Origin: Spirochaetia bacterium
GTDB lineage: Bacteria > Spirochaetota > Spirochaetia > UBA9216
Length of the DNA: 64,000 nucleotides
Assembly: GCA_965140585.1 (NCBI GenBank)
Contig: OZ223269.1
Location: forward strand, 928,001-992,000
Direction: 5' to 3'
Positions 1 to 64,000 of this stretch are shown in pieces. A program made the translations under genes and the position numbers. Below the pieces are notes generated by a model, which saw only the letters and a list, made by a program, of their open reading frames with translations, was not told the DNA's origin and made no database searches. How positions within the stretch are numbered: position 1 is the stretch's first letter; each line of letters begins with the position of its first letter.

Positions 1-17
1 TACAGTTTATAGATAAA

Positions 18-215
18 ATGAAACAGAATGGATTTAATTTTGATAGTGATATAAATCAATATATGGTAACTGAATTCTTTACAGGGATAATACCAGTTTT
101 AGTTTTTAGCCTATTTAAGGGGAAATGGTGTTCAACATTTGGTGTTGATTCAAAGAATTTGTATGAGATGTTTTTAAAAGCTAATGATGCTACACATAAT
201 GAAATGCATAAATAA
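18..215 (+). CDS. Hypothetical protein, probably the 3' part of a gene starting upstream of the window
   Basis: ORF at window edge; no recognisable motif. Confidence 0.4.
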   Translation: MKQNGFNFDSDINQYMVTEFFTGIIPVLVFSLFKGKWCSTFGVDSKNLYEMFLKANDATHNEMHK

Positions 216-269
216 GAATAAAAAATTTGAATATATATTAATTAAGTAATTAGTTAGTAGGAGTGTAAT

Positions 270-1082
270 ATGACTGAAATATATTATTTTACAGGAACAG
301 GTTTTACTTTAAAATGTGCAAAATTATTAAAACAATATATAGATGATAAAGTGGAACTAATACCAATTATTTCACTGAAGGAAGTGGAAAAAATTGAATG
401 TGAATCAGATAATGTCGGATTTTTGTTTCCAATGCATTCATTTGATATACCCCCAATATATAAAGAATTTATTAAGAAATTCCACTGTCCAAAAGCAAAA
501 TATATATTTTCATTAGTAACGTGTGGAGGAGCCCCTGTAAATGTTTTCAGAACAATAAGTAGACAGTTGAAAAAAGATAAAAAAGACTTAGATGCTTATA
601 ATTTTATAGTTGCTCCAAATACATTTGATCCAGTTTTTAAAGTTTTAGTTGATAATAGTGTAAAAAATGAAAGAAAAAAAATAGAGGAAAAAGTCAAAGA
701 ATTTGCACAGATAATAAACGAAAGAAAAATATCAAGAAAATTATCTTATAGAAATTACTTGATAGAATATACGATATTCCCGATTATTCGAATCCTAAAC
801 CATCTTACAAAATATTATAAATTAGAAAAGGCTTTTTACACAGATGAATCATGTATTTCTTGTGGTAAATGTATAAGCATATGTCCAGTCCAAAAAATTA
901 AGTTTAAAAATAATCAACCATATTGGGATGAAAATGTTAACTGTGTTTTTTGTTTAGCTTGTTTCCATAGATGTCCAACAGAATCGATACAAATAAGACA
1001 AACAAAATCAAAACAACTAAAACGAATATATCCAGAAGATATAAAAATAGAAGAATTGATAAAACAAAATACATATGAATAA
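270..1082 (+). CDS. EFR1-family flavodoxin-fold/4Fe-4S ferredoxin protein (cassette)
   Basis: N-terminal YFTGTG motif; two CxxCxxCxxxCP clusters; AGGAG RBS. Confidence 0.85.
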   Translation: MTEIYYFTGTGFTLKCAKLLKQYIDDKVELIPIISLKEVEKIECESDNVGFLFPMHSFDIPPIYKEFIKKFHCPKAKYIFSLVTCGGAPVNVFRTISRQLKKDKKDLDAYNFIVAPNTFDPVFKVLVDNSVKNERKKIEEKVKEFAQIINERKISRKLSYRNYLIEYTIFPIIRILNHLTKYYKLEKAFYTDESCISCGKCISICPVQKIKFKNNQPYWDENVNCVFCLACFHRCPTESIQIRQTKSKQLKRIYPEDIKIEELIKQNTYE

Positions 1083-1103
1083 TTTATCGGTTATAATATA
1101 GCG

Positions 1104-1243
1104 GCATAACAAGAGAAATGCAGTAGTCAAAACCTTTGACACGGTTTTTGCAGAGAAGTAGGGTAGAGGTAAAAAGCTATGCAAAAACGCGCGCCAACCC
1201 TCGAAGACTCGGGACGTTTTCGCTACTGATTTCGTCGTTATGT
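1104..1243 (+). repeat. attC site 1
   Basis: GCATAAC...GTTATGT; inner GAAAT(G)CAGTAG/CTACTGATTTC pairing. Confidence 0.9.
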
Positions 1244-1293
1244 GGATATAAGAAATAAATATAAAAATGATAAAATAGTTCTGGAGATGAAAA

Positions 1294-2224
1294 ATGAAAA
1301 AAGGGTTATATCAGTGGTCTTCTTCCGAAACAAGTAAAACTTAAAGAAAAAGTATGGTTGAAAAAAGATGAAATATTATTGGAAAAGAAAAATGATGAAA
1401 TAATTGCGTATCTTATTGGAGATGAAAAATTACAGTTTGATGATAATAATAAAATAATTCCATATTTATGGATGTCCTGTCTTATAACAAATAATACTCC
1501 AAATTTAAAAAGTTGTGGTGGAGCTTTAATAGAATCGGTTGAAAAGCTTGGAACAAAATCCATATTGTATGGTTCATTATTAGAGATAATACCAGAAGAA
1601 GCAGTCAATGAGATCGAAAAATACACTGGGGAATTTATTAAATTTATTGGAGATTTACACGATAAATATATTTTATTAATTGAGGAAAATGACTTTTTAA
1701 AGATTTCCTTAAAATATTTTTATGAAGCAGAAAAGAAAAATGTAAATTCTGATGAAGGTTTTATAGATTCAATAACATGTTTAGAAGCCCTGTTTAATGA
1801 AAGCTCAAATGATATTAAATATAAATTATCACATCGAGCAGGATTCTTATTAGGATTATTTAAATATAATTCTATAGAAGTATATGAGAAATTAAAGAAA
1901 TTTTATAATGATAGGAGTAATTTGGTTCATGGAAATGGTGCTTTGAAGTATGAGAAAGATAGATATCTTATTGAAGAATATACAAGAAGCGCAATCATTA
2001 TTTTTCTTATCCTTTTGTCGAATGATAAAAGAAAAGAAGATATTAAGAAAAAAGACAGAAAAAATCAGATATTAAAAGAAATAGATCATGCAATGCTTGA
2101 CTATGAAAAAAGTAATAACTTAAAGAAAGAGATTGATATTGGTATTGAAGATTTCAAATTAAATATACCAAGGGTTTTTGAAGGGAAAGGTAAAAAAGGT
2201 AATTATTATATACACGCATGGTAA
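1294..2224 (+). CDS. HEPN-domain (ApeA-like) putative RNase; probable +1 frameshift in A6 run after ATG 1294 (ORF track start 1358)
   Basis: LEALF...KYKLSHRAG and RSNLVHG (Rx4H) motifs; GGAG RBS precedes ATG 1294, which is one base out of frame. Confidence 0.7.
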
Positions 2225-2228
2225 AACC

Positions 2229-2367
2229 ACATAACAAAAGATTTGGAGTAGTCAAAATTTATTGTCACGATTCTGGCTAAAGACGTTCGGGCAATGGCCC
2301 TCACTCCAGAATCGCGCCAATTCGGCGAAGACGCCGATCAATTTTGCTACTCAAATCGTCGTTATAC
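2229..2367 (+). repeat. attC site 2
   Basis: ACATAAC...GTTATAC; GATTTG(G)AGTAG(T)CAAAA/TTTTGCTACTCAAATC. Confidence 0.93.
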
Positions 2368-2475
2368 GGAATATCGTGTATCTTTATAGCCTTATCCTGA
2401 AATTGGGGCGTAATTGGGGTGAATTTATGGATTCAATCTCAAGAATTGTTTTCATATCTTTGATTGATTAAATAG

Positions 2476-2510
2476 TTGACGTACGTTAATAAGTACTATA
2501 TATTGTACAT
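2476..2510 (+). promoter_or_regulatory. Sigma70 promoter with YefM-type operator
   Basis: TTGACG(2476)-17-TATATT(2499); GTAC cores at 2481, 2493, 2505 (12-bp spacing), the last within TGTACA. Confidence 0.75.
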
Positions 2511-2765
2511 ATGGAAGCTGTTAATTATTCAGATCTAAGACGAAATTTAAAGGCTCATATGGATCAAGTTTATCAGGATCACGAACCTCTTATTATTACA
2601 AGAAAAGATAATGAGAATTTAGTGATGATTTCATTAGATGATTACAATAGTCTTACAGAGACACAATACTTATTATCATCTAAGAAAAATTCTGAACATT
2701 TGATGAAATCACTTGAATCAGCTAGGGCTGGTAAGACTCTTAAAAAAGAATTAATTGTAGAATGA
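2511..2765 (+). CDS. yefM: Phd/YefM antitoxin
   Basis: NYSDLRRNLK...EPLIITRK...MISLDDYNSLTETQYLL; overlaps toxin (ATGA). Confidence 0.92.
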   Translation: MEAVNYSDLRRNLKAHMDQVYQDHEPLIITRKDNENLVMISLDDYNSLTETQYLLSSKKNSEHLMKSLESARAGKTLKKELIVE

Positions 2766-3016
2766 ATTTACTATTTACGCCTGAATCCTGGGATGATTAT
2801 CTATTCTGGCAGAAGAATGATAAAAAGAATTTAAGAAGAATTAATGAATTAATAAAAGATATTAGACGAAATCCATTTGAAGGAATTGGTAAACCTGAAC
2901 CATTAAAATATCAACTGCAAGGATGTTGGTCTCGTAGAATCGATCAAGAACATCGTCTTGTATATGAAGTAGAAGAAAAATTTATAAGAATCATTGCATG
3001 TCGATACCATTATTGA
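2762..3016 (+). CDS. yoeB: Txe/YoeB toxin
   Basis: WDDYLFWQ...GIGKPEPLK...WSRRIDQEHRLVY...CRYHY. Confidence 0.95.
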   Translation: MNLLFTPESWDDYLFWQKNDKKNLRRINELIKDIRRNPFEGIGKPEPLKYQLQGCWSRRIDQEHRLVYEVEEKFIRIIACRYHY

Positions 3017-3141
3017 ATGATGCTTTCTTGTTTCAGAATATCTATTATAAATAAGAAATATTAGAAATTTAAGAATATAAGATATCTGGATATTAAAAGA
3101 ATAAAAGCTCCTGTAAACCTTAAAACCATTGTAAAATATCC

Positions 3142-3273
3142 GTATAACAAATGAAATGCAGTAGTCAAAACCTTTGACACGGTTCTGGCAGAGACACTCG
3201 CTTAGCGCTCGTTCCAGAACCGCGCCAAGCCTCGAAGACTCGGCCGGTTTCGCTACTGATTTCGTCGTTATGC
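3142..3273 (+). repeat. attC site 3
   Basis: GTATAAC...GTTATGC. Confidence 0.92.
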
Positions 3274-3300
3274 GGACGCCTCCGGCGCCTAAGGAAGAAA

Positions 3301-4344
3301 ATGAAGAAAAGGAAAGTAGTCCTAATAGTGATTACTGTAATTGTGCTAATTTTATTGGTTATAGAAATACTCCCAAATAAAACCACAGTTGAGAGCACAA
3401 CTGATGGTATATATCTCCTAAAAGAGATGAATCTGGTAGGATTGAAGCAATCTATCCTGATAAGAGGAGAAAATAGATCAAACCCAGTAATAATCTTTCT
3501 ACATGGAGGGCCAGGATTCGCTAGTATAAGTTATATAAAGAAATTTCAGAAAGAAATTGAAAAACATTATGTAGTAGTAAATTGGGATCAGAGGGGAGCA
3601 GGGAAGTCATTTTCATTATTTATTGATAAAAATACAATGACAGAAGAACAAATTTTAAATGATCTTGATCAATTAGTAGATTATTTAAGTAAAGAATTTG
3701 ATAAGGAAAAAATATATATAGTAGGACATTCATGGGGAACAATATTAGGAAAGGACTATGTTCAAAAACATCCAGAAAAAGTTGAATATTATGTAGCCAT
3801 TGGAGAATATGTATCAAGCAATGAATCAGATAAGTATTCTTATGAATATTTACTAAAAGAATCTGAAGCAAATAATGATAAGAAGACATTAGAAAATCTG
3901 AAAGAAATTGGAAAACCTCCTTATGGGGATAATATAAGAAAACAACGGAAATTTAGAAAAATTATTAATGAATATGATGGAAATGAGATAATCGTAAATA
4001 TAAATAAAGAAATGTTAAAAGGCGCAATAACAGAACCAGAATATTCAATAATTGATCTTCTGAAATTGACTATAGGCAATTACTATTCCATCTATCATTT
4101 ATTTAATGAATATGAGGATAGAGATTTTAGAGAAGAAAATTTGGAATTTAATGTTCCAATACTATTTATATTAGGAAAGAAAGACCTTGTCACAAATAGT
4201 CTATTAGCAGAAGAATATTTTGAAGAAATAGAAAGTAAAAATAAGAAATTAATATGGTTTGAAAAATCTGGTCATGATCCACAATATGAAGAATTAGCCA
4301 GATTCAATGATATTCTAATAGGTTTATTAGAACGAACCGATTAA
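3301..4344 (+). CDS. Membrane-anchored alpha/beta hydrolase (proline iminopeptidase-like)
   Basis: N-terminal TM, HGGPG, WDQRGAG, GHSWG nucleophile, C-terminal SGH. Confidence 0.88.
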   Translation: MKKRKVVLIVITVIVLILLVIEILPNKTTVESTTDGIYLLKEMNLVGLKQSILIRGENRSNPVIIFLHGGPGFASISYIKKFQKEIEKHYVVVNWDQRGAGKSFSLFIDKNTMTEEQILNDLDQLVDYLSKEFDKEKIYIVGHSWGTILGKDYVQKHPEKVEYYVAIGEYVSSNESDKYSYEYLLKESEANNDKKTLENLKEIGKPPYGDNIRKQRKFRKIINEYDGNEIIVNINKEMLKGAITEPEYSIIDLLKLTIGNYYSIYHLFNEYEDRDFREENLEFNVPILFILGKKDLVTNSLLAEEYFEEIESKNKKLIWFEKSGHDPQYEELARFNDILIGLLERTD

Positions 4345-4353
4345 TGGGAATTC

Positions 4354-4491
4354 GCATAACATGAGATTTGGAGTAGTCAAAATCTTTGTCACAGTTCTGG
4401 CGGAGACACTTCGCGCTGATCGCGCTGCGTTCCAGAACTGCGCCAAGCCTCGAAGACTCGGCCGATTTTGCTACTCAAATCGTCGTTATGT
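4354..4491 (+). repeat. attC site 4
   Basis: GCATAAC...GTTATGT. Confidence 0.93.
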
Positions 4492-4530
4492 TCACAAAAA
4501 TTGGGAATTTATTAAATCCGAGGGATTTAA

Positions 4531-4794
4531 ATGAGTAAATTCAGAACCACTGAAAGCCATCAAAAGGGCTACCAAGGACTGCGATGGTTTGAGATACACA
4601 ATGATAAGATTTATCCTACAGTTTCTAATCCAGACGGATGGAGTAGTATGTCATGGTACGAAATTAAGGGTGATAAGATATATCCTTCCATTAGTCATCC
4701 TAAAGTGTGGTCAGGCTTACCTTGGTTTGAAATAAAAGAAAATAAGATAAATTGTACTGTGAGCCATTCAGATGGCACGGTCACCTTGGTATAA
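4531..4794 (+). CDS. Small protein built of ~23-aa Trp-rich repeats
   Basis: W[FY]EI..[DN]KI...SHP.GW-like unit x3; GAGGG RBS. Confidence 0.6.
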   Translation: MSKFRTTESHQKGYQGLRWFEIHNDKIYPTVSNPDGWSSMSWYEIKGDKIYPSISHPKVWSGLPWFEIKENKINCTVSHSDGTVTLV

Positions 4795-4868
4795 AAATTA
4801 TTAGATAACAATTTTTTTAGAAATATAAATTGTGATGTGATCAGTGATTAGAAATTAAGAGGTTATTT

Positions 4869-5516
4869 ATGGAAGAAATAAATAGAATAGAATTATCTGA
4901 ATTAGATTATAAAAAATATTTAAATAAATTGAGTCAGATTAATATTAAAGTTAATAGATTATTATATAAAGTAAGTTTGGAGGAATACTATGGAGCTATA
5001 TTTTCTAAGATTATTTTAATAAGATTAATAATTACTTTTAAAAATGTAAAAACGTTTATTCTCAAAGAATTAGCGATAGAATCTTTTGTATTAATGCGCT
5101 TCATTCAAGAACAGAGATGTTATTCGTATAGCTTATTAGATGTAAAAAATGATGAAGATATTAAAAAAATATCTATAACAAAGAGTATAAATAAGTTCAA
5201 AGAAAGATTCTTAATAAATGGTCAATTTTATGGAGAATTAACAAGATATGTCCATTTGGATATACATGAAATTGGTTTTTATACATCACTAGATGAAAAG
5301 ACTGAGAATATAATGAATGTAGATTTAAATCATAATGACTCGGAAATTAATTATAAGATGTTCGATAGTTTCTATGTTTTAACATTGTTTTATCTTGATC
5401 TTGTACAATATATTTTAGAACTTGAGAATAAAGATGATTCATCTATACGAAAAATTGAAAAATATAATAGTGAAATTTATGATGTATTCAGAAAGGTATT
5501 TCAGAATGAAAATTAG
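4869..5516 (+). CDS. Hypothetical helical protein, possibly HEPN-like (DUF5677-type)
   Basis: LMRFIQE and YGELTRYVH motifs; GAGG RBS. Confidence 0.5.
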   Translation: MEEINRIELSELDYKKYLNKLSQINIKVNRLLYKVSLEEYYGAIFSKIILIRLIITFKNVKTFILKELAIESFVLMRFIQEQRCYSYSLLDVKNDEDIKKISITKSINKFKERFLINGQFYGELTRYVHLDIHEIGFYTSLDEKTENIMNVDLNHNDSEINYKMFDSFYVLTLFYLDLVQYILELENKDDSSIRKIEKYNSEIYDVFRKVFQNEN

Positions 5517-5517
5517 A

Positions 5518-5655
5518 ACATAACAAGAGATTTGGAGTAGTCAAAACCTTTGTCACAGTTCTGGCGGAGACACTCCGCGCTGATCGCGCTGCGTTCCAGA
5601 ACTGCGCCAAGCCTCGAAGACTCGGCCGATTTTGCTACTCAAATCGTCGTTATAT
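5518..5655 (+). repeat. attC site 5
   Basis: ACATAAC...GTTATAT. Confidence 0.93.
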
Positions 5656-5773
5656 GCACGAATTTAGATATTGTAAAAATATTAGATATATGTGAATTTT
5701 GGGTGTAAAATAATAAAATAAAGTCGTGTTCCGATAAGAATTTAAATAGATGTTCATCATCTAAGCGTTGATT

Positions 5774-5797
5774 TCCTCGGCCATCCATGGCCTCGGA
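5774..5797 (+). promoter_or_regulatory. Stem-loop with ATCCAT loop upstream of RT
   Basis: TCC-tc-GGCC ATCCAT GGCC-tc-GGA. Confidence 0.6.
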
Positions 5798-5812
5798 GCA
5801 AAGGAATAAAAA

Positions 5813-7408
5813 ATGGATTACGATAAAGCAATTAATCTTGCAATATCAAATACATTAAAAGAAGGTTTAAACGATACCTTTCCACGCCCATTTGAAGTTG
5901 ATTTACTCAAAAATACAGTATTTCAAAAAAAAATTTTTGATGTAATTAAAAAATCATTAAATGGGAATTCTTTTGAAAGTATGGGAGTAAATAACATTTC
6001 ACATGTGTTGTTTCCTAAAAACACAGCTTTTGATTTTAGACGATGTGCACTGATACAGCCTATGGATCTTATAAAATACAATGCAATCATAATATCTCTT
6101 GCTGATGAAATAGAAAAGAAAAGAATTCCAATATCAAAAAAGAACATTTTTTCTTATCGATTTAAACCTGAAAAAGGATATTTGTTCAATAGGAATTATC
6201 ATATAACCTCCTTTCAGAAGCAAGTACGAGAAGTTGCAAAGAAAAAAAGAGTAAATTTCGTCGTTTCATGTGATATAGCTAATTTTTATGATAGATTAAA
6301 CTTGCATCGCCTAGAAAATTCATTACTTTCAATTGGATGTGATAAGAATAAAGTTAAAACTATAAACGAACTACTTCTATTTTGGTCAAATAGAGATTCT
6401 TATGGACTTCCTGTTGGGTCAAATGGGAGCAGAATATTAGCTGAAGCGAGTTTAATTGGTATAGATAATTTTCTTAAAGATAATAATATCGAATTTATAA
6501 GATTTGTTGATGATTTTAGACTATTTGCTCCTGATACAACAACTGCGCATTATTGGTTAACACTTTTAATTGAAAGACTTTGGAGAGAAGGTTTAAATAT
6601 AAGCAAAAGTAAAACAAAAATAGAAGCAACTTCAAAAATTAAAGAAGATAACGTGGAAAAAAATAAGACTTCACCAGAAAAAAGAAAGGATAAAAATCCA
6701 TTTATAATAATAGCTGGGTATGGTGGAACTGTTCCAACTAGATTTAGAGAGATTTCTAAAAGGGAAATTGAACAATTAACAAAAATAAATTTAGAAGAAC
6801 TTATAAAGGATATTTCTGAATCTGATTTTATAAATTCTGATAGATTAATGGAATTGATAAAAATCATTGTAATAAAGAAACGATTTGATCTACTGGAAAA
6901 GACAATTAAATCGTTGCCAAAATATCCGCAAATGACTCCATATTTGATAGATGCTATAATTAAAAATATAGATATTATACCAAAGGAAATAATAAAAGCA
7001 GTGAAGGATATATTTTCTGAAAAAATAATATCACAGAAATATATACCTGAATATTTAGCTATATCATATATAAGGTTGCTTGGGTGTGTACCGTTTTATA
7101 ATAAAGAGATTATTTTAAAATATTTTAGGGAATTACAAAAGAATTCAGGTGATTATATAGGAAGGGTCACCCTCGAAGCTTTAAATGTTGATTTGACACG
7201 GGAAGATGTAATTGAATTAAAAAGCTATTATGATAAGTGTGATTTATGGGAAAAAAGACAGATTATTAGATTAATAAATAAATTCTTAAATGATGAAGAA
7301 AAAAGACCTTGGATTAAAAATCTAAGATATATAGAAAAAGATAATCTGTTTATAAATGAAACAATAAGTCCGTCAGAAAAACCACGAAAGAAGAAAAAAA
7401 AGAAGTAA
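5813..7408 (+). CDS. Reverse transcriptase, UG/Abi(DRT)-like, with long alpha-helical C-terminal region
   Basis: RT motifs FSYRF, DIANFYDRL, GLPVGSNGSRILAE, FIRFVDDFRLF, GLNISKSKT; sole gene of its cassette. Confidence 0.9.
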   Translation: MDYDKAINLAISNTLKEGLNDTFPRPFEVDLLKNTVFQKKIFDVIKKSLNGNSFESMGVNNISHVLFPKNTAFDFRRCALIQPMDLIKYNAIIISLADEIEKKRIPISKKNIFSYRFKPEKGYLFNRNYHITSFQKQVREVAKKKRVNFVVSCDIANFYDRLNLHRLENSLLSIGCDKNKVKTINELLLFWSNRDSYGLPVGSNGSRILAEASLIGIDNFLKDNNIEFIRFVDDFRLFAPDTTTAHYWLTLLIERLWREGLNISKSKTKIEATSKIKEDNVEKNKTSPEKRKDKNPFIIIAGYGGTVPTRFREISKREIEQLTKINLEELIKDISESDFINSDRLMELIKIIVIKKRFDLLEKTIKSLPKYPQMTPYLIDAIIKNIDIIPKEIIKAVKDIFSEKIISQKYIPEYLAISYIRLLGCVPFYNKEIILKYFRELQKNSGDYIGRVTLEALNVDLTREDVIELKSYYDKCDLWEKRQIIRLINKFLNDEEKRPWIKNLRYIEKDNLFINETISPSEKPRKKKKKK

Positions 7409-7437
7409 TCCTAAAGTCCGTCCATGGACTTTAGGAT
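7408..7437 (+). promoter_or_regulatory. Perfect 12-bp stem-loop with GTCCAT loop at RT stop codon
   Basis: ATCCTAAAGTCC GTCCAT GGACTTTAGGAT. Confidence 0.75.
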
Positions 7438-7461
7438 ATTTATTGGAAAAGAAAGAGTTGC

Positions 7462-7599
7462 ATATAACAAAAGATTTGGAGTAGTCAAAATCTTTGTCAC
7501 AGTTCTGGCGGAGACACTCCGCGCTGATCGCGCTACGTTCCAGAACTGCGCCAAGCCTCGAAGACTCGGCCGATTTTGCTACTCAAATCGTCGTTAAAT
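7462..7599 (+). repeat. attC site 6
   Basis: ATATAAC...GTTAAAT. Confidence 0.93.
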
Positions 7600-7670
7600 A
7601 CACAAAAAGTAATTCTTATAGTATCATATGAATATAAAATATATAATTTACTACAATTGGAAGAGATTAG

Positions 7671-7925
7671 ATGAGTGGAGCTGGAACAAATTTAGGGATA
7701 GAATACCAACAAAGAGTATCTGCGTGGTTCTTAGTCCAGTTATACCTTTCAACTGGTATTAATCTTTTTTTTAGAAACTTTAATGATAATTTTGTACCAA
7801 TAGAACTACAATATGAATCTGATAATGCAGTTGATGATTTAAATATTATAGGAAGTGATTATACACTTTTTGCGCAAATAAAACGAAATTTAGCAATGTC
7901 ATCTAATAAGAAAAGTGATTTTTAA
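7671..7925 (+). pseudogene. Truncated N-terminal PD-(D/E)xK nuclease domain (Cap4/DUF4297-like)
   Basis: SGAGTNLGIEYQ...ESDNAVDDL...FAQIK; ends where base composition shifts to higher GC. Confidence 0.6.
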
Positions 7926-7981
7926 ACTGAGCACGGAATGTCAGGTTTTTCGGTTTTTGATACCTTATCTTATTACAAACC

Positions 7982-8902
7982 ATGATGCTTATGAATGAAA
8001 AAGATTTCCGGTATCACCGGCGGCTACAGAATGCAATAGATTATATCGAAGCTCATCTTCATGTGGATTTATCATTGCAGGAGGTGGCAATGCAGGCCAA
8101 CACTTCAATTTTTCACTTCCACAGACTCTTCCGGGCCTTTATGGGCCGGTCTCTGGCGGAGTATATAAGGGAACGCAGGCTATATTATGCGGCTCGAGAT
8201 CTGGTGGAAACCAAAAAAAGCATTTTTGATATTGCATTTGAATATGGATATTCCAGCGGGGAAAGCTTCCTTCGGGCTTTCAAGTCTCAATACGGTCAAA
8301 CCCCGCGGCGTTTTCGAAAGATACGAAATCTCCCTCCCTTCATGAGCATGGTTAATTTAATGGACGGCAACCATCATGGTGCCAAAGGAAGGTTAATCAT
8401 GAATCCAAAAATCAAGGTGCTAGATTCTCTGCGGATAATCGGTACACGCATTCAAACCAGTCATAGTTCCTGTCATGAAGATGTTTCCGACCTATGGAAA
8501 GATATCCATAGCAAGGCAAGTACAGGATTACACGACGAACTCAGCAGTGTAGATGCCATATACAGCGTTTGTTACGGCTCTTGCAATGGCTGCAGTTGTA
8601 CCGGAAATACTCACTCGGGAAGTGAAAATTTTGCTTTTTTTATCGGATATCAGGCACAGAAAGAAAAAGAATTGCCTGCCGGTACTTTCGAAACGACAAT
8701 TCACGGAGGAACCTATGCACTGTTCAGCCTCAAAATTAGTGAGATGCAACAGACAATGGATCAAATATATTCTCAATGGCTTCCTAAATCCGGGTATGAG
8801 CTGGATCACTACCCTATAATTGAAAGATATGGAAAGGACTGGCAGGAGAAAAAAGAGGGTATTATGGAAATATGGTTGCCCCTCAAAGTAGAAGCCTCAT
8901 GA
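7982..8902 (+). CDS. AraC-family regulator with GyrI-like effector domain
   Basis: SIFHFHRLF...IAFEYGYSSGESFLRAFK HTH; C-terminal IYSQWLPKSGY...EIWLP. Confidence 0.9.
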   Translation: MMLMNEKDFRYHRRLQNAIDYIEAHLHVDLSLQEVAMQANTSIFHFHRLFRAFMGRSLAEYIRERRLYYAARDLVETKKSIFDIAFEYGYSSGESFLRAFKSQYGQTPRRFRKIRNLPPFMSMVNLMDGNHHGAKGRLIMNPKIKVLDSLRIIGTRIQTSHSSCHEDVSDLWKDIHSKASTGLHDELSSVDAIYSVCYGSCNGCSCTGNTHSGSENFAFFIGYQAQKEKELPAGTFETTIHGGTYALFSLKISEMQQTMDQIYSQWLPKSGYELDHYPIIERYGKDWQEKKEGIMEIWLPLKVEAS

Positions 8903-10021
8903 AGAATCAACCTACAATACTGCTTTTTATAATCGGATTCTTTCTATTTTGGGTGAACTGTAGTGTCCTACATGCTTTGCTTCGGTCTGTTCACTCTATT
9001 TTTTGGTCCCCTGGGTGATAGGTTCGGCAAAACCAGAATACTGAAGCTGGCGGCAATGGGTTCTGCTGTTGCAAGTTTGGCTTCAGCCTTTTCTCCAAAT
9101 CTGAATGTAATTATTGTTATCCGGGCAATTAACGGTGCTTTTTCTGCCGGGGTTATGCCGATTTCAATGGCTTATATCGGAGAAACATCTCCTCAACATG
9201 AAATGCACAGCCGAATCGGCAAGGTTATGGGGCTGATGTTCCTGGGAAGCGCCCTGGCCACGGTAATCGGCGGAACAGTATCCCAGCTGGGTTCCTGGAG
9301 AATGGTATATTTGGTATACGGATTTGCGGAGTTGCTGTTAGTAATTCCTCTTTTCCTTCTGTTGCCTACTGACTCAACAGTAAAAAACAGCTCTATAGGG
9401 TCAGGATACAAAGAATTGCTTCGAACCCCGGGGTTCCTGAAAACTGTCGGTTTACTGTTTTTTATCGGCTTTTCTACCCTAGGTACTTTCGCATACCTGG
9501 GAGAGTACCTTCGTCAGCTCACCGGTTACGGTCTGATTCGGATCGGGTGGATTTTGGGAGCCTACGGAATCGGAACACTCTTAGGCGGAAGAATAGCGGC
9601 AGAATTACGCATGAAAATCGGCAAAGCCTTTTATTTTCTTGCTGGTTTAACGGGCGGAATAGGCTTCACATTCATATCCTTCAGCAGTACTTCTGCATAC
9701 ATCGCGGTGGCAGGATTATTTTTGGCAGGCTTAGCCTTCATCAGCCTGCAATCTTCCATTGTTTTTCAAGCACAGAATCTTGCACCGATGCGTAGAGGAG
9801 CTGTAATGTCAGCCGCTTCTTTTACAATGGTAACCAGTGCAGCCTTGGGAACATTTCTAAACGGAAAAATATTTGCCATAATGTCGGACGGCCTGCTCTA
9901 TTGTGCCGCCGGGGCTTTCTTAACCGCCGGTCTGCTGGCAACCCTAGTTTTATTATTTCGTAAACCCGGGGGGCAGAACAGACCCTCATCAATAGAATCA
10001 CATACTTCATTGAAAACATGA
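8899..10021 (+). pseudogene. MFS transporter with N-terminal deletion/frameshift
   Basis: ATG 8899 (MKNQPTILLFIIGFF) is out of frame with the 8963 ORF carrying GPLGDRFGK motif A. Confidence 0.75.
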
Positions 10022-10211
10022 TTTGTTAACCGGCAGTCTTCACAAAAGGCTACCGGATTTTTATTTTATAGATATTTAGGTGAAAACTGCCAGTAATTCA
10101 ATGCCATGAAGAGACTGGAAGTTGGAATCTTTCTTACATGAAAGAAAAACACTGAGAACAATAACAATTTACAATCAAATTCCTCATATTATATTATTAA
10201 TTTTAATAAAA

Positions 10212-10739
10212 TTATTTTCTCCTTTTTGCAAAAACTTCCTGGTTCATTTTCCAAGTTTTCGTTTTATCATTAGTAACAAACGCTTCCCATTTAAATGATT
10301 CATCAGTTATATCTTTAAAAACCCATCTTGAGATTTTGCCTTTATCAATAAATGGTATTTCATCTTGAACTATCTCATCATTTTCTACAGTAACTTTAAA
10401 TACGTTGAACTGCGAAAGTATTGGTCCAAACCAAAATGCTTTTATATTGTTTTCTTTAAAATCATAGACTCTGATTGTCGTCCCATACTCACCTTCCGGA
10501 TATTTATCCGTTTTTCGGAGTTCTCTTAATGGACATATCCAATTATCTTGAATAACACGCCCTTCCAAAATCCATGTAAAAATCCATTCACCTGGAACTG
10601 TCCAAGTTGAGCCATCATCCTCATGTCCCACCCAATCAAAATTCCAGTTGCCAATTAGCGGAGCATATGGACGTAATTTCTCCTGATATTGTTCATGAAC
10701 ATTATCAGCTAGTAAGGACTTTATAAATGTGTTTATCAT
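10212..10739 (-). CDS. Hypothetical beta-rich protein
   Basis: LIGNW...GEWIFTWILEGRVIQD...GTTIRVYD; GGAG RBS before ATG 10739. Confidence 0.7.
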   Translation of the reverse strand: MINTFIKSLLADNVHEQYQEKLRPYAPLIGNWNFDWVGHEDDGSTWTVPGEWIFTWILEGRVIQDNWICPLRELRKTDKYPEGEYGTTIRVYDFKENNIKAFWFGPILSQFNVFKVTVENDEIVQDEIPFIDKGKISRWVFKDITDESFKWEAFVTNDKTKTWKMNQEVFAKRRK

Positions 10740-10852
10740 ATTTACTCCTATCGAATAAAAATCTATACAAGGTCTTTCATAGTTAGTAGCGAAGCACAGA
10801 TGCCGAATGTTCAAAATCGCAAAATAAAAAACTCTGATTTGGCACAATTCCC

Positions 10853-11512
10853 TTAACTAACAATAACTTTATACAGACATAATGAAATCGGCAAACTAAA
10901 AGCCAAAAAACCACTGATTGTATGACCCCGTGCTGACCATTTTGCAGAATTAGTAACAAACGTAACTATTGAATATGTGACTCCAAGAGGAAATGTAGAA
11001 ATTATAAAAATTACAGGATGATCACTTTGGATAGAAAACTGAGGTGCGATATGCCAAAGAGTAAAAAATATTGACGGAATAAATACAGACCACAATATAC
11101 TTTTAGGAAATACTTTAATATAAAGTCCTCTCCAAAATAATTCCTCACAATATCCATGAATTATTGAGAGTGGGATAGCAAGAATTATTATAGCTGGAAT
11201 CATTGATGGTAGCTTCGGAATGAAGTACATAAATATCGGTACCAATATTGTGGATGCAAATAATATTAAAATCCACCAATTCTTCTTCCTGAAAAGAGGT
11301 CTTTCATTTCTGAAAAAGCTGAAAAATGATCTCTTCGATGTATAAAGCGGAATTAATATGCACCATATTATGTAATAAAATGCAAAGCCTAATAGATAAC
11401 CCCAATACTTTCCCAGGGATTTAGTTGCAACATAGAAAACAAACGATGTAGTTAAGATCAAAAGAATGGGGAGTATTATAAAGAGTCCTTTTTTCGTTAG
11501 CATAGAAAACAT
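10853..11512 (-). CDS. CPBP-family intramembrane metalloprotease
   Basis: EELFWRG, FTLWH motifs; multiple TMs. Confidence 0.85.
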   Translation of the reverse strand: MFSMLTKKGLFIILPILLILTTSFVFYVATKSLGKYWGYLLGFAFYYIIWCILIPLYTSKRSFFSFFRNERPLFRKKNWWILILFASTILVPIFMYFIPKLPSMIPAIIILAIPLSIIHGYCEELFWRGLYIKVFPKSILWSVFIPSIFFTLWHIAPQFSIQSDHPVIFIISTFPLGVTYSIVTFVTNSAKWSARGHTISGFLAFSLPISLCLYKVIVS

Positions 11513-11582
11513 TATTTAGCTCTCCAATCTGCTATAGATAGCATATTCTTTTTATTCATATAAATTATTTTGCGTTTATTTC

Positions 11583-11671
11583 CAATAATGTTTCAGAAAT
11601 ATGCGAAATGCGGCAACTTCGCATTTGCCGAAGGCCGGCCCATTGGGTGCAGTGCATATTTCTAGTTAATT
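11583..11671 (-). repeat. Degenerate attC-like site in inverted orientation
   Basis: Minus strand reads AATTAAC-T-AGAAATATGC...GCATATTTCT-GAAAC-ATTATTG (GTT box mutated to ATT); overlaps the SDR stop codon. Confidence 0.5.
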
Positions 11672-12453
11672 GTGTCATATGGTACAGGTTGAGTACCATC
11701 GATATCTTCAAAACCATATTCCTTAGCCAATTCAGCAGTTACTAATATTTGTCCAGTTTTTGATATTGGTTTTACATCAGAAGCCAAGTGTGAAATTGCC
11801 CTCCCGACGAACTGAGAGGATTCTTTTTTGGGATTGGGCTTCTTCTTGTTATCGTCAATGTAACCGGGATATAATGAAACACAAGTAATGTTATATGGTT
11901 TTAGTTCGACTGCCATATCCATAGACATTTTATCAACTGCTGCCTTTGCAGTACCGTAAATTACATTTCCGTAGTATTTAAGACTGGCATAAAACGAAAT
12001 ATTTACTATTAATCCTTGCTTTTGCTCAATCATCATTTCTGTGGCAAAAACACTTGAAACAAAATTTGAACGAACACCAACATGGTTCATTTCATCCCAC
12101 AACTCTATAGGTTGTTTCCAAAAAACTTCTTTCCACTTAAAGCCTTTATATTTAGTTCTGTTACGTAACCGATTATAACCACCCCAAGCATTGTTAACCA
12201 ATATATCCAGCTTTCCTTCTTTTTCTTTAATAATTTCAAATACTTTTTTTACTTCCTCATCTATCTCATGATTACATGCTAATGCAATACCTTTTCCGCC
12301 AGCAGCAGTAATACCCTTTACATCTTTGTCGGTTATACTTCTGCCTGTTACATAGACAGTTGCTCCTGCTTCACCTAAACCGATTGCGATTCCTTTGCCA
12401 ACGTTACGGGTTCCGCCTGTTACAAGCGCAACTTTCCCTTTAAGATTTTTCAT
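11662..12453 (-). CDS. Short-chain dehydrogenase/reductase (DHRS1-like)
   Basis: VTGGTRNVGKG, LDILVNNA, YGTAK. Confidence 0.92.
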   Translation of the reverse strand: MKNLKGKVALVTGGTRNVGKGIAIGLGEAGATVYVTGRSITDKDVKGITAAGGKGIALACNHEIDEEVKKVFEIIKEKEGKLDILVNNAWGGYNRLRNRTKYKGFKWKEVFWKQPIELWDEMNHVGVRSNFVSSVFATEMMIEQKQGLIVNISFYASLKYYGNVIYGTAKAAVDKMSMDMAVELKPYNITCVSLYPGYIDDNKKKPNPKKESSQFVGRAISHLASDVKPISKTGQILVTAELAKEYGFEDIDGTQPVPYDTIN

Positions 12454-12537
12454 TTTGTCTCCTGATTACCAATTTTAGATATTATTTTAGTTAAATTTGT
12501 GGTTGTTTTCTTGACCTATATTGCTATTTTTGTGTAT

Positions 12538-12780
12538 TTAACCAAAATATATTGCACAGCCATAGTTATTTATCTTTCTTATGTTGTGAACTAAGCAATA
12601 TAATAGCCATTGCGTATTTACCTTCTTTTTACTCCGTAATGTGAAATGATTTAATTATAATACTCCACTTAAATGACCAAATATGGATTCAACTGTCCCC
12701 ATCCTCTTACTATAAATGCTCCAGCCTTCTACAGTATCAAATCGTTTTTTTATTTTTGATGTAAACGACTCTTTGCTCCT
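12538..12780 (-). pseudogene. IS1182-family transposase C-terminal remnant
   Basis: Manual translation: YSKRMGTVESIFGH..*..FTLRSKKKVNTQWLLYCLVHNIRKI. Confidence 0.8.
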
Positions 12781-12833
12781 AGGATGTGCAAAGCTGTTAT
12801 ATCATTCTTGTCGATACACTCAATATTTTTTTA

Positions 12834-13046
12834 TTATCCCCAAAAACAACAATACTCATCCTTCTCAACTATTTCTATAAATTCTTCAAGTTTATCTACA
12901 ATTGGAGCAGTTTCGTATATATGCCATTTTAGATCACTTCTCATCCATAATATTTTCCATTTTTTCTTAGTAGCTACATATGTTGTTTTGGCTATATCAT
13001 GATTGTGAATTATATCTCTATTATCCCATTGCGGCCTAATCTCAAA
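12834..13046 (-). pseudogene. DUF3024-like protein, 5'-truncated
   Basis: Manual translation: FEIRPQWDN...IAKTTYVATKKKWKILWMRSDLKWHIY...DEYCCFWG*. Confidence 0.7.
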
Positions 13047-13219
13047 TGCATTGGCCTATTCCATGGAGATGAGAATAAAGATATTGATACTTATTATAAA
13101 AATCAAACATCAGGAGCAAGCAATATTGTTGAGCAAGCTGATAATAGCAAATGGATAGAGCATTATGAAGAATATGAAAGGGAAATTGCAGCTCTTGAAT
13201 CTTTGCCTATTATTATAAA

Positions 13220-13386
13220 CCTGAATCCGTATCAATCAAGGGGAAAATAAAAATTATTTCTTTGATATACAGAGAATAAGCATATTTTCATACGTTCACC
13301 TATTGGGTGAAACCCAATATCATGGATATTTCCATATAAAACAATGAATTAGCATTTGTCCTTTTGGCTTTTTATACGGATTCAGG
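13220..13386. mobile_element. MITE, possibly IS1380-derived
   Basis: Perfect terminal IR CCTGAATCCGTAT/ATACGGATTCAGG; 167 bp with no internal ORF. Confidence 0.65.
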
Positions 13387-13535
13387 TGAAAATAGAATAT
13401 GCTACTTAGAGGATAAATTTACTGGATTCTTATAGGATTATTTGAATCTTGTCAAAAAAATCTAAAATAAAATAAATTAATAGAAAAAAAAATTTAAAAA
13501 AGAGTAAAAGTAAAATTGATAAAAATAGAAATGGT

Positions 13536-13670
13536 ATTTAACAAATCGCTGAAACTGACCAAATCTTTGTCATGCTTTTTGCCTTCGGCCGTTCAGTCAC
13601 TGATCGTTCTTTCACTCAAAAAGCACGCCAACCCTTCGGGACGATTTGGCAGCTTAGCTCGGCGTTAAAT
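13536..13670 (+). repeat. attC site 7 (divergent family)
   Basis: ATTTAAC...GCTGAAACTGACCAAATC/GATTTGGCAGCTTAGC...GTTAAAT. Confidence 0.85.
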
Positions 13671-13788
13671 ACACGATGTTTTTCCGTTTAGGGAAATCCT
13701 TGGGTGTGATAGGATTGATTAAGAAAAATAAGATGAATTTCCATAGGTGCGCTGCCAACATCATTAGTTGAAAGCCATTATAAGTGGA

Positions 13789-13810
13789 AAATAGCCATCC
13801 ATGGCTATTT
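13789..13810 (+). promoter_or_regulatory. Stem-loop with ATCCAT loop
   Basis: AAATAGCC ATCCAT GGCTATTT. Confidence 0.65.
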
Positions 13811-13821
13811 GAAGAAAATAC

Positions 13822-13857
13822 TTGAAATAAGTTAGCATGCATGCTAACTTATATTGT
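13822..13857 (+). promoter_or_regulatory. TA promoter with perfect 26-bp palindromic operator
   Basis: TTGAAA-17-TAACTT; ATAAGTTAGCATG/CATGCTAACTTAT at 13827-13852. Confidence 0.75.
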
Positions 13858-14220
13858 ATGAAACGAGAAATTATCTTCTATGAAAAAGAAAATGGAAGAT
13901 GTCCAGTTGAAGAATTTTTAGATGATCTTGAGATAAATATTGTTAAAAAGATTACATGGACTCTAAAAATTATTGAAGAGATAGATATAGTTCCAAAGAC
14001 TTATTTCAAAAAATTAGAATCAACAGAAGAAATTTGGGAAGTAAGAATAAAATTCGCTTCAAATATATATAGAATATTTAGTTTCTGGGATAAAAATAAC
14101 ATAATTGTGTTAACGCATGGATTAATAAAGAAAACTCAAAAAACCCCTGCAAAAGAGATAAAACAAGCAGAAGAATATAGACGAGATTATCTGAGGAGGA
14201 AGAATAATGAACTTAGATGA
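13858..14220 (+). CDS. RelE/HigB-like (gp49-type) toxin
   Basis: FYEKENGRCPVEEFL...IWEVRI...YRIF...LTHGLIKKTQKTP. Confidence 0.88.
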   Translation: MKREIIFYEKENGRCPVEEFLDDLEINIVKKITWTLKIIEEIDIVPKTYFKKLESTEEIWEVRIKFASNIYRIFSFWDKNNIIVLTHGLIKKTQKTPAKEIKQAEEYRRDYLRRKNNELR

Positions 14221-14479
14221 ATATGTTGATAAAAGAATAAAAAAAGAAGGAATTAAAGAAGAAGAATTCTGGGAAGGGTATGAGGAATTCAAGATCGGTG
14301 TATTTCTAAGAGAAGCAAGAGAGAAAAATGGATTAACCCAGGAAGAATTAGCTAGAATGATACATACTACAAAGAGTGTAATATCAAGAATGGAAAATCA
14401 TTCAGAGGATATAAAATTATCAACAATTGAAAAAGTCGCAAAGGCTTTAGGAAAGGAAGTGAAAATAGCGATAGTATAA
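14207..14479 (+). CDS. HigA-like XRE HTH antitoxin
   Basis: LREAREKNGLTQEELA...ISRMEN...LSTIEKVAKALG. Confidence 0.88.
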   Translation: MNLDEYVDKRIKKEGIKEEEFWEGYEEFKIGVFLREAREKNGLTQEELARMIHTTKSVISRMENHSEDIKLSTIEKVAKALGKEVKIAIV

Positions 14480-14482
14480 AAT

Positions 14483-14506
14483 TCCAAAGACATCCTTGTC
14501 TTTGGA
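14483..14506 (+). promoter_or_regulatory. Stem-loop with ATCCTT loop after antitoxin stop
   Basis: TCCAAAGAC ATCCTT GTCTTTGGA. Confidence 0.65.
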
Positions 14507-14589
14507 CATATAACATAAACTTTCAGCTATGAAGAAAATAAGAAGAAAAAAATATTTTGATTTTTCTGAAATGAATGAAAAACATCGGT

Positions 14590-14728
14590 ATTTAACAAGA
14601 GATTTGGAGTAGTCAAAATTTATTGTCACGATTCTGGCTAAAGACGTTCGGCCAATGGGCCTCACTCCAGAATCGCGCCAATTCCGCGAAGACGCGGAAC
14701 AATTTTGCTACTCAAATCGTCGTTATAT
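14590..14728 (+). repeat. attC site 8
   Basis: ATTTAAC...GTTATAT. Confidence 0.93.
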
Positions 14729-14760
14729 TCAATAAAGGTAACGGCCGGTAACTTGGTCAA

Positions 14761-15071
14761 CACATTTCTAATAGATTAGTGTACAGCAGCGATTTATTAA
14801 GAAAAAGAGATTAGATTAGCTCCTGATTAAAATAATACGCCTAAAAGAGTTATAAGATTAAAGGAACTTATTGATTTTCCATTTCATTACAAATCAATAA
14901 GTCTTTATATTCTAATGACTTAGCTAACAATTGTCTATTTAAAGATGCGAATGATAGAATTATTTATAAAATATAGTTCCCAGGGGCTGAAAACAGCCTT
15001 AAAATGGTAAAATACAGAAAATTGTGTACACGTAGTTATTAGAAATTTGTATACAAAGCTCGGTCTGAACA
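14761..15071. mobile_element. 289-bp IR-bounded non-coding element plus orphan IS481-type end
   Basis: CACATTTCTAATAgattaGTGTACA / TGTACACgtagtTATTAGAAATTTG; 15048-15071 matches 37527-37550 at 23/24 nt. Confidence 0.55.
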
Positions 15072-15159
15072 TAAATTGTGTTTTAATTAAATATTTGTAG
15101 GAGAAGTTGCTAATTTAATGGTATAAGTAAATAATATTATAAAATTAAGGATTTAAGAA

Positions 15160-15873
15160 ATGAATGAAGTTGCAAAAATTATTTTAAAAAACAAAAATAT
15201 TTTATTGATTTTAATCTCAATTATTCTATTGGTGATTTTAAATTCTCTTAAAGATGTATTTTTTAGTGGTGAATTTTATGAAAGAACTAATAGATACATC
15301 AGCTGGATACTGGATCTCTTAATTATAATACAAAAAATTAAGTTGATTAAACATATATATAAAGATTTGATAGATGAAAATTATAGAGCTAATTTGAATA
15401 TCAAGAGGGCTATAATAAATTACATAAGTTCAAATTTGGCAATTGCAATACAAATGTTTCCATTTATTATAGGGTTTGTAGTAATCGAGTTGTTTAAAAG
15501 AAACTCTATTATTAATTTTAGTAATGAAAAAAATGATTTAATTTTTTTAATTGTTACGACTCCATACCTATATTTATTTATCTTTACTTTAGTGATAGCG
15601 TCAGTTGAAGATATAGGATGGTTTCCTAATACAAAAAGTTCATTCATGTTTATTAGAGAAAATAATGGTGAACTGTATAAATTGATAATTATATATTTGT
15701 TTCCACAAGTAATATTATATATATCAAATGCTTTTCTTCCTTTAGATAATCAAGAATATATTTTATATAAATCTTTAATTGAAGTTGTTAAGATATTAAT
15801 TTTCCCGGCATTATGTTATAAATATTTTGTAATTAATTTTAAGAATAAAAAACTTTTAATCAATAATATGTGA
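15160..15873 (+). CDS. Multi-pass membrane protein
   Basis: ~6 hydrophobic segments; AAGGA RBS. Confidence 0.7.
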   Translation: MNEVAKIILKNKNILLILISIILLVILNSLKDVFFSGEFYERTNRYISWILDLLIIIQKIKLIKHIYKDLIDENYRANLNIKRAIINYISSNLAIAIQMFPFIIGFVVIELFKRNSIINFSNEKNDLIFLIVTTPYLYLFIFTLVIASVEDIGWFPNTKSSFMFIRENNGELYKLIIIYLFPQVILYISNAFLPLDNQEYILYKSLIEVVKILIFPALCYKYFVINFKNKKLLINNM

Positions 15874-15888
15874 TATTAATAAAATTGA

Positions 15889-16027
15889 ATATAACAAGAG
15901 ATTTGGAGTAGTCAAAACCTTTGTCACAGTTCTGGCTAAAGACACTCCGCGCTGATCGCGCTGCGTTCCAGAACTGCGCCAAGCCTCGAAGACTCGGCCG
16001 GTTTCGCTACTCAAATCGTCGTTATAT
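15889..16027 (+). repeat. attC site 9
   Basis: ATATAAC...GTTATAT. Confidence 0.93.
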
Positions 16028-16116
16028 ACATAAGAGATTTTTATTGAAAATGAGCTTAAATAAGCTTGAAAAAACTTGTAGGATATGGTGAACAATCTAT
16101 TTAAAAAGGGGATTTA

Positions 16117-17313
16117 ATGAAAAGAATTATATTTTCTATTTTAATGACTTTTCTTGCAATCGGTTCTGTCTATTGTGATCCAATAGAAGACGTAATTGAG
16201 CAATCAAGACAATTGGTTGAAGGAAGACAATATAAGTCTGCAATGGATTTATTATACTCTATTGATAGAAATAATAGTAATAAAATTATTGTAATTGAGA
16301 AATCTAAGATATTTAGAAATTATTTTGCACAGAGTATAAATCATAAGATGTTTGGATTAAAAGATTTAGAAGAGAATGAGAATTTATATGATTTAAGAGA
16401 AAAAGGCGGGAAATTCTCATTATTTTTATTTGATGGAATAGAAATTTTAAAAACATTTTTAGAAAATGAAAATGGTGAAATATCGAATGAAATAGGGTTG
16501 TATTACAACTCGATATATTCTGGATATAGAGATAGCTCTAATGATCATTATGGAAATGTTAATGCATTAAGATATGAATATTTAGATGCTGCATATAGAA
16601 AATATCAATACTATGATCCAATTTCATGGGAAATTCTTGGAAAATATTATTATTCTAATAACAAAATTACCGATGCATTTACAATATTTAATAAGCTAGT
16701 AGAAAATGATCCAGCCAATCCAGAATATAATTTTACATATGGATTAATGCTTTTTAATAATAGAAATTATAATGAAGCAATTCCGTTTGTCGAAAAGGCA
16801 ATTGAGAATTATAAAAGAAGTGACTATAAATATGATGCAATAAGTATGCTTGGATCAATTTATTATAAAATAGATGATATCATAAACGCATTAGAGAATT
16901 TTGAACAAGTTATGGAATCAAATCCATATGATTATAGAATTTATGATAGATATGTTGATTGCTTAATAAGAAATGATGAAATAGAGAAAGCAATAGAATT
17001 TAGTTATAACGCTTTATTAATAGAACCTGATAATAGTTATATTGCCAATGCTTTGTTACCTGTATATGTAAGTAATAATGAATTGAAAGTTTTTCATGAA
17101 ATCCTAGAAAAATGTCTTAATGAAATTAATGGAAATACCTTAGCAGAAGCAAATTTTTATTTTCAAATAGCTAATGTTATGATTCAAGAAAGAGCTTCGC
17201 AGATAGAAATTAATACAAGCTTAGAAAATGCTAGAGAAAGATATGTAAAAGGAACAAATGGGGAACATCCAGCGATTGAAGCTATTAATAACTATTTAGA
17301 GAATAATGAATGA
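16117..17313 (+). CDS. Secreted TPR-repeat protein
   Basis: Signal peptide; repeated LG..YY....AI..FE....P patterns. Confidence 0.8.
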   Translation: MKRIIFSILMTFLAIGSVYCDPIEDVIEQSRQLVEGRQYKSAMDLLYSIDRNNSNKIIVIEKSKIFRNYFAQSINHKMFGLKDLEENENLYDLREKGGKFSLFLFDGIEILKTFLENENGEISNEIGLYYNSIYSGYRDSSNDHYGNVNALRYEYLDAAYRKYQYYDPISWEILGKYYYSNNKITDAFTIFNKLVENDPANPEYNFTYGLMLFNNRNYNEAIPFVEKAIENYKRSDYKYDAISMLGSIYYKIDDIINALENFEQVMESNPYDYRIYDRYVDCLIRNDEIEKAIEFSYNALLIEPDNSYIANALLPVYVSNNELKVFHEILEKCLNEINGNTLAEANFYFQIANVMIQERASQIEINTSLENARERYVKGTNGEHPAIEAINNYLENNE

Positions 17314-17322
17314 AATATTATT

Positions 17323-17461
17323 ATATAACATGAGATTTGGAGTAGTCAAAATTTATTGTCACGATTCTGGCTAAAGACGTTCGGGCAATGGCCCTCACTC
17401 CAGAATCGCGCCAATTCCGCGAAGACGCGGATCAATTTTGCTACTCAAATCGTCGTTCTAC
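17323..17461 (+). repeat. attC site 10
   Basis: ATATAAC...GTTCTAC. Confidence 0.92.
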
Positions 17462-17570
17462 GGCCAATTATAGAGGCTTCACAGTAGGTACTGAAATAAT
17501 AAAGAATATTGCATCAAATGAACCTAAATAATTAATGACACTACTATTAGCATAATCCATTAAAAAAGTA

Positions 17571-17605
17571 TTGACAAAAGGCACACATAGACTTAAATTT
17601 ACATT
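17571..17605 (+). promoter_or_regulatory. Sigma70 promoter, likely leaderless
   Basis: TTGACA-17-TAAATT, ATG 7 nt downstream, no SD. Confidence 0.65.
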
Positions 17606-17899
17606 ATGACTTTCAATTGGAATGACGAAAAGAATGAACTTTTGAAAAATACAAGAAAGATCTCATTTGAGGAGATAGTTCTCTGTATTTCCGAAGGAAA
17701 GATCGTAAAAGTTCTTAAACATCCTAATAGTAATAAATATGGCAATCAAAAATTATATTTGATTGAATATAAGAATTATATTTATGTCGTTCCATTTGTG
17801 ATAAATGAAAAAGATAATGAGATTTTCTTGAAAACAATATTTCCAAGTAGGGAATATACAAAAAAATATCTTTCTAACGGAGGGAATAATGAAAAATAA
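17606..17899 (+). CDS. BrnT-like toxin
   Basis: FNWNDEKNELLK..R.ISFEEI...FLKTIFPSR. Confidence 0.8.
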   Translation: MTFNWNDEKNELLKNTRKISFEEIVLCISEGKIVKVLKHPNSNKYGNQKLYLIEYKNYIYVVPFVINEKDNEIFLKTIFPSREYTKKYLSNGGNNEK

Positions 17900-18191
17900 T
17901 AGAGTAATCACTCCAATTGATAATGATGAATTAGAATTAATAGAATCAATTAATAATGATGAATGGTTAGAATCTGAAGAAGAAGAAAAATATATTGTCC
18001 AGGCTAAAGAATATGCAGAAGCTACTATTAAAAAAGATAAACGAATGAATATAAGAATCTCTGAAAGAGATCTAAAGAATTTAAAAGTTAGAGCTTTAGA
18101 AGAAGGTTTGCCTTATCAGACATTGGTTTCTATGATACTTCATAAATATGTATCTGGGAAATTAATAGAAAAATCCAGTAATTATAATTAG
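17889..18191 (+). CDS. BrnA/CopG-like RHH antitoxin
   Basis: RMNIRISERDL...GLPYQTLV..ILHKY. Confidence 0.82.
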   Translation: MKNNRVITPIDNDELELIESINNDEWLESEEEEKYIVQAKEYAEATIKKDKRMNIRISERDLKNLKVRALEEGLPYQTLVSMILHKYVSGKLIEKSSNYN

Positions 18192-18193
18192 AC

Positions 18194-18332
18194 GTAGAAC
18201 AAACGGTTGCAACTGTCTTGGCTATTGTCAAGGTTCTGGCTTAGACGTTCCGCGCTGAACGCGCTGCACTCCAGAACCTCGCCAATGCGCGTGAAGACAC
18301 GCGCCGCCAAGCAGCTGAACCGGGCGTTATGT
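18194..18332 (+). repeat. attC site 11 (variant)
   Basis: GTAGAAC...CGGTT(G)CAACTG(T)CTTGGC/GCCAAGCAGCTGAACCG...GTTATGT. Confidence 0.88.
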
Positions 18333-18401
18333 ACACATGACAAAATAGATAAAAACCACGAAATAATTGACTAATACCATCTCGTATGATAATATATGGT
18401 C

Positions 18402-19010
18402 ATGAAGAAGATTTATAACGAAAATAGTGACTTTCTGAGTGTAATAGGTACAACTGTATATCATGGGATGCTCACTGCTGATAGTGAAATCCAAAGTAAA
18501 GAATATTTAAAATATTGTTACGGTCGCAATCACGTTAGTAATATTAGAAGAGCAGTTGTAGAATATGAATTATTGAAATTAGGTAGTATTGGGGAAAATG
18601 CAATTCTATCGAAGGAAGAATATACAAAGAAGCAAACATCATTCTTTTTAAAGATGAATTTCAATGATGAACTAATACTTACTACATTTAGATTAAGAAA
18701 TAGGGGAGATTTCCCTAAGAAAGCGAATTACCGTGGTAATTATGCTGAAAACAATCAAATTTCTTTATTCCCTGAATATGAAGAAAAGGATTTAGTATTA
18801 CAAGATCAATCTTATGGAATAATTTGTTTTGGAAAAGATGCCGAAGGTATTTTTTCTTTTATTGGGTATCCTGATGAGAATAATAAAGAATGGATACAAG
18901 TTACAAATCTGGAAGATTATTTTAATATCAATGTTGAACCTGAAGTTTTTGTAGATGAAGTACAGCCGAAATTAAAGATAAGCCAGGAAGTAAAAGATGG
19001 AGTCATTTAG
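18402..19010 (+). CDS. Hypothetical protein, candidate toxin of a RosmerTA-like pair
   Basis: Overlaps downstream HTH-metallopeptidase; TTGACT-17-TAATAT promoter 7 nt before ATG 18402. Confidence 0.6.
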   Translation: MKKIYNENSDFLSVIGTTVYHGMLTADSEIQSKEYLKYCYGRNHVSNIRRAVVEYELLKLGSIGENAILSKEEYTKKQTSFFLKMNFNDELILTTFRLRNRGDFPKKANYRGNYAENNQISLFPEYEEKDLVLQDQSYGIICFGKDAEGIFSFIGYPDENNKEWIQVTNLEDYFNINVEPEVFVDEVQPKLKISQEVKDGVI

Positions 19011-20136
19011 AGGAGATTTTATTGGTGAACGATTAAGAGAAGCAAGAGAATTCAATGAATTATCACAAACCAAATTAGCTCAATTAATTGGTGTACAACG
19101 TCAGACAATCTCTGCAATTGAGAAAGATGTACAAAATCCCAATGCTGAGAATACTATTAAGATATCTAATGCTTTGAAATTTCCTATTGAATATTTCTAT
19201 TACGACAATAATTATAATAATAAAATAACAGGAGTAACAACATTTCGAAGTGTTAAATCAAGCTCTAAAAGAAAAAAATTAAGAGCTGAAATATTTATAA
19301 AATGGTTATACCAGATAATTATTAATTTGAAAGAATACGTAGAATTTCCTGAATTTAATTTGGAAGGTTATGAAAATATTGATTATAAGAAATTAAAACC
19401 ACATGATATTGAAATAATAACTGATGAAATACGAAATAGATTAAATATAGGTTTTGGTCCAATTATAAATATTGTGAATTTAATTGAAAATCAAGGAGTA
19501 TTTGTTGGTGTATCAGAATTTCCCGAAAAAATTGATGCATTTTCAGCTTCATACAAGAATTTTGCAACAATGTTGTCTTCTTTTGAAAATAACAAAGCAG
19601 CCCGGAATAGATTTAATTTAGCACATGAACTAGGGCATATTGTTTTACATCGTTTAATTGATGAAGAACAATATATTGAAGATTTTAATCTGATTGAAAA
19701 ACAAGCACATAGGTTTGCTTCTTCGTTGTTATTACCTAGAAATGAATTTACAAAAGAATTCTTTTCAACTGATTTAAATAATTTGATTCGAATGAAAGAG
19801 CGATGGCATGTTTCAATAGCAGCTATTGTTGTACGTGCAAGACAATTAAATTTAATTTCAGAAGATAAAATGAGTAATGTATTTAGAAGAATGAATTATA
19901 ATGGTATTAGAAAGATTGAACCACTTGATGATAGATTAATCATAGATAGACCTACTTTGTTAAAAAAAGCTATCGAATTAATAATTGATAACGATGTATC
20001 AACTAAGGAAAAATTTATAAAGGAAGTAGGCGTACCAGGTACTTTTATTGCTCAAATAGTAGATCTTGAAGATGATTATTTTATAGAACATAATAAAATT
20101 ATTGACTTCAACTTAAAATTAAAAAATAGTACATAA
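18997..20136 (+). CDS. XRE HTH + ImmA/IrrE (DUF955) Zn metallopeptidase
   Basis: LREARE..LSQTKLA HTH; RFNLAHELGH; EKQAHRFASSLLLP. Confidence 0.9.
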   Translation: MESFRGDFIGERLREAREFNELSQTKLAQLIGVQRQTISAIEKDVQNPNAENTIKISNALKFPIEYFYYDNNYNNKITGVTTFRSVKSSSKRKKLRAEIFIKWLYQIIINLKEYVEFPEFNLEGYENIDYKKLKPHDIEIITDEIRNRLNIGFGPIINIVNLIENQGVFVGVSEFPEKIDAFSASYKNFATMLSSFENNKAARNRFNLAHELGHIVLHRLIDEEQYIEDFNLIEKQAHRFASSLLLPRNEFTKEFFSTDLNNLIRMKERWHVSIAAIVVRARQLNLISEDKMSNVFRRMNYNGIRKIEPLDDRLIIDRPTLLKKAIELIIDNDVSTKEKFIKEVGVPGTFIAQIVDLEDDYFIEHNKIIDFNLKLKNST

Positions 20137-20269
20137 CAAGAGATTTGGAGTAGTCAAAATTTATTGTCACGATTCTGGCTAAAGACGTTCGGGCAATGGC
20201 CCTCACTCCAGAATCGCGCCAATTCCGCGAAGACGCGGAACAATTTTGCTACTCAAATCGTCGTTCTAC
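20131..20269 (+). repeat. attC site 12
   Basis: ACATAAC (contains stop)...GTTCTAC. Confidence 0.93.
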
Positions 20270-20286
20270 GGACAAAAGGTGAGAAA

Positions 20287-21297
20287 ATGAGAAAAACACC
20301 AATTGAAAAACTAAAAACTAAAATCACACGATTAAAAAGTGATTCAAATATTGAAGTACTTAATGATCGAGTAAAAATCCGAAATAAAATTTTTTTTAAA
20401 TATAATGAGTCATTTATAGAGTATTCCAAGAGAAGATACTATCCAACAAAAAAAGATGATATTGTTGATGATAACTATACTACCAAAATTCTTCTTGATG
20501 AAAAAAACATCAATATTCTTGGATCAAATATTATTAATCCACCAAAGGGTATTTCAATTGTACTAGACTCATTGAGAAACCTAGTATCAAAAAACATTAA
20601 CCATATTATAATAGGAGATATAAACTCCTTAGAACCGAATACTGTACAAATAACTTATGAATTATATAATGAGATCTTAAATATAGATAAATCAGAACGA
20701 AATGAAAAAAAAGTTAGGTTTAGTAATAGGATTATTCCATTTCTTAACGATAGACTTGGAACTGATCTTGAGAAGTTTGATACTGAAATTGATTATTCTC
20801 TTCTTTTAAATGAATTTCTAACTAGTGGTGAATTTACAAATGAAGATATACTTGCTTTATCAGACAAGATTTCCTCAGGTAGTTTAAATAAAATAGTAAT
20901 CGAAAAACAGATTTTTAAGCAAGCTGATTGGTTGATATCAAGTATGCAAGATATAATTGATACTATCCCTCTTTCAAATGATATAGCAAAGAATCTAGGT
21001 AAAAAAAATTTTGGTTTTAGTAAGATCGATATAACTGGTCCTGAACATCTAATGGAAAAAATATTAACCATCTATGGTAAAACTATCATTTTTGGTGTTC
21101 CTTTTCTGATAAACACAGACAAATATGTTATATCAAAAGCAAAAAAGGGCCTTTCACGTTCTCAATTTGATCTTATCCTTGTTAATCATCTAGCTGATAT
21201 ACAAGTTGTTGAATTAAAAAGATCTGATAAATTCTTATTAGATTATGATTCTTCAAGAGCAAAGTTCTATCCTTTTATGAAAGTAATAATCAAATAA
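20287..21297 (+). pseudogene. Shedu/DUF4263-like nuclease protein, C-terminally truncated
   Basis: FDLILVN...VVELKR...YDSSR.KFY then abrupt end. Confidence 0.6.
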
Positions 21298-21398
21298 GTT
21301 ATTTTTATCCAAATGATTGTGATGGCGATGGAGATATAGATTTTTTGATTTATACTGCTATGGAAAGTAATTCATTTGTGTTTTTAGAACAAAAGTAA
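21270..21398 (+). pseudogene. 3' remnant of an unrelated FG-GAP/VCBS-like gene
   Basis: Other frame reads ...NDCDGDGDIDFLIY...VFLEQK*. Confidence 0.55.
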
Positions 21399-21439
21399 AA
21401 ACTCGATTTATTTAAAATAGAAAAATATAATTTAGCTAC

Positions 21440-21578
21440 AGATAACAAGAGATTTGGAGTAGTCAAAACCTTTGTCACAGTTCTGGCTAAAGACACTCCG
21501 CGCTGATCGCGCTGCGTTCCAGAACTGCGCCAAGCCTCGAAGACTCGGCCGGTTTCGCTACTCAAATCGTCGTTATAA
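21440..21578 (+). repeat. attC site 13
   Basis: AGATAAC...GTTATAA. Confidence 0.92.
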
Positions 21579-21703
21579 GGAATACTTTGGAGCGATACGA
21601 AGAATTTAAGATATTACGCATATAAATTCCTTAAATATAAATAATTAAATAATTTATTGTGTTAATTTGCGAAAGATAAAAATCCCAATATTGCCTAAAT
21701 TGA

Positions 21704-21751
21704 TTGAAAAATCATTCATTTATGTGTATATTTATAGTGTAAGATACACAT
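21704..21751 (+). promoter_or_regulatory. vapBC promoter/operator
   Basis: TTGAAA-17-TATATT; ATGTGTAT...ATACACAT inverted repeat, conserved in the copy at 37673-37720. Confidence 0.75.
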
Positions 21752-21764
21752 TGGAGGCACTTGT

Positions 21765-21959
21765 ATGCGAACAAATATAGTGATTGATGATAGTTTAATG
21801 AATCAAGCAATTGAATTATCTGGATACAATACAAAGAAAGAAACAGTTGAAGAAGCTTTAAGAATGTTAATAAAGTTCAAACAGCAGAATGCGATAAGAT
21901 CATTAAGAGGCAAATTGAAGTGGGAAGGCGATCTTGATGAGATGAGAATTGATAAATGA
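21765..21959 (+). CDS. vapB: VapB antitoxin
   Basis: MRTNIVIDDSLM...TKKETVEEAL...WEGDLDEMR. Confidence 0.88.
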   Translation: MRTNIVIDDSLMNQAIELSGYNTKKETVEEALRMLIKFKQQNAIRSLRGKLKWEGDLDEMRIDK

Positions 21960-22348
21960 TTGTTGTAGATACATCAGCTTGGATAGATTATTTTAATGGA
22001 AAAAAGGCTCCTCATACGGATAGATTGGATAAAGATTTAGGAATAGAAAGAGTAATTATAGGAGATTTAATAATTACAGAATTATTGCAAGGATTTAAAA
22101 ATGATAAAGATTATGGAATAGCTAAGAAATTAATAGGAAGTCTTGAATATAGAGATTTTGTCGGCAAAGAAATAGCAATCCAGGCAGCAGATAATTATAG
22201 ATTTTTAAGAAAAAGGGGAGTAACTGTAAGAAAAACAATAGATGTGCTAATAGCAACTTTTTGTATAGAAAACGGATATGAACTAATACATAATGATAAA
22301 GATTTCGAACCTTTTGAAGAATATCTTGGATTAAAAGTAAGAAGATAG
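21956..22348 (+). CDS. vapC: VapC PIN-domain toxin
   Basis: VDTSAWIDY...ELLQG...TIDVLIA...HNDKDF. Confidence 0.92.
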   Translation: MIVVDTSAWIDYFNGKKAPHTDRLDKDLGIERVIIGDLIITELLQGFKNDKDYGIAKKLIGSLEYRDFVGKEIAIQAADNYRFLRKRGVTVRKTIDVLIATFCIENGYELIHNDKDFEPFEEYLGLKVRR

Positions 22349-22443
22349 AAGAAAAGAAAGAGAAAAGAAGAAAGAAATTTTAAAATACCAACAGCTTAAG
22401 AGATTAATAAAAATGATGCATTAAAATGTAAATCAAAGTATCC

Positions 22444-22582
22444 TTATAACAAGAGATTTGGAGTAGTCAAAATTTATTGTCACGATTCTGGCTAAAGACG
22501 TTCGGGCAATGGCCCTCACTCCAGAATCGCGCCAATTCGGCGAAGACGCCGAACAATTTTGCTACTCAAATCGTCGTTATGA
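22444..22582 (+). repeat. attC site 14
   Basis: TTATAAC...GTTATGA. Confidence 0.93.
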
Positions 22583-22600
22583 GGAATTTAGGAGAGAATT

Positions 22601-23860
22601 ATGGCAAAGTATAAAAAACGTGATTCATATCGTGGTTTATATGATGTTCTCATTGAAAGTGAAAATACAAAAACGCCACTATCTGTTGATGAGATTGCTC
22701 AAAAATCTGGATATAAAGCTGGTAGTGTTGGTGCCTATATCAGAAATAAATTGAAGAACGTGTATCTATTTGAAATAGAACAAAATAAATATATTGCAAG
22801 AGGAATTAGAAGCCTTAATTTTGAAACATTTTCCTATTTTATGTCTCAAAAAAGTCATGTAGTTGAGCAGGGGGATGAATCTTTACTTCTTAACCTTATT
22901 AATAGAAGTTTACAAGCGTTTTATTTATCAATCGGAACATATAATAATCCAGTTCTAAAATATAGAGTAGAATCATTTAGTATTTTAATAGCAAACGCTT
23001 GGGAGTTATTATTGAAAGCTAGAATAATAGAGAAATATGGAGAAGAAGAAATAAAAAGAACTCAAGATAAAACTATTAGCCTTCTAACAGCTGTAGCAAA
23101 AGTGTTCCCAGAAAAATCAAATCCAATTAGAAAAAATATAGAGAAAATAAATGAATTAAGAGATAAATCAATACATTTATTGATACCAGATATACAAAAA
23201 ACTTTGTCTAGGATTTTCCAGGCTTCAGTATTAAATTATTTAGAATGCATTGAAGAATTTAAATATCATAATCCATATGGAACTGAAATGCCTGGTTTAT
23301 TATCACTTATTTCTGATAAAAATGAATTAGATGATATTAATATAATAAATAAATATGGGGAAAATACTAAAACAATAGTAAAAAAGTTTTTAGAAGATTT
23401 TAATAAAGAAGAAGATGAGATTAAATCTTATCATCTTGCTATTCCTTTAGAATATAAAGTTGTTTTGACAAAAAAAGAAGGGGAAGGGGATCTGAAATTA
23501 TCTATTTCAGATGAAGGTGCGAATGCAAAATTAATTGAAGTTCCTAAAGATCACAATCGAACACACCCATATACCTCAAAAGATATAATTCAAAAAATTA
23601 ATGAAATATTATTCGCTGAGAAATTTGATGAAAAAATGACTTCTTATACTTTTCAAGGTATGTTATTAATTGAAAATATTAGAACAACTCATGATAATCA
23701 ATATTATCACCTTATTGAAAATCCTAAAACACATACATATTCTGATCTACTAATTGATTTAGTTATGCACAAAATAAAAACTAATGAAAAATATTTAGAA
23801 ACTTGTAAGATAAAATGGAGTGAATTATTGAAAACAAAAAGAAGAAAAAAATCCTCATAA
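22601..23860 (+). CDS. DUF3644 (HEPN-like) protein with N-terminal winged-HTH-like region
   Basis: YNNP...YRVESFSILIANAWELLLKA...LRDKSIH (Rx4H). Confidence 0.75.
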   Translation: MAKYKKRDSYRGLYDVLIESENTKTPLSVDEIAQKSGYKAGSVGAYIRNKLKNVYLFEIEQNKYIARGIRSLNFETFSYFMSQKSHVVEQGDESLLLNLINRSLQAFYLSIGTYNNPVLKYRVESFSILIANAWELLLKARIIEKYGEEEIKRTQDKTISLLTAVAKVFPEKSNPIRKNIEKINELRDKSIHLLIPDIQKTLSRIFQASVLNYLECIEEFKYHNPYGTEMPGLLSLISDKNELDDINIINKYGENTKTIVKKFLEDFNKEEDEIKSYHLAIPLEYKVVLTKKEGEGDLKLSISDEGANAKLIEVPKDHNRTHPYTSKDIIQKINEILFAEKFDEKMTSYTFQGMLLIENIRTTHDNQYYHLIENPKTHTYSDLLIDLVMHKIKTNEKYLETCKIKWSELLKTKRRKKSS

Positions 23861-23993
23861 CAAGAGATTTGGAGTAGTCAAAACTTTTGTCACAGTTCTG
23901 GCTAAAGACACTCCGCGCTGATCGCGCTGCGTTCCAGAACTGCGCCAAGCCTCGAAGACTCGGCCCGTTTTGCTACTCAAATCGTCGTTAAAT
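23855..23993 (+). repeat. attC site 15
   Basis: TCATAAC (contains stop)...GTTAAAT. Confidence 0.93.
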
Positions 23994-24026
23994 TGAAAGC
24001 AACTGTTTATTTAGGAATAGAGAAAA

Positions 24027-24857
24027 TTGAGAAGATATATATTGTTTAATATTGTATTGTATTTTGTTTCATTACAGGTATATACAATCGAGATATCAAT
24101 TGGGGATTCGTTAAAAGACATTATAGGGAATATTAATGAAGATGATTATTTAGGAATGGATAATCTTGGGCTTTGGCCAGAAAATGAATACCATGTGTAT
24201 AATATTGAAGATGATAATAGGATTTTTCTATCAATGAACTTTTATCCCTTTGGTGTATTAGTAGAAAAGAATGATACACATGTCTTTCTCATTGATTTTG
24301 ATGGAGATTCATATTTAGACTTTGAAGCCAATTATCTTTACATTCCACCTTGGGTTATTTCACTTAATTCAAATGGATCACATTCAGGGAATTTTATGTT
24401 GGAATACCTCGATTTAACTTCTAAAGCATTCCAATCTGACGAGTTACCTCAAGATTCAGATGATATGAAAATCAGAACAACAAAATTAATTGAGATTGCT
24501 GATAATAGAAATGCAGAAGACCGTGTTTATGTATATTACGATTATTTGTATAACTATCTATACAGTCGTAAGGAATATGAAACAGCATATTACTGCTTAC
24601 AGAATTTATTTCAATCAATGAATTCTCCACAAAATGAAACAATCCTAATTTATATGGTCGAATTGGCTTATCGAAATGGTCAACTGAATGAATCTAGAGG
24701 ATTGAATAATATTCTTATTGAGTATTTTCCAGACTTTATTCCAGGACTTGTATATCAATATATACTAGAAGAGGATCAAGAATTAAAGGAAAAGTATAAA
24801 ATGGTTTTATTAGAAGAGCATGCGAATCATTGGATGGTTAAGGAAAAAATAAAATAG
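24027..24857 (+). CDS. Secreted hypothetical protein, TPR-like C-terminus
   Basis: Signal peptide-like N-terminus; DFDGD loop. Confidence 0.6.
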   Translation: MRRYILFNIVLYFVSLQVYTIEISIGDSLKDIIGNINEDDYLGMDNLGLWPENEYHVYNIEDDNRIFLSMNFYPFGVLVEKNDTHVFLIDFDGDSYLDFEANYLYIPPWVISLNSNGSHSGNFMLEYLDLTSKAFQSDELPQDSDDMKIRTTKLIEIADNRNAEDRVYVYYDYLYNYLYSRKEYETAYYCLQNLFQSMNSPQNETILIYMVELAYRNGQLNESRGLNNILIEYFPDFIPGLVYQYILEEDQELKEKYKMVLLEEHANHWMVKEKIK

Positions 24858-24930
24858 CTTAATTCTATATTCCAACCTGATGTATATGAGTCAAAAACAT
24901 GGGCAAATAATTCTTGCCTTATAGAAGGAT

Positions 24931-26214
24931 ATGCAAATGATTTTACAACACCGAAGATTTATGCTGTTTTTATTTCTTATTGAAATATTTGTCAGAAACA
25001 TTTTTGCAATAGGAATAGAATTGATCAATATTCCAAATATTCCCGGATTTGAAGAATTTAATGAAGAAATACAATTTATATTTCAAAATGAGTTTTATTT
25101 TGATGTATATGTACCTGATGAATATTGGAAATATGATTCTTCAAAACAAGATTTAGCAAATGAGGTTACTCATTTTGCAGAAATACTTGAAGGGCTTGAT
25201 AATTCAAAACAGAATCAGGACTTAGCTTTGTTAAAAGGTTTGCTCTATTTCTATTTATATAATCTTGATCAACCAGGCTCTCTTAATAAGGCGATTCATC
25301 AGATGGAAATAATAGGGAACTATTCTAATCCTGATTATAGATATATTTGGTTTCTTGCCGCAATCCAATCTGCTTCAACAGAAAGCTATAAAGCAATAGA
25401 TAATTTTCAATATATTGAAAACCGAATTCCTGAAGATAAAATCCATCCCAGATTTTGGTATGATTATGCAATCGCATCATCTTTAGCATTTATGCCTTCA
25501 AAAGCCCTTGATTGTTATGAAAAACTTGGCAAATATAGTGATTATGATTTACAAAATGATAAATTCTATATTGATCTAAGAGATAATTTCATAAGAGCTT
25601 CAAGTGATGATTTTATTGATAAAAATGAACTTTTTACTTTCTATAATTATGAAAATGGACCGGGAGTAATATCTCGCCAATTGGGGATCTGGATGCCCCT
25701 AAAAAACAGTTGGTATCCTATGCTTGCTGATTATAAAAATCATTTTAGTGCTATCAAGTTCTCATCAGAACCAATAATTAATGAAGATACTGTAGATGGA
25801 ATCTCATATACAATAACTACATTCTTCTTTCATAACACGGATTCTATTTTATCTAAGTTCAACTCGATAGCTCCTAATGTTGAAGAAATTAGGAATTCTG
25901 AATTTGATCCCATGTTTACAGTTTTAGAAATTAGTGAACCAGAGAAGTATCCTCATATGGGTGGAGCACATGGATATGTCGTAATTTATGAAAAAGATAT
26001 TAGCAATTCAAAAACTATAGATATTGAGAAACCAATAGAAATGGAATATGAAAAAGATGGATCACCAAAATATTTCCATTTAGATAAAAACTACTTACGG
26101 TTGGATGGTAAAATCTCATATGTCTTCCTTCTAGATAGTTGTGAATTTATCTTTGAAGAGTCAAAAAAAGATTTTATCGAATTTATTACAAACATGGTAA
26201 TTGAAGACAATTAG
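24931..26214 (+). CDS. Secreted hypothetical protein, TPR-like N-terminal half
   Basis: 427-aa ORF with hydrophobic N-terminus; same cassette as the preceding gene. Confidence 0.6.
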   Translation: MQMILQHRRFMLFLFLIEIFVRNIFAIGIELINIPNIPGFEEFNEEIQFIFQNEFYFDVYVPDEYWKYDSSKQDLANEVTHFAEILEGLDNSKQNQDLALLKGLLYFYLYNLDQPGSLNKAIHQMEIIGNYSNPDYRYIWFLAAIQSASTESYKAIDNFQYIENRIPEDKIHPRFWYDYAIASSLAFMPSKALDCYEKLGKYSDYDLQNDKFYIDLRDNFIRASSDDFIDKNELFTFYNYENGPGVISRQLGIWMPLKNSWYPMLADYKNHFSAIKFSSEPIINEDTVDGISYTITTFFFHNTDSILSKFNSIAPNVEEIRNSEFDPMFTVLEISEPEKYPHMGGAHGYVVIYEKDISNSKTIDIEKPIEMEYEKDGSPKYFHLDKNYLRLDGKISYVFLLDSCEFIFEESKKDFIEFITNMVIEDN

Positions 26215-26217
26215 TCA

Positions 26218-26315
26218 ATTTAACAATGATTTGCTACGGATTTGCCTTTGTCACAATTATTGCTATTCGCAATAATTCCGCCAAATACGGCAAACCGCAG
26301 AAATCGGCGTTATAT
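26218..26315 (+). repeat. attC site 16 (short variant, 98 bp)
   Basis: ATTTAAC...GATTT(G)CTACGG(A)TTTGCC/GGCAAACCGCAGAAATC...GTTATAT. Confidence 0.88.
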
Positions 26316-26336
26316 AGAATTAAGATGAGATTAATG

Positions 26337-26364
26337 TTGACAAAAGACGGTATAGTAGTATAAT
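26337..26364 (+). promoter_or_regulatory. Consensus sigma70 promoter
   Basis: TTGACA-16-TATAAT. Confidence 0.75.
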
Positions 26365-26420
26365 TTAAGGGTCTAATATGTATAAAAATTACAGAATTAC
26401 ACTTTAAATTGGGTAAATAC

Positions 26421-27716
26421 ATGATTATTGACTTTTCAGTTAGCAATTTTTTATCAATAAATGATGAAATCTCTTTAAGTTTTACAGCAAATAATAAAAA
26501 AAGTGATGACGAAGTTAAAATAGTTCCTGTGGATGGTAAGAGATATGATTTATATACATTTACCGCTATATATGGGCCAAATGCTTCAGGGAAAACTAAT
26601 ATAATAAAAGCACTCTCGCAGTTTATAAACTTAATACTATACTCACATAGATCTGATTTAGATCAATTGATATCAGCTTATCAACCATTTCGATTAGATA
26701 AAAAAAATTCTAAGTTACCAGTTTCTTTTGAAATTGAGTTTATTGTTGAAGACATTCGTTATATTTATAGTATAGAATTTAATGAAAAAGCTTTTTTAAA
26801 GGAAGAATTGCATTTTTTTCCTGAGGGACGAAAAGCGATTTTATTCATTCGCGAAAATGAAAATGTAAAGTATGGAAGTTATTTTACTGGAGAGAAGAAA
26901 AATCTTGAAACCTTTTTGCTTCCTAATAGATTATTTCTTTCGGTAGTTGCAAATTCAAAAAACAATATACTCAATACAATATATAGATTCTTTAGAGATT
27001 CAATTAATATACACGTTAGGATGGATTCCTCTGATCGTCCTTTTCATAGTACTACATTTGAATTGAGAGATAAGGAAGATGAATTTAAAGATGTTTTGTT
27101 AAGAATACTAAAAGCAGCAGATCTTTCAGTCGCAGATATAAGATTGGATGAGGATGAAGACGTATCTGAAAAATTACAACTTCCAGATGACATTCCTGAT
27201 GAGATTAGAAAAAAAATTATAAATGATTTTAAGTACACACCATTATTAGGACATAATATCTTCGATAACGGTGTACAAACTAATGAAATTGAATATTTTG
27301 ATCTTGATTCAGAAGAATCTACTGGAACAATAAAAATGTATGATATAGCTGGAGAAGTTATCGCAGCATTAAAAACTGGTAAAATTTTAATAATTGATGA
27401 ATTTAACAGTGGGTTACATCCATTGTTAAATAAATTTATAATTGAATTATTTACTAATGAGAAGATTAATATCAATAATTCACAATTGTTAATTTCAACA
27501 CATGATACTTGTGCATTAGATTTACAAATTCTGAAAAGAGAACAAATATGGTTTACTGATAAGAAAAAAGATAATTCTACAGATTTATACTCTTTAGATG
27601 AATTTGATAAAAATGTCGTTAGAGAAAAATCTAGGTATTCAAAAATGTACTTAGACGGTAGATTTAAAGCTATTCCAACAACAAGTATTGGAGATTTGAT
27701 AAAGGGTATTTTTTAA
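26421..27716 (+). CDS. RloA/AbiLi-like AAA_21 ATPase
   Basis: VSNFLSI, YGPNASGKTN, ESTGT, IIDE..SGLHP, STHD, REQIWFTDK, YLDGRF.AIP. Confidence 0.88.
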   Translation: MIIDFSVSNFLSINDEISLSFTANNKKSDDEVKIVPVDGKRYDLYTFTAIYGPNASGKTNIIKALSQFINLILYSHRSDLDQLISAYQPFRLDKKNSKLPVSFEIEFIVEDIRYIYSIEFNEKAFLKEELHFFPEGRKAILFIRENENVKYGSYFTGEKKNLETFLLPNRLFLSVVANSKNNILNTIYRFFRDSINIHVRMDSSDRPFHSTTFELRDKEDEFKDVLLRILKAADLSVADIRLDEDEDVSEKLQLPDDIPDEIRKKIINDFKYTPLLGHNIFDNGVQTNEIEYFDLDSEESTGTIKMYDIAGEVIAALKTGKILIIDEFNSGLHPLLNKFIIELFTNEKININNSQLLISTHDTCALDLQILKREQIWFTDKKKDNSTDLYSLDEFDKNVVREKSRYSKMYLDGRFKAIPTTSIGDLIKGIF

Positions 27717-28343
27717 TGCCTAAACCAAGAAAACAATCAGGTTCAAGAAAACTACAACATAGAATGTATATTCTTTGTGAAGGTATGAAAAATAAATCTG
27801 AAAGTGCATATTTTAAAGCCTTAATTAGAGAATGCAAATTTGTTAGTAATAAAATTGATGTTAAAGTAATTGATACAGAAAAAAAATACAGGAAAAGAAT
27901 TAGTCGCTGAGGCTAAAAAATGTCGAATAATTCCAGAAGATAAAATATGGGTGGTTTATGATAAAGATGGTTATACTAAACACCCTGAAACCTTTTCTAA
28001 TGCCAAGGATGCAGGTATAAAAATTGCATTTTCAGCTATATCATTTGAAACTTGGATTTTGATGCATTATGAGTATACTGCAAAAGCATTTGATAGAAGT
28101 GAAGATATTATAAAATATTTGAGTGGGAAAAATTATTTAGATTATAAAAAGGGTGACAAAACTATTTATGAGCAAACCAAATCTTTAATTGAAACTGCTA
28201 TAACTAACTCAAATCGTCTAAGAAAAAGTCAAATTGAAAGTAATCCTCGAAACTTTAAAATATATAATCTAAATCCATATACTGATATTGATCTTGTAAT
28301 TATTGATATTAGAGAAATGGAAGAATTAGAAAAATCTATATAA
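27716..28343 (+). pseudogene. RloB/AbiLii-like TOPRIM protein split by +1 frameshift in A8 run (27879-27886)
   Basis: ILCEG..SE..YF in first frame; WVVYDKD, SFETWILMHY, NPYTD in second. Confidence 0.82.
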
Positions 28344-28472
28344 CAAGAGATTTGGAGTAGTCAAAATTTATTGTCACGATTCTGGCTAAAGACACTCGCT
28401 GATCGCTCGTTCCAGAATCGCGCCAATTCGGCGAGACGCCGAACAATTTTGCTACTCAAATCGTCGTTATGC
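28338..28472 (+). repeat. attC site 17
   Basis: ATATAAC (contains stop)...GTTATGC. Confidence 0.92.
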
Positions 28473-28513
28473 ATATATAGGTGGCAAAAATAGATATTGA
28501 TAGAATATTTTGA

Positions 28514-29017
28514 ATGGCAATAATGAATATATCAGCTCAATATTTTCAAATACCAATTGCGAATAAAGAAAAACCAATCTATATAGAAAGGGTTTATTGT
28601 TATGAATTGTATCACCAGATGAGAAAAGAATGGGATGAACATGAGCGATATCAATTATGTGGAGAATTGGATAAATCGGGACATCCCCTAATAAGAAATA
28701 ATATTCTTGATAAAAGTAAACCTGATTTTTTAGTACATGAACCTGGGAATATGGATGGAAATCTACTTGTAATTGAAGTGAAACCAGTTAATGCAAGAAA
28801 AAATGGGCTTAAAAAGGATTTAGAGACATTAACTAATTATCATACTTTAGCAAATTACAGCAGAGCTATTCTTTTAATTTATGGTGATGATGATATTGCG
28901 AAATTAAAACGAAATATTATGGAAATATCAAAAAAATACGATGAGATTTCTTTAGAATTGATAGAAATTTATTGGCATAAAGAAGTTGGTAGAGAAATAA
29001 TAAAAATTGAGATATAG
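28514..29017 (+). CDS. PD-(D/E)xK nuclease-like protein
   Basis: ERVYCYELYHQ...PDFLVH...VIEVK; an in-frame GTG at 28481 is cut off by TGA at 28511. Confidence 0.7.
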   Translation: MAIMNISAQYFQIPIANKEKPIYIERVYCYELYHQMRKEWDEHERYQLCGELDKSGHPLIRNNILDKSKPDFLVHEPGNMDGNLLVIEVKPVNARKNGLKKDLETLTNYHTLANYSRAILLIYGDDDIAKLKRNIMEISKKYDEISLELIEIYWHKEVGREIIKIEI

Positions 29018-29026
29018 AAATTTGAG

Positions 29027-29614
29027 GTGTATATGTTAGAGATTATTGATGATTTAATAAAAAAGGTGAAAATCCAACGTGATCTTCATAGTTATTTTGA
29101 ACAAAAAAGAAAAGCTCTATCGATTTTAATTAAGGTTATAAATATATTAATTCCTGGATTACTTACTTTAATAGCATTCGCGGATTTTGATTATATTAGT
29201 ATTTTGATTAAAATTGAAAACACCAGATATATTATAATTTTCTTAGGAATACTTTCTTTTTGCTTGTTCGTAATTAGTATTTTTGATGAAATATTCAATT
29301 TAACAACTAATTTTCGTTCTCATAGGTTATCAATTGAACAATATTCTTTATTAATAAGAGATATCAAAATTTTTAAGAAGAAAATTGATAAATTTCAAGA
29401 TAATGAAATAATTAGAAAGATAGAAGCATATAATGAGAGATATATGCAAATATCATCATCATCATTAACTTTTACTGATAAAGAATATCTTAAAGCAAGC
29501 AAAGCAAGTAAAATTAAAAAGAGAATAAAATTAGAAATTTCAAGAAATCCTTTCCAAAGTATAATATTTTTAAAGTTGAAATATAGATTTGGTATCAAAA
29601 AATATAATGCATAA
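29027..29614 (+). CDS. Two-TM protein, SLATT-like
   Basis: N-terminal helix, two TMs, H..S..QY..L C-terminal helical region. Confidence 0.6.
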   Translation: MYMLEIIDDLIKKVKIQRDLHSYFEQKRKALSILIKVINILIPGLLTLIAFADFDYISILIKIENTRYIIIFLGILSFCLFVISIFDEIFNLTTNFRSHRLSIEQYSLLIRDIKIFKKKIDKFQDNEIIRKIEAYNERYMQISSSSLTFTDKEYLKASKASKIKKRIKLEISRNPFQSIIFLKLKYRFGIKKYNA

Positions 29615-29754
29615 CAAAAATTTTGGAGCAGTCGCCGTCTATTGTCATGATTCTGGCGGAGACGTTCCGCGCTGATCGCGCTACACTCCAGAATCACGCC
29701 AATTCCTTCCGCTTCGCTCCAGGATCGAGGGCGCAGCTCAAATTGTCGTTATGC
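29609..29754 (+). repeat. attC site 18 (variant)
   Basis: GCATAAC (contains stop)...GTTATGC. Confidence 0.88.
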
Positions 29755-29867
29755 ACCCGCTTCGCGGGATATAGAATTTCAATCTTTGATAGAATACTTG
29801 TTTTCTGGTGTCATTTAGAGTAAATTTTTGAAGATATATTTTTAACAAATCAGGAAAAAATGTAAAG

Positions 29868-30740
29868 ATGGCTGAATATAAAAACCAACATTATGTACCG
29901 CAATCTTATCTTGAAGGGTTTAAAGCTAAGAATTTACCAAATGAATGGGAGAAAACTTCTGCGATATGGGTATTAGATAAAATATCAGGTGAAATAAGGC
30001 TAAAATCAATAAAGAAAACAGCTTCTAAAAACTATTATTATTCATTTATTGATAAAAATCATGAAATGAATAATGAAATAGAGAAATGTTTTAATCAAAT
30101 AGAAAAAGAGTATAGTTTAATTAGAGGTACAATTAAGAATCTTATAGAAGAAATTAATTTATCTAATACAGCATACAATATTAATCCCAAATATAAGAAA
30201 CTAATATCAGAATATTTTTATATACAAATGATAAGAGTTCCTAGGGTATTTGAGGAATTAAAAGGAATTGCTAAGAATATTAATTTGAGCTTAAGTGATA
30301 AATATAATGAAGAATATGATGAAAATGAAACACAAATTTTAACATTAAGAATGTTATCGAAAGTTGGACGATATAAAAATATAAATTTTTATGAAAATTT
30401 TATGAAAAGAACTTTATATATTGAATATTTCCCAAGGACTAAAGTATCTATTGCCACTTCAGATTCACCAATAATGATGTATGATGAAACCAGAGGCGCT
30501 GGTTTAGCATATGAAACAACAAAAATTTGTTTGGTATTAGGTCCTTCAATAATTTTAACATTAGGGGAGTTTGGAGATGATATTAAGATTTTAAAGCGTC
30601 GTGAATTATCAATGGCTTCTGATTTTAATAACTTAATTGGTTTAAAAAGTGATAAAGAAATTTATAGCAATAATCCCCAAACATTAGTTAATATTGGAGA
30701 AAGAATTGGAATAAAAACAAAGATTATTAATAAATCATAA
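29868..30740 (+). CDS. DUF4238-family protein
   Basis: QHYVPQSYL..F, NYY, IE..F..IE, TSDSP motifs. Confidence 0.82.
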   Translation: MAEYKNQHYVPQSYLEGFKAKNLPNEWEKTSAIWVLDKISGEIRLKSIKKTASKNYYYSFIDKNHEMNNEIEKCFNQIEKEYSLIRGTIKNLIEEINLSNTAYNINPKYKKLISEYFYIQMIRVPRVFEELKGIAKNINLSLSDKYNEEYDENETQILTLRMLSKVGRYKNINFYENFMKRTLYIEYFPRTKVSIATSDSPIMMYDETRGAGLAYETTKICLVLGPSIILTLGEFGDDIKILKRRELSMASDFNNLIGLKSDKEIYSNNPQTLVNIGERIGIKTKIINKS

Positions 30741-30754
30741 GAAAATGTTAAAAT

Positions 30755-30900
30755 GCATAACAAATGAAATACAGTTGTCGCCGTCTATTGTCACGATTCT
30801 GGCGGAGACGTTCCGCGCTGATCGCGCTGCACTCCAGAATCGCGCCAATTCCTTCCGCTTCGCTCCAGGATCGAGGGCGCAACTGATTTCGTCGTTATGC
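30755..30900 (+). repeat. attC site 19 (variant)
   Basis: GCATAAC...GTTATGC; core nearly identical to site 18. Confidence 0.88.
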
Positions 30901-31073
30901 ACACGCCTCCGGCGGGCAAGAATTTCTTATCGTACATTGACTTCCTGCTTTTGTGGGTTATTTGGGATATAAAAGAAAAACTCCGTTTAGTCACGTAATA
31001 AAAGTGAAAAGATATACGTGAAAAAAGTTGATTTATACGTATATAAGTGGTAAATTATTACGTGGAGGGTAGT

Positions 31074-31316
31074 ATGAATAAAAAGCTTACACTCAATGTA
31101 GACGAATCGCTAATAGATTTTGCTAAAACATATTCAAAAGAAAGTAATCAATCAATATCCAACATCTTTGAGAAATATCTAATCAGATTAAAGACTGAAA
31201 CAAAATCGGTAGAAATTTCTGAAGATGCAAGAGAATTATACGGAATAATAAGTAAAGATGAACTTCCAGATAAAAAGGAAATGAGAAAGAGATTTTATGA
31301 AAAAAGTATTGATTGA
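31074..31316 (+). CDS. RHH antitoxin (DUF6364-like)
   Basis: KKLTLNVDESLI..AK.Y....SIS.IFE.YL; TTGATT-17-TAAATT promoter with TACGT repeats upstream. Confidence 0.78.
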   Translation: MNKKLTLNVDESLIDFAKTYSKESNQSISNIFEKYLIRLKTETKSVEISEDARELYGIISKDELPDKKEMRKRFYEKSID

Positions 31317-31707
31317 TTTAAATATAATAATAGATTTTCTCAATAAAAGAGATGATCATGAAGCAGCTCTTGCAGTATATGATAAATGTGTAAAGAAAGA
31401 GATAAAAGGCTTTGTAAGCTCACATGAAATAACGACTTTATCATATTTCCTGGAAAGAGAAAAATATGAAAGAATAAAGAGAAATAAGATAATTTCAAAT
31501 TTACTAGATAACTTAAGCGTCCTGACGGCCCATGAAGAAATATTAAGAAAATCTATGATATCAGAATTAGAAGATTATGAAGACGCAGTAATTGATGAAT
31601 TAGCTTTGAATGAAGGAATTGATTTTATAGTAACAAGAAATTTGAAAGATTTTAAGAAATCAAGAAACAAGATATATACAGCAAGAGAAATTTTGGATGT
31701 GATTTAA
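31297..31707 (+). CDS. PIN-domain (VapC-like) toxin
   Basis: VLIDLNIIIDFL...DYEDAV...IVTRNLKDF. Confidence 0.88.
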   Translation: MKKVLIDLNIIIDFLNKRDDHEAALAVYDKCVKKEIKGFVSSHEITTLSYFLEREKYERIKRNKIISNLLDNLSVLTAHEEILRKSMISELEDYEDAVIDELALNEGIDFIVTRNLKDFKKSRNKIYTAREILDVI

Positions 31708-31722
31708 GAAAAGGAAAGAGAA

Positions 31723-31893
31723 GTGGGGAAAATAAATAAAGAGTGGCATGAGAAGAATAAGATGCCAGAAAAAGCTACAGAAGAACAAAGAATAGAATGG
31801 CATCTTGAACATGTGAAATACTGTGCTTGTAGACCGATTCCCAAAGGTGTAATAGAAATAATGAAAAAGAAAAATATCACAATCCCAGATTGA
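31723..31893 (+). CDS. 56-aa His/Cys-containing small protein (not in ORF track)
   Basis: GTG start after AAGGA; MGKINKEWHEKNKMPEKATEEQRIEWHLEHVKYCACRPIPKGVIEIMKKKNITIPD. Confidence 0.7.
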   Translation: MGKINKEWHEKNKMPEKATEEQRIEWHLEHVKYCACRPIPKGVIEIMKKKNITIPD

Positions 31894-31937
31894 TTGTTTA
31901 AAATAATTAAAGAGAAATGAATTTAAGAATTATAAAT

Positions 31938-32076
31938 GCATAACAAGAGATTTGGAGTAGTCAAAATTTATTGTCACGATTCTGGCTAAAGACGTTCGGG
32001 CAATGGCCCTCACTCCAGAATCGCGCCAATTCGGCGAAGACGCCGAACAATTTTGCTACTCAAATCGTCGTTATAC
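31938..32076 (+). repeat. attC site 20
   Basis: GCATAAC...GTTATAC. Confidence 0.93.
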
Positions 32077-32171
32077 AGATATGAAGTGTGGGTAAATATC
32101 TTTGTATACAAAATATGAATTTTAGGTTTAAAATAGGATGAATTTATAGATTAACTAAAAAAAGAGATGAA

Positions 32172-33029
32172 ATGAGATTGTTAAAAAAATTACATAAAAG
32201 AATATATGAGATCATTGAACCTGCAGATAAAGCTGACATTCAAAGCAAATGTTTCGATATTACAATAATAGTATTGATAATCGCCAATATCGTCTCAGTG
32301 ATTTTAGAATCTTTTTCAAATTTACAAGTTACATATAGGATTTGGTTTGATGTATTTGAGATAATATCTGTAATTATTTTTACAGTAGAATATTTGCTTC
32401 GATTGATAACAGCTGTGCATAAATATCCAGGAGAAAATGCATTTAGAGCTATTATAAAATATATTTTATCGCCAATGGCGATAATAGATTATTTTGCAAT
32501 AATTCCGTTTTATATTCCTCTATTAATAAAGATAGATTTGAGATTTTTAAGAATATTAAGATTAACAAGACTTTTAAGAATATTAAAAGTAAATCGATAT
32601 TCAAAATCATTACAATTATTAGGAAAAGTTTTAAAAAGGAAAAAAGAAGAATTAGTTGTAACCCTGTTTGTTACAATGATTTTGATGCTATTAGCTGCAT
32701 CAATAATGTATCATGTTGAATCAGATGTTCAACCCGACGCATTTCCAAATATTATTGCTTCGTTTTGGTGGGCAATCGCAACGCTAACAACTGTAGGTTA
32801 TGGTGATATTTATCCAGTTACAATATTAGGAAAAACATTAGCGGGTTTGATAGCTTTATTAGGTATTGGTTTGGTAGCGTTGCCAACTGGAATTATTAGT
32901 TCAGGGTTCATGGAAGAATTTAATGAAGATAAATTAAGAAAGAAGAGAAGGACATCTAAGAATAGTATTTTGAATAAACGAAGATTATCAAGAATGGAAA
33001 GAAAAAGAATGAAGAAAAATACTGTATAA
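32172..33029 (+). CDS. Voltage-gated potassium channel (6TM)
   Basis: S4 LRFLRILRLTRLLRILK; TTVGYGD filter. Confidence 0.93.
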   Translation: MRLLKKLHKRIYEIIEPADKADIQSKCFDITIIVLIIANIVSVILESFSNLQVTYRIWFDVFEIISVIIFTVEYLLRLITAVHKYPGENAFRAIIKYILSPMAIIDYFAIIPFYIPLLIKIDLRFLRILRLTRLLRILKVNRYSKSLQLLGKVLKRKKEELVVTLFVTMILMLLAASIMYHVESDVQPDAFPNIIASFWWAIATLTTVGYGDIYPVTILGKTLAGLIALLGIGLVALPTGIISSGFMEEFNEDKLRKKRRTSKNSILNKRRLSRMERKRMKKNTV

Positions 33030-33161
33030 CAAGAGAAATGCAGTAGTCAAAATCTTTGTCACAGTTCTGGCAGAGACACTTCGCGCTGATCGCGCTACGT
33101 TCCAGAACTGCGCCAAGCCCCGAAGACTCGGCCGATTTTGCTACTCAAATCGTCGTTATAC
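33024..33161 (+). repeat. attC site 21
   Basis: GTATAAC (contains stop)...GTTATAC. Confidence 0.92.
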
Positions 33162-33201
33162 AGACGTCCGATATGGTGGAAAAATATCATGAAGGCATGA
33201 A

Positions 33202-33582
33202 ATGAAAAAAAGAAATAATATAGAAATAAAGGTTAAAATCAAATTACTGTATCATAATCTTAAAAAGGTTCTTTCGAATAATATTATAATTTCGGTAATC
33301 GCTTTATTGATCACACTCGGATTCACTAATCAGTTTCGAAAAACATCACATGAAGAAATTTACATGAATGCTTTAAGAATGTTGTTAATCTCAATGATTT
33401 CTTTTGGATTTGGAATTTCATTGATATTCAGTGAATGGATACGTCGTGATGAAAATCATTTATATTGTCTTTATGGAATAAATAGAATTAAGAGATATGG
33501 TATTTTATACTTTTTGAATTTTATAATTGTAATAGCTGTGTTCCTAATTGGCATTCAAATGAGAAAATTTATATATGGATGA
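33202..33582 (+). CDS. Small membrane protein
   Basis: 3 hydrophobic segments; overlaps the ABC ATPase gene. Confidence 0.65.
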   Translation: MKKRNNIEIKVKIKLLYHNLKKVLSNNIIISVIALLITLGFTNQFRKTSHEEIYMNALRMLLISMISFGFGISLIFSEWIRRDENHLYCLYGINRIKRYGILYFLNFIIVIAVFLIGIQMRKFIYG

Positions 33583-34216
33583 ATTAGTAATTGAAGGCAT
33601 AAACTATTCTTATAAGCATGATAAGCTCTTGGGCAATATTCATTTTAAAATGAAGAAAAAAGGAATATTTGGTCTTTTTGGATTGAATGGTGCCGGGAAA
33701 ACAACATTCTTTAACTATCTATCTGGAAAAAATAGTGGCGAAACTGGGTTATTAAAGATAAATGATAGACTAATAGAAAATAAAGAAAGATGGAAATATT
33801 TTAGTTATTTAAATCAGAGAAATTTTCTGCCTTTTGATATGAAAGTAAAAACCGCAATTAAAATATTATCCTCTTCAATAGATTTTGATGAAAGAATAGA
33901 TAAATTAAAAGAATTTAGAATAGGAAAATTATCAGGAGGGGAGAAACGGTATTTAGAAACTCTTATAATATTAGGATTGAATAGAAAATTTATATTATTG
34001 GATGAACCCTTTTCTGAAATTGAACCAATGTATATAGAAAAGTTAAGTAGAATGATTAATAAGAAGAGCCAGGAGAATGGTATAATTATAACAGATCATA
34101 ACCATCATGCTGTTCGTAAAATAAGTGATGAGATAGGAATTTTAAGAGATAGAAAAATTATTAAAATAAATAATACAGATGAAGAATTAAAAATGAAAGG
34201 ATATTATGTAAAATAG
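33575..34216 (+). CDS. ABC transporter ATP-binding protein
   Basis: GLNGAGKTT, LSGGE, LLDEPF, ITDH. Confidence 0.88.
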   Translation: MDELVIEGINYSYKHDKLLGNIHFKMKKKGIFGLFGLNGAGKTTFFNYLSGKNSGETGLLKINDRLIENKERWKYFSYLNQRNFLPFDMKVKTAIKILSSSIDFDERIDKLKEFRIGKLSGGEKRYLETLIILGLNRKFILLDEPFSEIEPMYIEKLSRMINKKSQENGIIITDHNHHAVRKISDEIGILRDRKIIKINNTDEELKMKGYYVK

Positions 34217-34224
34217 AAATAGCT

Positions 34225-34362
34225 GTATAACAAAAGATTTGGAGTAGTCAAAATCTTTGTCACAGTTCTGGCAGAGACACTCCGCGCTGATCGCGCTACG
34301 TTCCAGAACTGCGCCAAGCCTCGAAGACTAGGCCGATTTTGCTACTCAAATCGTCGTTATCA
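34225..34362 (+). repeat. attC site 22
   Basis: GTATAAC...GTTATCA. Confidence 0.92.
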
Positions 34363-34427
34363 AGACGACTGCCCCACGATTAGTGGACACCTGCTATAGT
34401 TAGATTTAAACTAAATAGGGGTGAAAA

Positions 34428-34736
34428 ATGGGAAAGAGAAAAGTCCAAGCGTACACAGAAGAATTCAGAAAGGAGGCCGTAAGACGGTCTGAGAAAGAAG
34501 GGGTTACAGCAAAGCAGGTAGCCGAAGAATTAGGGATTACCGTACAGCAAATCTATAACTGGAAAAGACAATATAATAAATTAATCGGCCGGCAATTCAA
34601 GACCGTTGATGGTGTAGATTATTCAAAAATAGAAAGCGAAGAATTAAGAGCACTTAAAAGAGAGAACAAACGTCTAAAAGATGAGAATGCATTCTTAAAA
34701 AAAGCTGCTGCGTACTTTGCGAACGACCAGGAGTGA
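34428..34736 (+). CDS. IS3 transposase OrfA
   Basis: YTEEFRKEAV...VAEELGI...NWK HTH, leucine zipper, LKKAAAYF. Confidence 0.92.
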   Translation: MGKRKVQAYTEEFRKEAVRRSEKEGVTAKQVAEELGITVQQIYNWKRQYNKLIGRQFKTVDGVDYSKIESEELRALKRENKRLKDENAFLKKAAAYFANDQE

Positions 34737-35599
34737 AGTACGCTGTGATATATCATTTTATAGGTCAGTATGCAATAACCCTGATGTGTCGTGTTCTTGA
34801 AGTATCTCGTTCAGGATTCTATAAATGGTTCAACTGTAAATCCTCAAAGCGAAAGGAACGAGAAGAGAAATATACAAAACTCGTTTTAGATACGTATAAA
34901 GATTTTCAGGCTATTTATGGAGCGAGACGAATTGCTGATGAGCTGAATGATTTAGGTTATGAGTGCAGTGAAAATTATATAGCTAAAATCATGAAGGATA
35001 ATGAAATAAAGGCATTAAATGGAAAAGGTTTCAAATATCCTAAGAAAAGTCTTGCAATGAATAATGTTTTTGAGAATATATTATTTCGTAATTTTACAGC
35101 ATCTAAACCTAATGAAAAGTGGACCTCAGATATCACGTATGTATGGGTGAAAGATAAATGGATGTACCTGGCTGTAGTAATGGATCTATATTCAAGAAAG
35201 ATAGTCGGCTGGGCTTTAAGAGATTATATGACAGAAGATTTAATAAAAGAAGCCTTTTCAGTAGCGATGGGACGAAGGAATTTTGATAGTGCTCCAATAG
35301 TTCATTCTGATAGAGGAGTGCAATACAGAGCCCAGGACTACATAGATTATGTAAGATCATTTGGCTGTGAGATAAGTATGAGCAGGAAGGGTAATTGTTG
35401 GGATAATGCACCGATAGAATCCTTCTTCAGCAGGTCGAAGGTTGAGATGATCTATCCCAATAATTATCAAACAGTAGAAGCATTAAAAGCTGGCGTGTTT
35501 GAATATATTGAGATATTCTATAACAGGAAGAGGAAGCATTCAGCATTAGGCTATGTGAGTCCAGCTGAATACGAAGAGCAAATGGAATTAGCTGCATAG
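34733..35599 (+). CDS. IS3 transposase OrfB (DDE)
   Basis: WTSDITY, HSDRGVQY, CWDNAPIESFF. Confidence 0.93.
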   Translation: MKYAVIYHFIGQYAITLMCRVLEVSRSGFYKWFNCKSSKRKEREEKYTKLVLDTYKDFQAIYGARRIADELNDLGYECSENYIAKIMKDNEIKALNGKGFKYPKKSLAMNNVFENILFRNFTASKPNEKWTSDITYVWVKDKWMYLAVVMDLYSRKIVGWALRDYMTEDLIKEAFSVAMGRRNFDSAPIVHSDRGVQYRAQDYIDYVRSFGCEISMSRKGNCWDNAPIESFFSRSKVEMIYPNNYQTVEALKAGVFEYIEIFYNRKRKHSALGYVSPAEYEEQMELAA

Positions 35600-35635
35600 T
35601 TAGGCTGTCCACTTTTTGTGGGGCACTCCAGGATC

Positions 35636-36467
35636 ATGAGTACCATTTCAACTGATATTGTTAAATCCCGGATGGAGGCCCTTGGCCTTTCTTTTATGGC
35701 AGCCGGTTTTGACTCCTTCTTGAGTGACCAGTCCAGACGGGAGAATACTCTTTTAGAGGTTCTTTCCGACCTTGTTGATCTTGAATATCATCCGCGAAAA
35801 GAACGTATGGCAAGAACACGGTTGAAGGTATCAGGAATTCCTCAGCATAAGAATCTTGAAGACTTTGACTTAAGCTGGCTGAAAGGCGGTCTCACACAGA
35901 AAAAGTTTAATGAACTTTCCTCTTTGAGCTTCATTGAACGTAAAGAGAATATCATTCTGCTGGGACCAAGCGGGCTTGGCAAAACTCATCTGTTATTGGC
36001 TCTGGGGCATAAAGCCTGTATGAATGGATTTACCGCCTACTATATAACCTGTGTAGATTTACTTGAGCGACTTATGAAATCCAGAGAATAGGGAAAATTC
36101 AGTAGAAAGCTTCAATGGTTCTCAAAGCCGCATGTTCTATTGGTTGATGAAGTTGGCTATGAAAATCTTACTACGGAACAGGCTACTTTATTTTTTCAGC
36201 TTGTTAATACCCGATATGAAAATGGTTCGATTATCTTAACTTCAAATAAAAACTTCGGACATTGGGGAGAAATCATGAATGATGATGCAGTGGCTACCGC
36301 CACACTGGACAGGCTGCTCCATCATTCTCATGTTCTCAGTCTTGAAGGAGATTCATACCGGATGAAAGACAGGTTGAAAATAGGAGTCGTTGACTTCTAA
36401 TATATTTTTGCCGGAAAACTGAAGTTTAGCTCCGGTGAAAACCTGCAGTTTTAGAACGGTGTTGACA
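35636..36467 (+). pseudogene. istB: IS21 remnant: istB with internal stop (36089) and right end; istA missing
   Basis: GPSGLGKTHL, VDEVGY, ATLDRLLHH, GDSYR; end repeats terminating TTGACA at 36467. Confidence 0.88.
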
Positions 36468-37550
36468 AAGTTTGAGAAATTGGGAATGGAAGGATTGAAA
36501 ATTCAGCCGACAATTCCGCATCATGTACCGAATAAGACACCAAAAGCAATAGAAGTCGCAATCATAAAAATACGAACAACGAAAGAAACTAAAAACTGGG
36601 GTGCAAATAAGATACTGTGGAAATTAGAAAAAGAGGGAGTTTACGAAAAGCTTCCGGCTCGCTCAACAGTCAGTTTGATATTAAAGAGAAATGGATTAAT
36701 TCCTGAACGTAAAAAAAGAAAAAGGGTAGAATCAGAAAGGCCGATCATTGATCCTCAAGAATCGAATGAAGTATGGAGTGCTGATTTCAAAGGGCAATTC
36801 CGGATGGGGAATGGAAAATATTGTTATCCTCTAACAGTATGTGATAGTAAATCAAGATTGATAATTGAGATAAAAGGTTTACATAAAACAGATTACGAAA
36901 CTGTTAAGGCAATTTTTTAAAGGGATATTTCAAGTATATGGACTCCCTAAACAGTTACATACGGATAACGGAGTTTCTTTTGCAAATGTAAGGGCTTTAG
37001 GCCGCCTAACAGCGTTTGGTGTCTGGCTGATGGATTTGGGAGTGAAACCAGCCTATTCAGATCCAGGACACCCTTAACAGAATGGTCGATATGAAAGAAT
37101 GCATAGAGAATTGAAAGCTGCAACATGCCAAAGCCTCAGTAGGAACCTTCAAGCACAGCAGGTTAGATTCACAAGTTAAAGAAGTTTTATAATAACGAAA
37201 GGCCACATGAAGCTTTAGGTATGAAGACACCGAATAGTGTTCATGAGAAGTCTAAAAGAGTCTAAGAAGAAGAAATAAATAAATGTGAGTATCCAGTAGG
37301 ATACAAGATTAAGCATGTTTGTAATAACGGAATAATAAGAGTAGGTAGAACAGATCAGATATTTGTAACAACGGTTTTGAAGGGTAAAGAAGTAGGATTA
37401 GAGGAGATAGGAGAGGGTATTTACCGTCTGTATTATCGCAATTATTGGTTTGGATATTTGGAGGAACAGCACTTCAGGTGTATGATATTCAGGAGTACAG
37501 TTACGTACCGAGACTGTAGATCAATGTGTACACAAAGCTCGGTCTGAACA
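36468..37550 (+). pseudogene. IS481-family transposase remnant with right end
   Basis: WGANKI, WSADFKGQF, HTDNG, RPHEALGMKTP with several stops; terminal ...CTGAACA. Confidence 0.82.
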
Positions 37551-37732
37551 TACTTTGGGACGTTTTGAATAAAATTAGAGCATATACTTATAAATCGTTT
37601 ACAGGTAATAAAATATTCCATTTTTTTTGATTCCTTGCTCAAATTAATAAATCTTGAATTATATAAAATTGATTGAAACAATACGCATTAATGTGTATAT
37701 TTGCATTATATAATACACATTAAGGAGTTTTT

Positions 37733-37927
37733 ATGAGAACAAATATAGTTATTGATGATAGTTTAATGAATCAAGCTATTGAATTATCCGGATATAATAC
37801 AAAGAAAGAAACTGTTGAAGAAGCGTTACGAATGTTAATAAAATTCAAGCAGCAGAATGCTATAAGATCATTAAGAGGGAAATTAAAATGGGAAGGGGAT
37901 CTTGATGCAATGAGAAGTGATAAATGA
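37733..37927 (+). CDS. vapB: VapB antitoxin, second copy
   Basis: 62/64 aa identical to 21765..21959. Confidence 0.88.
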   Translation: MRTNIVIDDSLMNQAIELSGYNTKKETVEEALRMLIKFKQQNAIRSLRGKLKWEGDLDAMRSDK

Positions 37928-38316
37928 TTGTTGTAGATACCTCAGCTTAGATAGACTATTTCAATGGTAAAAAATCTCCTCAGACTGATAGACTGGATAA
38001 AGATTTAGGAACTGAAAGAGTAATTATAGGAGATCTAATAATTACAGAATTGCTGCAAGGATTTAAAAACGATAAAGACTATGAAATAGCCAAGAAATTA
38101 ATAGAAAGTCTGGAATTTAGAGACTTCGTTGGTAAAGAAATAGCAATCCAGGCCGCGGACAATTATAGATATTTAAGAAAAAAGGGAGTAACTGTTAGAA
38201 AAACAATAGATGTTTTGATAGCTACTTTTTGTATAGAAAATGAATACGAATTAATCCATAACGATAAAGATTTTGAACCTTTTGAAGAATATCTTGGCTT
38301 AAAAATTAGAATTTAA
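37924..38316 (+). pseudogene. vapC: VapC toxin, nonsense mutation at codon 9
   Basis: TGG->TAG at 37948-37950 relative to the copy at 21956. Confidence 0.88.
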
Positions 38317-38384
38317 AAATTGAATTTCCTACTCGTTTAATAAAGCAATAAAAATTATGTAATAATCAGTAAATCAAAGTATCC

Positions 38385-38438
38385 TTATAGCATGAGATTG
38401 GGAGTAGTCAAAACCTTTGTCACTGTTCTGGCGGAGAC
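38385..38438 (+). repeat. Truncated terminal attC (left arm only)
   Basis: TTATAGC (mutated R'') then GATTGGGAGTAGTCAAAACCTTTGTCAC...GAGAC; similarity then ends. Confidence 0.8.
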
Positions 38439-38532
38439 GAATCTTGTTGAACCGGCACATTTAAATACTTACGAAATTTGCAATCATCATTTTATACATA
38501 TAATTCATAGTACCTTTACTATGGAGATAAAA

Positions 38533-39091
38533 ATGAAACGAATCATAATTTTCCTATGTTTTATTACACTTTCTCTCCCTCTCTTTGCAGAAGGACCGGA
38601 ACCAATTGTAAGCGTAAATGATTAGGGTGTAGGAGTCATCTCCGGTATGGCAATGGGTGATTTAGCCCAGGTTGCAAACTTCGGTTTCGGAATTGAAACA
38701 AAACTGCCTATGGAATTTAATTCTTTGTCGAATCTATTGATAATTCCACGAGTCTCCGGGCTCTATTATCTCACACAGCTTAATACTATAACAGGTATTA
38801 AGCTGTGTAGGTATAGGTGCTGCTGTAGGTTACAAAATAAACCTTTCTGATAAAATATCGCTTACACCTTCTCTTGGCTGCAATTCTCTCATTCACATGG
38901 CTCTGGCAGATACACCATTGTTTTTCGTTGATACTGGTTTAACGGTCGGACTTGACTCAAGCTTTGTTTTATCTGAAGAGTTATCAATTTATTTGGAACC
39001 CACTTACATGTACTTTTTTGAGCAGGAAGTAATATCTCATCAGATATTATTAAGTACAGGTGTACACATTCGGTTAGGAGGTGATGAATAA
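38533..39091 (+). pseudogene. Secreted/outer-membrane beta-barrel-like protein, disrupted
   Basis: Signal peptide, in-frame TAG 38623, later frameshift, amphipathic strands. Confidence 0.55.
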
Positions 39092-40097
39092 TGAAAAAGA
39101 AATTTACATTACCTGTAATGAGTATAATTTTGTTTGCTCTGTTTATAGGCTGCTTTGATATGATTTCAACGCTGACTGGAGGAGATTCAACCCCATTATC
39201 AAATAATCTGGCTGAGGACGCTAGCTTTGGAACTGCAGGCACAGTTAGCCTTACCGGAGATACTGCCAGAAGAGTAGCCGGAGACAGTGAAGTAATATTT
39301 ATACTTTAAGTTTAAGCTCAACAACATGAATCTACTATCTTCAAAAATTTGATGACAGTGGAACAGCTGTATCTGCCTTTGGTGATGCTGGGAAATTAGC
39401 AATTGACTTGAAAGATTATGATGCTGCAACGGTTCTAACGGATCCAGGGACTTGGATAGCAGCGATGGCTGTTCTAAACGATGGCTCTGTTTTAATAGCT
39501 GGAGCTATATCTACAACCGGGCAAGAAGGTTTTGTAGTAAAATATACATCGACAGGGGTATTGGATACCAATTTTTTCAATAATGGATATTTTGATCTTT
39601 CTGATACTGACGGTACAATACTAACCAGCGTGCTATTTCTTGGATTAACACTTGATGGTGTTGATTTATACATATGTGGGAATCGAACACTTTCCGCCGG
39701 AGGCACTATAGGATCTGTATGGAAAATTTCGTCAGCGGGTGTAGCCAATTCTGATTTTGGTGGAGAAGAAGGATTGGCCCCGGTTTCACTGCTTGATAAT
39801 AGTTCCAGCTTCAACAGCTCTATGATAAACAGTCTCTTTCTAAAATTCGACGGAAGCTTGATTATTTCCGGAAGTGGTATTGATACTTCAAACAATTATT
39901 ACCGAATTGTTAATCAGGCTGCATTCCGTCAAACTACTCATAGAGGTTCTTTTGATACAGCATTCAGTTTAAGTGGAATTTTTTACCCCTTAGGAGAAAC
40001 TACAACAGGCGCCATTAGCAACTTTGTTAAAGACGGGACACGACTCTTAGCAGCCGTTACTCTGACTTCTGAAACAGTAGTTGTTGCATACAAGTAG
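39091..40097 (+). pseudogene. Lipoprotein with delta-60-like repeats, disrupted
   Basis: LFIGC lipobox; D.SFG..G / LDTNF..NG repeats; stops between 39309 and 39408. Confidence 0.6.
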
Positions 40098-40198
40098 TTT
40101 AAATAAACATCTTAATAAAAAAAACTCATCTAAATTGACGGTTTTTTTGCAGATATATTAAACTCCTATAAATTATTCAAATCATATTATGTACAAAT

Positions 40199-40603
40199 AT
40201 GAGAAAACTTATTAAATTGAATATAACATGGCAGGGTAAGAAATTGGATTATATAAAAGCAGCCAGTATTAAAGATTTTAAGAACAAAAGAATAAAAAGT
40301 ATCACAATATTGGGTAAAAAAGTCGGAATTATTAAAGGACCGGATTCTGAATTTTATGCAATTGAAGTCGGTTGTAAGCATCAGGGCGCAGATATAACAA
40401 AAGGCAATATATCTGGAGATATAGCAACCTGTCCTCGTCATGGATGGCAATTTAATCTTCTTACAGGAGAATGTCTTAATCATGATGCCTCAAAATTAAA
40501 AAAATATGGATTGAAAATAGAGGATGATGTTATTTTTATTACTTCTAAACCATTACCAGAGGATGTAGAAGATGATGATCCTCTTCTGCATTTTTTTGAT
40601 TGA
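40199..40603 (+). CDS. Rieske 2Fe-2S ferredoxin
   Basis: CKHQG...CPRHGWQF. Confidence 0.88.
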   Translation: MRKLIKLNITWQGKKLDYIKAASIKDFKNKRIKSITILGKKVGIIKGPDSEFYAIEVGCKHQGADITKGNISGDIATCPRHGWQFNLLTGECLNHDASKLKKYGLKIEDDVIFITSKPLPEDVEDDDPLLHFFD

Positions 40604-40630
40604 GCAAATTATTGTGGAGAAAGTTTCAAC

Positions 40631-41092
40631 ATGAAAATTAAGAATATCGAATTGAATCATAAAGATTATGAAGATCAGAAAATACAGGTTCGTATAATAA
40701 GCCTGGTAAATTTATTTAATGAACTTAAAAACCGAAAAATACCTGCCGAAATTATTGAAACTTTTAATACTATGATAGATTCCATAAATACATTTGATGG
40801 TGAACCTAAAATGCTTCTAAAATTGCTGAACAGCATTCAGGAGAAAGTACTGAGCAGTCTTGAAAAAGAGTTAAAACTTGTTACTAAAAATCATTATCAA
40901 AATAAGTGGATGGCCATGGGGATGGCAGCCTTTGGTATACCAATTGGTGCAGCTCTCGGTTTAACATTGAATAATATGGCCTTTCTTGGTCTGGGCCTTC
41001 CAATTGGTTTGGCTATAGGCATAGCTATCGGTTCTAAAATGGATAAAGCTGCTAAAACACTTGGAAATCAGCTTAATCTTACCAGAGGATAG
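40631..41092 (+). CDS. Hypothetical protein with C-terminal Gly-rich TM hairpin
   Basis: GMAAFGIPIG...GLPIGLAIG. Confidence 0.7.
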   Translation: MKIKNIELNHKDYEDQKIQVRIISLVNLFNELKNRKIPAEIIETFNTMIDSINTFDGEPKMLLKLLNSIQEKVLSSLEKELKLVTKNHYQNKWMAMGMAAFGIPIGAALGLTLNNMAFLGLGLPIGLAIGIAIGSKMDKAAKTLGNQLNLTRG

Positions 41093-41139
41093 AACTCTTT
41101 AAAACTGAATTTTTTTATTATTTGTGAGTTAAAAAAAGT

Positions 41140-41966
41140 ATGGAAAATAACTATTTTGGTTTAAAGAAAGCTATTATAATTTTAATTGTTCTTGCCGTTC
41201 TACAATTTGCAGGCGGACTGTTCATTACTGCAATAGCTATGCTGATAAACAAGAATCTGAATATCGCCTTAATTGCAGGTTTTGTAAATATCATAGTGTT
41301 CGGCATCTATTTATATTATCTTGCAAGCAGAGATAAAGCCGATATTTTCAAATTTTACTCAGTTAAACAATTCGAGATAAAATATCTTTTTCCAGGGTTA
41401 CTTTTAATTCTTGGAATCTCCATTTTAGCGTCCGAATTTGATAATATTTTAAGAGCTGTTCTTCCACTTCACGAATTATTTTTACTTGAAGACTTAATAA
41501 GTACCGATGGCAGGTTTTTCAATATCCTGGTTGAAATACTAACCTTATGTATTGTAGCACCCCTTACTGAAGAACTAATTTTTCGCAGGCATATACTTAA
41601 AAAATGAATAGAACTATGTCTTCAAACAAAGCTATATTCTGGTCGGCACTGCTTTTCGGCATTTTTCATCTCAATCCATTGCAGTTTCCGGGTGCTTTTA
41701 TCTACGGCTGTATTTTCGGTTATCTGTTTATACTTACCGGTTCTGTGCTGCCAGGTATCATTCTTCATTCTGCCGTAAATTTTTTACCGGTGCTGCTTAT
41801 TGATATCCTTGGAATCGTAATAGATGGTTATATTCCATCTCCTGAGAAAACACATCAGCCTGTGTGGTTTAACTTACTTGGTCTTATTCTCACATTTACC
41901 AGTATTTTGATCTTTTACATTATAAATAAGAATACTGCTCATAAAGGTGAATTAAAAGATCTTTAA
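41140..41966 (+). pseudogene. CPBP-family protease split by frameshift near 41600
   Basis: APLTEELIFR in first frame; LFGIFH, ILHS..N in second. Confidence 0.8.
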
Positions 41967-42620
41967 ACCGGTTGAAGCTAACTTTGCTTTTCAATAGATA
42001 TCATATATCTGAGTATAATTACAGATGCCGCGTAAAGGCTTGACCATAAAATATAACCATAATCAGAATTTATTTCTGATTATCTATTCCCTATCGATGA
42101 GAAAATAAATACTCCAAGATTTCCAAAAGTAAAAACCAGACCGATAGCGGTGCCAGCGTATCGACCTCCAATACATTCAGTTTCAATAACTATTTTTGTT
42201 AAAATAGCAACATATCCATCTATTATTAAACCGAATAATGCGCACAATAACCAGAGGGTCAATCTTTATGATAGAGGAAGTAGTGAAGTACTGATAAAAT
42301 TTAACAGAATCATTAAAGAAAGCATTCTCTTTTTTGATTTGCCCCTCCCTTACATTAGAGTAAAAGGCATTGCAGCTATCACACTGGCTCCATAGATTAA
42401 TGATAACGAACTATCCGCTTGAACTGCTTTCAATCCGTCGGCTCTTAAATACATTGGAATGAATATTGTCCATAATACAGAATTCACAATATAAACAGCT
42501 CCATAAAGTATAATCTCATTCTTCCAGCTGCCGACTATTGGCGATACAAAAGTCATTAAGGCAAGTAATAAAAAATTAGGAGTAAATGCTCTGAAAAGAT
42601 CAAAGCCGTCTACTTCATGA
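41960..42620 (-). pseudogene. MFS transporter remnant
   Basis: Fragmented hydrophobic ORFs 42350-42556 and 42080-42262. Confidence 0.45.
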
Positions 42621-42744
42621 AGGCTGCAAAGGAGACAATATCCCAGTCGTAATTATTAGTATGTTTTCTATACATTAGATGCAATGTTAATTTGAGTAAT
42701 GAAATATATCAAATACAAATACTTATTTCATTATTTGAAATTAG

Positions 42745-43400
42745 GTAGTCTTTATTTAAAAGCTGCTCCTTTTCCAGGGGTACTTCCTATAATTATATTT
42801 CCTCCAAGCAGTTTTTAAAATGATTTGGCAATTGCAAGGCCAGGCCTGTTTCCTCTGTAGCTTCTTTCATAACCACTGTCCACCTGAAAGATGGGCTCCA
42901 AAATTTTATCAAAATATTGCTGTTCAATCCTGATTCCGGTATCTGAAACACTAATTATGTACTCTGAATTATCAAAATCAATTTGTAATGTAACCGAACC
43001 TTTTTCCGTAAATTTAACAGCATTTTCTATTAGAGCAAAAATATAATCTTTAATCGCTGTACATCCGTATTTATAATTTGTTTATCTGAATTTAGATTTA
43101 TATCAATATTAAACAATAGCGATTTCTGCTCTGTTGGAAACTAGAAATGATTCTTTAGCTCATCTGACAGACTTATAAGCGACACTATCTCTAAATTTAG
43201 CTCTGATTTTCCCGTTTTAATTTCAGACATATATATTATACTGTCAACAATATCAATCAATTGAGAACTCCTATATTTTACAATATTTCTGAAAATTATT
43301 ATTTTCAGCCTCCGTGGTATCTGTGATAAGCCTTGAATATCCTATTATTCCGTTTAAAGGGTTGCGAATTTCATGACTTATATAAAGCAACAAAAATATA
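42745..43400 (-). pseudogene. Sensor histidine kinase remnant
   Basis: Manual translation: SHEIRNPLNGIIGYS, NAVKFTEKG, VSDTG, with stops/frameshifts. Confidence 0.78.
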
Positions 43401-43712
43401 TGCCAGTTCTGAAAAAAGAAAATACAGCAATGTTGTCAGGATTTTTAGTCTTAAGATGAATTCGCAAGATAGGCATAAGCATATAATCAATGAATCCGAA
43501 TGCTCCATAAAAGATTTAGGGTAATCTGATCCCTGTTCTGAATGTATTGATGTCAACTTTTTCTTTTAAGCATACGGCTCCAGTAAATACAGCTGAAATA
43601 TTGAATTATTAATTATATGAAATGAAAACTTAAAATGCTATGTAATCGAATACATACCTTTTTGCTTTTCCGCATTTTTTTATTAAGTTTATATAAGTTT
43701 GAGGAGTTTAAT

Positions 43713-44792
43713 ATGACTGATAAAGATAAAATAATTAAAGACAGAGCTGCTGGAGCTGTTTTAGGAGCGTTAATCGGCGATGCTCTTGCACTCGGTCCAC
43801 ACTGGTATTACAATCCTAAAAAGCAAAGAAATGATTACGGTGATTGGATTTCGTATTACACGGATCCCATGCCCGGCCGCTATCATGACGGATTAAAAGC
43901 TGGCGCATTATCACAGGCAGGTTATCTGCTTAATTTAACTCTTAATTCTTTATTAGAAAAAGGAGAGTACAGCCAGGATGATTTCTGCAATAGGATGGAT
44001 AATTATTTCTTTCCGCTAATAGACGGGACTCCTATCAGCGGTCCGGGTAATTATACAAGCCAGTCCATACGTGAAGCCTGGAAAAAAAGAACTTTAAAAA
44101 AATTACCATGGGGAAAAACAGGAGGAAACGCTGATACTACTGAAGCTATAGAAAGAATTATACCTATTGCAGTAAGATATGCACTTGAACCATCAAAAAT
44201 GACCGAGTTTGTATCTGGGAATACTTTGCTGACTCAGACTGATGACATTATAGTTTCAATAACTGTCGCATATGCAGCTATTCTCGGACAGCTTGTTCAG
44301 GGACATCCCCTGGATAGGCATATTTCGGAAAAACTAATGAAACTCGTGCACACTGGTGAGCTTCCTTTTCATTCTGTAACAAATGAAGATCTCGAACCAC
44401 CAAAGGCTGGTGATACTGAAATGCCGAGAGCAGGCAGGTTTGCATCACCTGATGCACTTCTGACACCATCATATATGGCTGAGGCGGCGGTTGATCCTGA
44501 TATTAAGATCGAACCGGCATGGAAAGTGTCGATAGTATATGGAATGCCCTGTGCAATTTATCATCAAATTCCTGCGGTTTATTATCTTTCGGCACGTTTT
44601 CATAATGATTTTGAAGCGGCAGTTTTAAATGCAGTCAACGGAGGAGGTCAGAACCAGGCACGTGCTATACTAACCGGTGCACTTACAGGAGCACAGGTGG
44701 GATTAAGCGGTATTCCACAGAAATTTATAAGCGGACTCGAGAAAGGAGAGGAACTTAAGAAAGCTGCTGAACAGCTTGCAGATGACTTGTAA
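43713..44792 (+). CDS. ADP-ribosylglycohydrolase family protein
   Basis: GALIGDAL...AVNGGGQN.ARA.LTGAL.GA..G..GIP. Confidence 0.88.
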   Translation: MTDKDKIIKDRAAGAVLGALIGDALALGPHWYYNPKKQRNDYGDWISYYTDPMPGRYHDGLKAGALSQAGYLLNLTLNSLLEKGEYSQDDFCNRMDNYFFPLIDGTPISGPGNYTSQSIREAWKKRTLKKLPWGKTGGNADTTEAIERIIPIAVRYALEPSKMTEFVSGNTLLTQTDDIIVSITVAYAAILGQLVQGHPLDRHISEKLMKLVHTGELPFHSVTNEDLEPPKAGDTEMPRAGRFASPDALLTPSYMAEAAVDPDIKIEPAWKVSIVYGMPCAIYHQIPAVYYLSARFHNDFEAAVLNAVNGGGQNQARAILTGALTGAQVGLSGIPQKFISGLEKGEELKKAAEQLADDL

Positions 44793-44805
44793 CATGATAC
44801 CCGGA

Positions 44806-46050
44806 CTAATCAGTATCTGCATGCGAAATGGAGATACTGAAAATCTGTTCAGATACATTCAAAAAACTATCGACTATATCCGGATCAAACTGCCTGCCAC
44901 GCTGCTCACTTATTAGTTGTACTGCATCTTCATGTTTGAAGGCTTTTTTATAAGGACGTTGAGACACAAGAGCATCATAAACATCAACCAGTGCTGTGAG
45001 TCGTGCTGATAACGGTATTTTTTCACCCTTCAAACCTTCAGGATACCCCAATCCATCCCATCTTTCATGATGATACAAGGCTATCTCTTTACCTAAACTA
45101 TATAAGGATTGCCCTGAGATGTTCTTCTCTATTGCTGAGATAACTGATCCGCCGATCTTAGGATGACTTTTAATAATTTCGTATTCTTCGTTATCAAGTT
45201 TACCTGGTTTCAGTAATATTGAATCCTGAATTCCTACTTTTCCGATATCATGAAGAATAATTGAATTTTTTAAATCCCTTATATACTCCCTTGTTATATA
45301 TCCGTAATATTTACCAGATATTCTGAGATCTTCTGTCAGTAGTTCAATATAATTCTGTAAACGTATAAGATGCTGTCCCGTGTCATTATCTCTGTATTCT
45401 GCGAGTTTTGCGAGTCCGATCATACTTGCGTTTCTTGTTTGAACAATTCTTTTAATTAAATTTTGAAAACCTTTCAAAAATAATGCATTCGAAACAACAA
45501 TACTCATATTCAATAAGATATAATTCAGGCTTTTTACAAGCCAGGCATCAGGCAGTATATTAAATTTAATTTCCCAGTCAAGGTTTCCAGTGACCAGAAG
45601 CAGCCAGACTATAATATTTGTAAAAGTGTATATTGAAAATGAGACTATAGCACCCTTATTACCCAAAAGAAAAGCCGCTAATATAGTTGTTGAAAACATC
45701 CATATTTCACCGGCACCAAGAGGCCCCAGGATCAGGAGAACCACCAATCCCAGAAAATAAAAAATGGCCAGTCCAATTGAGTTTTTGATTTTGTAATTCA
45801 GATTCTTTATTCTTGCAAGTATTAAAAATGAAAGATAAAACAGAGTATCTGCAAAAGCAATTAGATAATAATGTTCCTTTAATGAAAGATATACACTGGG
45901 AATATATGTAAAAAATGCCAGAATTGCAAAAAATTTGAATACAGTATCACAAACTTCCTGACGCCATTCTTTTATTTCACGCCCCATCAGCAGATCATCT
46001 TCTGAGACAAATAATCCAAAAATTCGTCTAATAAAAGTGTTAAAATTCAT
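44806..46050 (-). CDS. Membrane-bound HD-GYP phosphodiesterase
   Basis: LHDIGK, HHERWDG.GYP.GL.G; N-terminal TMs. Confidence 0.92.
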   Translation of the reverse strand: MNFNTFIRRIFGLFVSEDDLLMGREIKEWRQEVCDTVFKFFAILAFFTYIPSVYLSLKEHYYLIAFADTLFYLSFLILARIKNLNYKIKNSIGLAIFYFLGLVVLLILGPLGAGEIWMFSTTILAAFLLGNKGAIVSFSIYTFTNIIVWLLLVTGNLDWEIKFNILPDAWLVKSLNYILLNMSIVVSNALFLKGFQNLIKRIVQTRNASMIGLAKLAEYRDNDTGQHLIRLQNYIELLTEDLRISGKYYGYITREYIRDLKNSIILHDIGKVGIQDSILLKPGKLDNEEYEIIKSHPKIGGSVISAIEKNISGQSLYSLGKEIALYHHERWDGLGYPEGLKGEKIPLSARLTALVDVYDALVSQRPYKKAFKHEDAVQLISEQRGRQFDPDIVDSFLNVSEQIFSISISHADTD

Positions 46051-46145
46051 ATAAATCCTGCATCCATATTAACTTTATGAAAAATTGCCGGTCAATTCAA
46101 ATCTATATACAAATATTAAAAATATTTAATATAATGGAGTCTGTA

Positions 46146-47216
46146 ATGGATATAAAAATCAAAGCTCTTATTATATTTCTAATCGTTCTTACATCCTGTC
46201 ACACGGTTTCAAGACCGCAGACTCCTGAACCGCCTTTCAACTATGAAAATCAATTAGTTTCTGTATATAACGAAGATGATGATATAAATTTAGACGGTAT
46301 TTTGAGCATACCAAATAACAGGAAATCATTTCCTGTAGTAATTTTAGTAAGCGGCTCAGGTCCGCATAACTACGATGCAGAATGGAACTATCACAAACCA
46401 TTTGCGGTCATAGCAGATTTTCTTGCTGAGAACGGGACAGCAGTTCTCAGGCTTAATGATCGGGAATATAATTCAAATCCGGAGTTATTTTACCAGAACA
46501 CAACTGCTGATTTTGCCCGGGATCTCAGCTGTGCAGTAAGATTTTTAAGAAGTTATAAAGAAACCCGCAATTGTGATATCGGATTTTTAGGGCATAGTGA
46601 GGGTGGAATAGTAAGCGCAATGACCGCAGCTGAAGACCCGGATATTTCATTTGTAATCCTGCTTGGAACTCCCGCACTGCCGTTAAAAGATGTGAACCTG
46701 ACTGCTGCCGCTTTATCCTATGAACTTTCAGCTACACCCAATGAGGAGAAAGAGAAGCTTATGAGTTTTCACAGGGCATTTAATGAACTGGTTGAAAATT
46801 ATACCAGCCGGAATGAGTCCAGACTTGAGGTTGAGAAATTATTTGATTCATATTTTAAAGACACTGAACTTTATGACTTAAACACCCGGTATAATCTTTC
46901 CACAAAAATTACTTTACCCTGGTACAGATATATATTTTTAAACAATCCTTCTGATTATCTTGAAAAACTTAAAATTCCCGTACTAGCCATTATTGGACAG
47001 TATGATACTCAGGTTCCACCGGAAGAAAATCTTAAATACACGAAATTGGCCTTAAGCAGGCACTGGAATGATAAAAATTCGATATTAGAGTTTCCTGATT
47101 TAAACCATATGCTTCAGCCAACAAAAGGATATCAGGATTATTCAGGAATTGATAATACAGTTTCAGTAGAGCTTCTTCATGAAATTAACAGATGGATTAG
47201 TTATTTAGATTTATGA
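46146..47216 (+). CDS. Lipoprotein alpha/beta hydrolase
   Basis: VLTSC lipobox, GSGP, GHSEGG, D.QV, LNH. Confidence 0.85.
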   Translation: MDIKIKALIIFLIVLTSCHTVSRPQTPEPPFNYENQLVSVYNEDDDINLDGILSIPNNRKSFPVVILVSGSGPHNYDAEWNYHKPFAVIADFLAENGTAVLRLNDREYNSNPELFYQNTTADFARDLSCAVRFLRSYKETRNCDIGFLGHSEGGIVSAMTAAEDPDISFVILLGTPALPLKDVNLTAAALSYELSATPNEEKEKLMSFHRAFNELVENYTSRNESRLEVEKLFDSYFKDTELYDLNTRYNLSTKITLPWYRYIFLNNPSDYLEKLKIPVLAIIGQYDTQVPPEENLKYTKLALSRHWNDKNSILEFPDLNHMLQPTKGYQDYSGIDNTVSVELLHEINRWISYLDL

Positions 47217-47441
47217 AAGAATAATTTATGCGTTGACACTATTTTGATTCATCATTAACATTACATTACTTATTTTACAGGAGTACAAAGGGAACATGAG
47301 GCTGTAAGGCAGAAAATCACAAAATACTATCTTAGAACTCTTCTGGTTCATTATTGTGGTTATCTGCGTTGCTTTCCCCGGGCTCTCTGTTTTAACATTT
47401 TTTGTTATAAGATAAGCCCGGTTACACTTCAGGAGGAAGCT

Positions 47442-48926
47442 GTGACCGGTATAATTATAAATAAACTTACATTCGGATATTCCACTCAACTTTTTAATAA
47501 TCTAAATATTCAGTTTTCAGAAGGATGGACCGCAATAGTCGGCAATAACGGCTGCGGTAAAACAACACTATTGCGTCTTATCAAAGGGGTGCTGACACCA
47601 TGGAGTGGAGATATTTCAACACATGGTTTGGTTTCATACTGTTCACAGAATTCGGAATTTCCACCTGAAAATGCAGAAGATTTTCTATATGCCTATACCG
47701 GTGTTTCAATGCGTCTTAAAGGTATTCTTAATATAGAAGATGACTGGCTGGACAGATGGAACACGCTGAGTTACGGGGAAAGAATGAGATTTCAAATTGC
47801 CAGCGCTTTATTCCAGGAACCGGATATACTTCTTGCTGATGAGCCTACTAATCACCTAGATGAAAATAGTAGAGCTATGATTTTAAATTCTTTAAAGCTT
47901 TTTAAGGGTACCGGGTTATTAGTCAGTCATGACAGGATTCTTTTGGAGCAGCTACCTTTTCAGTGTCTATTCCTTACTCCTTCATCTATTACGATGCGAA
48001 AAGGGAATTATTCTGCAGGGAAAATTGAAGAAGAAAGAGAGTATAAAGAAGCAGTTCGCCTGAAAAATAACCTTGGGAATACTATAAAAAGACTTGAAAG
48101 TGCTGCAGCTAATAAAAAGAGACTGGCAGCAAAAGCTGACTCAGAAAGTTCAAAAAGAAAACTTGATAACAAAGATCACGATGGAAAAGCTAAAATAGAT
48201 CTGGGCCGTCTTACCGGAAAGGACGCGGTGCAGGGAAAGATGTATTCTATTATGCAGACCAGGCTTGAGAATGAAAAGAAAAAGTTCTTTGAGGCTGATG
48301 TAAAAATAAAGAGAGAGTTAAAACTATATAATACATCAGAAGAAGTAAGATCTGATTATATCATCAGGCTTGATCCCGGAATGCTGAATATTGGAAACAG
48401 AAAACTTATACTTCCGGAAATTGAAATATCACCTGGAACTAATATTGGAATTAGAGGTGATAATGGAACCGGGAAATCTAGTTTAATTAAACATCTGAAT
48501 AAAATTAATAAAAATTCCCGGACTTTATATATCCCCCAGGAAATATCGATGGACGAAGCTAATATAATTTCTGAAAGAATAAATAATCTGAACAGAAATG
48601 AAAAAGGAAAAGTTTTTGCGTCACTTGATAGACTGGGCTCAGATCCTCACAGGATTTTAAATACTAATAGACCAAGTCCGGGAGAATTGCGTAAACTATT
48701 GTTGTCAGAAGGATTTCTTTATGCACCATCATTACTGATAATGGATGAGCCTACAAACCATATGGATCTTGATAGTATTGAAAAGATTGAAAGCACTCTC
48801 AGGGAAACAGACTGCGCCATTATACTTGTAAGTCATGATTCTACATTTTTAAATAATGTATCAAATGAGATATGGGAAATTAAATATACAGAGGACAAAA
48901 ATATTTTAGTGCTAATAAAACCCTGA
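47442..48926 (+). CDS. ABC-F family ATPase
   Basis: Two NBDs (GNNGCGKT, GDNGTGKS; DEPTNH x2), no TMs; AGGAGG RBS. Confidence 0.88.
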   Translation: MTGIIINKLTFGYSTQLFNNLNIQFSEGWTAIVGNNGCGKTTLLRLIKGVLTPWSGDISTHGLVSYCSQNSEFPPENAEDFLYAYTGVSMRLKGILNIEDDWLDRWNTLSYGERMRFQIASALFQEPDILLADEPTNHLDENSRAMILNSLKLFKGTGLLVSHDRILLEQLPFQCLFLTPSSITMRKGNYSAGKIEEEREYKEAVRLKNNLGNTIKRLESAAANKKRLAAKADSESSKRKLDNKDHDGKAKIDLGRLTGKDAVQGKMYSIMQTRLENEKKKFFEADVKIKRELKLYNTSEEVRSDYIIRLDPGMLNIGNRKLILPEIEISPGTNIGIRGDNGTGKSSLIKHLNKINKNSRTLYIPQEISMDEANIISERINNLNRNEKGKVFASLDRLGSDPHRILNTNRPSPGELRKLLLSEGFLYAPSLLIMDEPTNHMDLDSIEKIESTLRETDCAIILVSHDSTFLNNVSNEIWEIKYTEDKNILVLIKP

Positions 48927-49042
48927 TTACTTAGATTTGACTTTAACCATTTTATCCAGTAATCTGACAATATTATAAAGACCGGACTTTACAGATACAT
49001 CAGAAGAGTAGGTATGTTTTTCCCTAAAGGGGGCACAAAATA

Positions 49043-49579
49043 ATGAATGATGACTATCTTTTATCAATTCTTAAAAATCGCTTCGAAGTTAATAAAAAGC
49101 GACATCCGAATCTTGAATGGGCTGCTGTTGAAAACAGGCTGACTGAAAACAGTGATTTACTCAAAGTATTAATTAAAATGGAAAAAACCGGCGGTGAACC
49201 TGATGTAATAGGGCAGGAACCCGATACCAGCCGAATAATTTTCTGCGACTGTTCTCCTGAAAGTCCAAAAGACCGGAGAAGTCTTTGTTATGATTCAGAA
49301 GCCCTTGAATCAAGGAAGGAACATAAACCAAAAGGAAATGTTATAGATACAGCTTCAGAAATAGGTATCGAACTTCTTGATGAAGAGCAGTACAGAAACC
49401 TTCAGAAACTCGGACCCTTTGATCACAAAACTTCAAGCTGGATAAAAACACCGGAATCTATCAGAAAACTGGGTGGAGCTTTATTCGCAGATTACAGATA
49501 CGGAACGGTTTTTGTCTATCACAACGGGGCTGACTCCTACTATGGTGCACGCAGATTCAGAGGTATTATCAGGATATAG
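49043..49579 (+). CDS. DUF4256-family protein
   Basis: ME.TGGEPD, ESP..RRSLCYD, YHNGA.SYY. Confidence 0.85.
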   Translation: MNDDYLLSILKNRFEVNKKRHPNLEWAAVENRLTENSDLLKVLIKMEKTGGEPDVIGQEPDTSRIIFCDCSPESPKDRRSLCYDSEALESRKEHKPKGNVIDTASEIGIELLDEEQYRNLQKLGPFDHKTSSWIKTPESIRKLGGALFADYRYGTVFVYHNGADSYYGARRFRGIIRI

Positions 49580-49706
49580 GCCGCATTCTTAATATTAGTA
49601 AAAAAATAATATTTCCTCCTTTTTACATGATAATTTTTTCAAATAGAGTTATCTTCTTATACGGATACAAAAGTTCATATTTGTTTATTTATATAGGAGA
49701 AATACT

Positions 49707-50354
49707 ATGAGTAACTTGAGACAACTGCTGATTTTTTCAGTATTATCTGCCTCATTCATTATCGCTTCATGCGATCCATTCTCATCCCTGGAGCTGGCAT
49801 GGGATAAAACTAACCCGTCTGCTTCCGAGGCGCCGGACTTATCAAGTAAAATTTCATTCATCAGTGGTGAGCTAAACAGTACAAGTATTAATTCAACAGA
49901 TAGATCTTTTACAGTTTCTGCTGATACCTATTTTATGGGGACAATTACGGTTGAAACCCTAAATGGATTCGAGAGTTCTGCCAACGTACCTCTTGGTGCA
50001 ACTAATACATGGGATGATAATGCTTCTGCATTTTGGCTTGAGCAGCTGAATATTGAAACTGGTACAAACACGTACTCTATTGATATACATGAAACAGCAC
50101 CATCAACTCCCGGTACATATTATCTTATTATTGCATTTAACGAAGCTGAGAGTATAGAAGAAGTATTCTCATGTACTGATGTATCTGTACCTACAGCACC
50201 GGTATGGAATGACGGGAATGATGTTGCTGATTATGATTCTATACAATTAGCCGATGCTACCTCATATGGAGCAGCTGAAACAGAATATTTATATTCTGAT
50301 GGTTTTTCAAGCATCTGGCTTCCATCATTAGTGATTGAAGTAATAGTGGAATAA
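49707..50354 (+). CDS. Acidic lipoprotein
   Basis: IIASC lipobox; AGGAG RBS. Confidence 0.7.
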   Translation: MSNLRQLLIFSVLSASFIIASCDPFSSLELAWDKTNPSASEAPDLSSKISFISGELNSTSINSTDRSFTVSADTYFMGTITVETLNGFESSANVPLGATNTWDDNASAFWLEQLNIETGTNTYSIDIHETAPSTPGTYYLIIAFNEAESIEEVFSCTDVSVPTAPVWNDGNDVADYDSIQLADATSYGAAETEYLYSDGFSSIWLPSLVIEVIVE

Positions 50355-50367
50355 ATTCTTAACAAAT

Positions 50368-50399
50368 AAAAAAAGACCTGCATACGCAGGTCTTTTTTT
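50368..50399. terminator. Bidirectional intrinsic terminator
   Basis: A7-GACCTGC-atac-GCAGGTC-T7 between convergent genes. Confidence 0.9.
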
Positions 50400-50406
50400 A
50401 TTTATT

Positions 50407-51535
50407 TTATTTTTTCTTTTTAGTTATCAGCATTATTACAGCATAAACAATACCGGCAGCAATGATGGTATCAAGTGCTACTATGCTGGTAAATTTTGCT
50501 GGTGTATACTGAATGATGAATCCGAAAATTGAGCCGACTGCCCATGCTACAAGAGGAATAATTCTGATACTCGCTGATTCTTCTATCTTATCCGAATCAA
50601 AGAAGCAGTTTTCTTCACTCTTAAAGAAATAATAATCAAGTATCATTACTGAAGCTGCAGGCGGAATTAAAATCGCTATTATTCCAAGAAATGCCTGAAA
50701 ACCTCCTGCGGTATTTATACCCAGAAGCGCAAGTACAGTTCCAACAACACCCGATACAACAGTGATCACCCATTTATTGAGTTTTGGAAACATGGCATTC
50801 AGTAATAATGCACCAGAATAAAGATTGTTAGCAAGCATTACCTTTGAAAAATCAATTTCTCCGCCTGCACCGACAGTATAGGTACTGATAACTATTGAAA
50901 TTGCCATACCAAGCGGCATAGCGGCGTCTGAACTCTGCACTGCAACTTCAGCAAGAGTTTTATCTCCTGAAAAGACGCTTGCAATGTTAGCAATTATTAT
51001 GATTATAAGACTCGGTATCGCAACAATACTAAGTTTTTCTATCGTTTTAAATCCGAACATTGCGGTAAGCGTTATGAGAATACCGCCGACTACTTTGAGT
51101 ATCCATACCGGTACTGCACCTCAGAAAACGAAGGATAATCCGCCGTCTCCAAGTTCTGCTACCATAAAACCAAGCTGTACGCCGAACCAGCCCCAAAGCC
51201 CGAGGAAAAGAAGTATCTGCAGAATATTGGCTCCGTATTTACCGAATGTAAATCTTGCTGACATACCTGTTGATAATCTGGTTTGTGCGCCAAGTATACC
51301 AACTAAAATAGAAATGGCTCCAAGAACAATTGCACCGACAGCAAAAGCAGCTATTGCTGTCCTGAGTTTTGCAGGTCCTGCTATCAGACCTGCTATAAGA
51401 AATGCGGGGAGACATATAGCCGATCCCCAGTAAACGATTCCGATCTCAAACCAGTTTTTTCCTTTACCTTCCGGAACTGGTTTTGAACCGTAATCCTCTA
51501 ATACACTCTTTTTTTCTTCAATTGTGTTTTCTACC
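50407..51535 (-). pseudogene. Cytosine/purine permease (CodB-like), disrupted
   Basis: DYGSKPVP...GWFGVQ, NLYSG motifs; frameshift and internal deletion. Confidence 0.75.
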
Positions 51536-51549
51536 CCTGTATAAATAAT

Positions 51550-51785
51550 TTAAATGGATTCACTTTTTTCAACCAGATGAAGAGTAATATCCTTAACCGC
51601 TTCATCCAATAAATTTTTAAATTCTCCGGCATCTGACATCACTGAAAATTTCTGTTCATCAATTTTTGATTGCAGAGCATTAAGGAAATCAACTTCGCCG
51701 GAACCGGTCTCAGCCATAATTCCGCAAAGTCTGGATGCTCCGTCGATCAGCCTGAACGGACCGTAACCTGACGGCTCATCAAGGA
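51550..51785 (-). pseudogene. DUF6092-like small protein, 5' end apparently deleted
   Basis: DEP..YGPFRLID.ASRL motif; abuts the nitroreductase 3' end. Confidence 0.5.
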
Positions 51786-52240
51786 ATGTTCCAGTGAATA
51801 ACAACTTCTTTTCGTTTAGGATTACCGGGGTTTCCTTCAAAATATCCCTGGGTGATAAGAAGTTCAGGCATGATATTTTCGGGAGCCTTGAGGATCATTC
51901 TCACAGCATCCCTGTTGAAAGAGCGGATTACACAGCTTCCAAGTTCAAGATCATAAGCTTTAAGCATTATATTCTGAGCAGCCATTGAACAGTCCATTAT
52001 GGCCTCTGAACATACAGCAATACAGGCGGAAGGATTGCCGAGAAGACCGGGGGAAACAGTTTTTATCAGTTTTAATGCTACCGGCGAGTTTATGATAATA
52101 AACTCCCATGGCTGTGCATTACCTCCGGTTGGAGCCCATATCCCGGCTTTAACCAAGTCTGTAAGTTTTTCGGGTGTTACTTCTTTGTCAGTGAATCTTC
52201 TCACACTTCGCCTTTCAAGAATTGCTTCATCGATGTTCAT
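51779..52240 (-). CDS. Nitroreductase family protein (possibly internally deleted)
   Basis: RRSVRRF, APTGGNAQPWEF, AAQNIML.A...LGSC. Confidence 0.8.
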   Translation of the reverse strand: MNIDEAILERRSVRRFTDKEVTPEKLTDLVKAGIWAPTGGNAQPWEFIIINSPVALKLIKTVSPGLLGNPSACIAVCSEAIMDCSMAAQNIMLKAYDLELGSCVIRSFNRDAVRMILKAPENIMPELLITQGYFEGNPGNPKRKEVVIHWNIP

Positions 52241-52249
52241 ATATTTTCC

Positions 52250-53780
52250 TTATCTTTTAAGTTCACCTACAACTTTTACCCTGAAGCGTACCGCGTTGGA
52301 AGGGAGGTAGGCGAGCGGTATCTCTTCAAGCTCTACAATTTCAAGAGTTGTTTCATCAGCACCTGCTTTTACTGCTTCAGCCATTGCAGCGGTTTTTACT
52401 TCCTCAATAACCTGCTCACGCCCCTTACTTACGACATCAAATACACCATCGATACTGCCTGACACCTGGGAGATTGCTGCACCTATCGCATTAGCCACTT
52501 CAAAGTGATCAGGTTTGATAACCTCGCTTGCACCCTTAAGCTTAGAAGCAATTAGTATTGAACCGCCGCCAACCACTATAACCGGAATATCCGCAGCCAT
52601 TGTTTTCATCTTGTCAATGACTTCATTTCGTTTATTCCGCTTTCTATAAGTTTTTTATCAAGATCATCAACCTTAGATTTATCACCAAGTTCATACATAC
52701 CGTCCGCAACAGCAATATCAGTGGCAGTTAAAGTCTCTCCGCCGAATATTTTTGCTTCGGTATGTATTCTGTATCCTACCGACTGGGGGCCAACTGTTAC
52801 TCTGCCGTCCAGCTGTTTTACTTCTGAACCTCCGCCGAGACCCAGTGTTATCAGGTCTGGCATTCTGAAATTTGTTCTGACTCCGCCTATTTCTGCAGCG
52901 GATGACGACTCCCTTGGTCAATACACCTACATCAGTTGTTGTTCCTCCGACATCTGCATCAATAGCTTCCTTCATTCCGGTTAAAATCGCCGCACCCCTT
53001 AAGGTGTTTGTCGGTCCTGATGCGATAGTCAGAACCGGGTATTTTTTAGCGTATTCAATTGAAATCAGAGTACCGTCATTCTGAGTAATGAAAAGATCGG
53101 CTTTAATATTATGTTCAAGAAGGACGTTCTGAAATGAACTGTAGGCATTTTCTGTGAGTTTTCTGATATCGGAGTTGAGTATTGCAGCATTCTCTCTCTC
53201 TATGATACCAATCGAACCAATTTCACTTGATTTTGTAACAGGAAAATCAGCTCCGAATACTTCCGCAGCTAACTCCGCCACAAGACTTTCCTGCTCATCA
53301 TTTACAAGTGAGAATCCCCCCGGAGACAGCAAGAGCCTCTGCACCATGTGCTTTTATATCATTTAAGGCTTTTAAAATTTCATCTTTATCTGTGTTTGAT
53401 ATAAGAGCGCCGTGGTATTCATAGCCTCCCTTTACGATAACGTAAAAATGGTCAACTGCTTTTAAAATATCATCCGGCCATTCGATAAATGAAGGAATTG
53501 CAAAACCTGACGGCGCTGCAAGCCTTATTACTCCGACTTTAGAAAGACTTTTTCTTTCAACAATGGCATTGGTACCGTGAGTTGTTCCAAGCATGGCATC
53601 AGCTATATCCGCCGGGTTAATTGCGGAATCATTAAGGACTTGTTCAACAGCATTTTTAATTCCCGTTGAAATATCGGCTGAAGTTGCCTTTTTACATTTT
53701 GCAATTACCTTGTTCTTATCATCAAGAATGACTGCGTCTGTGTTGGTTCCGCCGACATCTATTCCAAGTCTGTATTTCAT
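52250..53780 (-). pseudogene. Hydantoinase/oxoprolinase A-type, split into four frames
   Basis: GIDVGGTNTD, GTT..TNA, SGPTN, DVGGTTTD, GGGS, VANAIGAA. Confidence 0.88.
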
Positions 53781-54868
53781 TTTGACCTCCCTGCTGCAAG
53801 CTCTTCAATTGGTGTGTAATCATAGTCATACTTGAAATAACTAGGTCCAACCTGTGCTATTCCTGCTTCGCTTCTCCAGAATGAATCACATGGAATACCA
53901 AGGACAACAACCCTCTGGCCGTATTTAAGACTTTCAGTTGTAATAGGGAAGCCTTTTTCCTTATCAAGTACAGTTATTAGATCGGGAGTAAGAGCTACGG
54001 GCTGTCCGTCACGGCTGCCGACCAGATTTTCATTCTGGAAATCAAGCTGAAAATCTGAACCCTTGCAGCTTTCAATACCTTCAATAAGAACCTTCCCACG
54101 AACAAAGCCTGTAGTCAGATCCCGCTGAACATCTGTTATCTTACCTTCAAAAAGATTAAATCCGTTTGTAACATCTATCAGCCCTGCAATAGGATCATCT
54201 TTTTCTTTGTTTGCCTGGATTAATCTTTTTCCTATCGCCTTTGCAAAAGACATTGTTCCTTTTACTGAATATTTTTTCAGCTGTTCTCCGGTAATACAGT
54301 AGATTGCAATCATTGAAGCCAGACCCATCGCAACTGTTGCGGTTCTTGCAAAAGTTTCAGACCAGGCATTCGTAATTGTATCAATTACGAGTTTATTTCC
54401 CTTTTCATCACAGACCACCATAGTAGTGGCATCTATTCCTCCGACACCGAAGGTAGTCATGGGAAGTTCAGGAAAAGCCCGGCCCATACCGTCAGCATCA
54501 ACCAGAGGCAGATTCAGACTGGCCGCGGTATAGATAGGAATAGTTGAATTCAGGCCTCCGGCTTCAATCGGAATTACAGCAAAGGCTTTTTTCCATAAAT
54601 GCTTTTCAAGGCTGCGGAAGGAATTTGCCGGCTCACTTCCGTTTGGAAGTTTTTCCAGCATAACAGCCGGAGCTCCCATCATTGCTGACGGGATAACAGT
54701 TTCATCATCAGGAACTTCATCAGCTGTAATCAATTTAACTTCGCCGTGTTCTTTTATCGCCTGCTTAGCCATTAGTTTTCCAACGTAGGGATCACCCCCG
54801 CCGCCGGCACCAAGAATGGCCGCACCAATTGCGATATAGTCCATGTCTTCTTCGGTAAGATAAGTCAT
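53777..54868 (-). CDS. DUF917-family protein
   Basis: GAAILGAGGGG, EAGGLN, VDADGMGRAFPE, FQNENL, PDLI. Confidence 0.9.
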   Translation of the reverse strand: MTYLTEEDMDYIAIGAAILGAGGGGDPYVGKLMAKQAIKEHGEVKLITADEVPDDETVIPSAMMGAPAVMLEKLPNGSEPANSFRSLEKHLWKKAFAVIPIEAGGLNSTIPIYTAASLNLPLVDADGMGRAFPELPMTTFGVGGIDATTMVVCDEKGNKLVIDTITNAWSETFARTATVAMGLASMIAIYCITGEQLKKYSVKGTMSFAKAIGKRLIQANKEKDDPIAGLIDVTNGFNLFEGKITDVQRDLTTGFVRGKVLIEGIESCKGSDFQLDFQNENLVGSRDGQPVALTPDLITVLDKEKGFPITTESLKYGQRVVVLGIPCDSFWRSEAGIAQVGPSYFKYDYDYTPIEELAAGRSK

Positions 54869-54886
54869 TATTTATATCCTTTAAAA

Positions 54887-55342
54887 TTAAAGTACATAGC
54901 GCAGCTGAAAGTTAGCTCCGCCAATAGTAAAAAAGGTTTCGGTACTGGTTATTCCTTCAACCTCAAGTAATTCTTCTTCCAGAAATCTCTCATATGTGTA
55001 TTCCTGATTGAAAAGCATTACAGCAATAACATCAAACCTGCCGCTCACTCTGGCAGCTCCGACAACACCTTTTAATTGTGATATCTGCTGAAGACAGGTT
55101 TTTACCTTGCTCGGCAGTATGTTGAAACCAATAAATGCAGAACTGTGGCCTTCAACTGAGGATACCTCAACCAGGCTGTTAATCTGAAGCAGTCCGTTAT
55201 CAAGAAGTCTGTTGACCCTGTTTCGGACTGTATTTGTAGTGAGTCCGACTTTATCAGCAACTTCACTGTACGGTGCTCGTCCGTCCCAAAGATTTTTAAC
55301 AATTTCCAAATCTGTTTTATCTAATTTATTTTCATTTTCCAT
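54887..55342 (-). CDS. Lrp/AsnC regulator
   Basis: LDKTD..I...L.DGR......VA..VG....TV..RV. Confidence 0.9.
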   Translation of the reverse strand: MENENKLDKTDLEIVKNLWDGRAPYSEVADKVGLTTNTVRNRVNRLLDNGLLQINSLVEVSSVEGHSSAFIGFNILPSKVKTCLQQISQLKGVVGAARVSGRFDVIAVMLFNQEYTYERFLEEELLEVEGITSTETFFTIGGANFQLRYVL

Positions 55343-55474
55343 ATGTCAAAAATAATACGGTCTATTTTATGATGTTTGTATTTATCTTTATATGAATGTA
55401 GATGTGTATTTTTTTGCACTTGCACATTGATAAATTATCAAAAAACGGATGTATAATTGTGATATAATACGTTC

Positions 55475-56155
55475 ATGAGTGTAGAAAAAGTCTTCTGGCA
55501 GGATCCCTATCTGCAGAATCTCGATGCTGTCATATCCCGTATTGATGGAAACGATGTAATACTGGATAAAACCATAATATATTCATTTTCAGGGGGGCAG
55601 GAATCAGATTCCGCTTCAATAGGCGGAAATAAGGTTATTGATTCAAGAATTGAGGACCACGAGATCATCTATACTGTAAATCGGGAATATGACCTGTTTG
55701 CTGGTCAGAAAATTAAAATGCATATCGACTGGCCTAGAAGGTATAGACTTATGAGGCTGCATTTCGCCGCAGAACTTGTTCTTGAACTGGTTTATCAGAA
55801 ATATAATAAACCATATAAAACAGGTGCACATATTAGCCCTGCGAAGGCAAGGCTGGATTTTGAATGGAATGGAAATATCAATGAGGCTATAAATATTATT
55901 AAACCTGATCTTGAGATGCTTATAAATGAAAATCATGATATCCACAGTTTTTTCACAGATGAGAAAAATGAAATACGATGCTGGGAAATTGATGATTTTG
56001 CATGTGTTAATTGCGGTGGAACTCATCTTCGGACTACCAGTGAAATTGGTGAAGTAAGGCTAAAAAGAAATAATATTGGGAAAGGAAGGGAAAGGATAGA
56101 AATAACCCTCATGGATCCTGACCTTTCTATCAACGATGGAGACAGCCGTGTATAG
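55475..56155 (+). CDS. AlaX-type alanyl-tRNA editing protein
   Basis: GGQESD, MRLHFAAE, CGGTH. Confidence 0.88.
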   Translation: MSVEKVFWQDPYLQNLDAVISRIDGNDVILDKTIIYSFSGGQESDSASIGGNKVIDSRIEDHEIIYTVNREYDLFAGQKIKMHIDWPRRYRLMRLHFAAELVLELVYQKYNKPYKTGAHISPAKARLDFEWNGNINEAINIIKPDLEMLINENHDIHSFFTDEKNEIRCWEIDDFACVNCGGTHLRTTSEIGEVRLKRNNIGKGRERIEITLMDPDLSINDGDSRV

Positions 56156-56723
56156 AATTGAAAAATTCCATATCAGCCGGTTGGATGACTGGTATGATTA
56201 TTTTGATAAGCATGCATTCAGTGATAATCCTGGATGGCAGAGCTGCTACTGTACGTATTTTCACTCCCCGAAAAATCTTTTGATGCCTGACGGAAAGAGA
56301 TTCAAAACCAACAGAGATTATGCCGGATATCTTCTTGAACAGAATATTCTTCAGGGCTATATTGCTCTTGATGATGAGAACAGGATAATAGGCTGGTGTA
56401 ATACAAATCAGCGCAATTCATTCCCCAGGATAGTTGAATCCATCGGACAAACAATTGCAGAAGATACTATATCAATTACCTGTTTTGTCATAGCAAAGGA
56501 GCACAGAGGCAAGGGTATTTCTAAACTGTTTATTAATAGAATAATTCAGGATGCCGGCCTGAATGGAATCAGGTACATCGAAGCTTACCCCAAAAAAAGA
56601 GCCAGATCAGATTCAGGTAATTTCCACGGATATTTTAAGACTTACCAGAAGTTCGGATTCAATGAAGAGACTATTAACAATATGCTTGTAATGCGAATTG
56701 ACATAAAAGGAGAAACAAAATGA
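56136..56723 (+). CDS. GNAT acetyltransferase
   Basis: CF.IAKEHRGKGIS, IEAYP. Confidence 0.85.
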   Translation: METAVYRIEKFHISRLDDWYDYFDKHAFSDNPGWQSCYCTYFHSPKNLLMPDGKRFKTNRDYAGYLLEQNILQGYIALDDENRIIGWCNTNQRNSFPRIVESIGQTIAEDTISITCFVIAKEHRGKGISKLFINRIIQDAGLNGIRYIEAYPKKRARSDSGNFHGYFKTYQKFGFNEETINNMLVMRIDIKGETK

Positions 56724-57313
56724 AGGCAAGTATCATACTGGCTCATCCTTTCAAAGAAAGTTTCAACCATGCAATCTTTGCACGTTCAGTAAAGACATTT
56801 GAAAATATAGGAATAGCAACCTTTGCTCACGACCTTTATGCTGAAAAATTCAATCCGATTCTCACGGTTAATGAACTTGGCTGGAATAAATCGGAAGATC
56901 CACTTGTTAATAAATATTCTGAAGAGCTGGTTGAATCTGATTATCTTGTGTTCATTCATCCAAACTGGTGGGGGCAGCCGCCGGCAATGCTAAAAGGTTA
57001 TATAGATCGGGTTTTCAGGCCGCCTCATGCTTATGATATGCCGGAGGACGGTTCAGGCGGAGGCCTGCCTATTGAGAAACTGAAAGGTAAATACGGCATT
57101 GTTTTTAATACTTCAAATACACCTGAAACCCGGGAGAATAATTATTTTGGCGATCCGTTGGAAAATGAGTGGATAAAATGTACATTCGGCTTTTGCGGCA
57201 TCACTGACAGCTATCGCAAAATGTTCAGGATAATAGCTGACAGTGATGAAGAACAGAGAACTCTATGGCTTGAAGAAGTTGAAAAAACACTTATACAAAT
57301 AGTATCAGAGTAA
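56720..57313 (+). CDS. NAD(P)H-dependent oxidoreductase (flavodoxin_2)
   Basis: AHP...SFN, HPNWWGQPPAMLKGYIDRV. Confidence 0.88.
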   Translation: MKASIILAHPFKESFNHAIFARSVKTFENIGIATFAHDLYAEKFNPILTVNELGWNKSEDPLVNKYSEELVESDYLVFIHPNWWGQPPAMLKGYIDRVFRPPHAYDMPEDGSGGGLPIEKLKGKYGIVFNTSNTPETRENNYFGDPLENEWIKCTFGFCGITDSYRKMFRIIADSDEEQRTLWLEEVEKTLIQIVSE

Positions 57314-57335
57314 ATAGAAGCAGAGCAATAACTTA

Positions 57336-57761
57336 TTAAGTTTTAGATTTTTCACCGATATAAACCCCGATGATAATCAGAGCTGTTCCTGCAACCGCCA
57401 TAAAAGGCTGCTTTATAACTCCTCTGAAATAATCAATAATTGCGGCAGTAAAAACCTGCCCGCCTATCATCATAACAGTTGCCTTGGCGGCTCCGATTTT
57501 CGGTACGACAAAATTTGAAATAGTGACGTACAAGGCTCCGATAAAGCCTCCTAAATAAGCATAGAATGGAATTTCGGCATATTTAAATGCATAACTGTTC
57601 ATAACAGCAACAATTACAGCCATTACAGCAGAACCCGTAAGATGGTTCCACAGTGAAGCTCCGGCTGGATTTATCAGACTGCCAAGTTTTGCGTTTATTG
57701 ATCTTGCAAGTATTCCGACCATTCCGCTGAATAAAGCTAGAAGAATAAAGGGAATTATCAT
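57336..57761 (-). CDS. DMT (YdcZ-like) transporter
   Basis: NAKL, YLGG.IGA, GQ....IID. Confidence 0.85.
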   Translation of the reverse strand: MIIPFILLALFSGMVGILARSINAKLGSLINPAGASLWNHLTGSAVMAVIVAVMNSYAFKYAEIPFYAYLGGFIGALYVTISNFVVPKIGAAKATVMMIGGQVFTAAIIDYFRGVIKQPFMAVAGTALIIIGVYIGEKSKT

Positions 57762-58219
57762 GCATTCCCCCTTGAATTAATAATCAGAAGGGCACCGGTT
57801 AAAATACACAGAAGCCTGATAATATCTCTTAATCCAGGCGTTCTTCTTGTTTCTACAATAAACCCGGTATAGTCAAATAAAAGAGCCGCTGAGGTTTGTC
57901 CAAGAATCAGACAGCTTAAACTGCCGGCAAGTCCTAAAGGCGAATTAACAACTATATTTGAAATTACCACCGTTAAGGATCCTGCGACACCGCCGGTGTA
58001 TGCCCACAAGGGGGCTTCCTTCGAAAACAGGATCCCTTTGCGATGACTGTTTATAATAAGCCAGAGGATAAAACTGCCTGATAATCCGGCTACATGTACA
58101 ATTAAGGAACTGAAAAATGGATTGGTATACCGGCTTAATATACCATTAAATAAAACCATTAAAGCAAGGCAGCCGCCTGCTGCTGTTGCGGCAAATGTAT
58201 AAATACGATCGTTAATCAT
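57758..58219 (-). CDS. DMT (YdcZ-like) transporter
   Basis: NG.L, YTGG.AG, GQ....LFD. Confidence 0.82.
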
Positions 58220-58421
58220 CGTCCTCATCATCGTCGAAAATGAATAATTCATCAATAGAAGAATATAGTATTTTTGCTATTCGATGAGCCAGTTTAATCG
58301 AAGGATTGTAATTTCCTTTCTCAATAAAACTTATAGTTTCTCTTCTGGCATTAACAAGAACTCCCAGCTGTTCCTGTGTCAGGTCATATCTGGCTCTGAA
58401 TTCCTTTATCCTTGTTCTCAT
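58212..58421 (-). CDS. XRE HTH regulator
   Basis: LTQEQL...RETI..IEKG.YNPS. Confidence 0.88.
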
Positions 58422-58807
58422 TCAGCCGATAACCTTTTATTGTAGATGATTCGGGATATAAAAAAAGTTATCAGACTTATCAAAAATGTATAAGTAACCA
58501 AAGGTTCAGAATCTATACTGAATGAAAAGAAGTTGTGTATCAATGAAAACATCGAAAGCAGCGCATATATCGAAACAAGTGAATTTCGCATACTTTTTAA
58601 TGAAATCAATTCAGTTAATTCATCTTTTTGTACAATATGTAATTTTTGCTGCCTGATTACCAAAATTAAAAAAACAGAAGTAACGCAGACAAAAACAATA
58701 ATTGATGTAATTGAACCTTCAGTAAAACCATTTCTTATAAAATATCCTGCTGCCGATATAGCTGCCATTACAGATCCAATTAATAATGCTATGTTTTCTT
58801 TTTTCAT
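58418..58807 (-). CDS. DUF2178-like membrane protein
   Basis: 4 TMs with central KDEL...S motif; coupled to the HTH gene. Confidence 0.6.
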
Positions 58808-58929
58808 ATTTTCTCCTTTGTTAAATATATCCATCTATTTGTTATATATATATCACATTTGTATAAAAGTCAAATTTTATATTCAGATATGCTATAATTT
58901 TGTTAAAATTGATTTAACAGGAATTAAAA

Positions 58930-59565
58930 TTGGAAAAAATAATAGAAGGTTTATACATCATAAAAAATGTCGGAGTTGCAAATGTTTTTGTTATAGGTGA
59001 TAAGGAAAACTATTCATTGATCGATACCGGAATGGAAAACGGTACAGATTATCTTATAAAAGAACTTAAAGAAAACGGTTTTGAACCAGGCAGACTATCG
59101 AGAATTATACTATCGCATTATCACCCCGATCATGTTGGCGGACTTAAAAAACTTATGCTGCTTTCGGCGGCAGTGCTTGAAGCTCATGAAAATGATGTCG
59201 ATTCAATAACAAGTGTGCTCTGCAGCTGCGGATGCTGCAGGGATAAAATTGATGTCGAATTAAAAGATGGGGATTTTATTGATTTGATTGGAGGTCTTGA
59301 GGTAATCAATGTAAGCGGACATACTCCGGGAAGCATTGCTCTATACCAGAGAGATAAAAAAATAATGTTTTTCGGAGATGTAATTAAGGATATAGAAGGA
59401 CAGGGCCTGTGTATAGGAGCCCAACACTATAACCATGACACAGAGCAGACACTTTTGGATGGACAGAAACTTCTCGATTATGAAATTGAAATCGCTTTAT
59501 TCAGTCATGGTGATCCTATTCTAAACCGGGATATCGATCGATTGTATCAGCTTAAAAGACATTAA
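58930..59565 (+). CDS. Metallo-beta-lactamase fold hydrolase
   Basis: HYHPDH, GHTPGS, GD, HG. Confidence 0.88.
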   Translation: MEKIIEGLYIIKNVGVANVFVIGDKENYSLIDTGMENGTDYLIKELKENGFEPGRLSRIILSHYHPDHVGGLKKLMLLSAAVLEAHENDVDSITSVLCSCGCCRDKIDVELKDGDFIDLIGGLEVINVSGHTPGSIALYQRDKKIMFFGDVIKDIEGQGLCIGAQHYNHDTEQTLLDGQKLLDYEIEIALFSHGDPILNRDIDRLYQLKRH

Positions 59566-59683
59566 TAATATGTTCGAATACAGAGATTTAAAAAATACGG
59601 ATCTTGAATCTATTCACAAAACCTTTTTTGATGCTTTTATGGAAATTATTATCAACAAGCTTAAAATGTGCAGGGAGTTTAAA

Positions 59684-60070
59684 ATGAAAAAAAATATAAA
59701 TCTTGTTACAATATGGACTGATAAAATTGAAGATATGAAAAATTTTTATTCAAACGTGCTGGGATTCGAAATAATTAATGATCTTGGAGATTATGTAGAA
59801 TTTTATAATGAAGGATGTAGATTTGCGATTTGTAAAAGAGCTGTAATGTTTGGGACTTCTGAGGCTTTCAAAGAAGAACCCAGGGGGCAAATATTAGAGC
59901 TTGCTTTCCCCTGTGAGTCTGTAGAGGATCTTGAAACCTCATATAAAAATATTATTTCAAAAGGTGCTGTCGCAGTACAGGGACCTTCAAATATGCCATG
60001 GAACCAGCGTACAGCTTTTTTTAAAGATCCTGATGGTAATATACACGAGCTTTTCACTGAATTAAATTAA
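59684..60070 (+). CDS. VOC/glyoxalase family protein
   Basis: FY..VLG, PWNQRTAFFKDPDGN. Confidence 0.88.
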   Translation: MKKNINLVTIWTDKIEDMKNFYSNVLGFEIINDLGDYVEFYNEGCRFAICKRAVMFGTSEAFKEEPRGQILELAFPCESVEDLETSYKNIISKGAVAVQGPSNMPWNQRTAFFKDPDGNIHELFTELN

Positions 60071-60083
60071 ACGGCGGTACTAA

Positions 60084-60641
60084 ATGCAGTATGTAACAGA
60101 GCGTCTTGTTTTAAAATATCCCGATGACTCCTGCGCCAAAGATTATCTTGAATATCTTATAAGAAACAGGGATTTCCTGAGAGAATGGGAACCTTCACGC
60201 ACAGATTCATATTTCACAATTGACTCTGCAAATGGTTTTCTCAAAGAACAACTGGAAGGTATAATCAGCAAAACCTCTCTTACCTTATTAATAAGTAATA
60301 AAAACGACTCAAAAATAATCGGTACAGTCAGTTTATCAAATATCGTCAGAGGCGTTTTTCAGTCGTGCTTTCTTGGATACAAACTTGATGCTGATGAGAT
60401 AAAAAAAGGGAAAATGTCAGAGGCAGTTAAGAAGATTATAAATATTGGATTTTCAGAACTTAAACTTCATCGAATTGAAGCTAACATCATGCCCAGAAAT
60501 ATAGATTCGATAGAACTTGTTAAAAAGATGGGTTTTACTAATGAAGGGTTAAGCCCTAAATATTTAAAAATTAATGATAGATGGGAAGACCATCTGCATT
60601 TTGCTATTCTTAATGATATGGAGGATGAAAATGAATATTAG
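60084..60641 (+). CDS. RimJ-like GNAT acetyltransferase
   Basis: LGY, LHRIEANIMPRN..S, YLKIN..WEDH. Confidence 0.88.
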   Translation: MQYVTERLVLKYPDDSCAKDYLEYLIRNRDFLREWEPSRTDSYFTIDSANGFLKEQLEGIISKTSLTLLISNKNDSKIIGTVSLSNIVRGVFQSCFLGYKLDADEIKKGKMSEAVKKIINIGFSELKLHRIEANIMPRNIDSIELVKKMGFTNEGLSPKYLKINDRWEDHLHFAILNDMEDENEY

Positions 60642-61416
60642 TGATCTGACTCCTGAAAAAGAAAAGCTGTACTGCATGTGTCTCGAGGACTGGTCTGATG
60701 AAATGAAGGAAGCCGGCAATCATAAAGAACTCTGGTATACTGCAAACAAATCAAAAGGACTGAGAGTTAAACTGTCAGAGGATGATAACGGCAAGACCGG
60801 AGGGATGATTCAATATTTGCCGATTGAGGAATCCGCGGCATCGGGCAGGGACCTTTATTTTGTCAATTGCATATGGGTTCATGGATATAAGCAGGGTCGT
60901 GGAAATTTTCAGAAAACAGGAATGGGTAAGGCATTATTAAAAGCTGCTGAAGATGATGTAAAAATGCTCGGAGCCAAGGGTCTTGTAACATGGGGTGTTT
61001 CCTTACCTTTCTGGATGAAGGCTTCATGGTTTAAAAAGCATGGATACAAAAAAGTGGATAAAATTGGTATCCAGGAACTTTTATGGAAACCTTTTTCTGA
61101 AGATGCAATAAAACCGAGCTGGATAAGGCCTTTACGCAAACCTGACATGGAGAAAGATAAAGTAACTGTTACTGCATTTATAAATGGATGGTGTCCTGCA
61201 CAAAACATAGTCTTTGAAAGAGCAAAGCGTGCAGCAGAAACTGCAGGCGAAAAGGTAGTATTCAAACCAATAGATACCTCTGACCGTAAAGTCTTTCTAT
61301 ACTGGGGGCTCCTGGATGCTTTATATATAGATGGTAAAGCGATCAATACCGGACCGCCGCCCTCCTATGATAAACTACTTAAGATTATTGAAAGGCGAGT
61401 GAATAAATTAAAATAA
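60631..61416 (+). CDS. GNAT protein with thioredoxin-like C-terminus (YoaP-like)
   Basis: IQYLP.E, CIWV, Q..G.GK.LL, WCP. Confidence 0.72.
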   Translation: MNISDLTPEKEKLYCMCLEDWSDEMKEAGNHKELWYTANKSKGLRVKLSEDDNGKTGGMIQYLPIEESAASGRDLYFVNCIWVHGYKQGRGNFQKTGMGKALLKAAEDDVKMLGAKGLVTWGVSLPFWMKASWFKKHGYKKVDKIGIQELLWKPFSEDAIKPSWIRPLRKPDMEKDKVTVTAFINGWCPAQNIVFERAKRAAETAGEKVVFKPIDTSDRKVFLYWGLLDALYIDGKAINTGPPPSYDKLLKIIERRVNKLK

Positions 61417-61507
61417 AGGTTAGAGAAATTACCTGTTAAATTTTTGGTTGCTCAATTTATGAAGTTAGCGCATATTTAATATATCCTAACTTGAGATGGA
61501 GCTACGA

Positions 61508-62566
61508 ATGAAGATTACCGATGCTGATAAAATCAATGAATACTACGAAGCTCTTGTGGAAAGAAATGAAGATTATCAGGGAGTTTTTTTTGCAGGTGTA
61601 AAAACCACCTCGATTTTCTGTATTTCAACCTGCAGAGCAAGAAAACCTAAAAAAGAAAATGTTGTCTTTTTTTCCGATTTTAAAGATGCTCTCATAGAGG
61701 GATTTCGTCCATGCCGAATATGTCATCCAACAGAAAATTCTCAGGAAGCACCCGATGAAATAAAAGATGCTGTAAGACTCATCACTGATAATCCTAAGCA
61801 GAAATACAATGATTATGAAATGAAAACGCTTGGTTTCAGTCCCAGTTTTCTAAGACGATGGTTTCAGGATAATTATGGCATTACATTTCAGTCTTTTCAG
61901 AGAATGTACAGAATAAATACAGCGTTTGAAGAACTTCAGAAAGGAAAAAATGTTACTGATACAGCCTTTGATTCAGGATATGAATCCCTGAGCGGATTTG
62001 GATATACATATAAAAAACTATTTGGTAATTCTCCCAGTAAATCTGATGGTAAAAACATTATCCTTATACACCGCCTGACAACTCCTATTGGGCCCATGTT
62101 TACCTGCGCAACGGATGAAGGAATTTGCCTGCTTGAATTTACAAACAGAAGAGCATTGGAAACAGAATTCAGGGATATTCAAAAGAAACTGAATGCTGTT
62201 ATTATTGCAGGTGTAAATAATCATATAAAACAGCTCGAAAAAGAACTTAAAGAGTATTTTGGAGGAAACCGGAAACAGTTCACGGTCTCACTTGTTACAC
62301 CAGGTACAGAATTTCAGCAGATAGTATGGACCAGCCTGAAAAAAATTCCATATGGAGAAACAACTTCATATCTAAAACAGTCAATATCGATTGGCAGGGA
62401 AAAGGCGGTCCGAGCAGTTGCGACCGCTAATGGTAATAACCGTGTTGCAATTATTATCCCCTGTCACAGGGTTATCGGTAGTGATGGAAGTCTGACAGGT
62501 TATGCAGGCGGTCTTGAGAGAAAACAATGGCTTCTTGATTTTGAAAAATCAAATTTATATCAATAA
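61508..62566 (+). CDS. ada: Bifunctional Ada regulator / O6-methylguanine methyltransferase
   Basis: C...C, RPCRIC Zn site; AraC HTH; IPCHRV. Confidence 0.92.
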   Translation: MKITDADKINEYYEALVERNEDYQGVFFAGVKTTSIFCISTCRARKPKKENVVFFSDFKDALIEGFRPCRICHPTENSQEAPDEIKDAVRLITDNPKQKYNDYEMKTLGFSPSFLRRWFQDNYGITFQSFQRMYRINTAFEELQKGKNVTDTAFDSGYESLSGFGYTYKKLFGNSPSKSDGKNIILIHRLTTPIGPMFTCATDEGICLLEFTNRRALETEFRDIQKKLNAVIIAGVNNHIKQLEKELKEYFGGNRKQFTVSLVTPGTEFQQIVWTSLKKIPYGETTSYLKQSISIGREKAVRAVATANGNNRVAIIIPCHRVIGSDGSLTGYAGGLERKQWLLDFEKSNLYQ

Positions 62567-62601
62567 TTAACTAATAAATCAGTAGTATACAGGAGTAAAT
62601 T

Positions 62602-62973
62602 ATGGCATTCAGCTGGGTTACAATCATTGTAAAAGACATGGATGAATCTTTAAAATTCTATCAGGATATGGCTGGATTGAAAATCAACAGGCAGTCAGAG
62701 TCCGTGCCGGGAACGAGGCTTGCATTTCTGGGTTTTGAAGGGGGCAGCACAGAAGTTGAACTTATTCAGAATTCCAGGAATCCGAACCCTGTTCACGGCA
62801 GTGATATATCAATTGGTTTTACAGTAGAGAATCTTGAAGATAAAATTGAAGAATTTAAAGCAATCGGAATTAGTGAAATTGACGGACCGCATCAGCCTGC
62901 ACCCTTTATAAGATTTTTTTATGCAAAAGATCCTGATGGTGTTAAGATTCAGTTTATTCAGGACATGAATTAG
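62602..62973 (+). CDS. VOC/lactoylglutathione lyase-like protein
   Basis: V.DMDESLKFY, FFYAKDPDG. Confidence 0.85.
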   Translation: MAFSWVTIIVKDMDESLKFYQDMAGLKINRQSESVPGTRLAFLGFEGGSTEVELIQNSRNPNPVHGSDISIGFTVENLEDKIEEFKAIGISEIDGPHQPAPFIRFFYAKDPDGVKIQFIQDMN

Positions 62974-63995
62974 AAATCAAGATCCAGAGGTGCGGATTTA
63001 TCCGTTGAACTACGAATAACAAGTTCAGTTCCAAGTATTGTAAGCCTATTTTTAACAGAGGGATTATCAATAATCTCTCTTAGTAATTTTACAGCTTCTT
63101 CTCCCATATCAGAGATAGGAAGGGCCACCGTGGACAGGGCAGGCTGGTACATTGCAGACAGCATGATATTGTCGAATCCAATTAATGCAATATCATCCGG
63201 GATTTCAAGCTTGCATTGTGAAAAATATTTAAGGCATCCCAGACCGACATTATCATTCTCAGCAACAACAGCATCCGGCCTTTGTTCCATATCCATTATC
63301 TTTTTTGCAGTATAATAGCCGTTCTGCATCTTAAGAGGTCCGTTAAATACCAACTGCGGATCCGGCACAAATCCGGCATCTTTCAGAGCGTCGCAAAAGC
63401 CTTGAAACTTCTGAGCTGATATACGGTTATCACTGTGACCTCCGGCATAAGCAATTCTTCTGTAGCCAGCTTTCAGCAGGTATTCAGTCGCTTTATACAT
63501 GCCTTCGCGCACATCTATACATACACGGTTAAGCCTTGTCATTTCAATATCCCAGCTGAGAAGAACTACGGGAAGCGTATCCTGAAGCTCATTCACATAT
63601 TCATCAATCATCTGTTCCTGATCGACAAAGCAGAGAATCAGGCCGTCAACTGGATTATTGGTTATATTATCAAGATAGTTTTTAATCACTTTAAAATCAT
63701 CTTCAATGGTCATAAGTGTAGCTGTAAGGCCATTACTTACAGCATTGGTTCTGATGGAATTAAAAACTTCTACAAAAAACGGATTGCTGATATTCGGGGT
63801 TATAACCGAAATTAGTCCGGTTTTTCCTGTTCTCATGCTCCGGGCAAGGGGACTGGGGCTGTAATTAAGTTCTTTAATTGCATTTTCTACACGTTCACGG
63901 GTTTTTGCCTTCAGAGAATCTGGATTATTCAGATATTTTGATACTGTACCTACGGAGACTTCTGCTAGACCGGCTACATCTTTAATAACCGCCAT
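62970..63995 (-). CDS. LacI-family regulator
   Basis: IKDVA..A.VS.GTVS; GFDN; LSTV. Confidence 0.92.
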   Translation of the reverse strand: MAVIKDVAGLAEVSVGTVSKYLNNPDSLKAKTRERVENAIKELNYSPSPLARSMRTGKTGLISVITPNISNPFFVEVFNSIRTNAVSNGLTATLMTIEDDFKVIKNYLDNITNNPVDGLILCFVDQEQMIDEYVNELQDTLPVVLLSWDIEMTRLNRVCIDVREGMYKATEYLLKAGYRRIAYAGGHSDNRISAQKFQGFCDALKDAGFVPDPQLVFNGPLKMQNGYYTAKKIMDMEQRPDAVVAENDNVGLGCLKYFSQCKLEIPDDIALIGFDNIMLSAMYQPALSTVALPISDMGEEAVKLLREIIDNPSVKNRLTILGTELVIRSSTDKSAPLDLDF

Positions 63996-64000
63996 TTAAT

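Follow-up and report, generated by a model that had tools for sequence, protein, structure and literature searches.

A stand-alone DRT8-type reverse transcriptase encoded alone in one cassette of a spirochaete's sedentary chromosomal integron

A reverse transcriptase (RT) of DRT type 8 (UG7), Class 1 of the UG/Abi lineage, is the product of the only gene in a genuine integron cassette, which belongs to a large sedentary chromosomal integron of a Spirochaetia bacterium. The cassette lies in a window of 64,000 nucleotides, by which we mean the whole stretch of DNA analyzed (contig OZ223269.1, positions 928,001 to 992,000; Table 1). It is a further example of two known things, a DRT8-type RT and an integron defence cassette. 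From family membership we infer that the RT acts in phage defence. This stand-alone Class 1 DRT8 probably constitutes a single-gene abortive-infection system against phage, like AbiK, Abi-P2, DRT4 and DRT6.

Table 1. Coordinates of the RT cassette and its parts (positions in the window)
Feature	Position	Strand	Remarks
attC of the preceding cassette, ~140 nt, host-lineage type	5517..5657	+	nhmmer E 1.1e-48, model positions 5-145; R' core GTTATAT at 5649-5655
RT cassette, 1,944 bp	5650..7593	+	From the TT of G/TTATAT to the G of the next G/TTAAAT, on the attC map
Leader, 163 nt, AT-rich	5650..5812	+	5' UTR, possibly including a promoter; no conservation among relatives
GC-rich dyad ('ATCCAT hairpin')	5774-5784 and 5787-5797	+	TCCTCGGCCAT/ATGGCCTCGGA; 9/11 complementary, 2-nt spacer
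Shine-Dalgarno-like AAAGGA	5800..5805	+	7 nt 5' of the ATG; unpaired in the predicted fold
RT gene	5813-7408	+	531 aa, no internal stop; DRT8/UG7-type, Class 1 UG/Abi
Catalytic FVDD codons	6503..6514	+	Residues 231-234; read from the sequence
Flexible linker	6650..6733	+	Residues 280-307, pLDDT <50; charged, hypervariable, ends in invariant AGYGG
All-helical C-terminal lobe	6758..7366	+	Residues 316-518, 13 helices in the model; alpha-repeat-like, as in Class 1 UG/Abi enzymes
3' hairpin	7408..7437	+	Perfect 12-nt arms (7408-7419 and 7426-7437), 6-nt loop; 13 bp with a G-T pair
attC of the RT cassette	7459..7600	+	nhmmer E 1.1e-47; R'' ATATAAC 7462-7468, R' GTTAAAT 7593-7599

The PADLOC Drt8 model matched the RT from residue 4 to residue 506 (E 4.3e-127, 423 bits, profile positions 4-477 of 493), and the runner-up was RT_UG20 (E 1.3e-38, 131 bits). 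All aligned homologues matched the Drt8 model as well (57/57). A preliminary description of this DNA had placed the protein in the UG/Abi lineage, with a helical C-terminal region of ~200 aa, and had suggested a PADLOC run for the UG group, which was left unassigned by eye. The lineage holds, and the group is now UG7. In Mestre et al. 2022 (PMC9226505), DRT type 8 is UG7 and is placed under Class 1. Pfam RVT_1 also recognized the RT (54.5 bits versus a cut-off of 29.6), and NCBIfam Drt4 scored 67.6 bits versus a cut-off of 450.

The three motifs reported earlier were all located in the uninterrupted reading frame, at residues 154-159 (DIANFY), 198-206 (GLPVGSNGS) and 231-234 (FVDD). The catalytic motifs are intact (D154, Y159, FVDD and K267), and the protein keeps every one of the 66 columns that are invariant in an alignment of 57 sequences, V232, D233 and D234 included. 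One short-read contig of 1,867 nt, among the contigs of four runs, spans 5625-7491 with zero differences from the window. The short-read contigs of the four runs break at attC repeats, where apparent joints have sides of at most 30 nt within the repeats.

The AlphaFold model of the RT (pLDDT 88, pTM 0.87) shows the hallmark of Class 1, an alpha-helical C-terminal lobe in place of the thumb. The best ten Foldseek matches of the model comprised DRT4, DRT6, UG15, AbiK and Abi-P2, with TM-scores to solved Class 1 enzymes of only 0.41-0.54 at 13-16% identity. In VIA-align, both lobes aligned only with DRT6, DRT4, AbiA, AbiK and Abi-P2 (Z 15.8-20.1 over 387-449 residues, covering model residues ~1-525). 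The ESM Atlas holds generic RT clusters only and no structure of this protein. A complex prediction with three copies of a fragment, residues 308-531, scored 0.02 versus a mark of 0.42, which speaks neither for nor against a trimer.

The same comparisons bear on whether the gene could be the RT of a mobile retroelement, a retron or a group II intron such as one that targets attC, and not a defence RT. Some group II introns are known to insert at attC sites. With a Z of 20.9 over 258 residues, the RT lobe superposes well on the RTs of group II introns, and NCBIfam group_II_RT_mat gives 55.7 bits. Yet that score is far under its cut-off of 300, and the structural match of group II, DGR, DRT9, DRT2 and retron RTs stops with the RT lobe (residues 1 to ~284), leaving out the helical lobe. 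Moreover, 4000-9000 gave no match to an RNA family of group II introns or retrons at E up to 1, and the attC sites on both sides span their full length without a break. The grouping with group II introns or retrons that the preliminary description had named as evidence against its reading did not appear in these comparisons, and a retroelement origin is improbable in the extreme.

The cassette itself was delimited with the attC map, the limits following the usual integron crossover point within the core. An integron integrase (TIGR02249, 374.7 bits versus a cut-off of 265) is encoded at C6:916649-917575, on the strand opposite to the array and ~15.7 kb upstream of the RT cassette. From the first attC at C6 919943, the array on this contig comprises 28 attC sites in a single orientation (+ strand). 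Numbers 11 and 12 flank the RT, which belongs to the 12th detected unit. The ORF list gives no second ORF in the cassette. Integrase, attC map and single ORF agree with the earlier claim that the RT is the only gene of an attC-delimited cassette. The matching ends described for it were also found, one base off the original numbering: GTTATATGCA (5649-5658) and TGCATATAAC (7459-7468). The first contains the R' core of the upstream attC, the second the R'' core of the attC that belongs to the cassette, and R' (5649-5655) is complementary to R'' (7462-7468). Their match is therefore what a single cassette should show. At the ends of the preceding cassette, the same complementarity is seen (GTTATGTTC versus GAACATAAC). 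Consistent with a folded attC, the bottom strand of the RT cassette's own site forms a long imperfect hairpin (DNA fold z -6.0, equalled by 0/200 shuffles).

The host-lineage attC family was found in four of the five genomes searched for it. Our own attC detector was crude, giving 18 candidates in the first 40 kb of the window, several of them false, where the attC map has 22 sites. The array holds toxin-antitoxin cassettes and, besides the RT, other defence cassettes (RosmerTA-like, AbiL-like and PDC-S19). At 1.9 kb, the RT cassette is large for this array.

Related RTs lie in attC-bounded cassettes at at least six other loci. The strict detector used there gave three matches in a control of 68,318 nt taken from within ORFs, and the weaker calls at loci L031, L042 and L049 were not relied on. 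A single 'integron lineage' of RTs was considered and dropped, as the attC-borne RTs fall into more than one clade of the tree. The RT is missing from 40 related genomes, which, beside the presence of the attC family in four of five, is an indirect hint that the cassette moves. At E up to 1e-20, phage records yielded no homologue of the RT. Plasmid records yielded four, all on megaplasmids and at most 34% identical. A search at E up to 1e-20 for longer fused forms of the RT (931-2,655 aa) found none, though such a search is weak evidence.

We next consider the flanks of the gene, which the preliminary description called structured. The perfect 12-bp hairpin at the 3' end and the ATCCAT dyad bear this out. 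The TAGATG-ttcat-CATCTA hairpin (5747-5763) is present too, but it is weak: 9/300 shuffles fold equally well, and these 2 kb contain 63 inverted pairs of at least 6 nt. The GC-rich dyad (5774-5797), directly 5' of the ribosome-binding site and unique in the genome, may be a small hairpin or an operator. The leader as a whole folds modestly above chance (z -2.46, 2/200 shuffles equal). The 3' hairpin begins with the final A of the TAA stop codon, is followed by ATTTATT and is readable on both strands. Its fold exceeded every shuffle in two runs (z -3.9, 0/200; z -7.1, 0/300), and no other site in 20 kb scored better as a terminator. We regard it as intrinsic-terminator-like, and the flanks resemble a plain leader and terminator.

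Whether this gene is expressed where it lies is a separate matter. Promoter-like sites occur at chance level (22 versus 22.5 expected; 112 versus 106.5 in a second scan), and the RT gene, far from the integron promoter, may be silent at its present array position. On a stronger version of this idea, the intact gene is stored cargo, unexpressed here and idle unless the integrase moves it to first position. Its place as the 12th detected cassette, ~15.7 kb from intI, fits such storage, as does the report that most cassettes lack promoters and that distal defence cassettes are inactive until relocated (10.1101/2024.07.02.601686). Still, the leader extends ~155 nt past the attC match, within the range of the array's toxin-antitoxin cassettes (141-184 nt), a type of cassette said to have weak promoters (10.1101/2024.07.02.601686). 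The RT cassette also has its own terminator-like hairpin, and the RT retains every invariant residue. We rate silent storage as quite unlikely; in any case it is compatible with a DRT8 defence system, since it concerns the state of the gene and not its identity.

The flanks raise a second question, namely whether 5656-5812 and/or 7409-7461 specify a structured RNA that the RT would use, in the manner of DRT2, DRT3 and DRT9, as a template, a primer or a scaffold. The preliminary description had confined any cis RNA to these two intervals. The leader exceeds the needs of a ribosome-binding site, its 3' half folds above shuffles (z -3.0, 2/300 equal) and a GC-rich dyad stands out within AT-rich surroundings. 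Yet comparison of homologue flanks, the check proposed for such an RNA, turned up zero similarity to either leader or trailer in 56 homologous loci. Counterparts of the flanks were likewise absent elsewhere in the genome, and an Rfam search of 4000-9000 (E up to 1) returned no family, barring one chance-level sRNA match. Dissimilar flanks are in themselves weak counter-evidence, because UG2 ncRNAs are described as unconserved in sequence between groups (PMC9226505). Spacing is more telling. In cassette-borne relatives, the distance from the R' core to the start codon is 16 nt (L035), 16-17 nt (L056), 18 nt (L070), 32 nt (L043) or 52 nt (L048), and the stop codon is followed by attC after 2 nt in L035 and after 8 nt in L070. 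Leaders of 16-52 nt and trailers of 2-8 nt leave no room for flanking RNAs. The conserved, sizeable non-coding region found beside ncRNA-dependent DRTs is absent here, and the 3' hairpin fits a terminator. Structures of Class 2 enzymes match the RT lobe only. Published accounts point the same way: the ncRNAs reported in PMC9226505 are for UG2, UG3+UG8, UG28 and UG27, not UG7, and characterized Class 1 enzymes are described as untemplated (10.64898/2026.10.21.760695). Thus a flanking partner RNA is not supported, and we consider it very unlikely.

A protein partner is harder to set aside. The DRT8 tested in print is the variant with a PD-(D/E)XK nuclease; it guarded E. coli against phage T5, and the active sites of both RT and nuclease were needed (PMC9226505). 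A second UG7 variant has no associated gene (165/358; PMC9226505), and a trans-acting nuclease has been proposed for stand-alone UG7 (Mestre et al., PMC9226505). We found no match to a PD-(D/E)XK nuclease in the RT cassette or in neighbouring cassettes. Nor was a PD-(D/E)XK 'cluster 17' partner recognized in 66 neighbour ORFs scanned, some of which carry no annotation. These ORFs, 53 drawn from 56 loci and a further 13, are a mixed set of defence-island genes in which no family recurs. The absent nuclease gene is consistent with UG7 variant 2, the published stand-alone form.

The RT may nonetheless need a partner in trans, such as a nuclease, and not be self-sufficient. A candidate is present in another cassette at 22601-23860, a DUF3644 plus EC042_2821 REase-like gene that PADLOC reports as PDC-S19, and in L008, the closest relative, a gene of this kind occupies the cassette next to that of the RT. 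Within the RT cassette itself, L008 also carries an OLD-family ATPase/TOPRIM gene. But PDC-S19 is a PADLOC candidate system in its own right, and a system split over cassettes 15 kb apart would be unstable, given that cassettes shuffle independently. OLD-like neighbours, which may precede or follow the RT, occur in only 5/56 loci and are mutually 26-30% identical over partial length only. At L070, the RT is alone in a minimal cassette. Together with the lack of any recurrent neighbour family, these observations make an obligatory trans partner unlikely, if less so than the alternatives above.

How might a stand-alone DRT8 act? AbiK, Abi-P2, AbiA, DRT4 and DRT6 carry out protein-primed, template-independent synthesis (10.64898/2026.10.21.760695; PMC9508834; PMC12783706). 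For DRT4 and DRT6, the product is untemplated single-stranded DNA, and the systems are triggered by a DNA-binding protein of phage T5 (PMC12783706). By analogy, the RT would oligomerize and prime DNA synthesis on its own hydroxyl side chain, and the primed enzyme would make untemplated single-stranded DNA. The fate of this DNA during infection, for example its binding by a phage single-strand-binding protein, would then trigger growth arrest. The integron would store the one-gene unit and could move or re-position it. Candidates for the priming residue are Y303 and Y115, a guess from conservation and model confidence. Y303 (6719-6721) is invariant (57/57) and follows a hypervariable linker of 26-46 residues, so that it would sit on a flexible, variable tether; Y115 is invariant as well in the homologue alignment. 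Class 1 members are not uniform, however: literature listings that include PMC13213688 give DRT3 as using an ncRNA and DRT7 as using a protein template.

A bolder proposal is that stand-alone DRT8 is a complete one-protein immune system, in which ~530 aa combine sensor, Y303 self-priming polymerase and effector, with neither nuclease nor RNA, and that this minimal unit has been captured repeatedly by integrons of several lineages. We put this forward tentatively and think it rather doubtful. Against autonomy stands the only DRT8 tested in print, which belongs to the nuclease variant and required the nuclease active site; this cassette has no such gene. We also considered that an integron-borne RT might take part in making cassettes. 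This seems most improbable, because copying a template is not what characterized Class 1 enzymes do.

Few numbered DRT types still have their mechanism listed as not established, and DRT8 is among them (2026 mini-review, PMC13213688). Integron recombination cuts cassettes at fixed points. Relatives' RTs are alone in cassettes with leaders of ~20 nt and attC sites 2-8 nt past the stop codon, which argues that the selected, mobile unit is the RT gene alone, free of any ncRNA or obligatory neighbour. If the one-protein system is real, the attC boundaries would provide its natural definition. A small, well-delimited unit (1.9 kb here, shorter in relatives) suits the study of autonomy, priming residue and trigger.

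Among solved structures, the closest to the RT are DRT6 (9wy8, Z 20.1 over 433 residues) and DRT4 (9vdo, Z 17.8 over 429 residues), both aligned through both lobes. DRT4 (UG15) and DRT6 (UG12) are, moreover, single-gene Class 1 systems. They are T5-triggered (PMC12783706), and UG7 likewise protected against T5 (PMC9226505). Yet their identity to the RT is merely 13-16%. The priming tyrosine Y125 (fingers-palm loop) and the RNase residues H160/D192 of DRT4 could not be placed on the RT, of which HMMER aligns only residues 195-273 to DRT4 chains. A search of 401 genomes for DRT4 homologues for a profile yielded two, both under the cut-off.

AbiK (7r06, Z 17.2 over 449 residues), AbiA (8oz7, Z 18.8) and Abi-P2 (7r08, Z 15.8) align over the full length. 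Like the RT, they pair an RT lobe that lacks a thumb with a helical lobe, the two together C-shaped. The priming tyrosine of AbiK lies on a long unstructured loop (PMC9508834), reminiscent of Y303 on the 280-307 linker, but the AbiK loop is N-terminal. AbiK, AbiA and Abi-P2 belong to other families, and the PADLOC AbiP2 model matches the RT at only E 1.7e-13. To DRT8/UG7, by contrast, the RT corresponds in its best, full-length HMM match, its size (~530 aa) and its combination of RT lobe and helical C-terminal lobe, and, like the stand-alone variant of UG7 in PMC9226505, it has no associated gene. It differs from the experimentally tested DRT8 in having no gene for the required PD-(D/E)XK nuclease in its cassette. 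It also differs in its integron-cassette setting: the main text of PMC9226505 contains the word 'integron' 0 times.

Integrons act as stores of defence genes (10.1101/2024.07.02.601686). The defence cassettes of Darracq et al. 2025 (10.1101/2024.07.02.601686) are Vibrio-centred, with PfiAT, Shedu, AbiV and PD-T7-4 as the commonest named, and the main text of that preprint never uses the terms DRT, reverse transcriptase or retron. In other respects the RT cassette resembles them: a defence family already known occupies one cassette of a large chromosomal array that also holds toxin-antitoxin and other defence cassettes, and the cassette fits their 'biobank' concept. It adds an RT-based system and a non-Vibrio, spirochaete host to chromosomal integrons as defence-gene stores.

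The window corresponds to G000:C6:928001-992000, and its reverse transcriptase (RT) gene is flanked by two repeats of ~140 nt (see table). A search of the window with the repeat's core pattern gave 11 occurrences versus 0 expected, and a profile built on ten copies found 32 copies across the host genome (G000). Twenty-eight of these lie on contig C6, all on the plus strand, from C6:919943 to 966452, and the same contig encodes an integron integrase (IntI) as a 419-aa ORF. Within the repeat we read the blocks ..ATAAC, GATTTGGAGTAG, CTACTCAAATC and GTTATAT, which we take to be the R'', L'', L' and R' cores of an attC site. The bottom strand of the RT's own attC has a fold z of -6.0. With this layout and this fold, the array is a sedentary chromosomal integron, and the RT is its 12th detected unit, ~15.7 kb away from where intI begins. 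With the cut placed at G|TT, the cassette spans 5650-7593 (1,944 bp). No second ORF lies between the attC sites, in agreement with the single-gene cassette of the preliminary description. The matching ends noted there are also present; they are the R' and R'' cores of the cassette (GTTATATGCA at 5649-5658, TGCATATAAC at 7459-7468). The preceding cassette shows equal complementarity, as expected for units that are excised and then inserted as circles. Four further copies of the repeat lie away from the integrase, three at C2:33100-35246 and one at C9:478765-478904, forming attC clusters without an integrase.

Features of the integron and its array (window positions, or contig C6 where prefixed)
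Feature	Position	Strand	Evidence or content
Integron integrase	C6:916649-917575	opposite to attC array	TIGR02249, 374.7 bits (cut-off 265)
Upstream ~140-nt repeat (attC)	5517-5657	+	repeat profile
RT ORF	5813-7408	+	531 aa, no internal stop
Downstream ~140-nt repeat (attC)	7459-7600	+	repeat profile
Unit after RT cassette	7601-13556		5,956 nt, no attC detected
RmrT/RmrA (RosmerTA-like) cassette	18396-20136		RmrA E 3.5e-99
PDC-S19	22601-23860		DUF3644 + EC042_2821 restriction-endonuclease-like domain, E 2.3e-73
AbiL	26409-28343		AbiLi/AbiLii, E 4.9e-83 and 1.8e-9
2TM effector	29027-29614
Toxin-antitoxin-type cassettes	2511-3016; 13837-14479; 17606-18191; 21956-22348; 31297-31707
attC before IS genes	34222-34362
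IS3-type transposase genes + IS21/IstB fragments	34428-36920
Half attC (model positions 3-73)	38382-38452

Cassette bodies have a GC content of 0.23-0.30, save two large units at 0.36, and the G000 contigs one of 0.41-0.46. The same attC family gave 34 matches in a same-genus genome (G001) and 40, 17 and 6 in three genomes of the same family (G007, G004 and G006). The RT itself was absent from the 40 related genomes searched, including all ten of its family (0/10). Because the attC family is present in related genomes and the RT is missing there, the RT is variable cargo of a lineage-specific integron. The closest named relatives of the integrase are from Spirochaetales and Spirochaetota MAGs, at ~50% identity, which makes a spirochaete the probable host.

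Elsewhere in the RT's own array, the RosmerTA-like, PDC-S19, AbiL and 2TM effector matches are known or candidate defence systems. Toxin-antitoxin-type cassettes carry Phd/YoeB, Gp49 plus HTH, BrnT/CopG-like and two PIN genes. The unit that follows the RT cassette has a higher GC (0.43-0.47 at 8-10 kb) and looks like an insertion or composite, not a normal cassette. Besides an 84-aa ORF similar to the N-terminus of PDC-M54A, it encodes an AraC + GyrI-like/'Cass2' regulator and an MFS transporter; on its minus strand are genes for a Rce1-like protease, a short-chain dehydrogenase and a third protein, of no recognised family. Past the IS genes only half an attC was found, and IS debris appears to mark the end of the array.

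Pfam RVT_1 matches the RT at residues 113-272. PADLOC, suggested in the preliminary description, assigned it to Drt8 with E 4.3e-127 (residues 4-506, profile positions 4-477 of 493), versus 1.3e-38 for the next model, UG20, followed by UG21 and UG19. Drt4 and AbiP2 gave E 1.8e-22 and 1.7e-13, and the NCBIfam models for Drt4, Drt5, Drt3a, Drt2 and group II RTs were all far under cut-off. The Drt8 model was matched by all 57 aligned homologues (57/57; 45-65% identical to the RT). Distribution of the family is sparse: at E <=1e-40, the Drt8 model has matches in 6 of 301 genomes from the class of the host, G000 counted, and in 4 of 401 from another phylum.

Structure prediction, suggested alongside, bore out a helical C-terminal region. 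The AlphaFold model (pLDDT 88.0, pTM 0.87) comprises an RT lobe to ~residue 281 and a 13-helix lobe at 316-518, joined by a linker of low confidence at 280-307. Foldseek ranked DRT4, DRT6, UG15, AbiK and Abi-P2 best, then AbiA, with DRT9, group II, DRT2, retron and DGR RTs behind these Class 1 enzymes. In VIA-align, both lobes aligned with Class 1 enzymes only: DRT6 (9wy8; Z 20.1, rmsd 4.7, 433 residues, model 5-517), AbiA (8oz7; Z 18.8, 392 residues), DRT4 (9vdo; Z 17.8, 429 residues), AbiK (7r06; Z 17.2, 449 residues), UG15 (9l9s; Z 16.1, 431 residues) and Abi-P2 (7r08; Z 15.8, 387 residues). For all remaining RTs, the alignment was confined to model residues 1 to ~284. A sequence search found no solved DRT8 structure. 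The C-terminus (residues 520-531; 7370-7405) is a lysine-rich tail, PRKKKKKK, of low model confidence, and the protein of the closest relative, as read from DNA, has a K-rich tail too.

UG7 was named DRT type 8 by Mestre et al. (PMC9226505), who report protection against T5 that needs the RT active site. Two variants are described there: one, the variant tested, comes with a remote PD-(D/E)XK nuclease, which is required; the other (165/358) is without an associated gene. We compared 56 homologous loci, 22 from species genomes and 34 from metagenomes. Among the neighbour ORFs scanned (53 immediate and 13 from further genomes), there is no recurring recognisable PD-(D/E)XK partner, so the RT fits the stand-alone UG7 variant. 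These neighbours are a defence-island mix of OLD-like ATPases, Mrr, UvrD, a Schlafen-type helicase, HEPN, Fic, AbiEii and methylases, along with a SNF2/DUF1156 pair and housekeeping genes. OLD-like genes adjoin the RT in 5/56 loci, on either side, with a mutual identity of only 26-30% over partial lengths. In the window, the adjoining cassettes hold unknowns, the 'Cass2' regulator and the MFS transporter.

A strict attC scan flagged five of the 56 loci beside the RT (L035, L043, L048, L056 and, weakly, L049), against a control of 3 matches in 68,318 nt of ORF interior. Locus L070 (G172:C1:149108-153715) was added from a class-wide search, and L008 through repeated attC-like elements at 1612-1709 and ~5600-5713 (z -5.4). 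The latter bound a 4-kb unit of the RT and an OLD-family ATPase/TOPRIM gene split in two ORFs (2200-2649, 2710-3942). The maximum-likelihood tree, built from 43 rows of full length and leaving out 14 partial loci (L019, L027, L029, L048, L051, L052, L055-L062), placed the RT sister to L008 with support 100/99. Rows borne by attC are scattered across this tree (3 changes for 4 rows), which argues that integron capture of these RTs has been recurrent and not the history of one lineage. The RT and its sister have different attC types, and the profile search found none of the G000 attC family in the sister's genome.

Among its relatives, the RT is closest to L008 (63% identity), which comes from an Oceanispirochaeta MAG (unit 1612-5713). 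The unit after it holds a single DUF3644 + REase-like gene, as in the PDC-S19 cassette of the window. An integron integrase match in that genome contains an in-frame TAA and lies ~618 kb from the unit. At L070 the RT gene by itself makes up a minimal cassette, two attC sites (1.6 kb) away from an integron integrase that lies on the cassettes' own strand, in contrast to the divergent arrangement in G000.

The preliminary description also proposed structured flanks with a possible cis RNA, and this part was not supported. The 163-nt leader and 57-nt trailer have no counterpart in the 56 loci (matches at chance level, best E 0.16) and no copies elsewhere in the G000 genome; Rfam gave nothing for them beyond one sRNA match (E 0.54). 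Fold z is -2.46 for the whole leader, -3.0 for its 3' half, -2.4 for the TAGATG hairpin and -2.1 for the GC dyad. Cassette-borne relatives are almost flankless. A canonical 59-nt attC ends 16-17 nt ahead of the ATG in L056 (59% identity) and 16 nt ahead in L035 (50%), where the next attC comes 2 nt past the stop codon; the spacing to the ATG is 52 nt in L048 (57%) and 32 nt in L043 (46%). L070 comes from a different genome in the host's class; there the RT is the sole gene between two attC sites of 106-128 nt, with 18 nt from R' to ATG and R'' starting 8 nt past the stop, R' and R'' being perfectly complementary (GTTATGT/ACATAAC). Since the flanks are unconserved and these relatives nearly lack them, a conserved cis RNA is probably no part of this RT family's unit.

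The perfect 12-bp hairpin described at the stop codon was confirmed; followed by ATTTATT, it is the best terminator-like site of the first 20 kb. Some attC variants (2322-2337, 14682-14699, 17416-17431) also combine a short GC hairpin with a T-rich run and a terminator-like score (for example, TCCGCGAAGACGCGGA TCAATTTTGC), and attC sites may themselves stop read-through. In length the RT leader falls among those of the toxin-antitoxin cassettes in this array (141-184 nt), a cassette class for which promoters are reported (10.1101/2024.07.02.601686). A promoter in the RT leader is therefore plausible, although promoter-like matches are at chance level.

Defence storage in chromosomal integron cassettes is already established, with 783 defence systems reported in cassettes of 32,798 genomes (Darracq et al., 10.1101/2024.07.02.601686; summarised in PMC13434031), and DRT8 has been known since 2022. 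The main text of the Darracq preprint (10.1101/2024.07.02.601686) does not mention DRT, reverse transcriptase or retron, nor that of Mestre et al. (PMC9226505) integrons, though supplementary tables may well list cases. RT and DRT cassettes likewise go unmentioned in a 2026 cassette-recovery preprint, and among the papers listed by a literature search none was on such cassettes, judging by title. The addition made here is modest: the cassette boundaries define a stand-alone DRT8 unit, the RT gene alone.

According to a 2026 mini-review (PMC13213688), how DRT8 works has yet to be established. AbiK, Abi-P2, AbiA, DRT4 and DRT6 are reported to work as trimers or hexamers and to perform untemplated DNA synthesis primed on their own Tyr, Ser or Thr (10.64898/2026.10.21.760695; PMC9508834; 10.64898/2026.10.27.754916; PMC12783706). 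Recent preprints describe a built-in RNase in DRT4. By analogy with these characterised Class 1 enzymes, the RT would carry out protein-primed untemplated DNA synthesis. All sequences (57/57) share two invariant tyrosines that lie outside the catalytic motifs. Y115 (motif F-S-Y-R) is part of a well-ordered hairpin located between fingers and palm; Y303 (motif NPF.I.AGYGGT.PT.FR) ends a charged linker whose length ranges from 26 to 46 residues and whose pLDDT is <50. Our guess, by likeness of this flexible tether to the Tyr44 loop of AbiK, favours Y303 as the candidate priming residue. For DRT4 and DRT6, a T5 DNA-binding protein is reported to act on the ssDNA product, leading to toxicity (PMC12783706). 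T5 is also a phage against which UG7 gave protection (PMC9226505).
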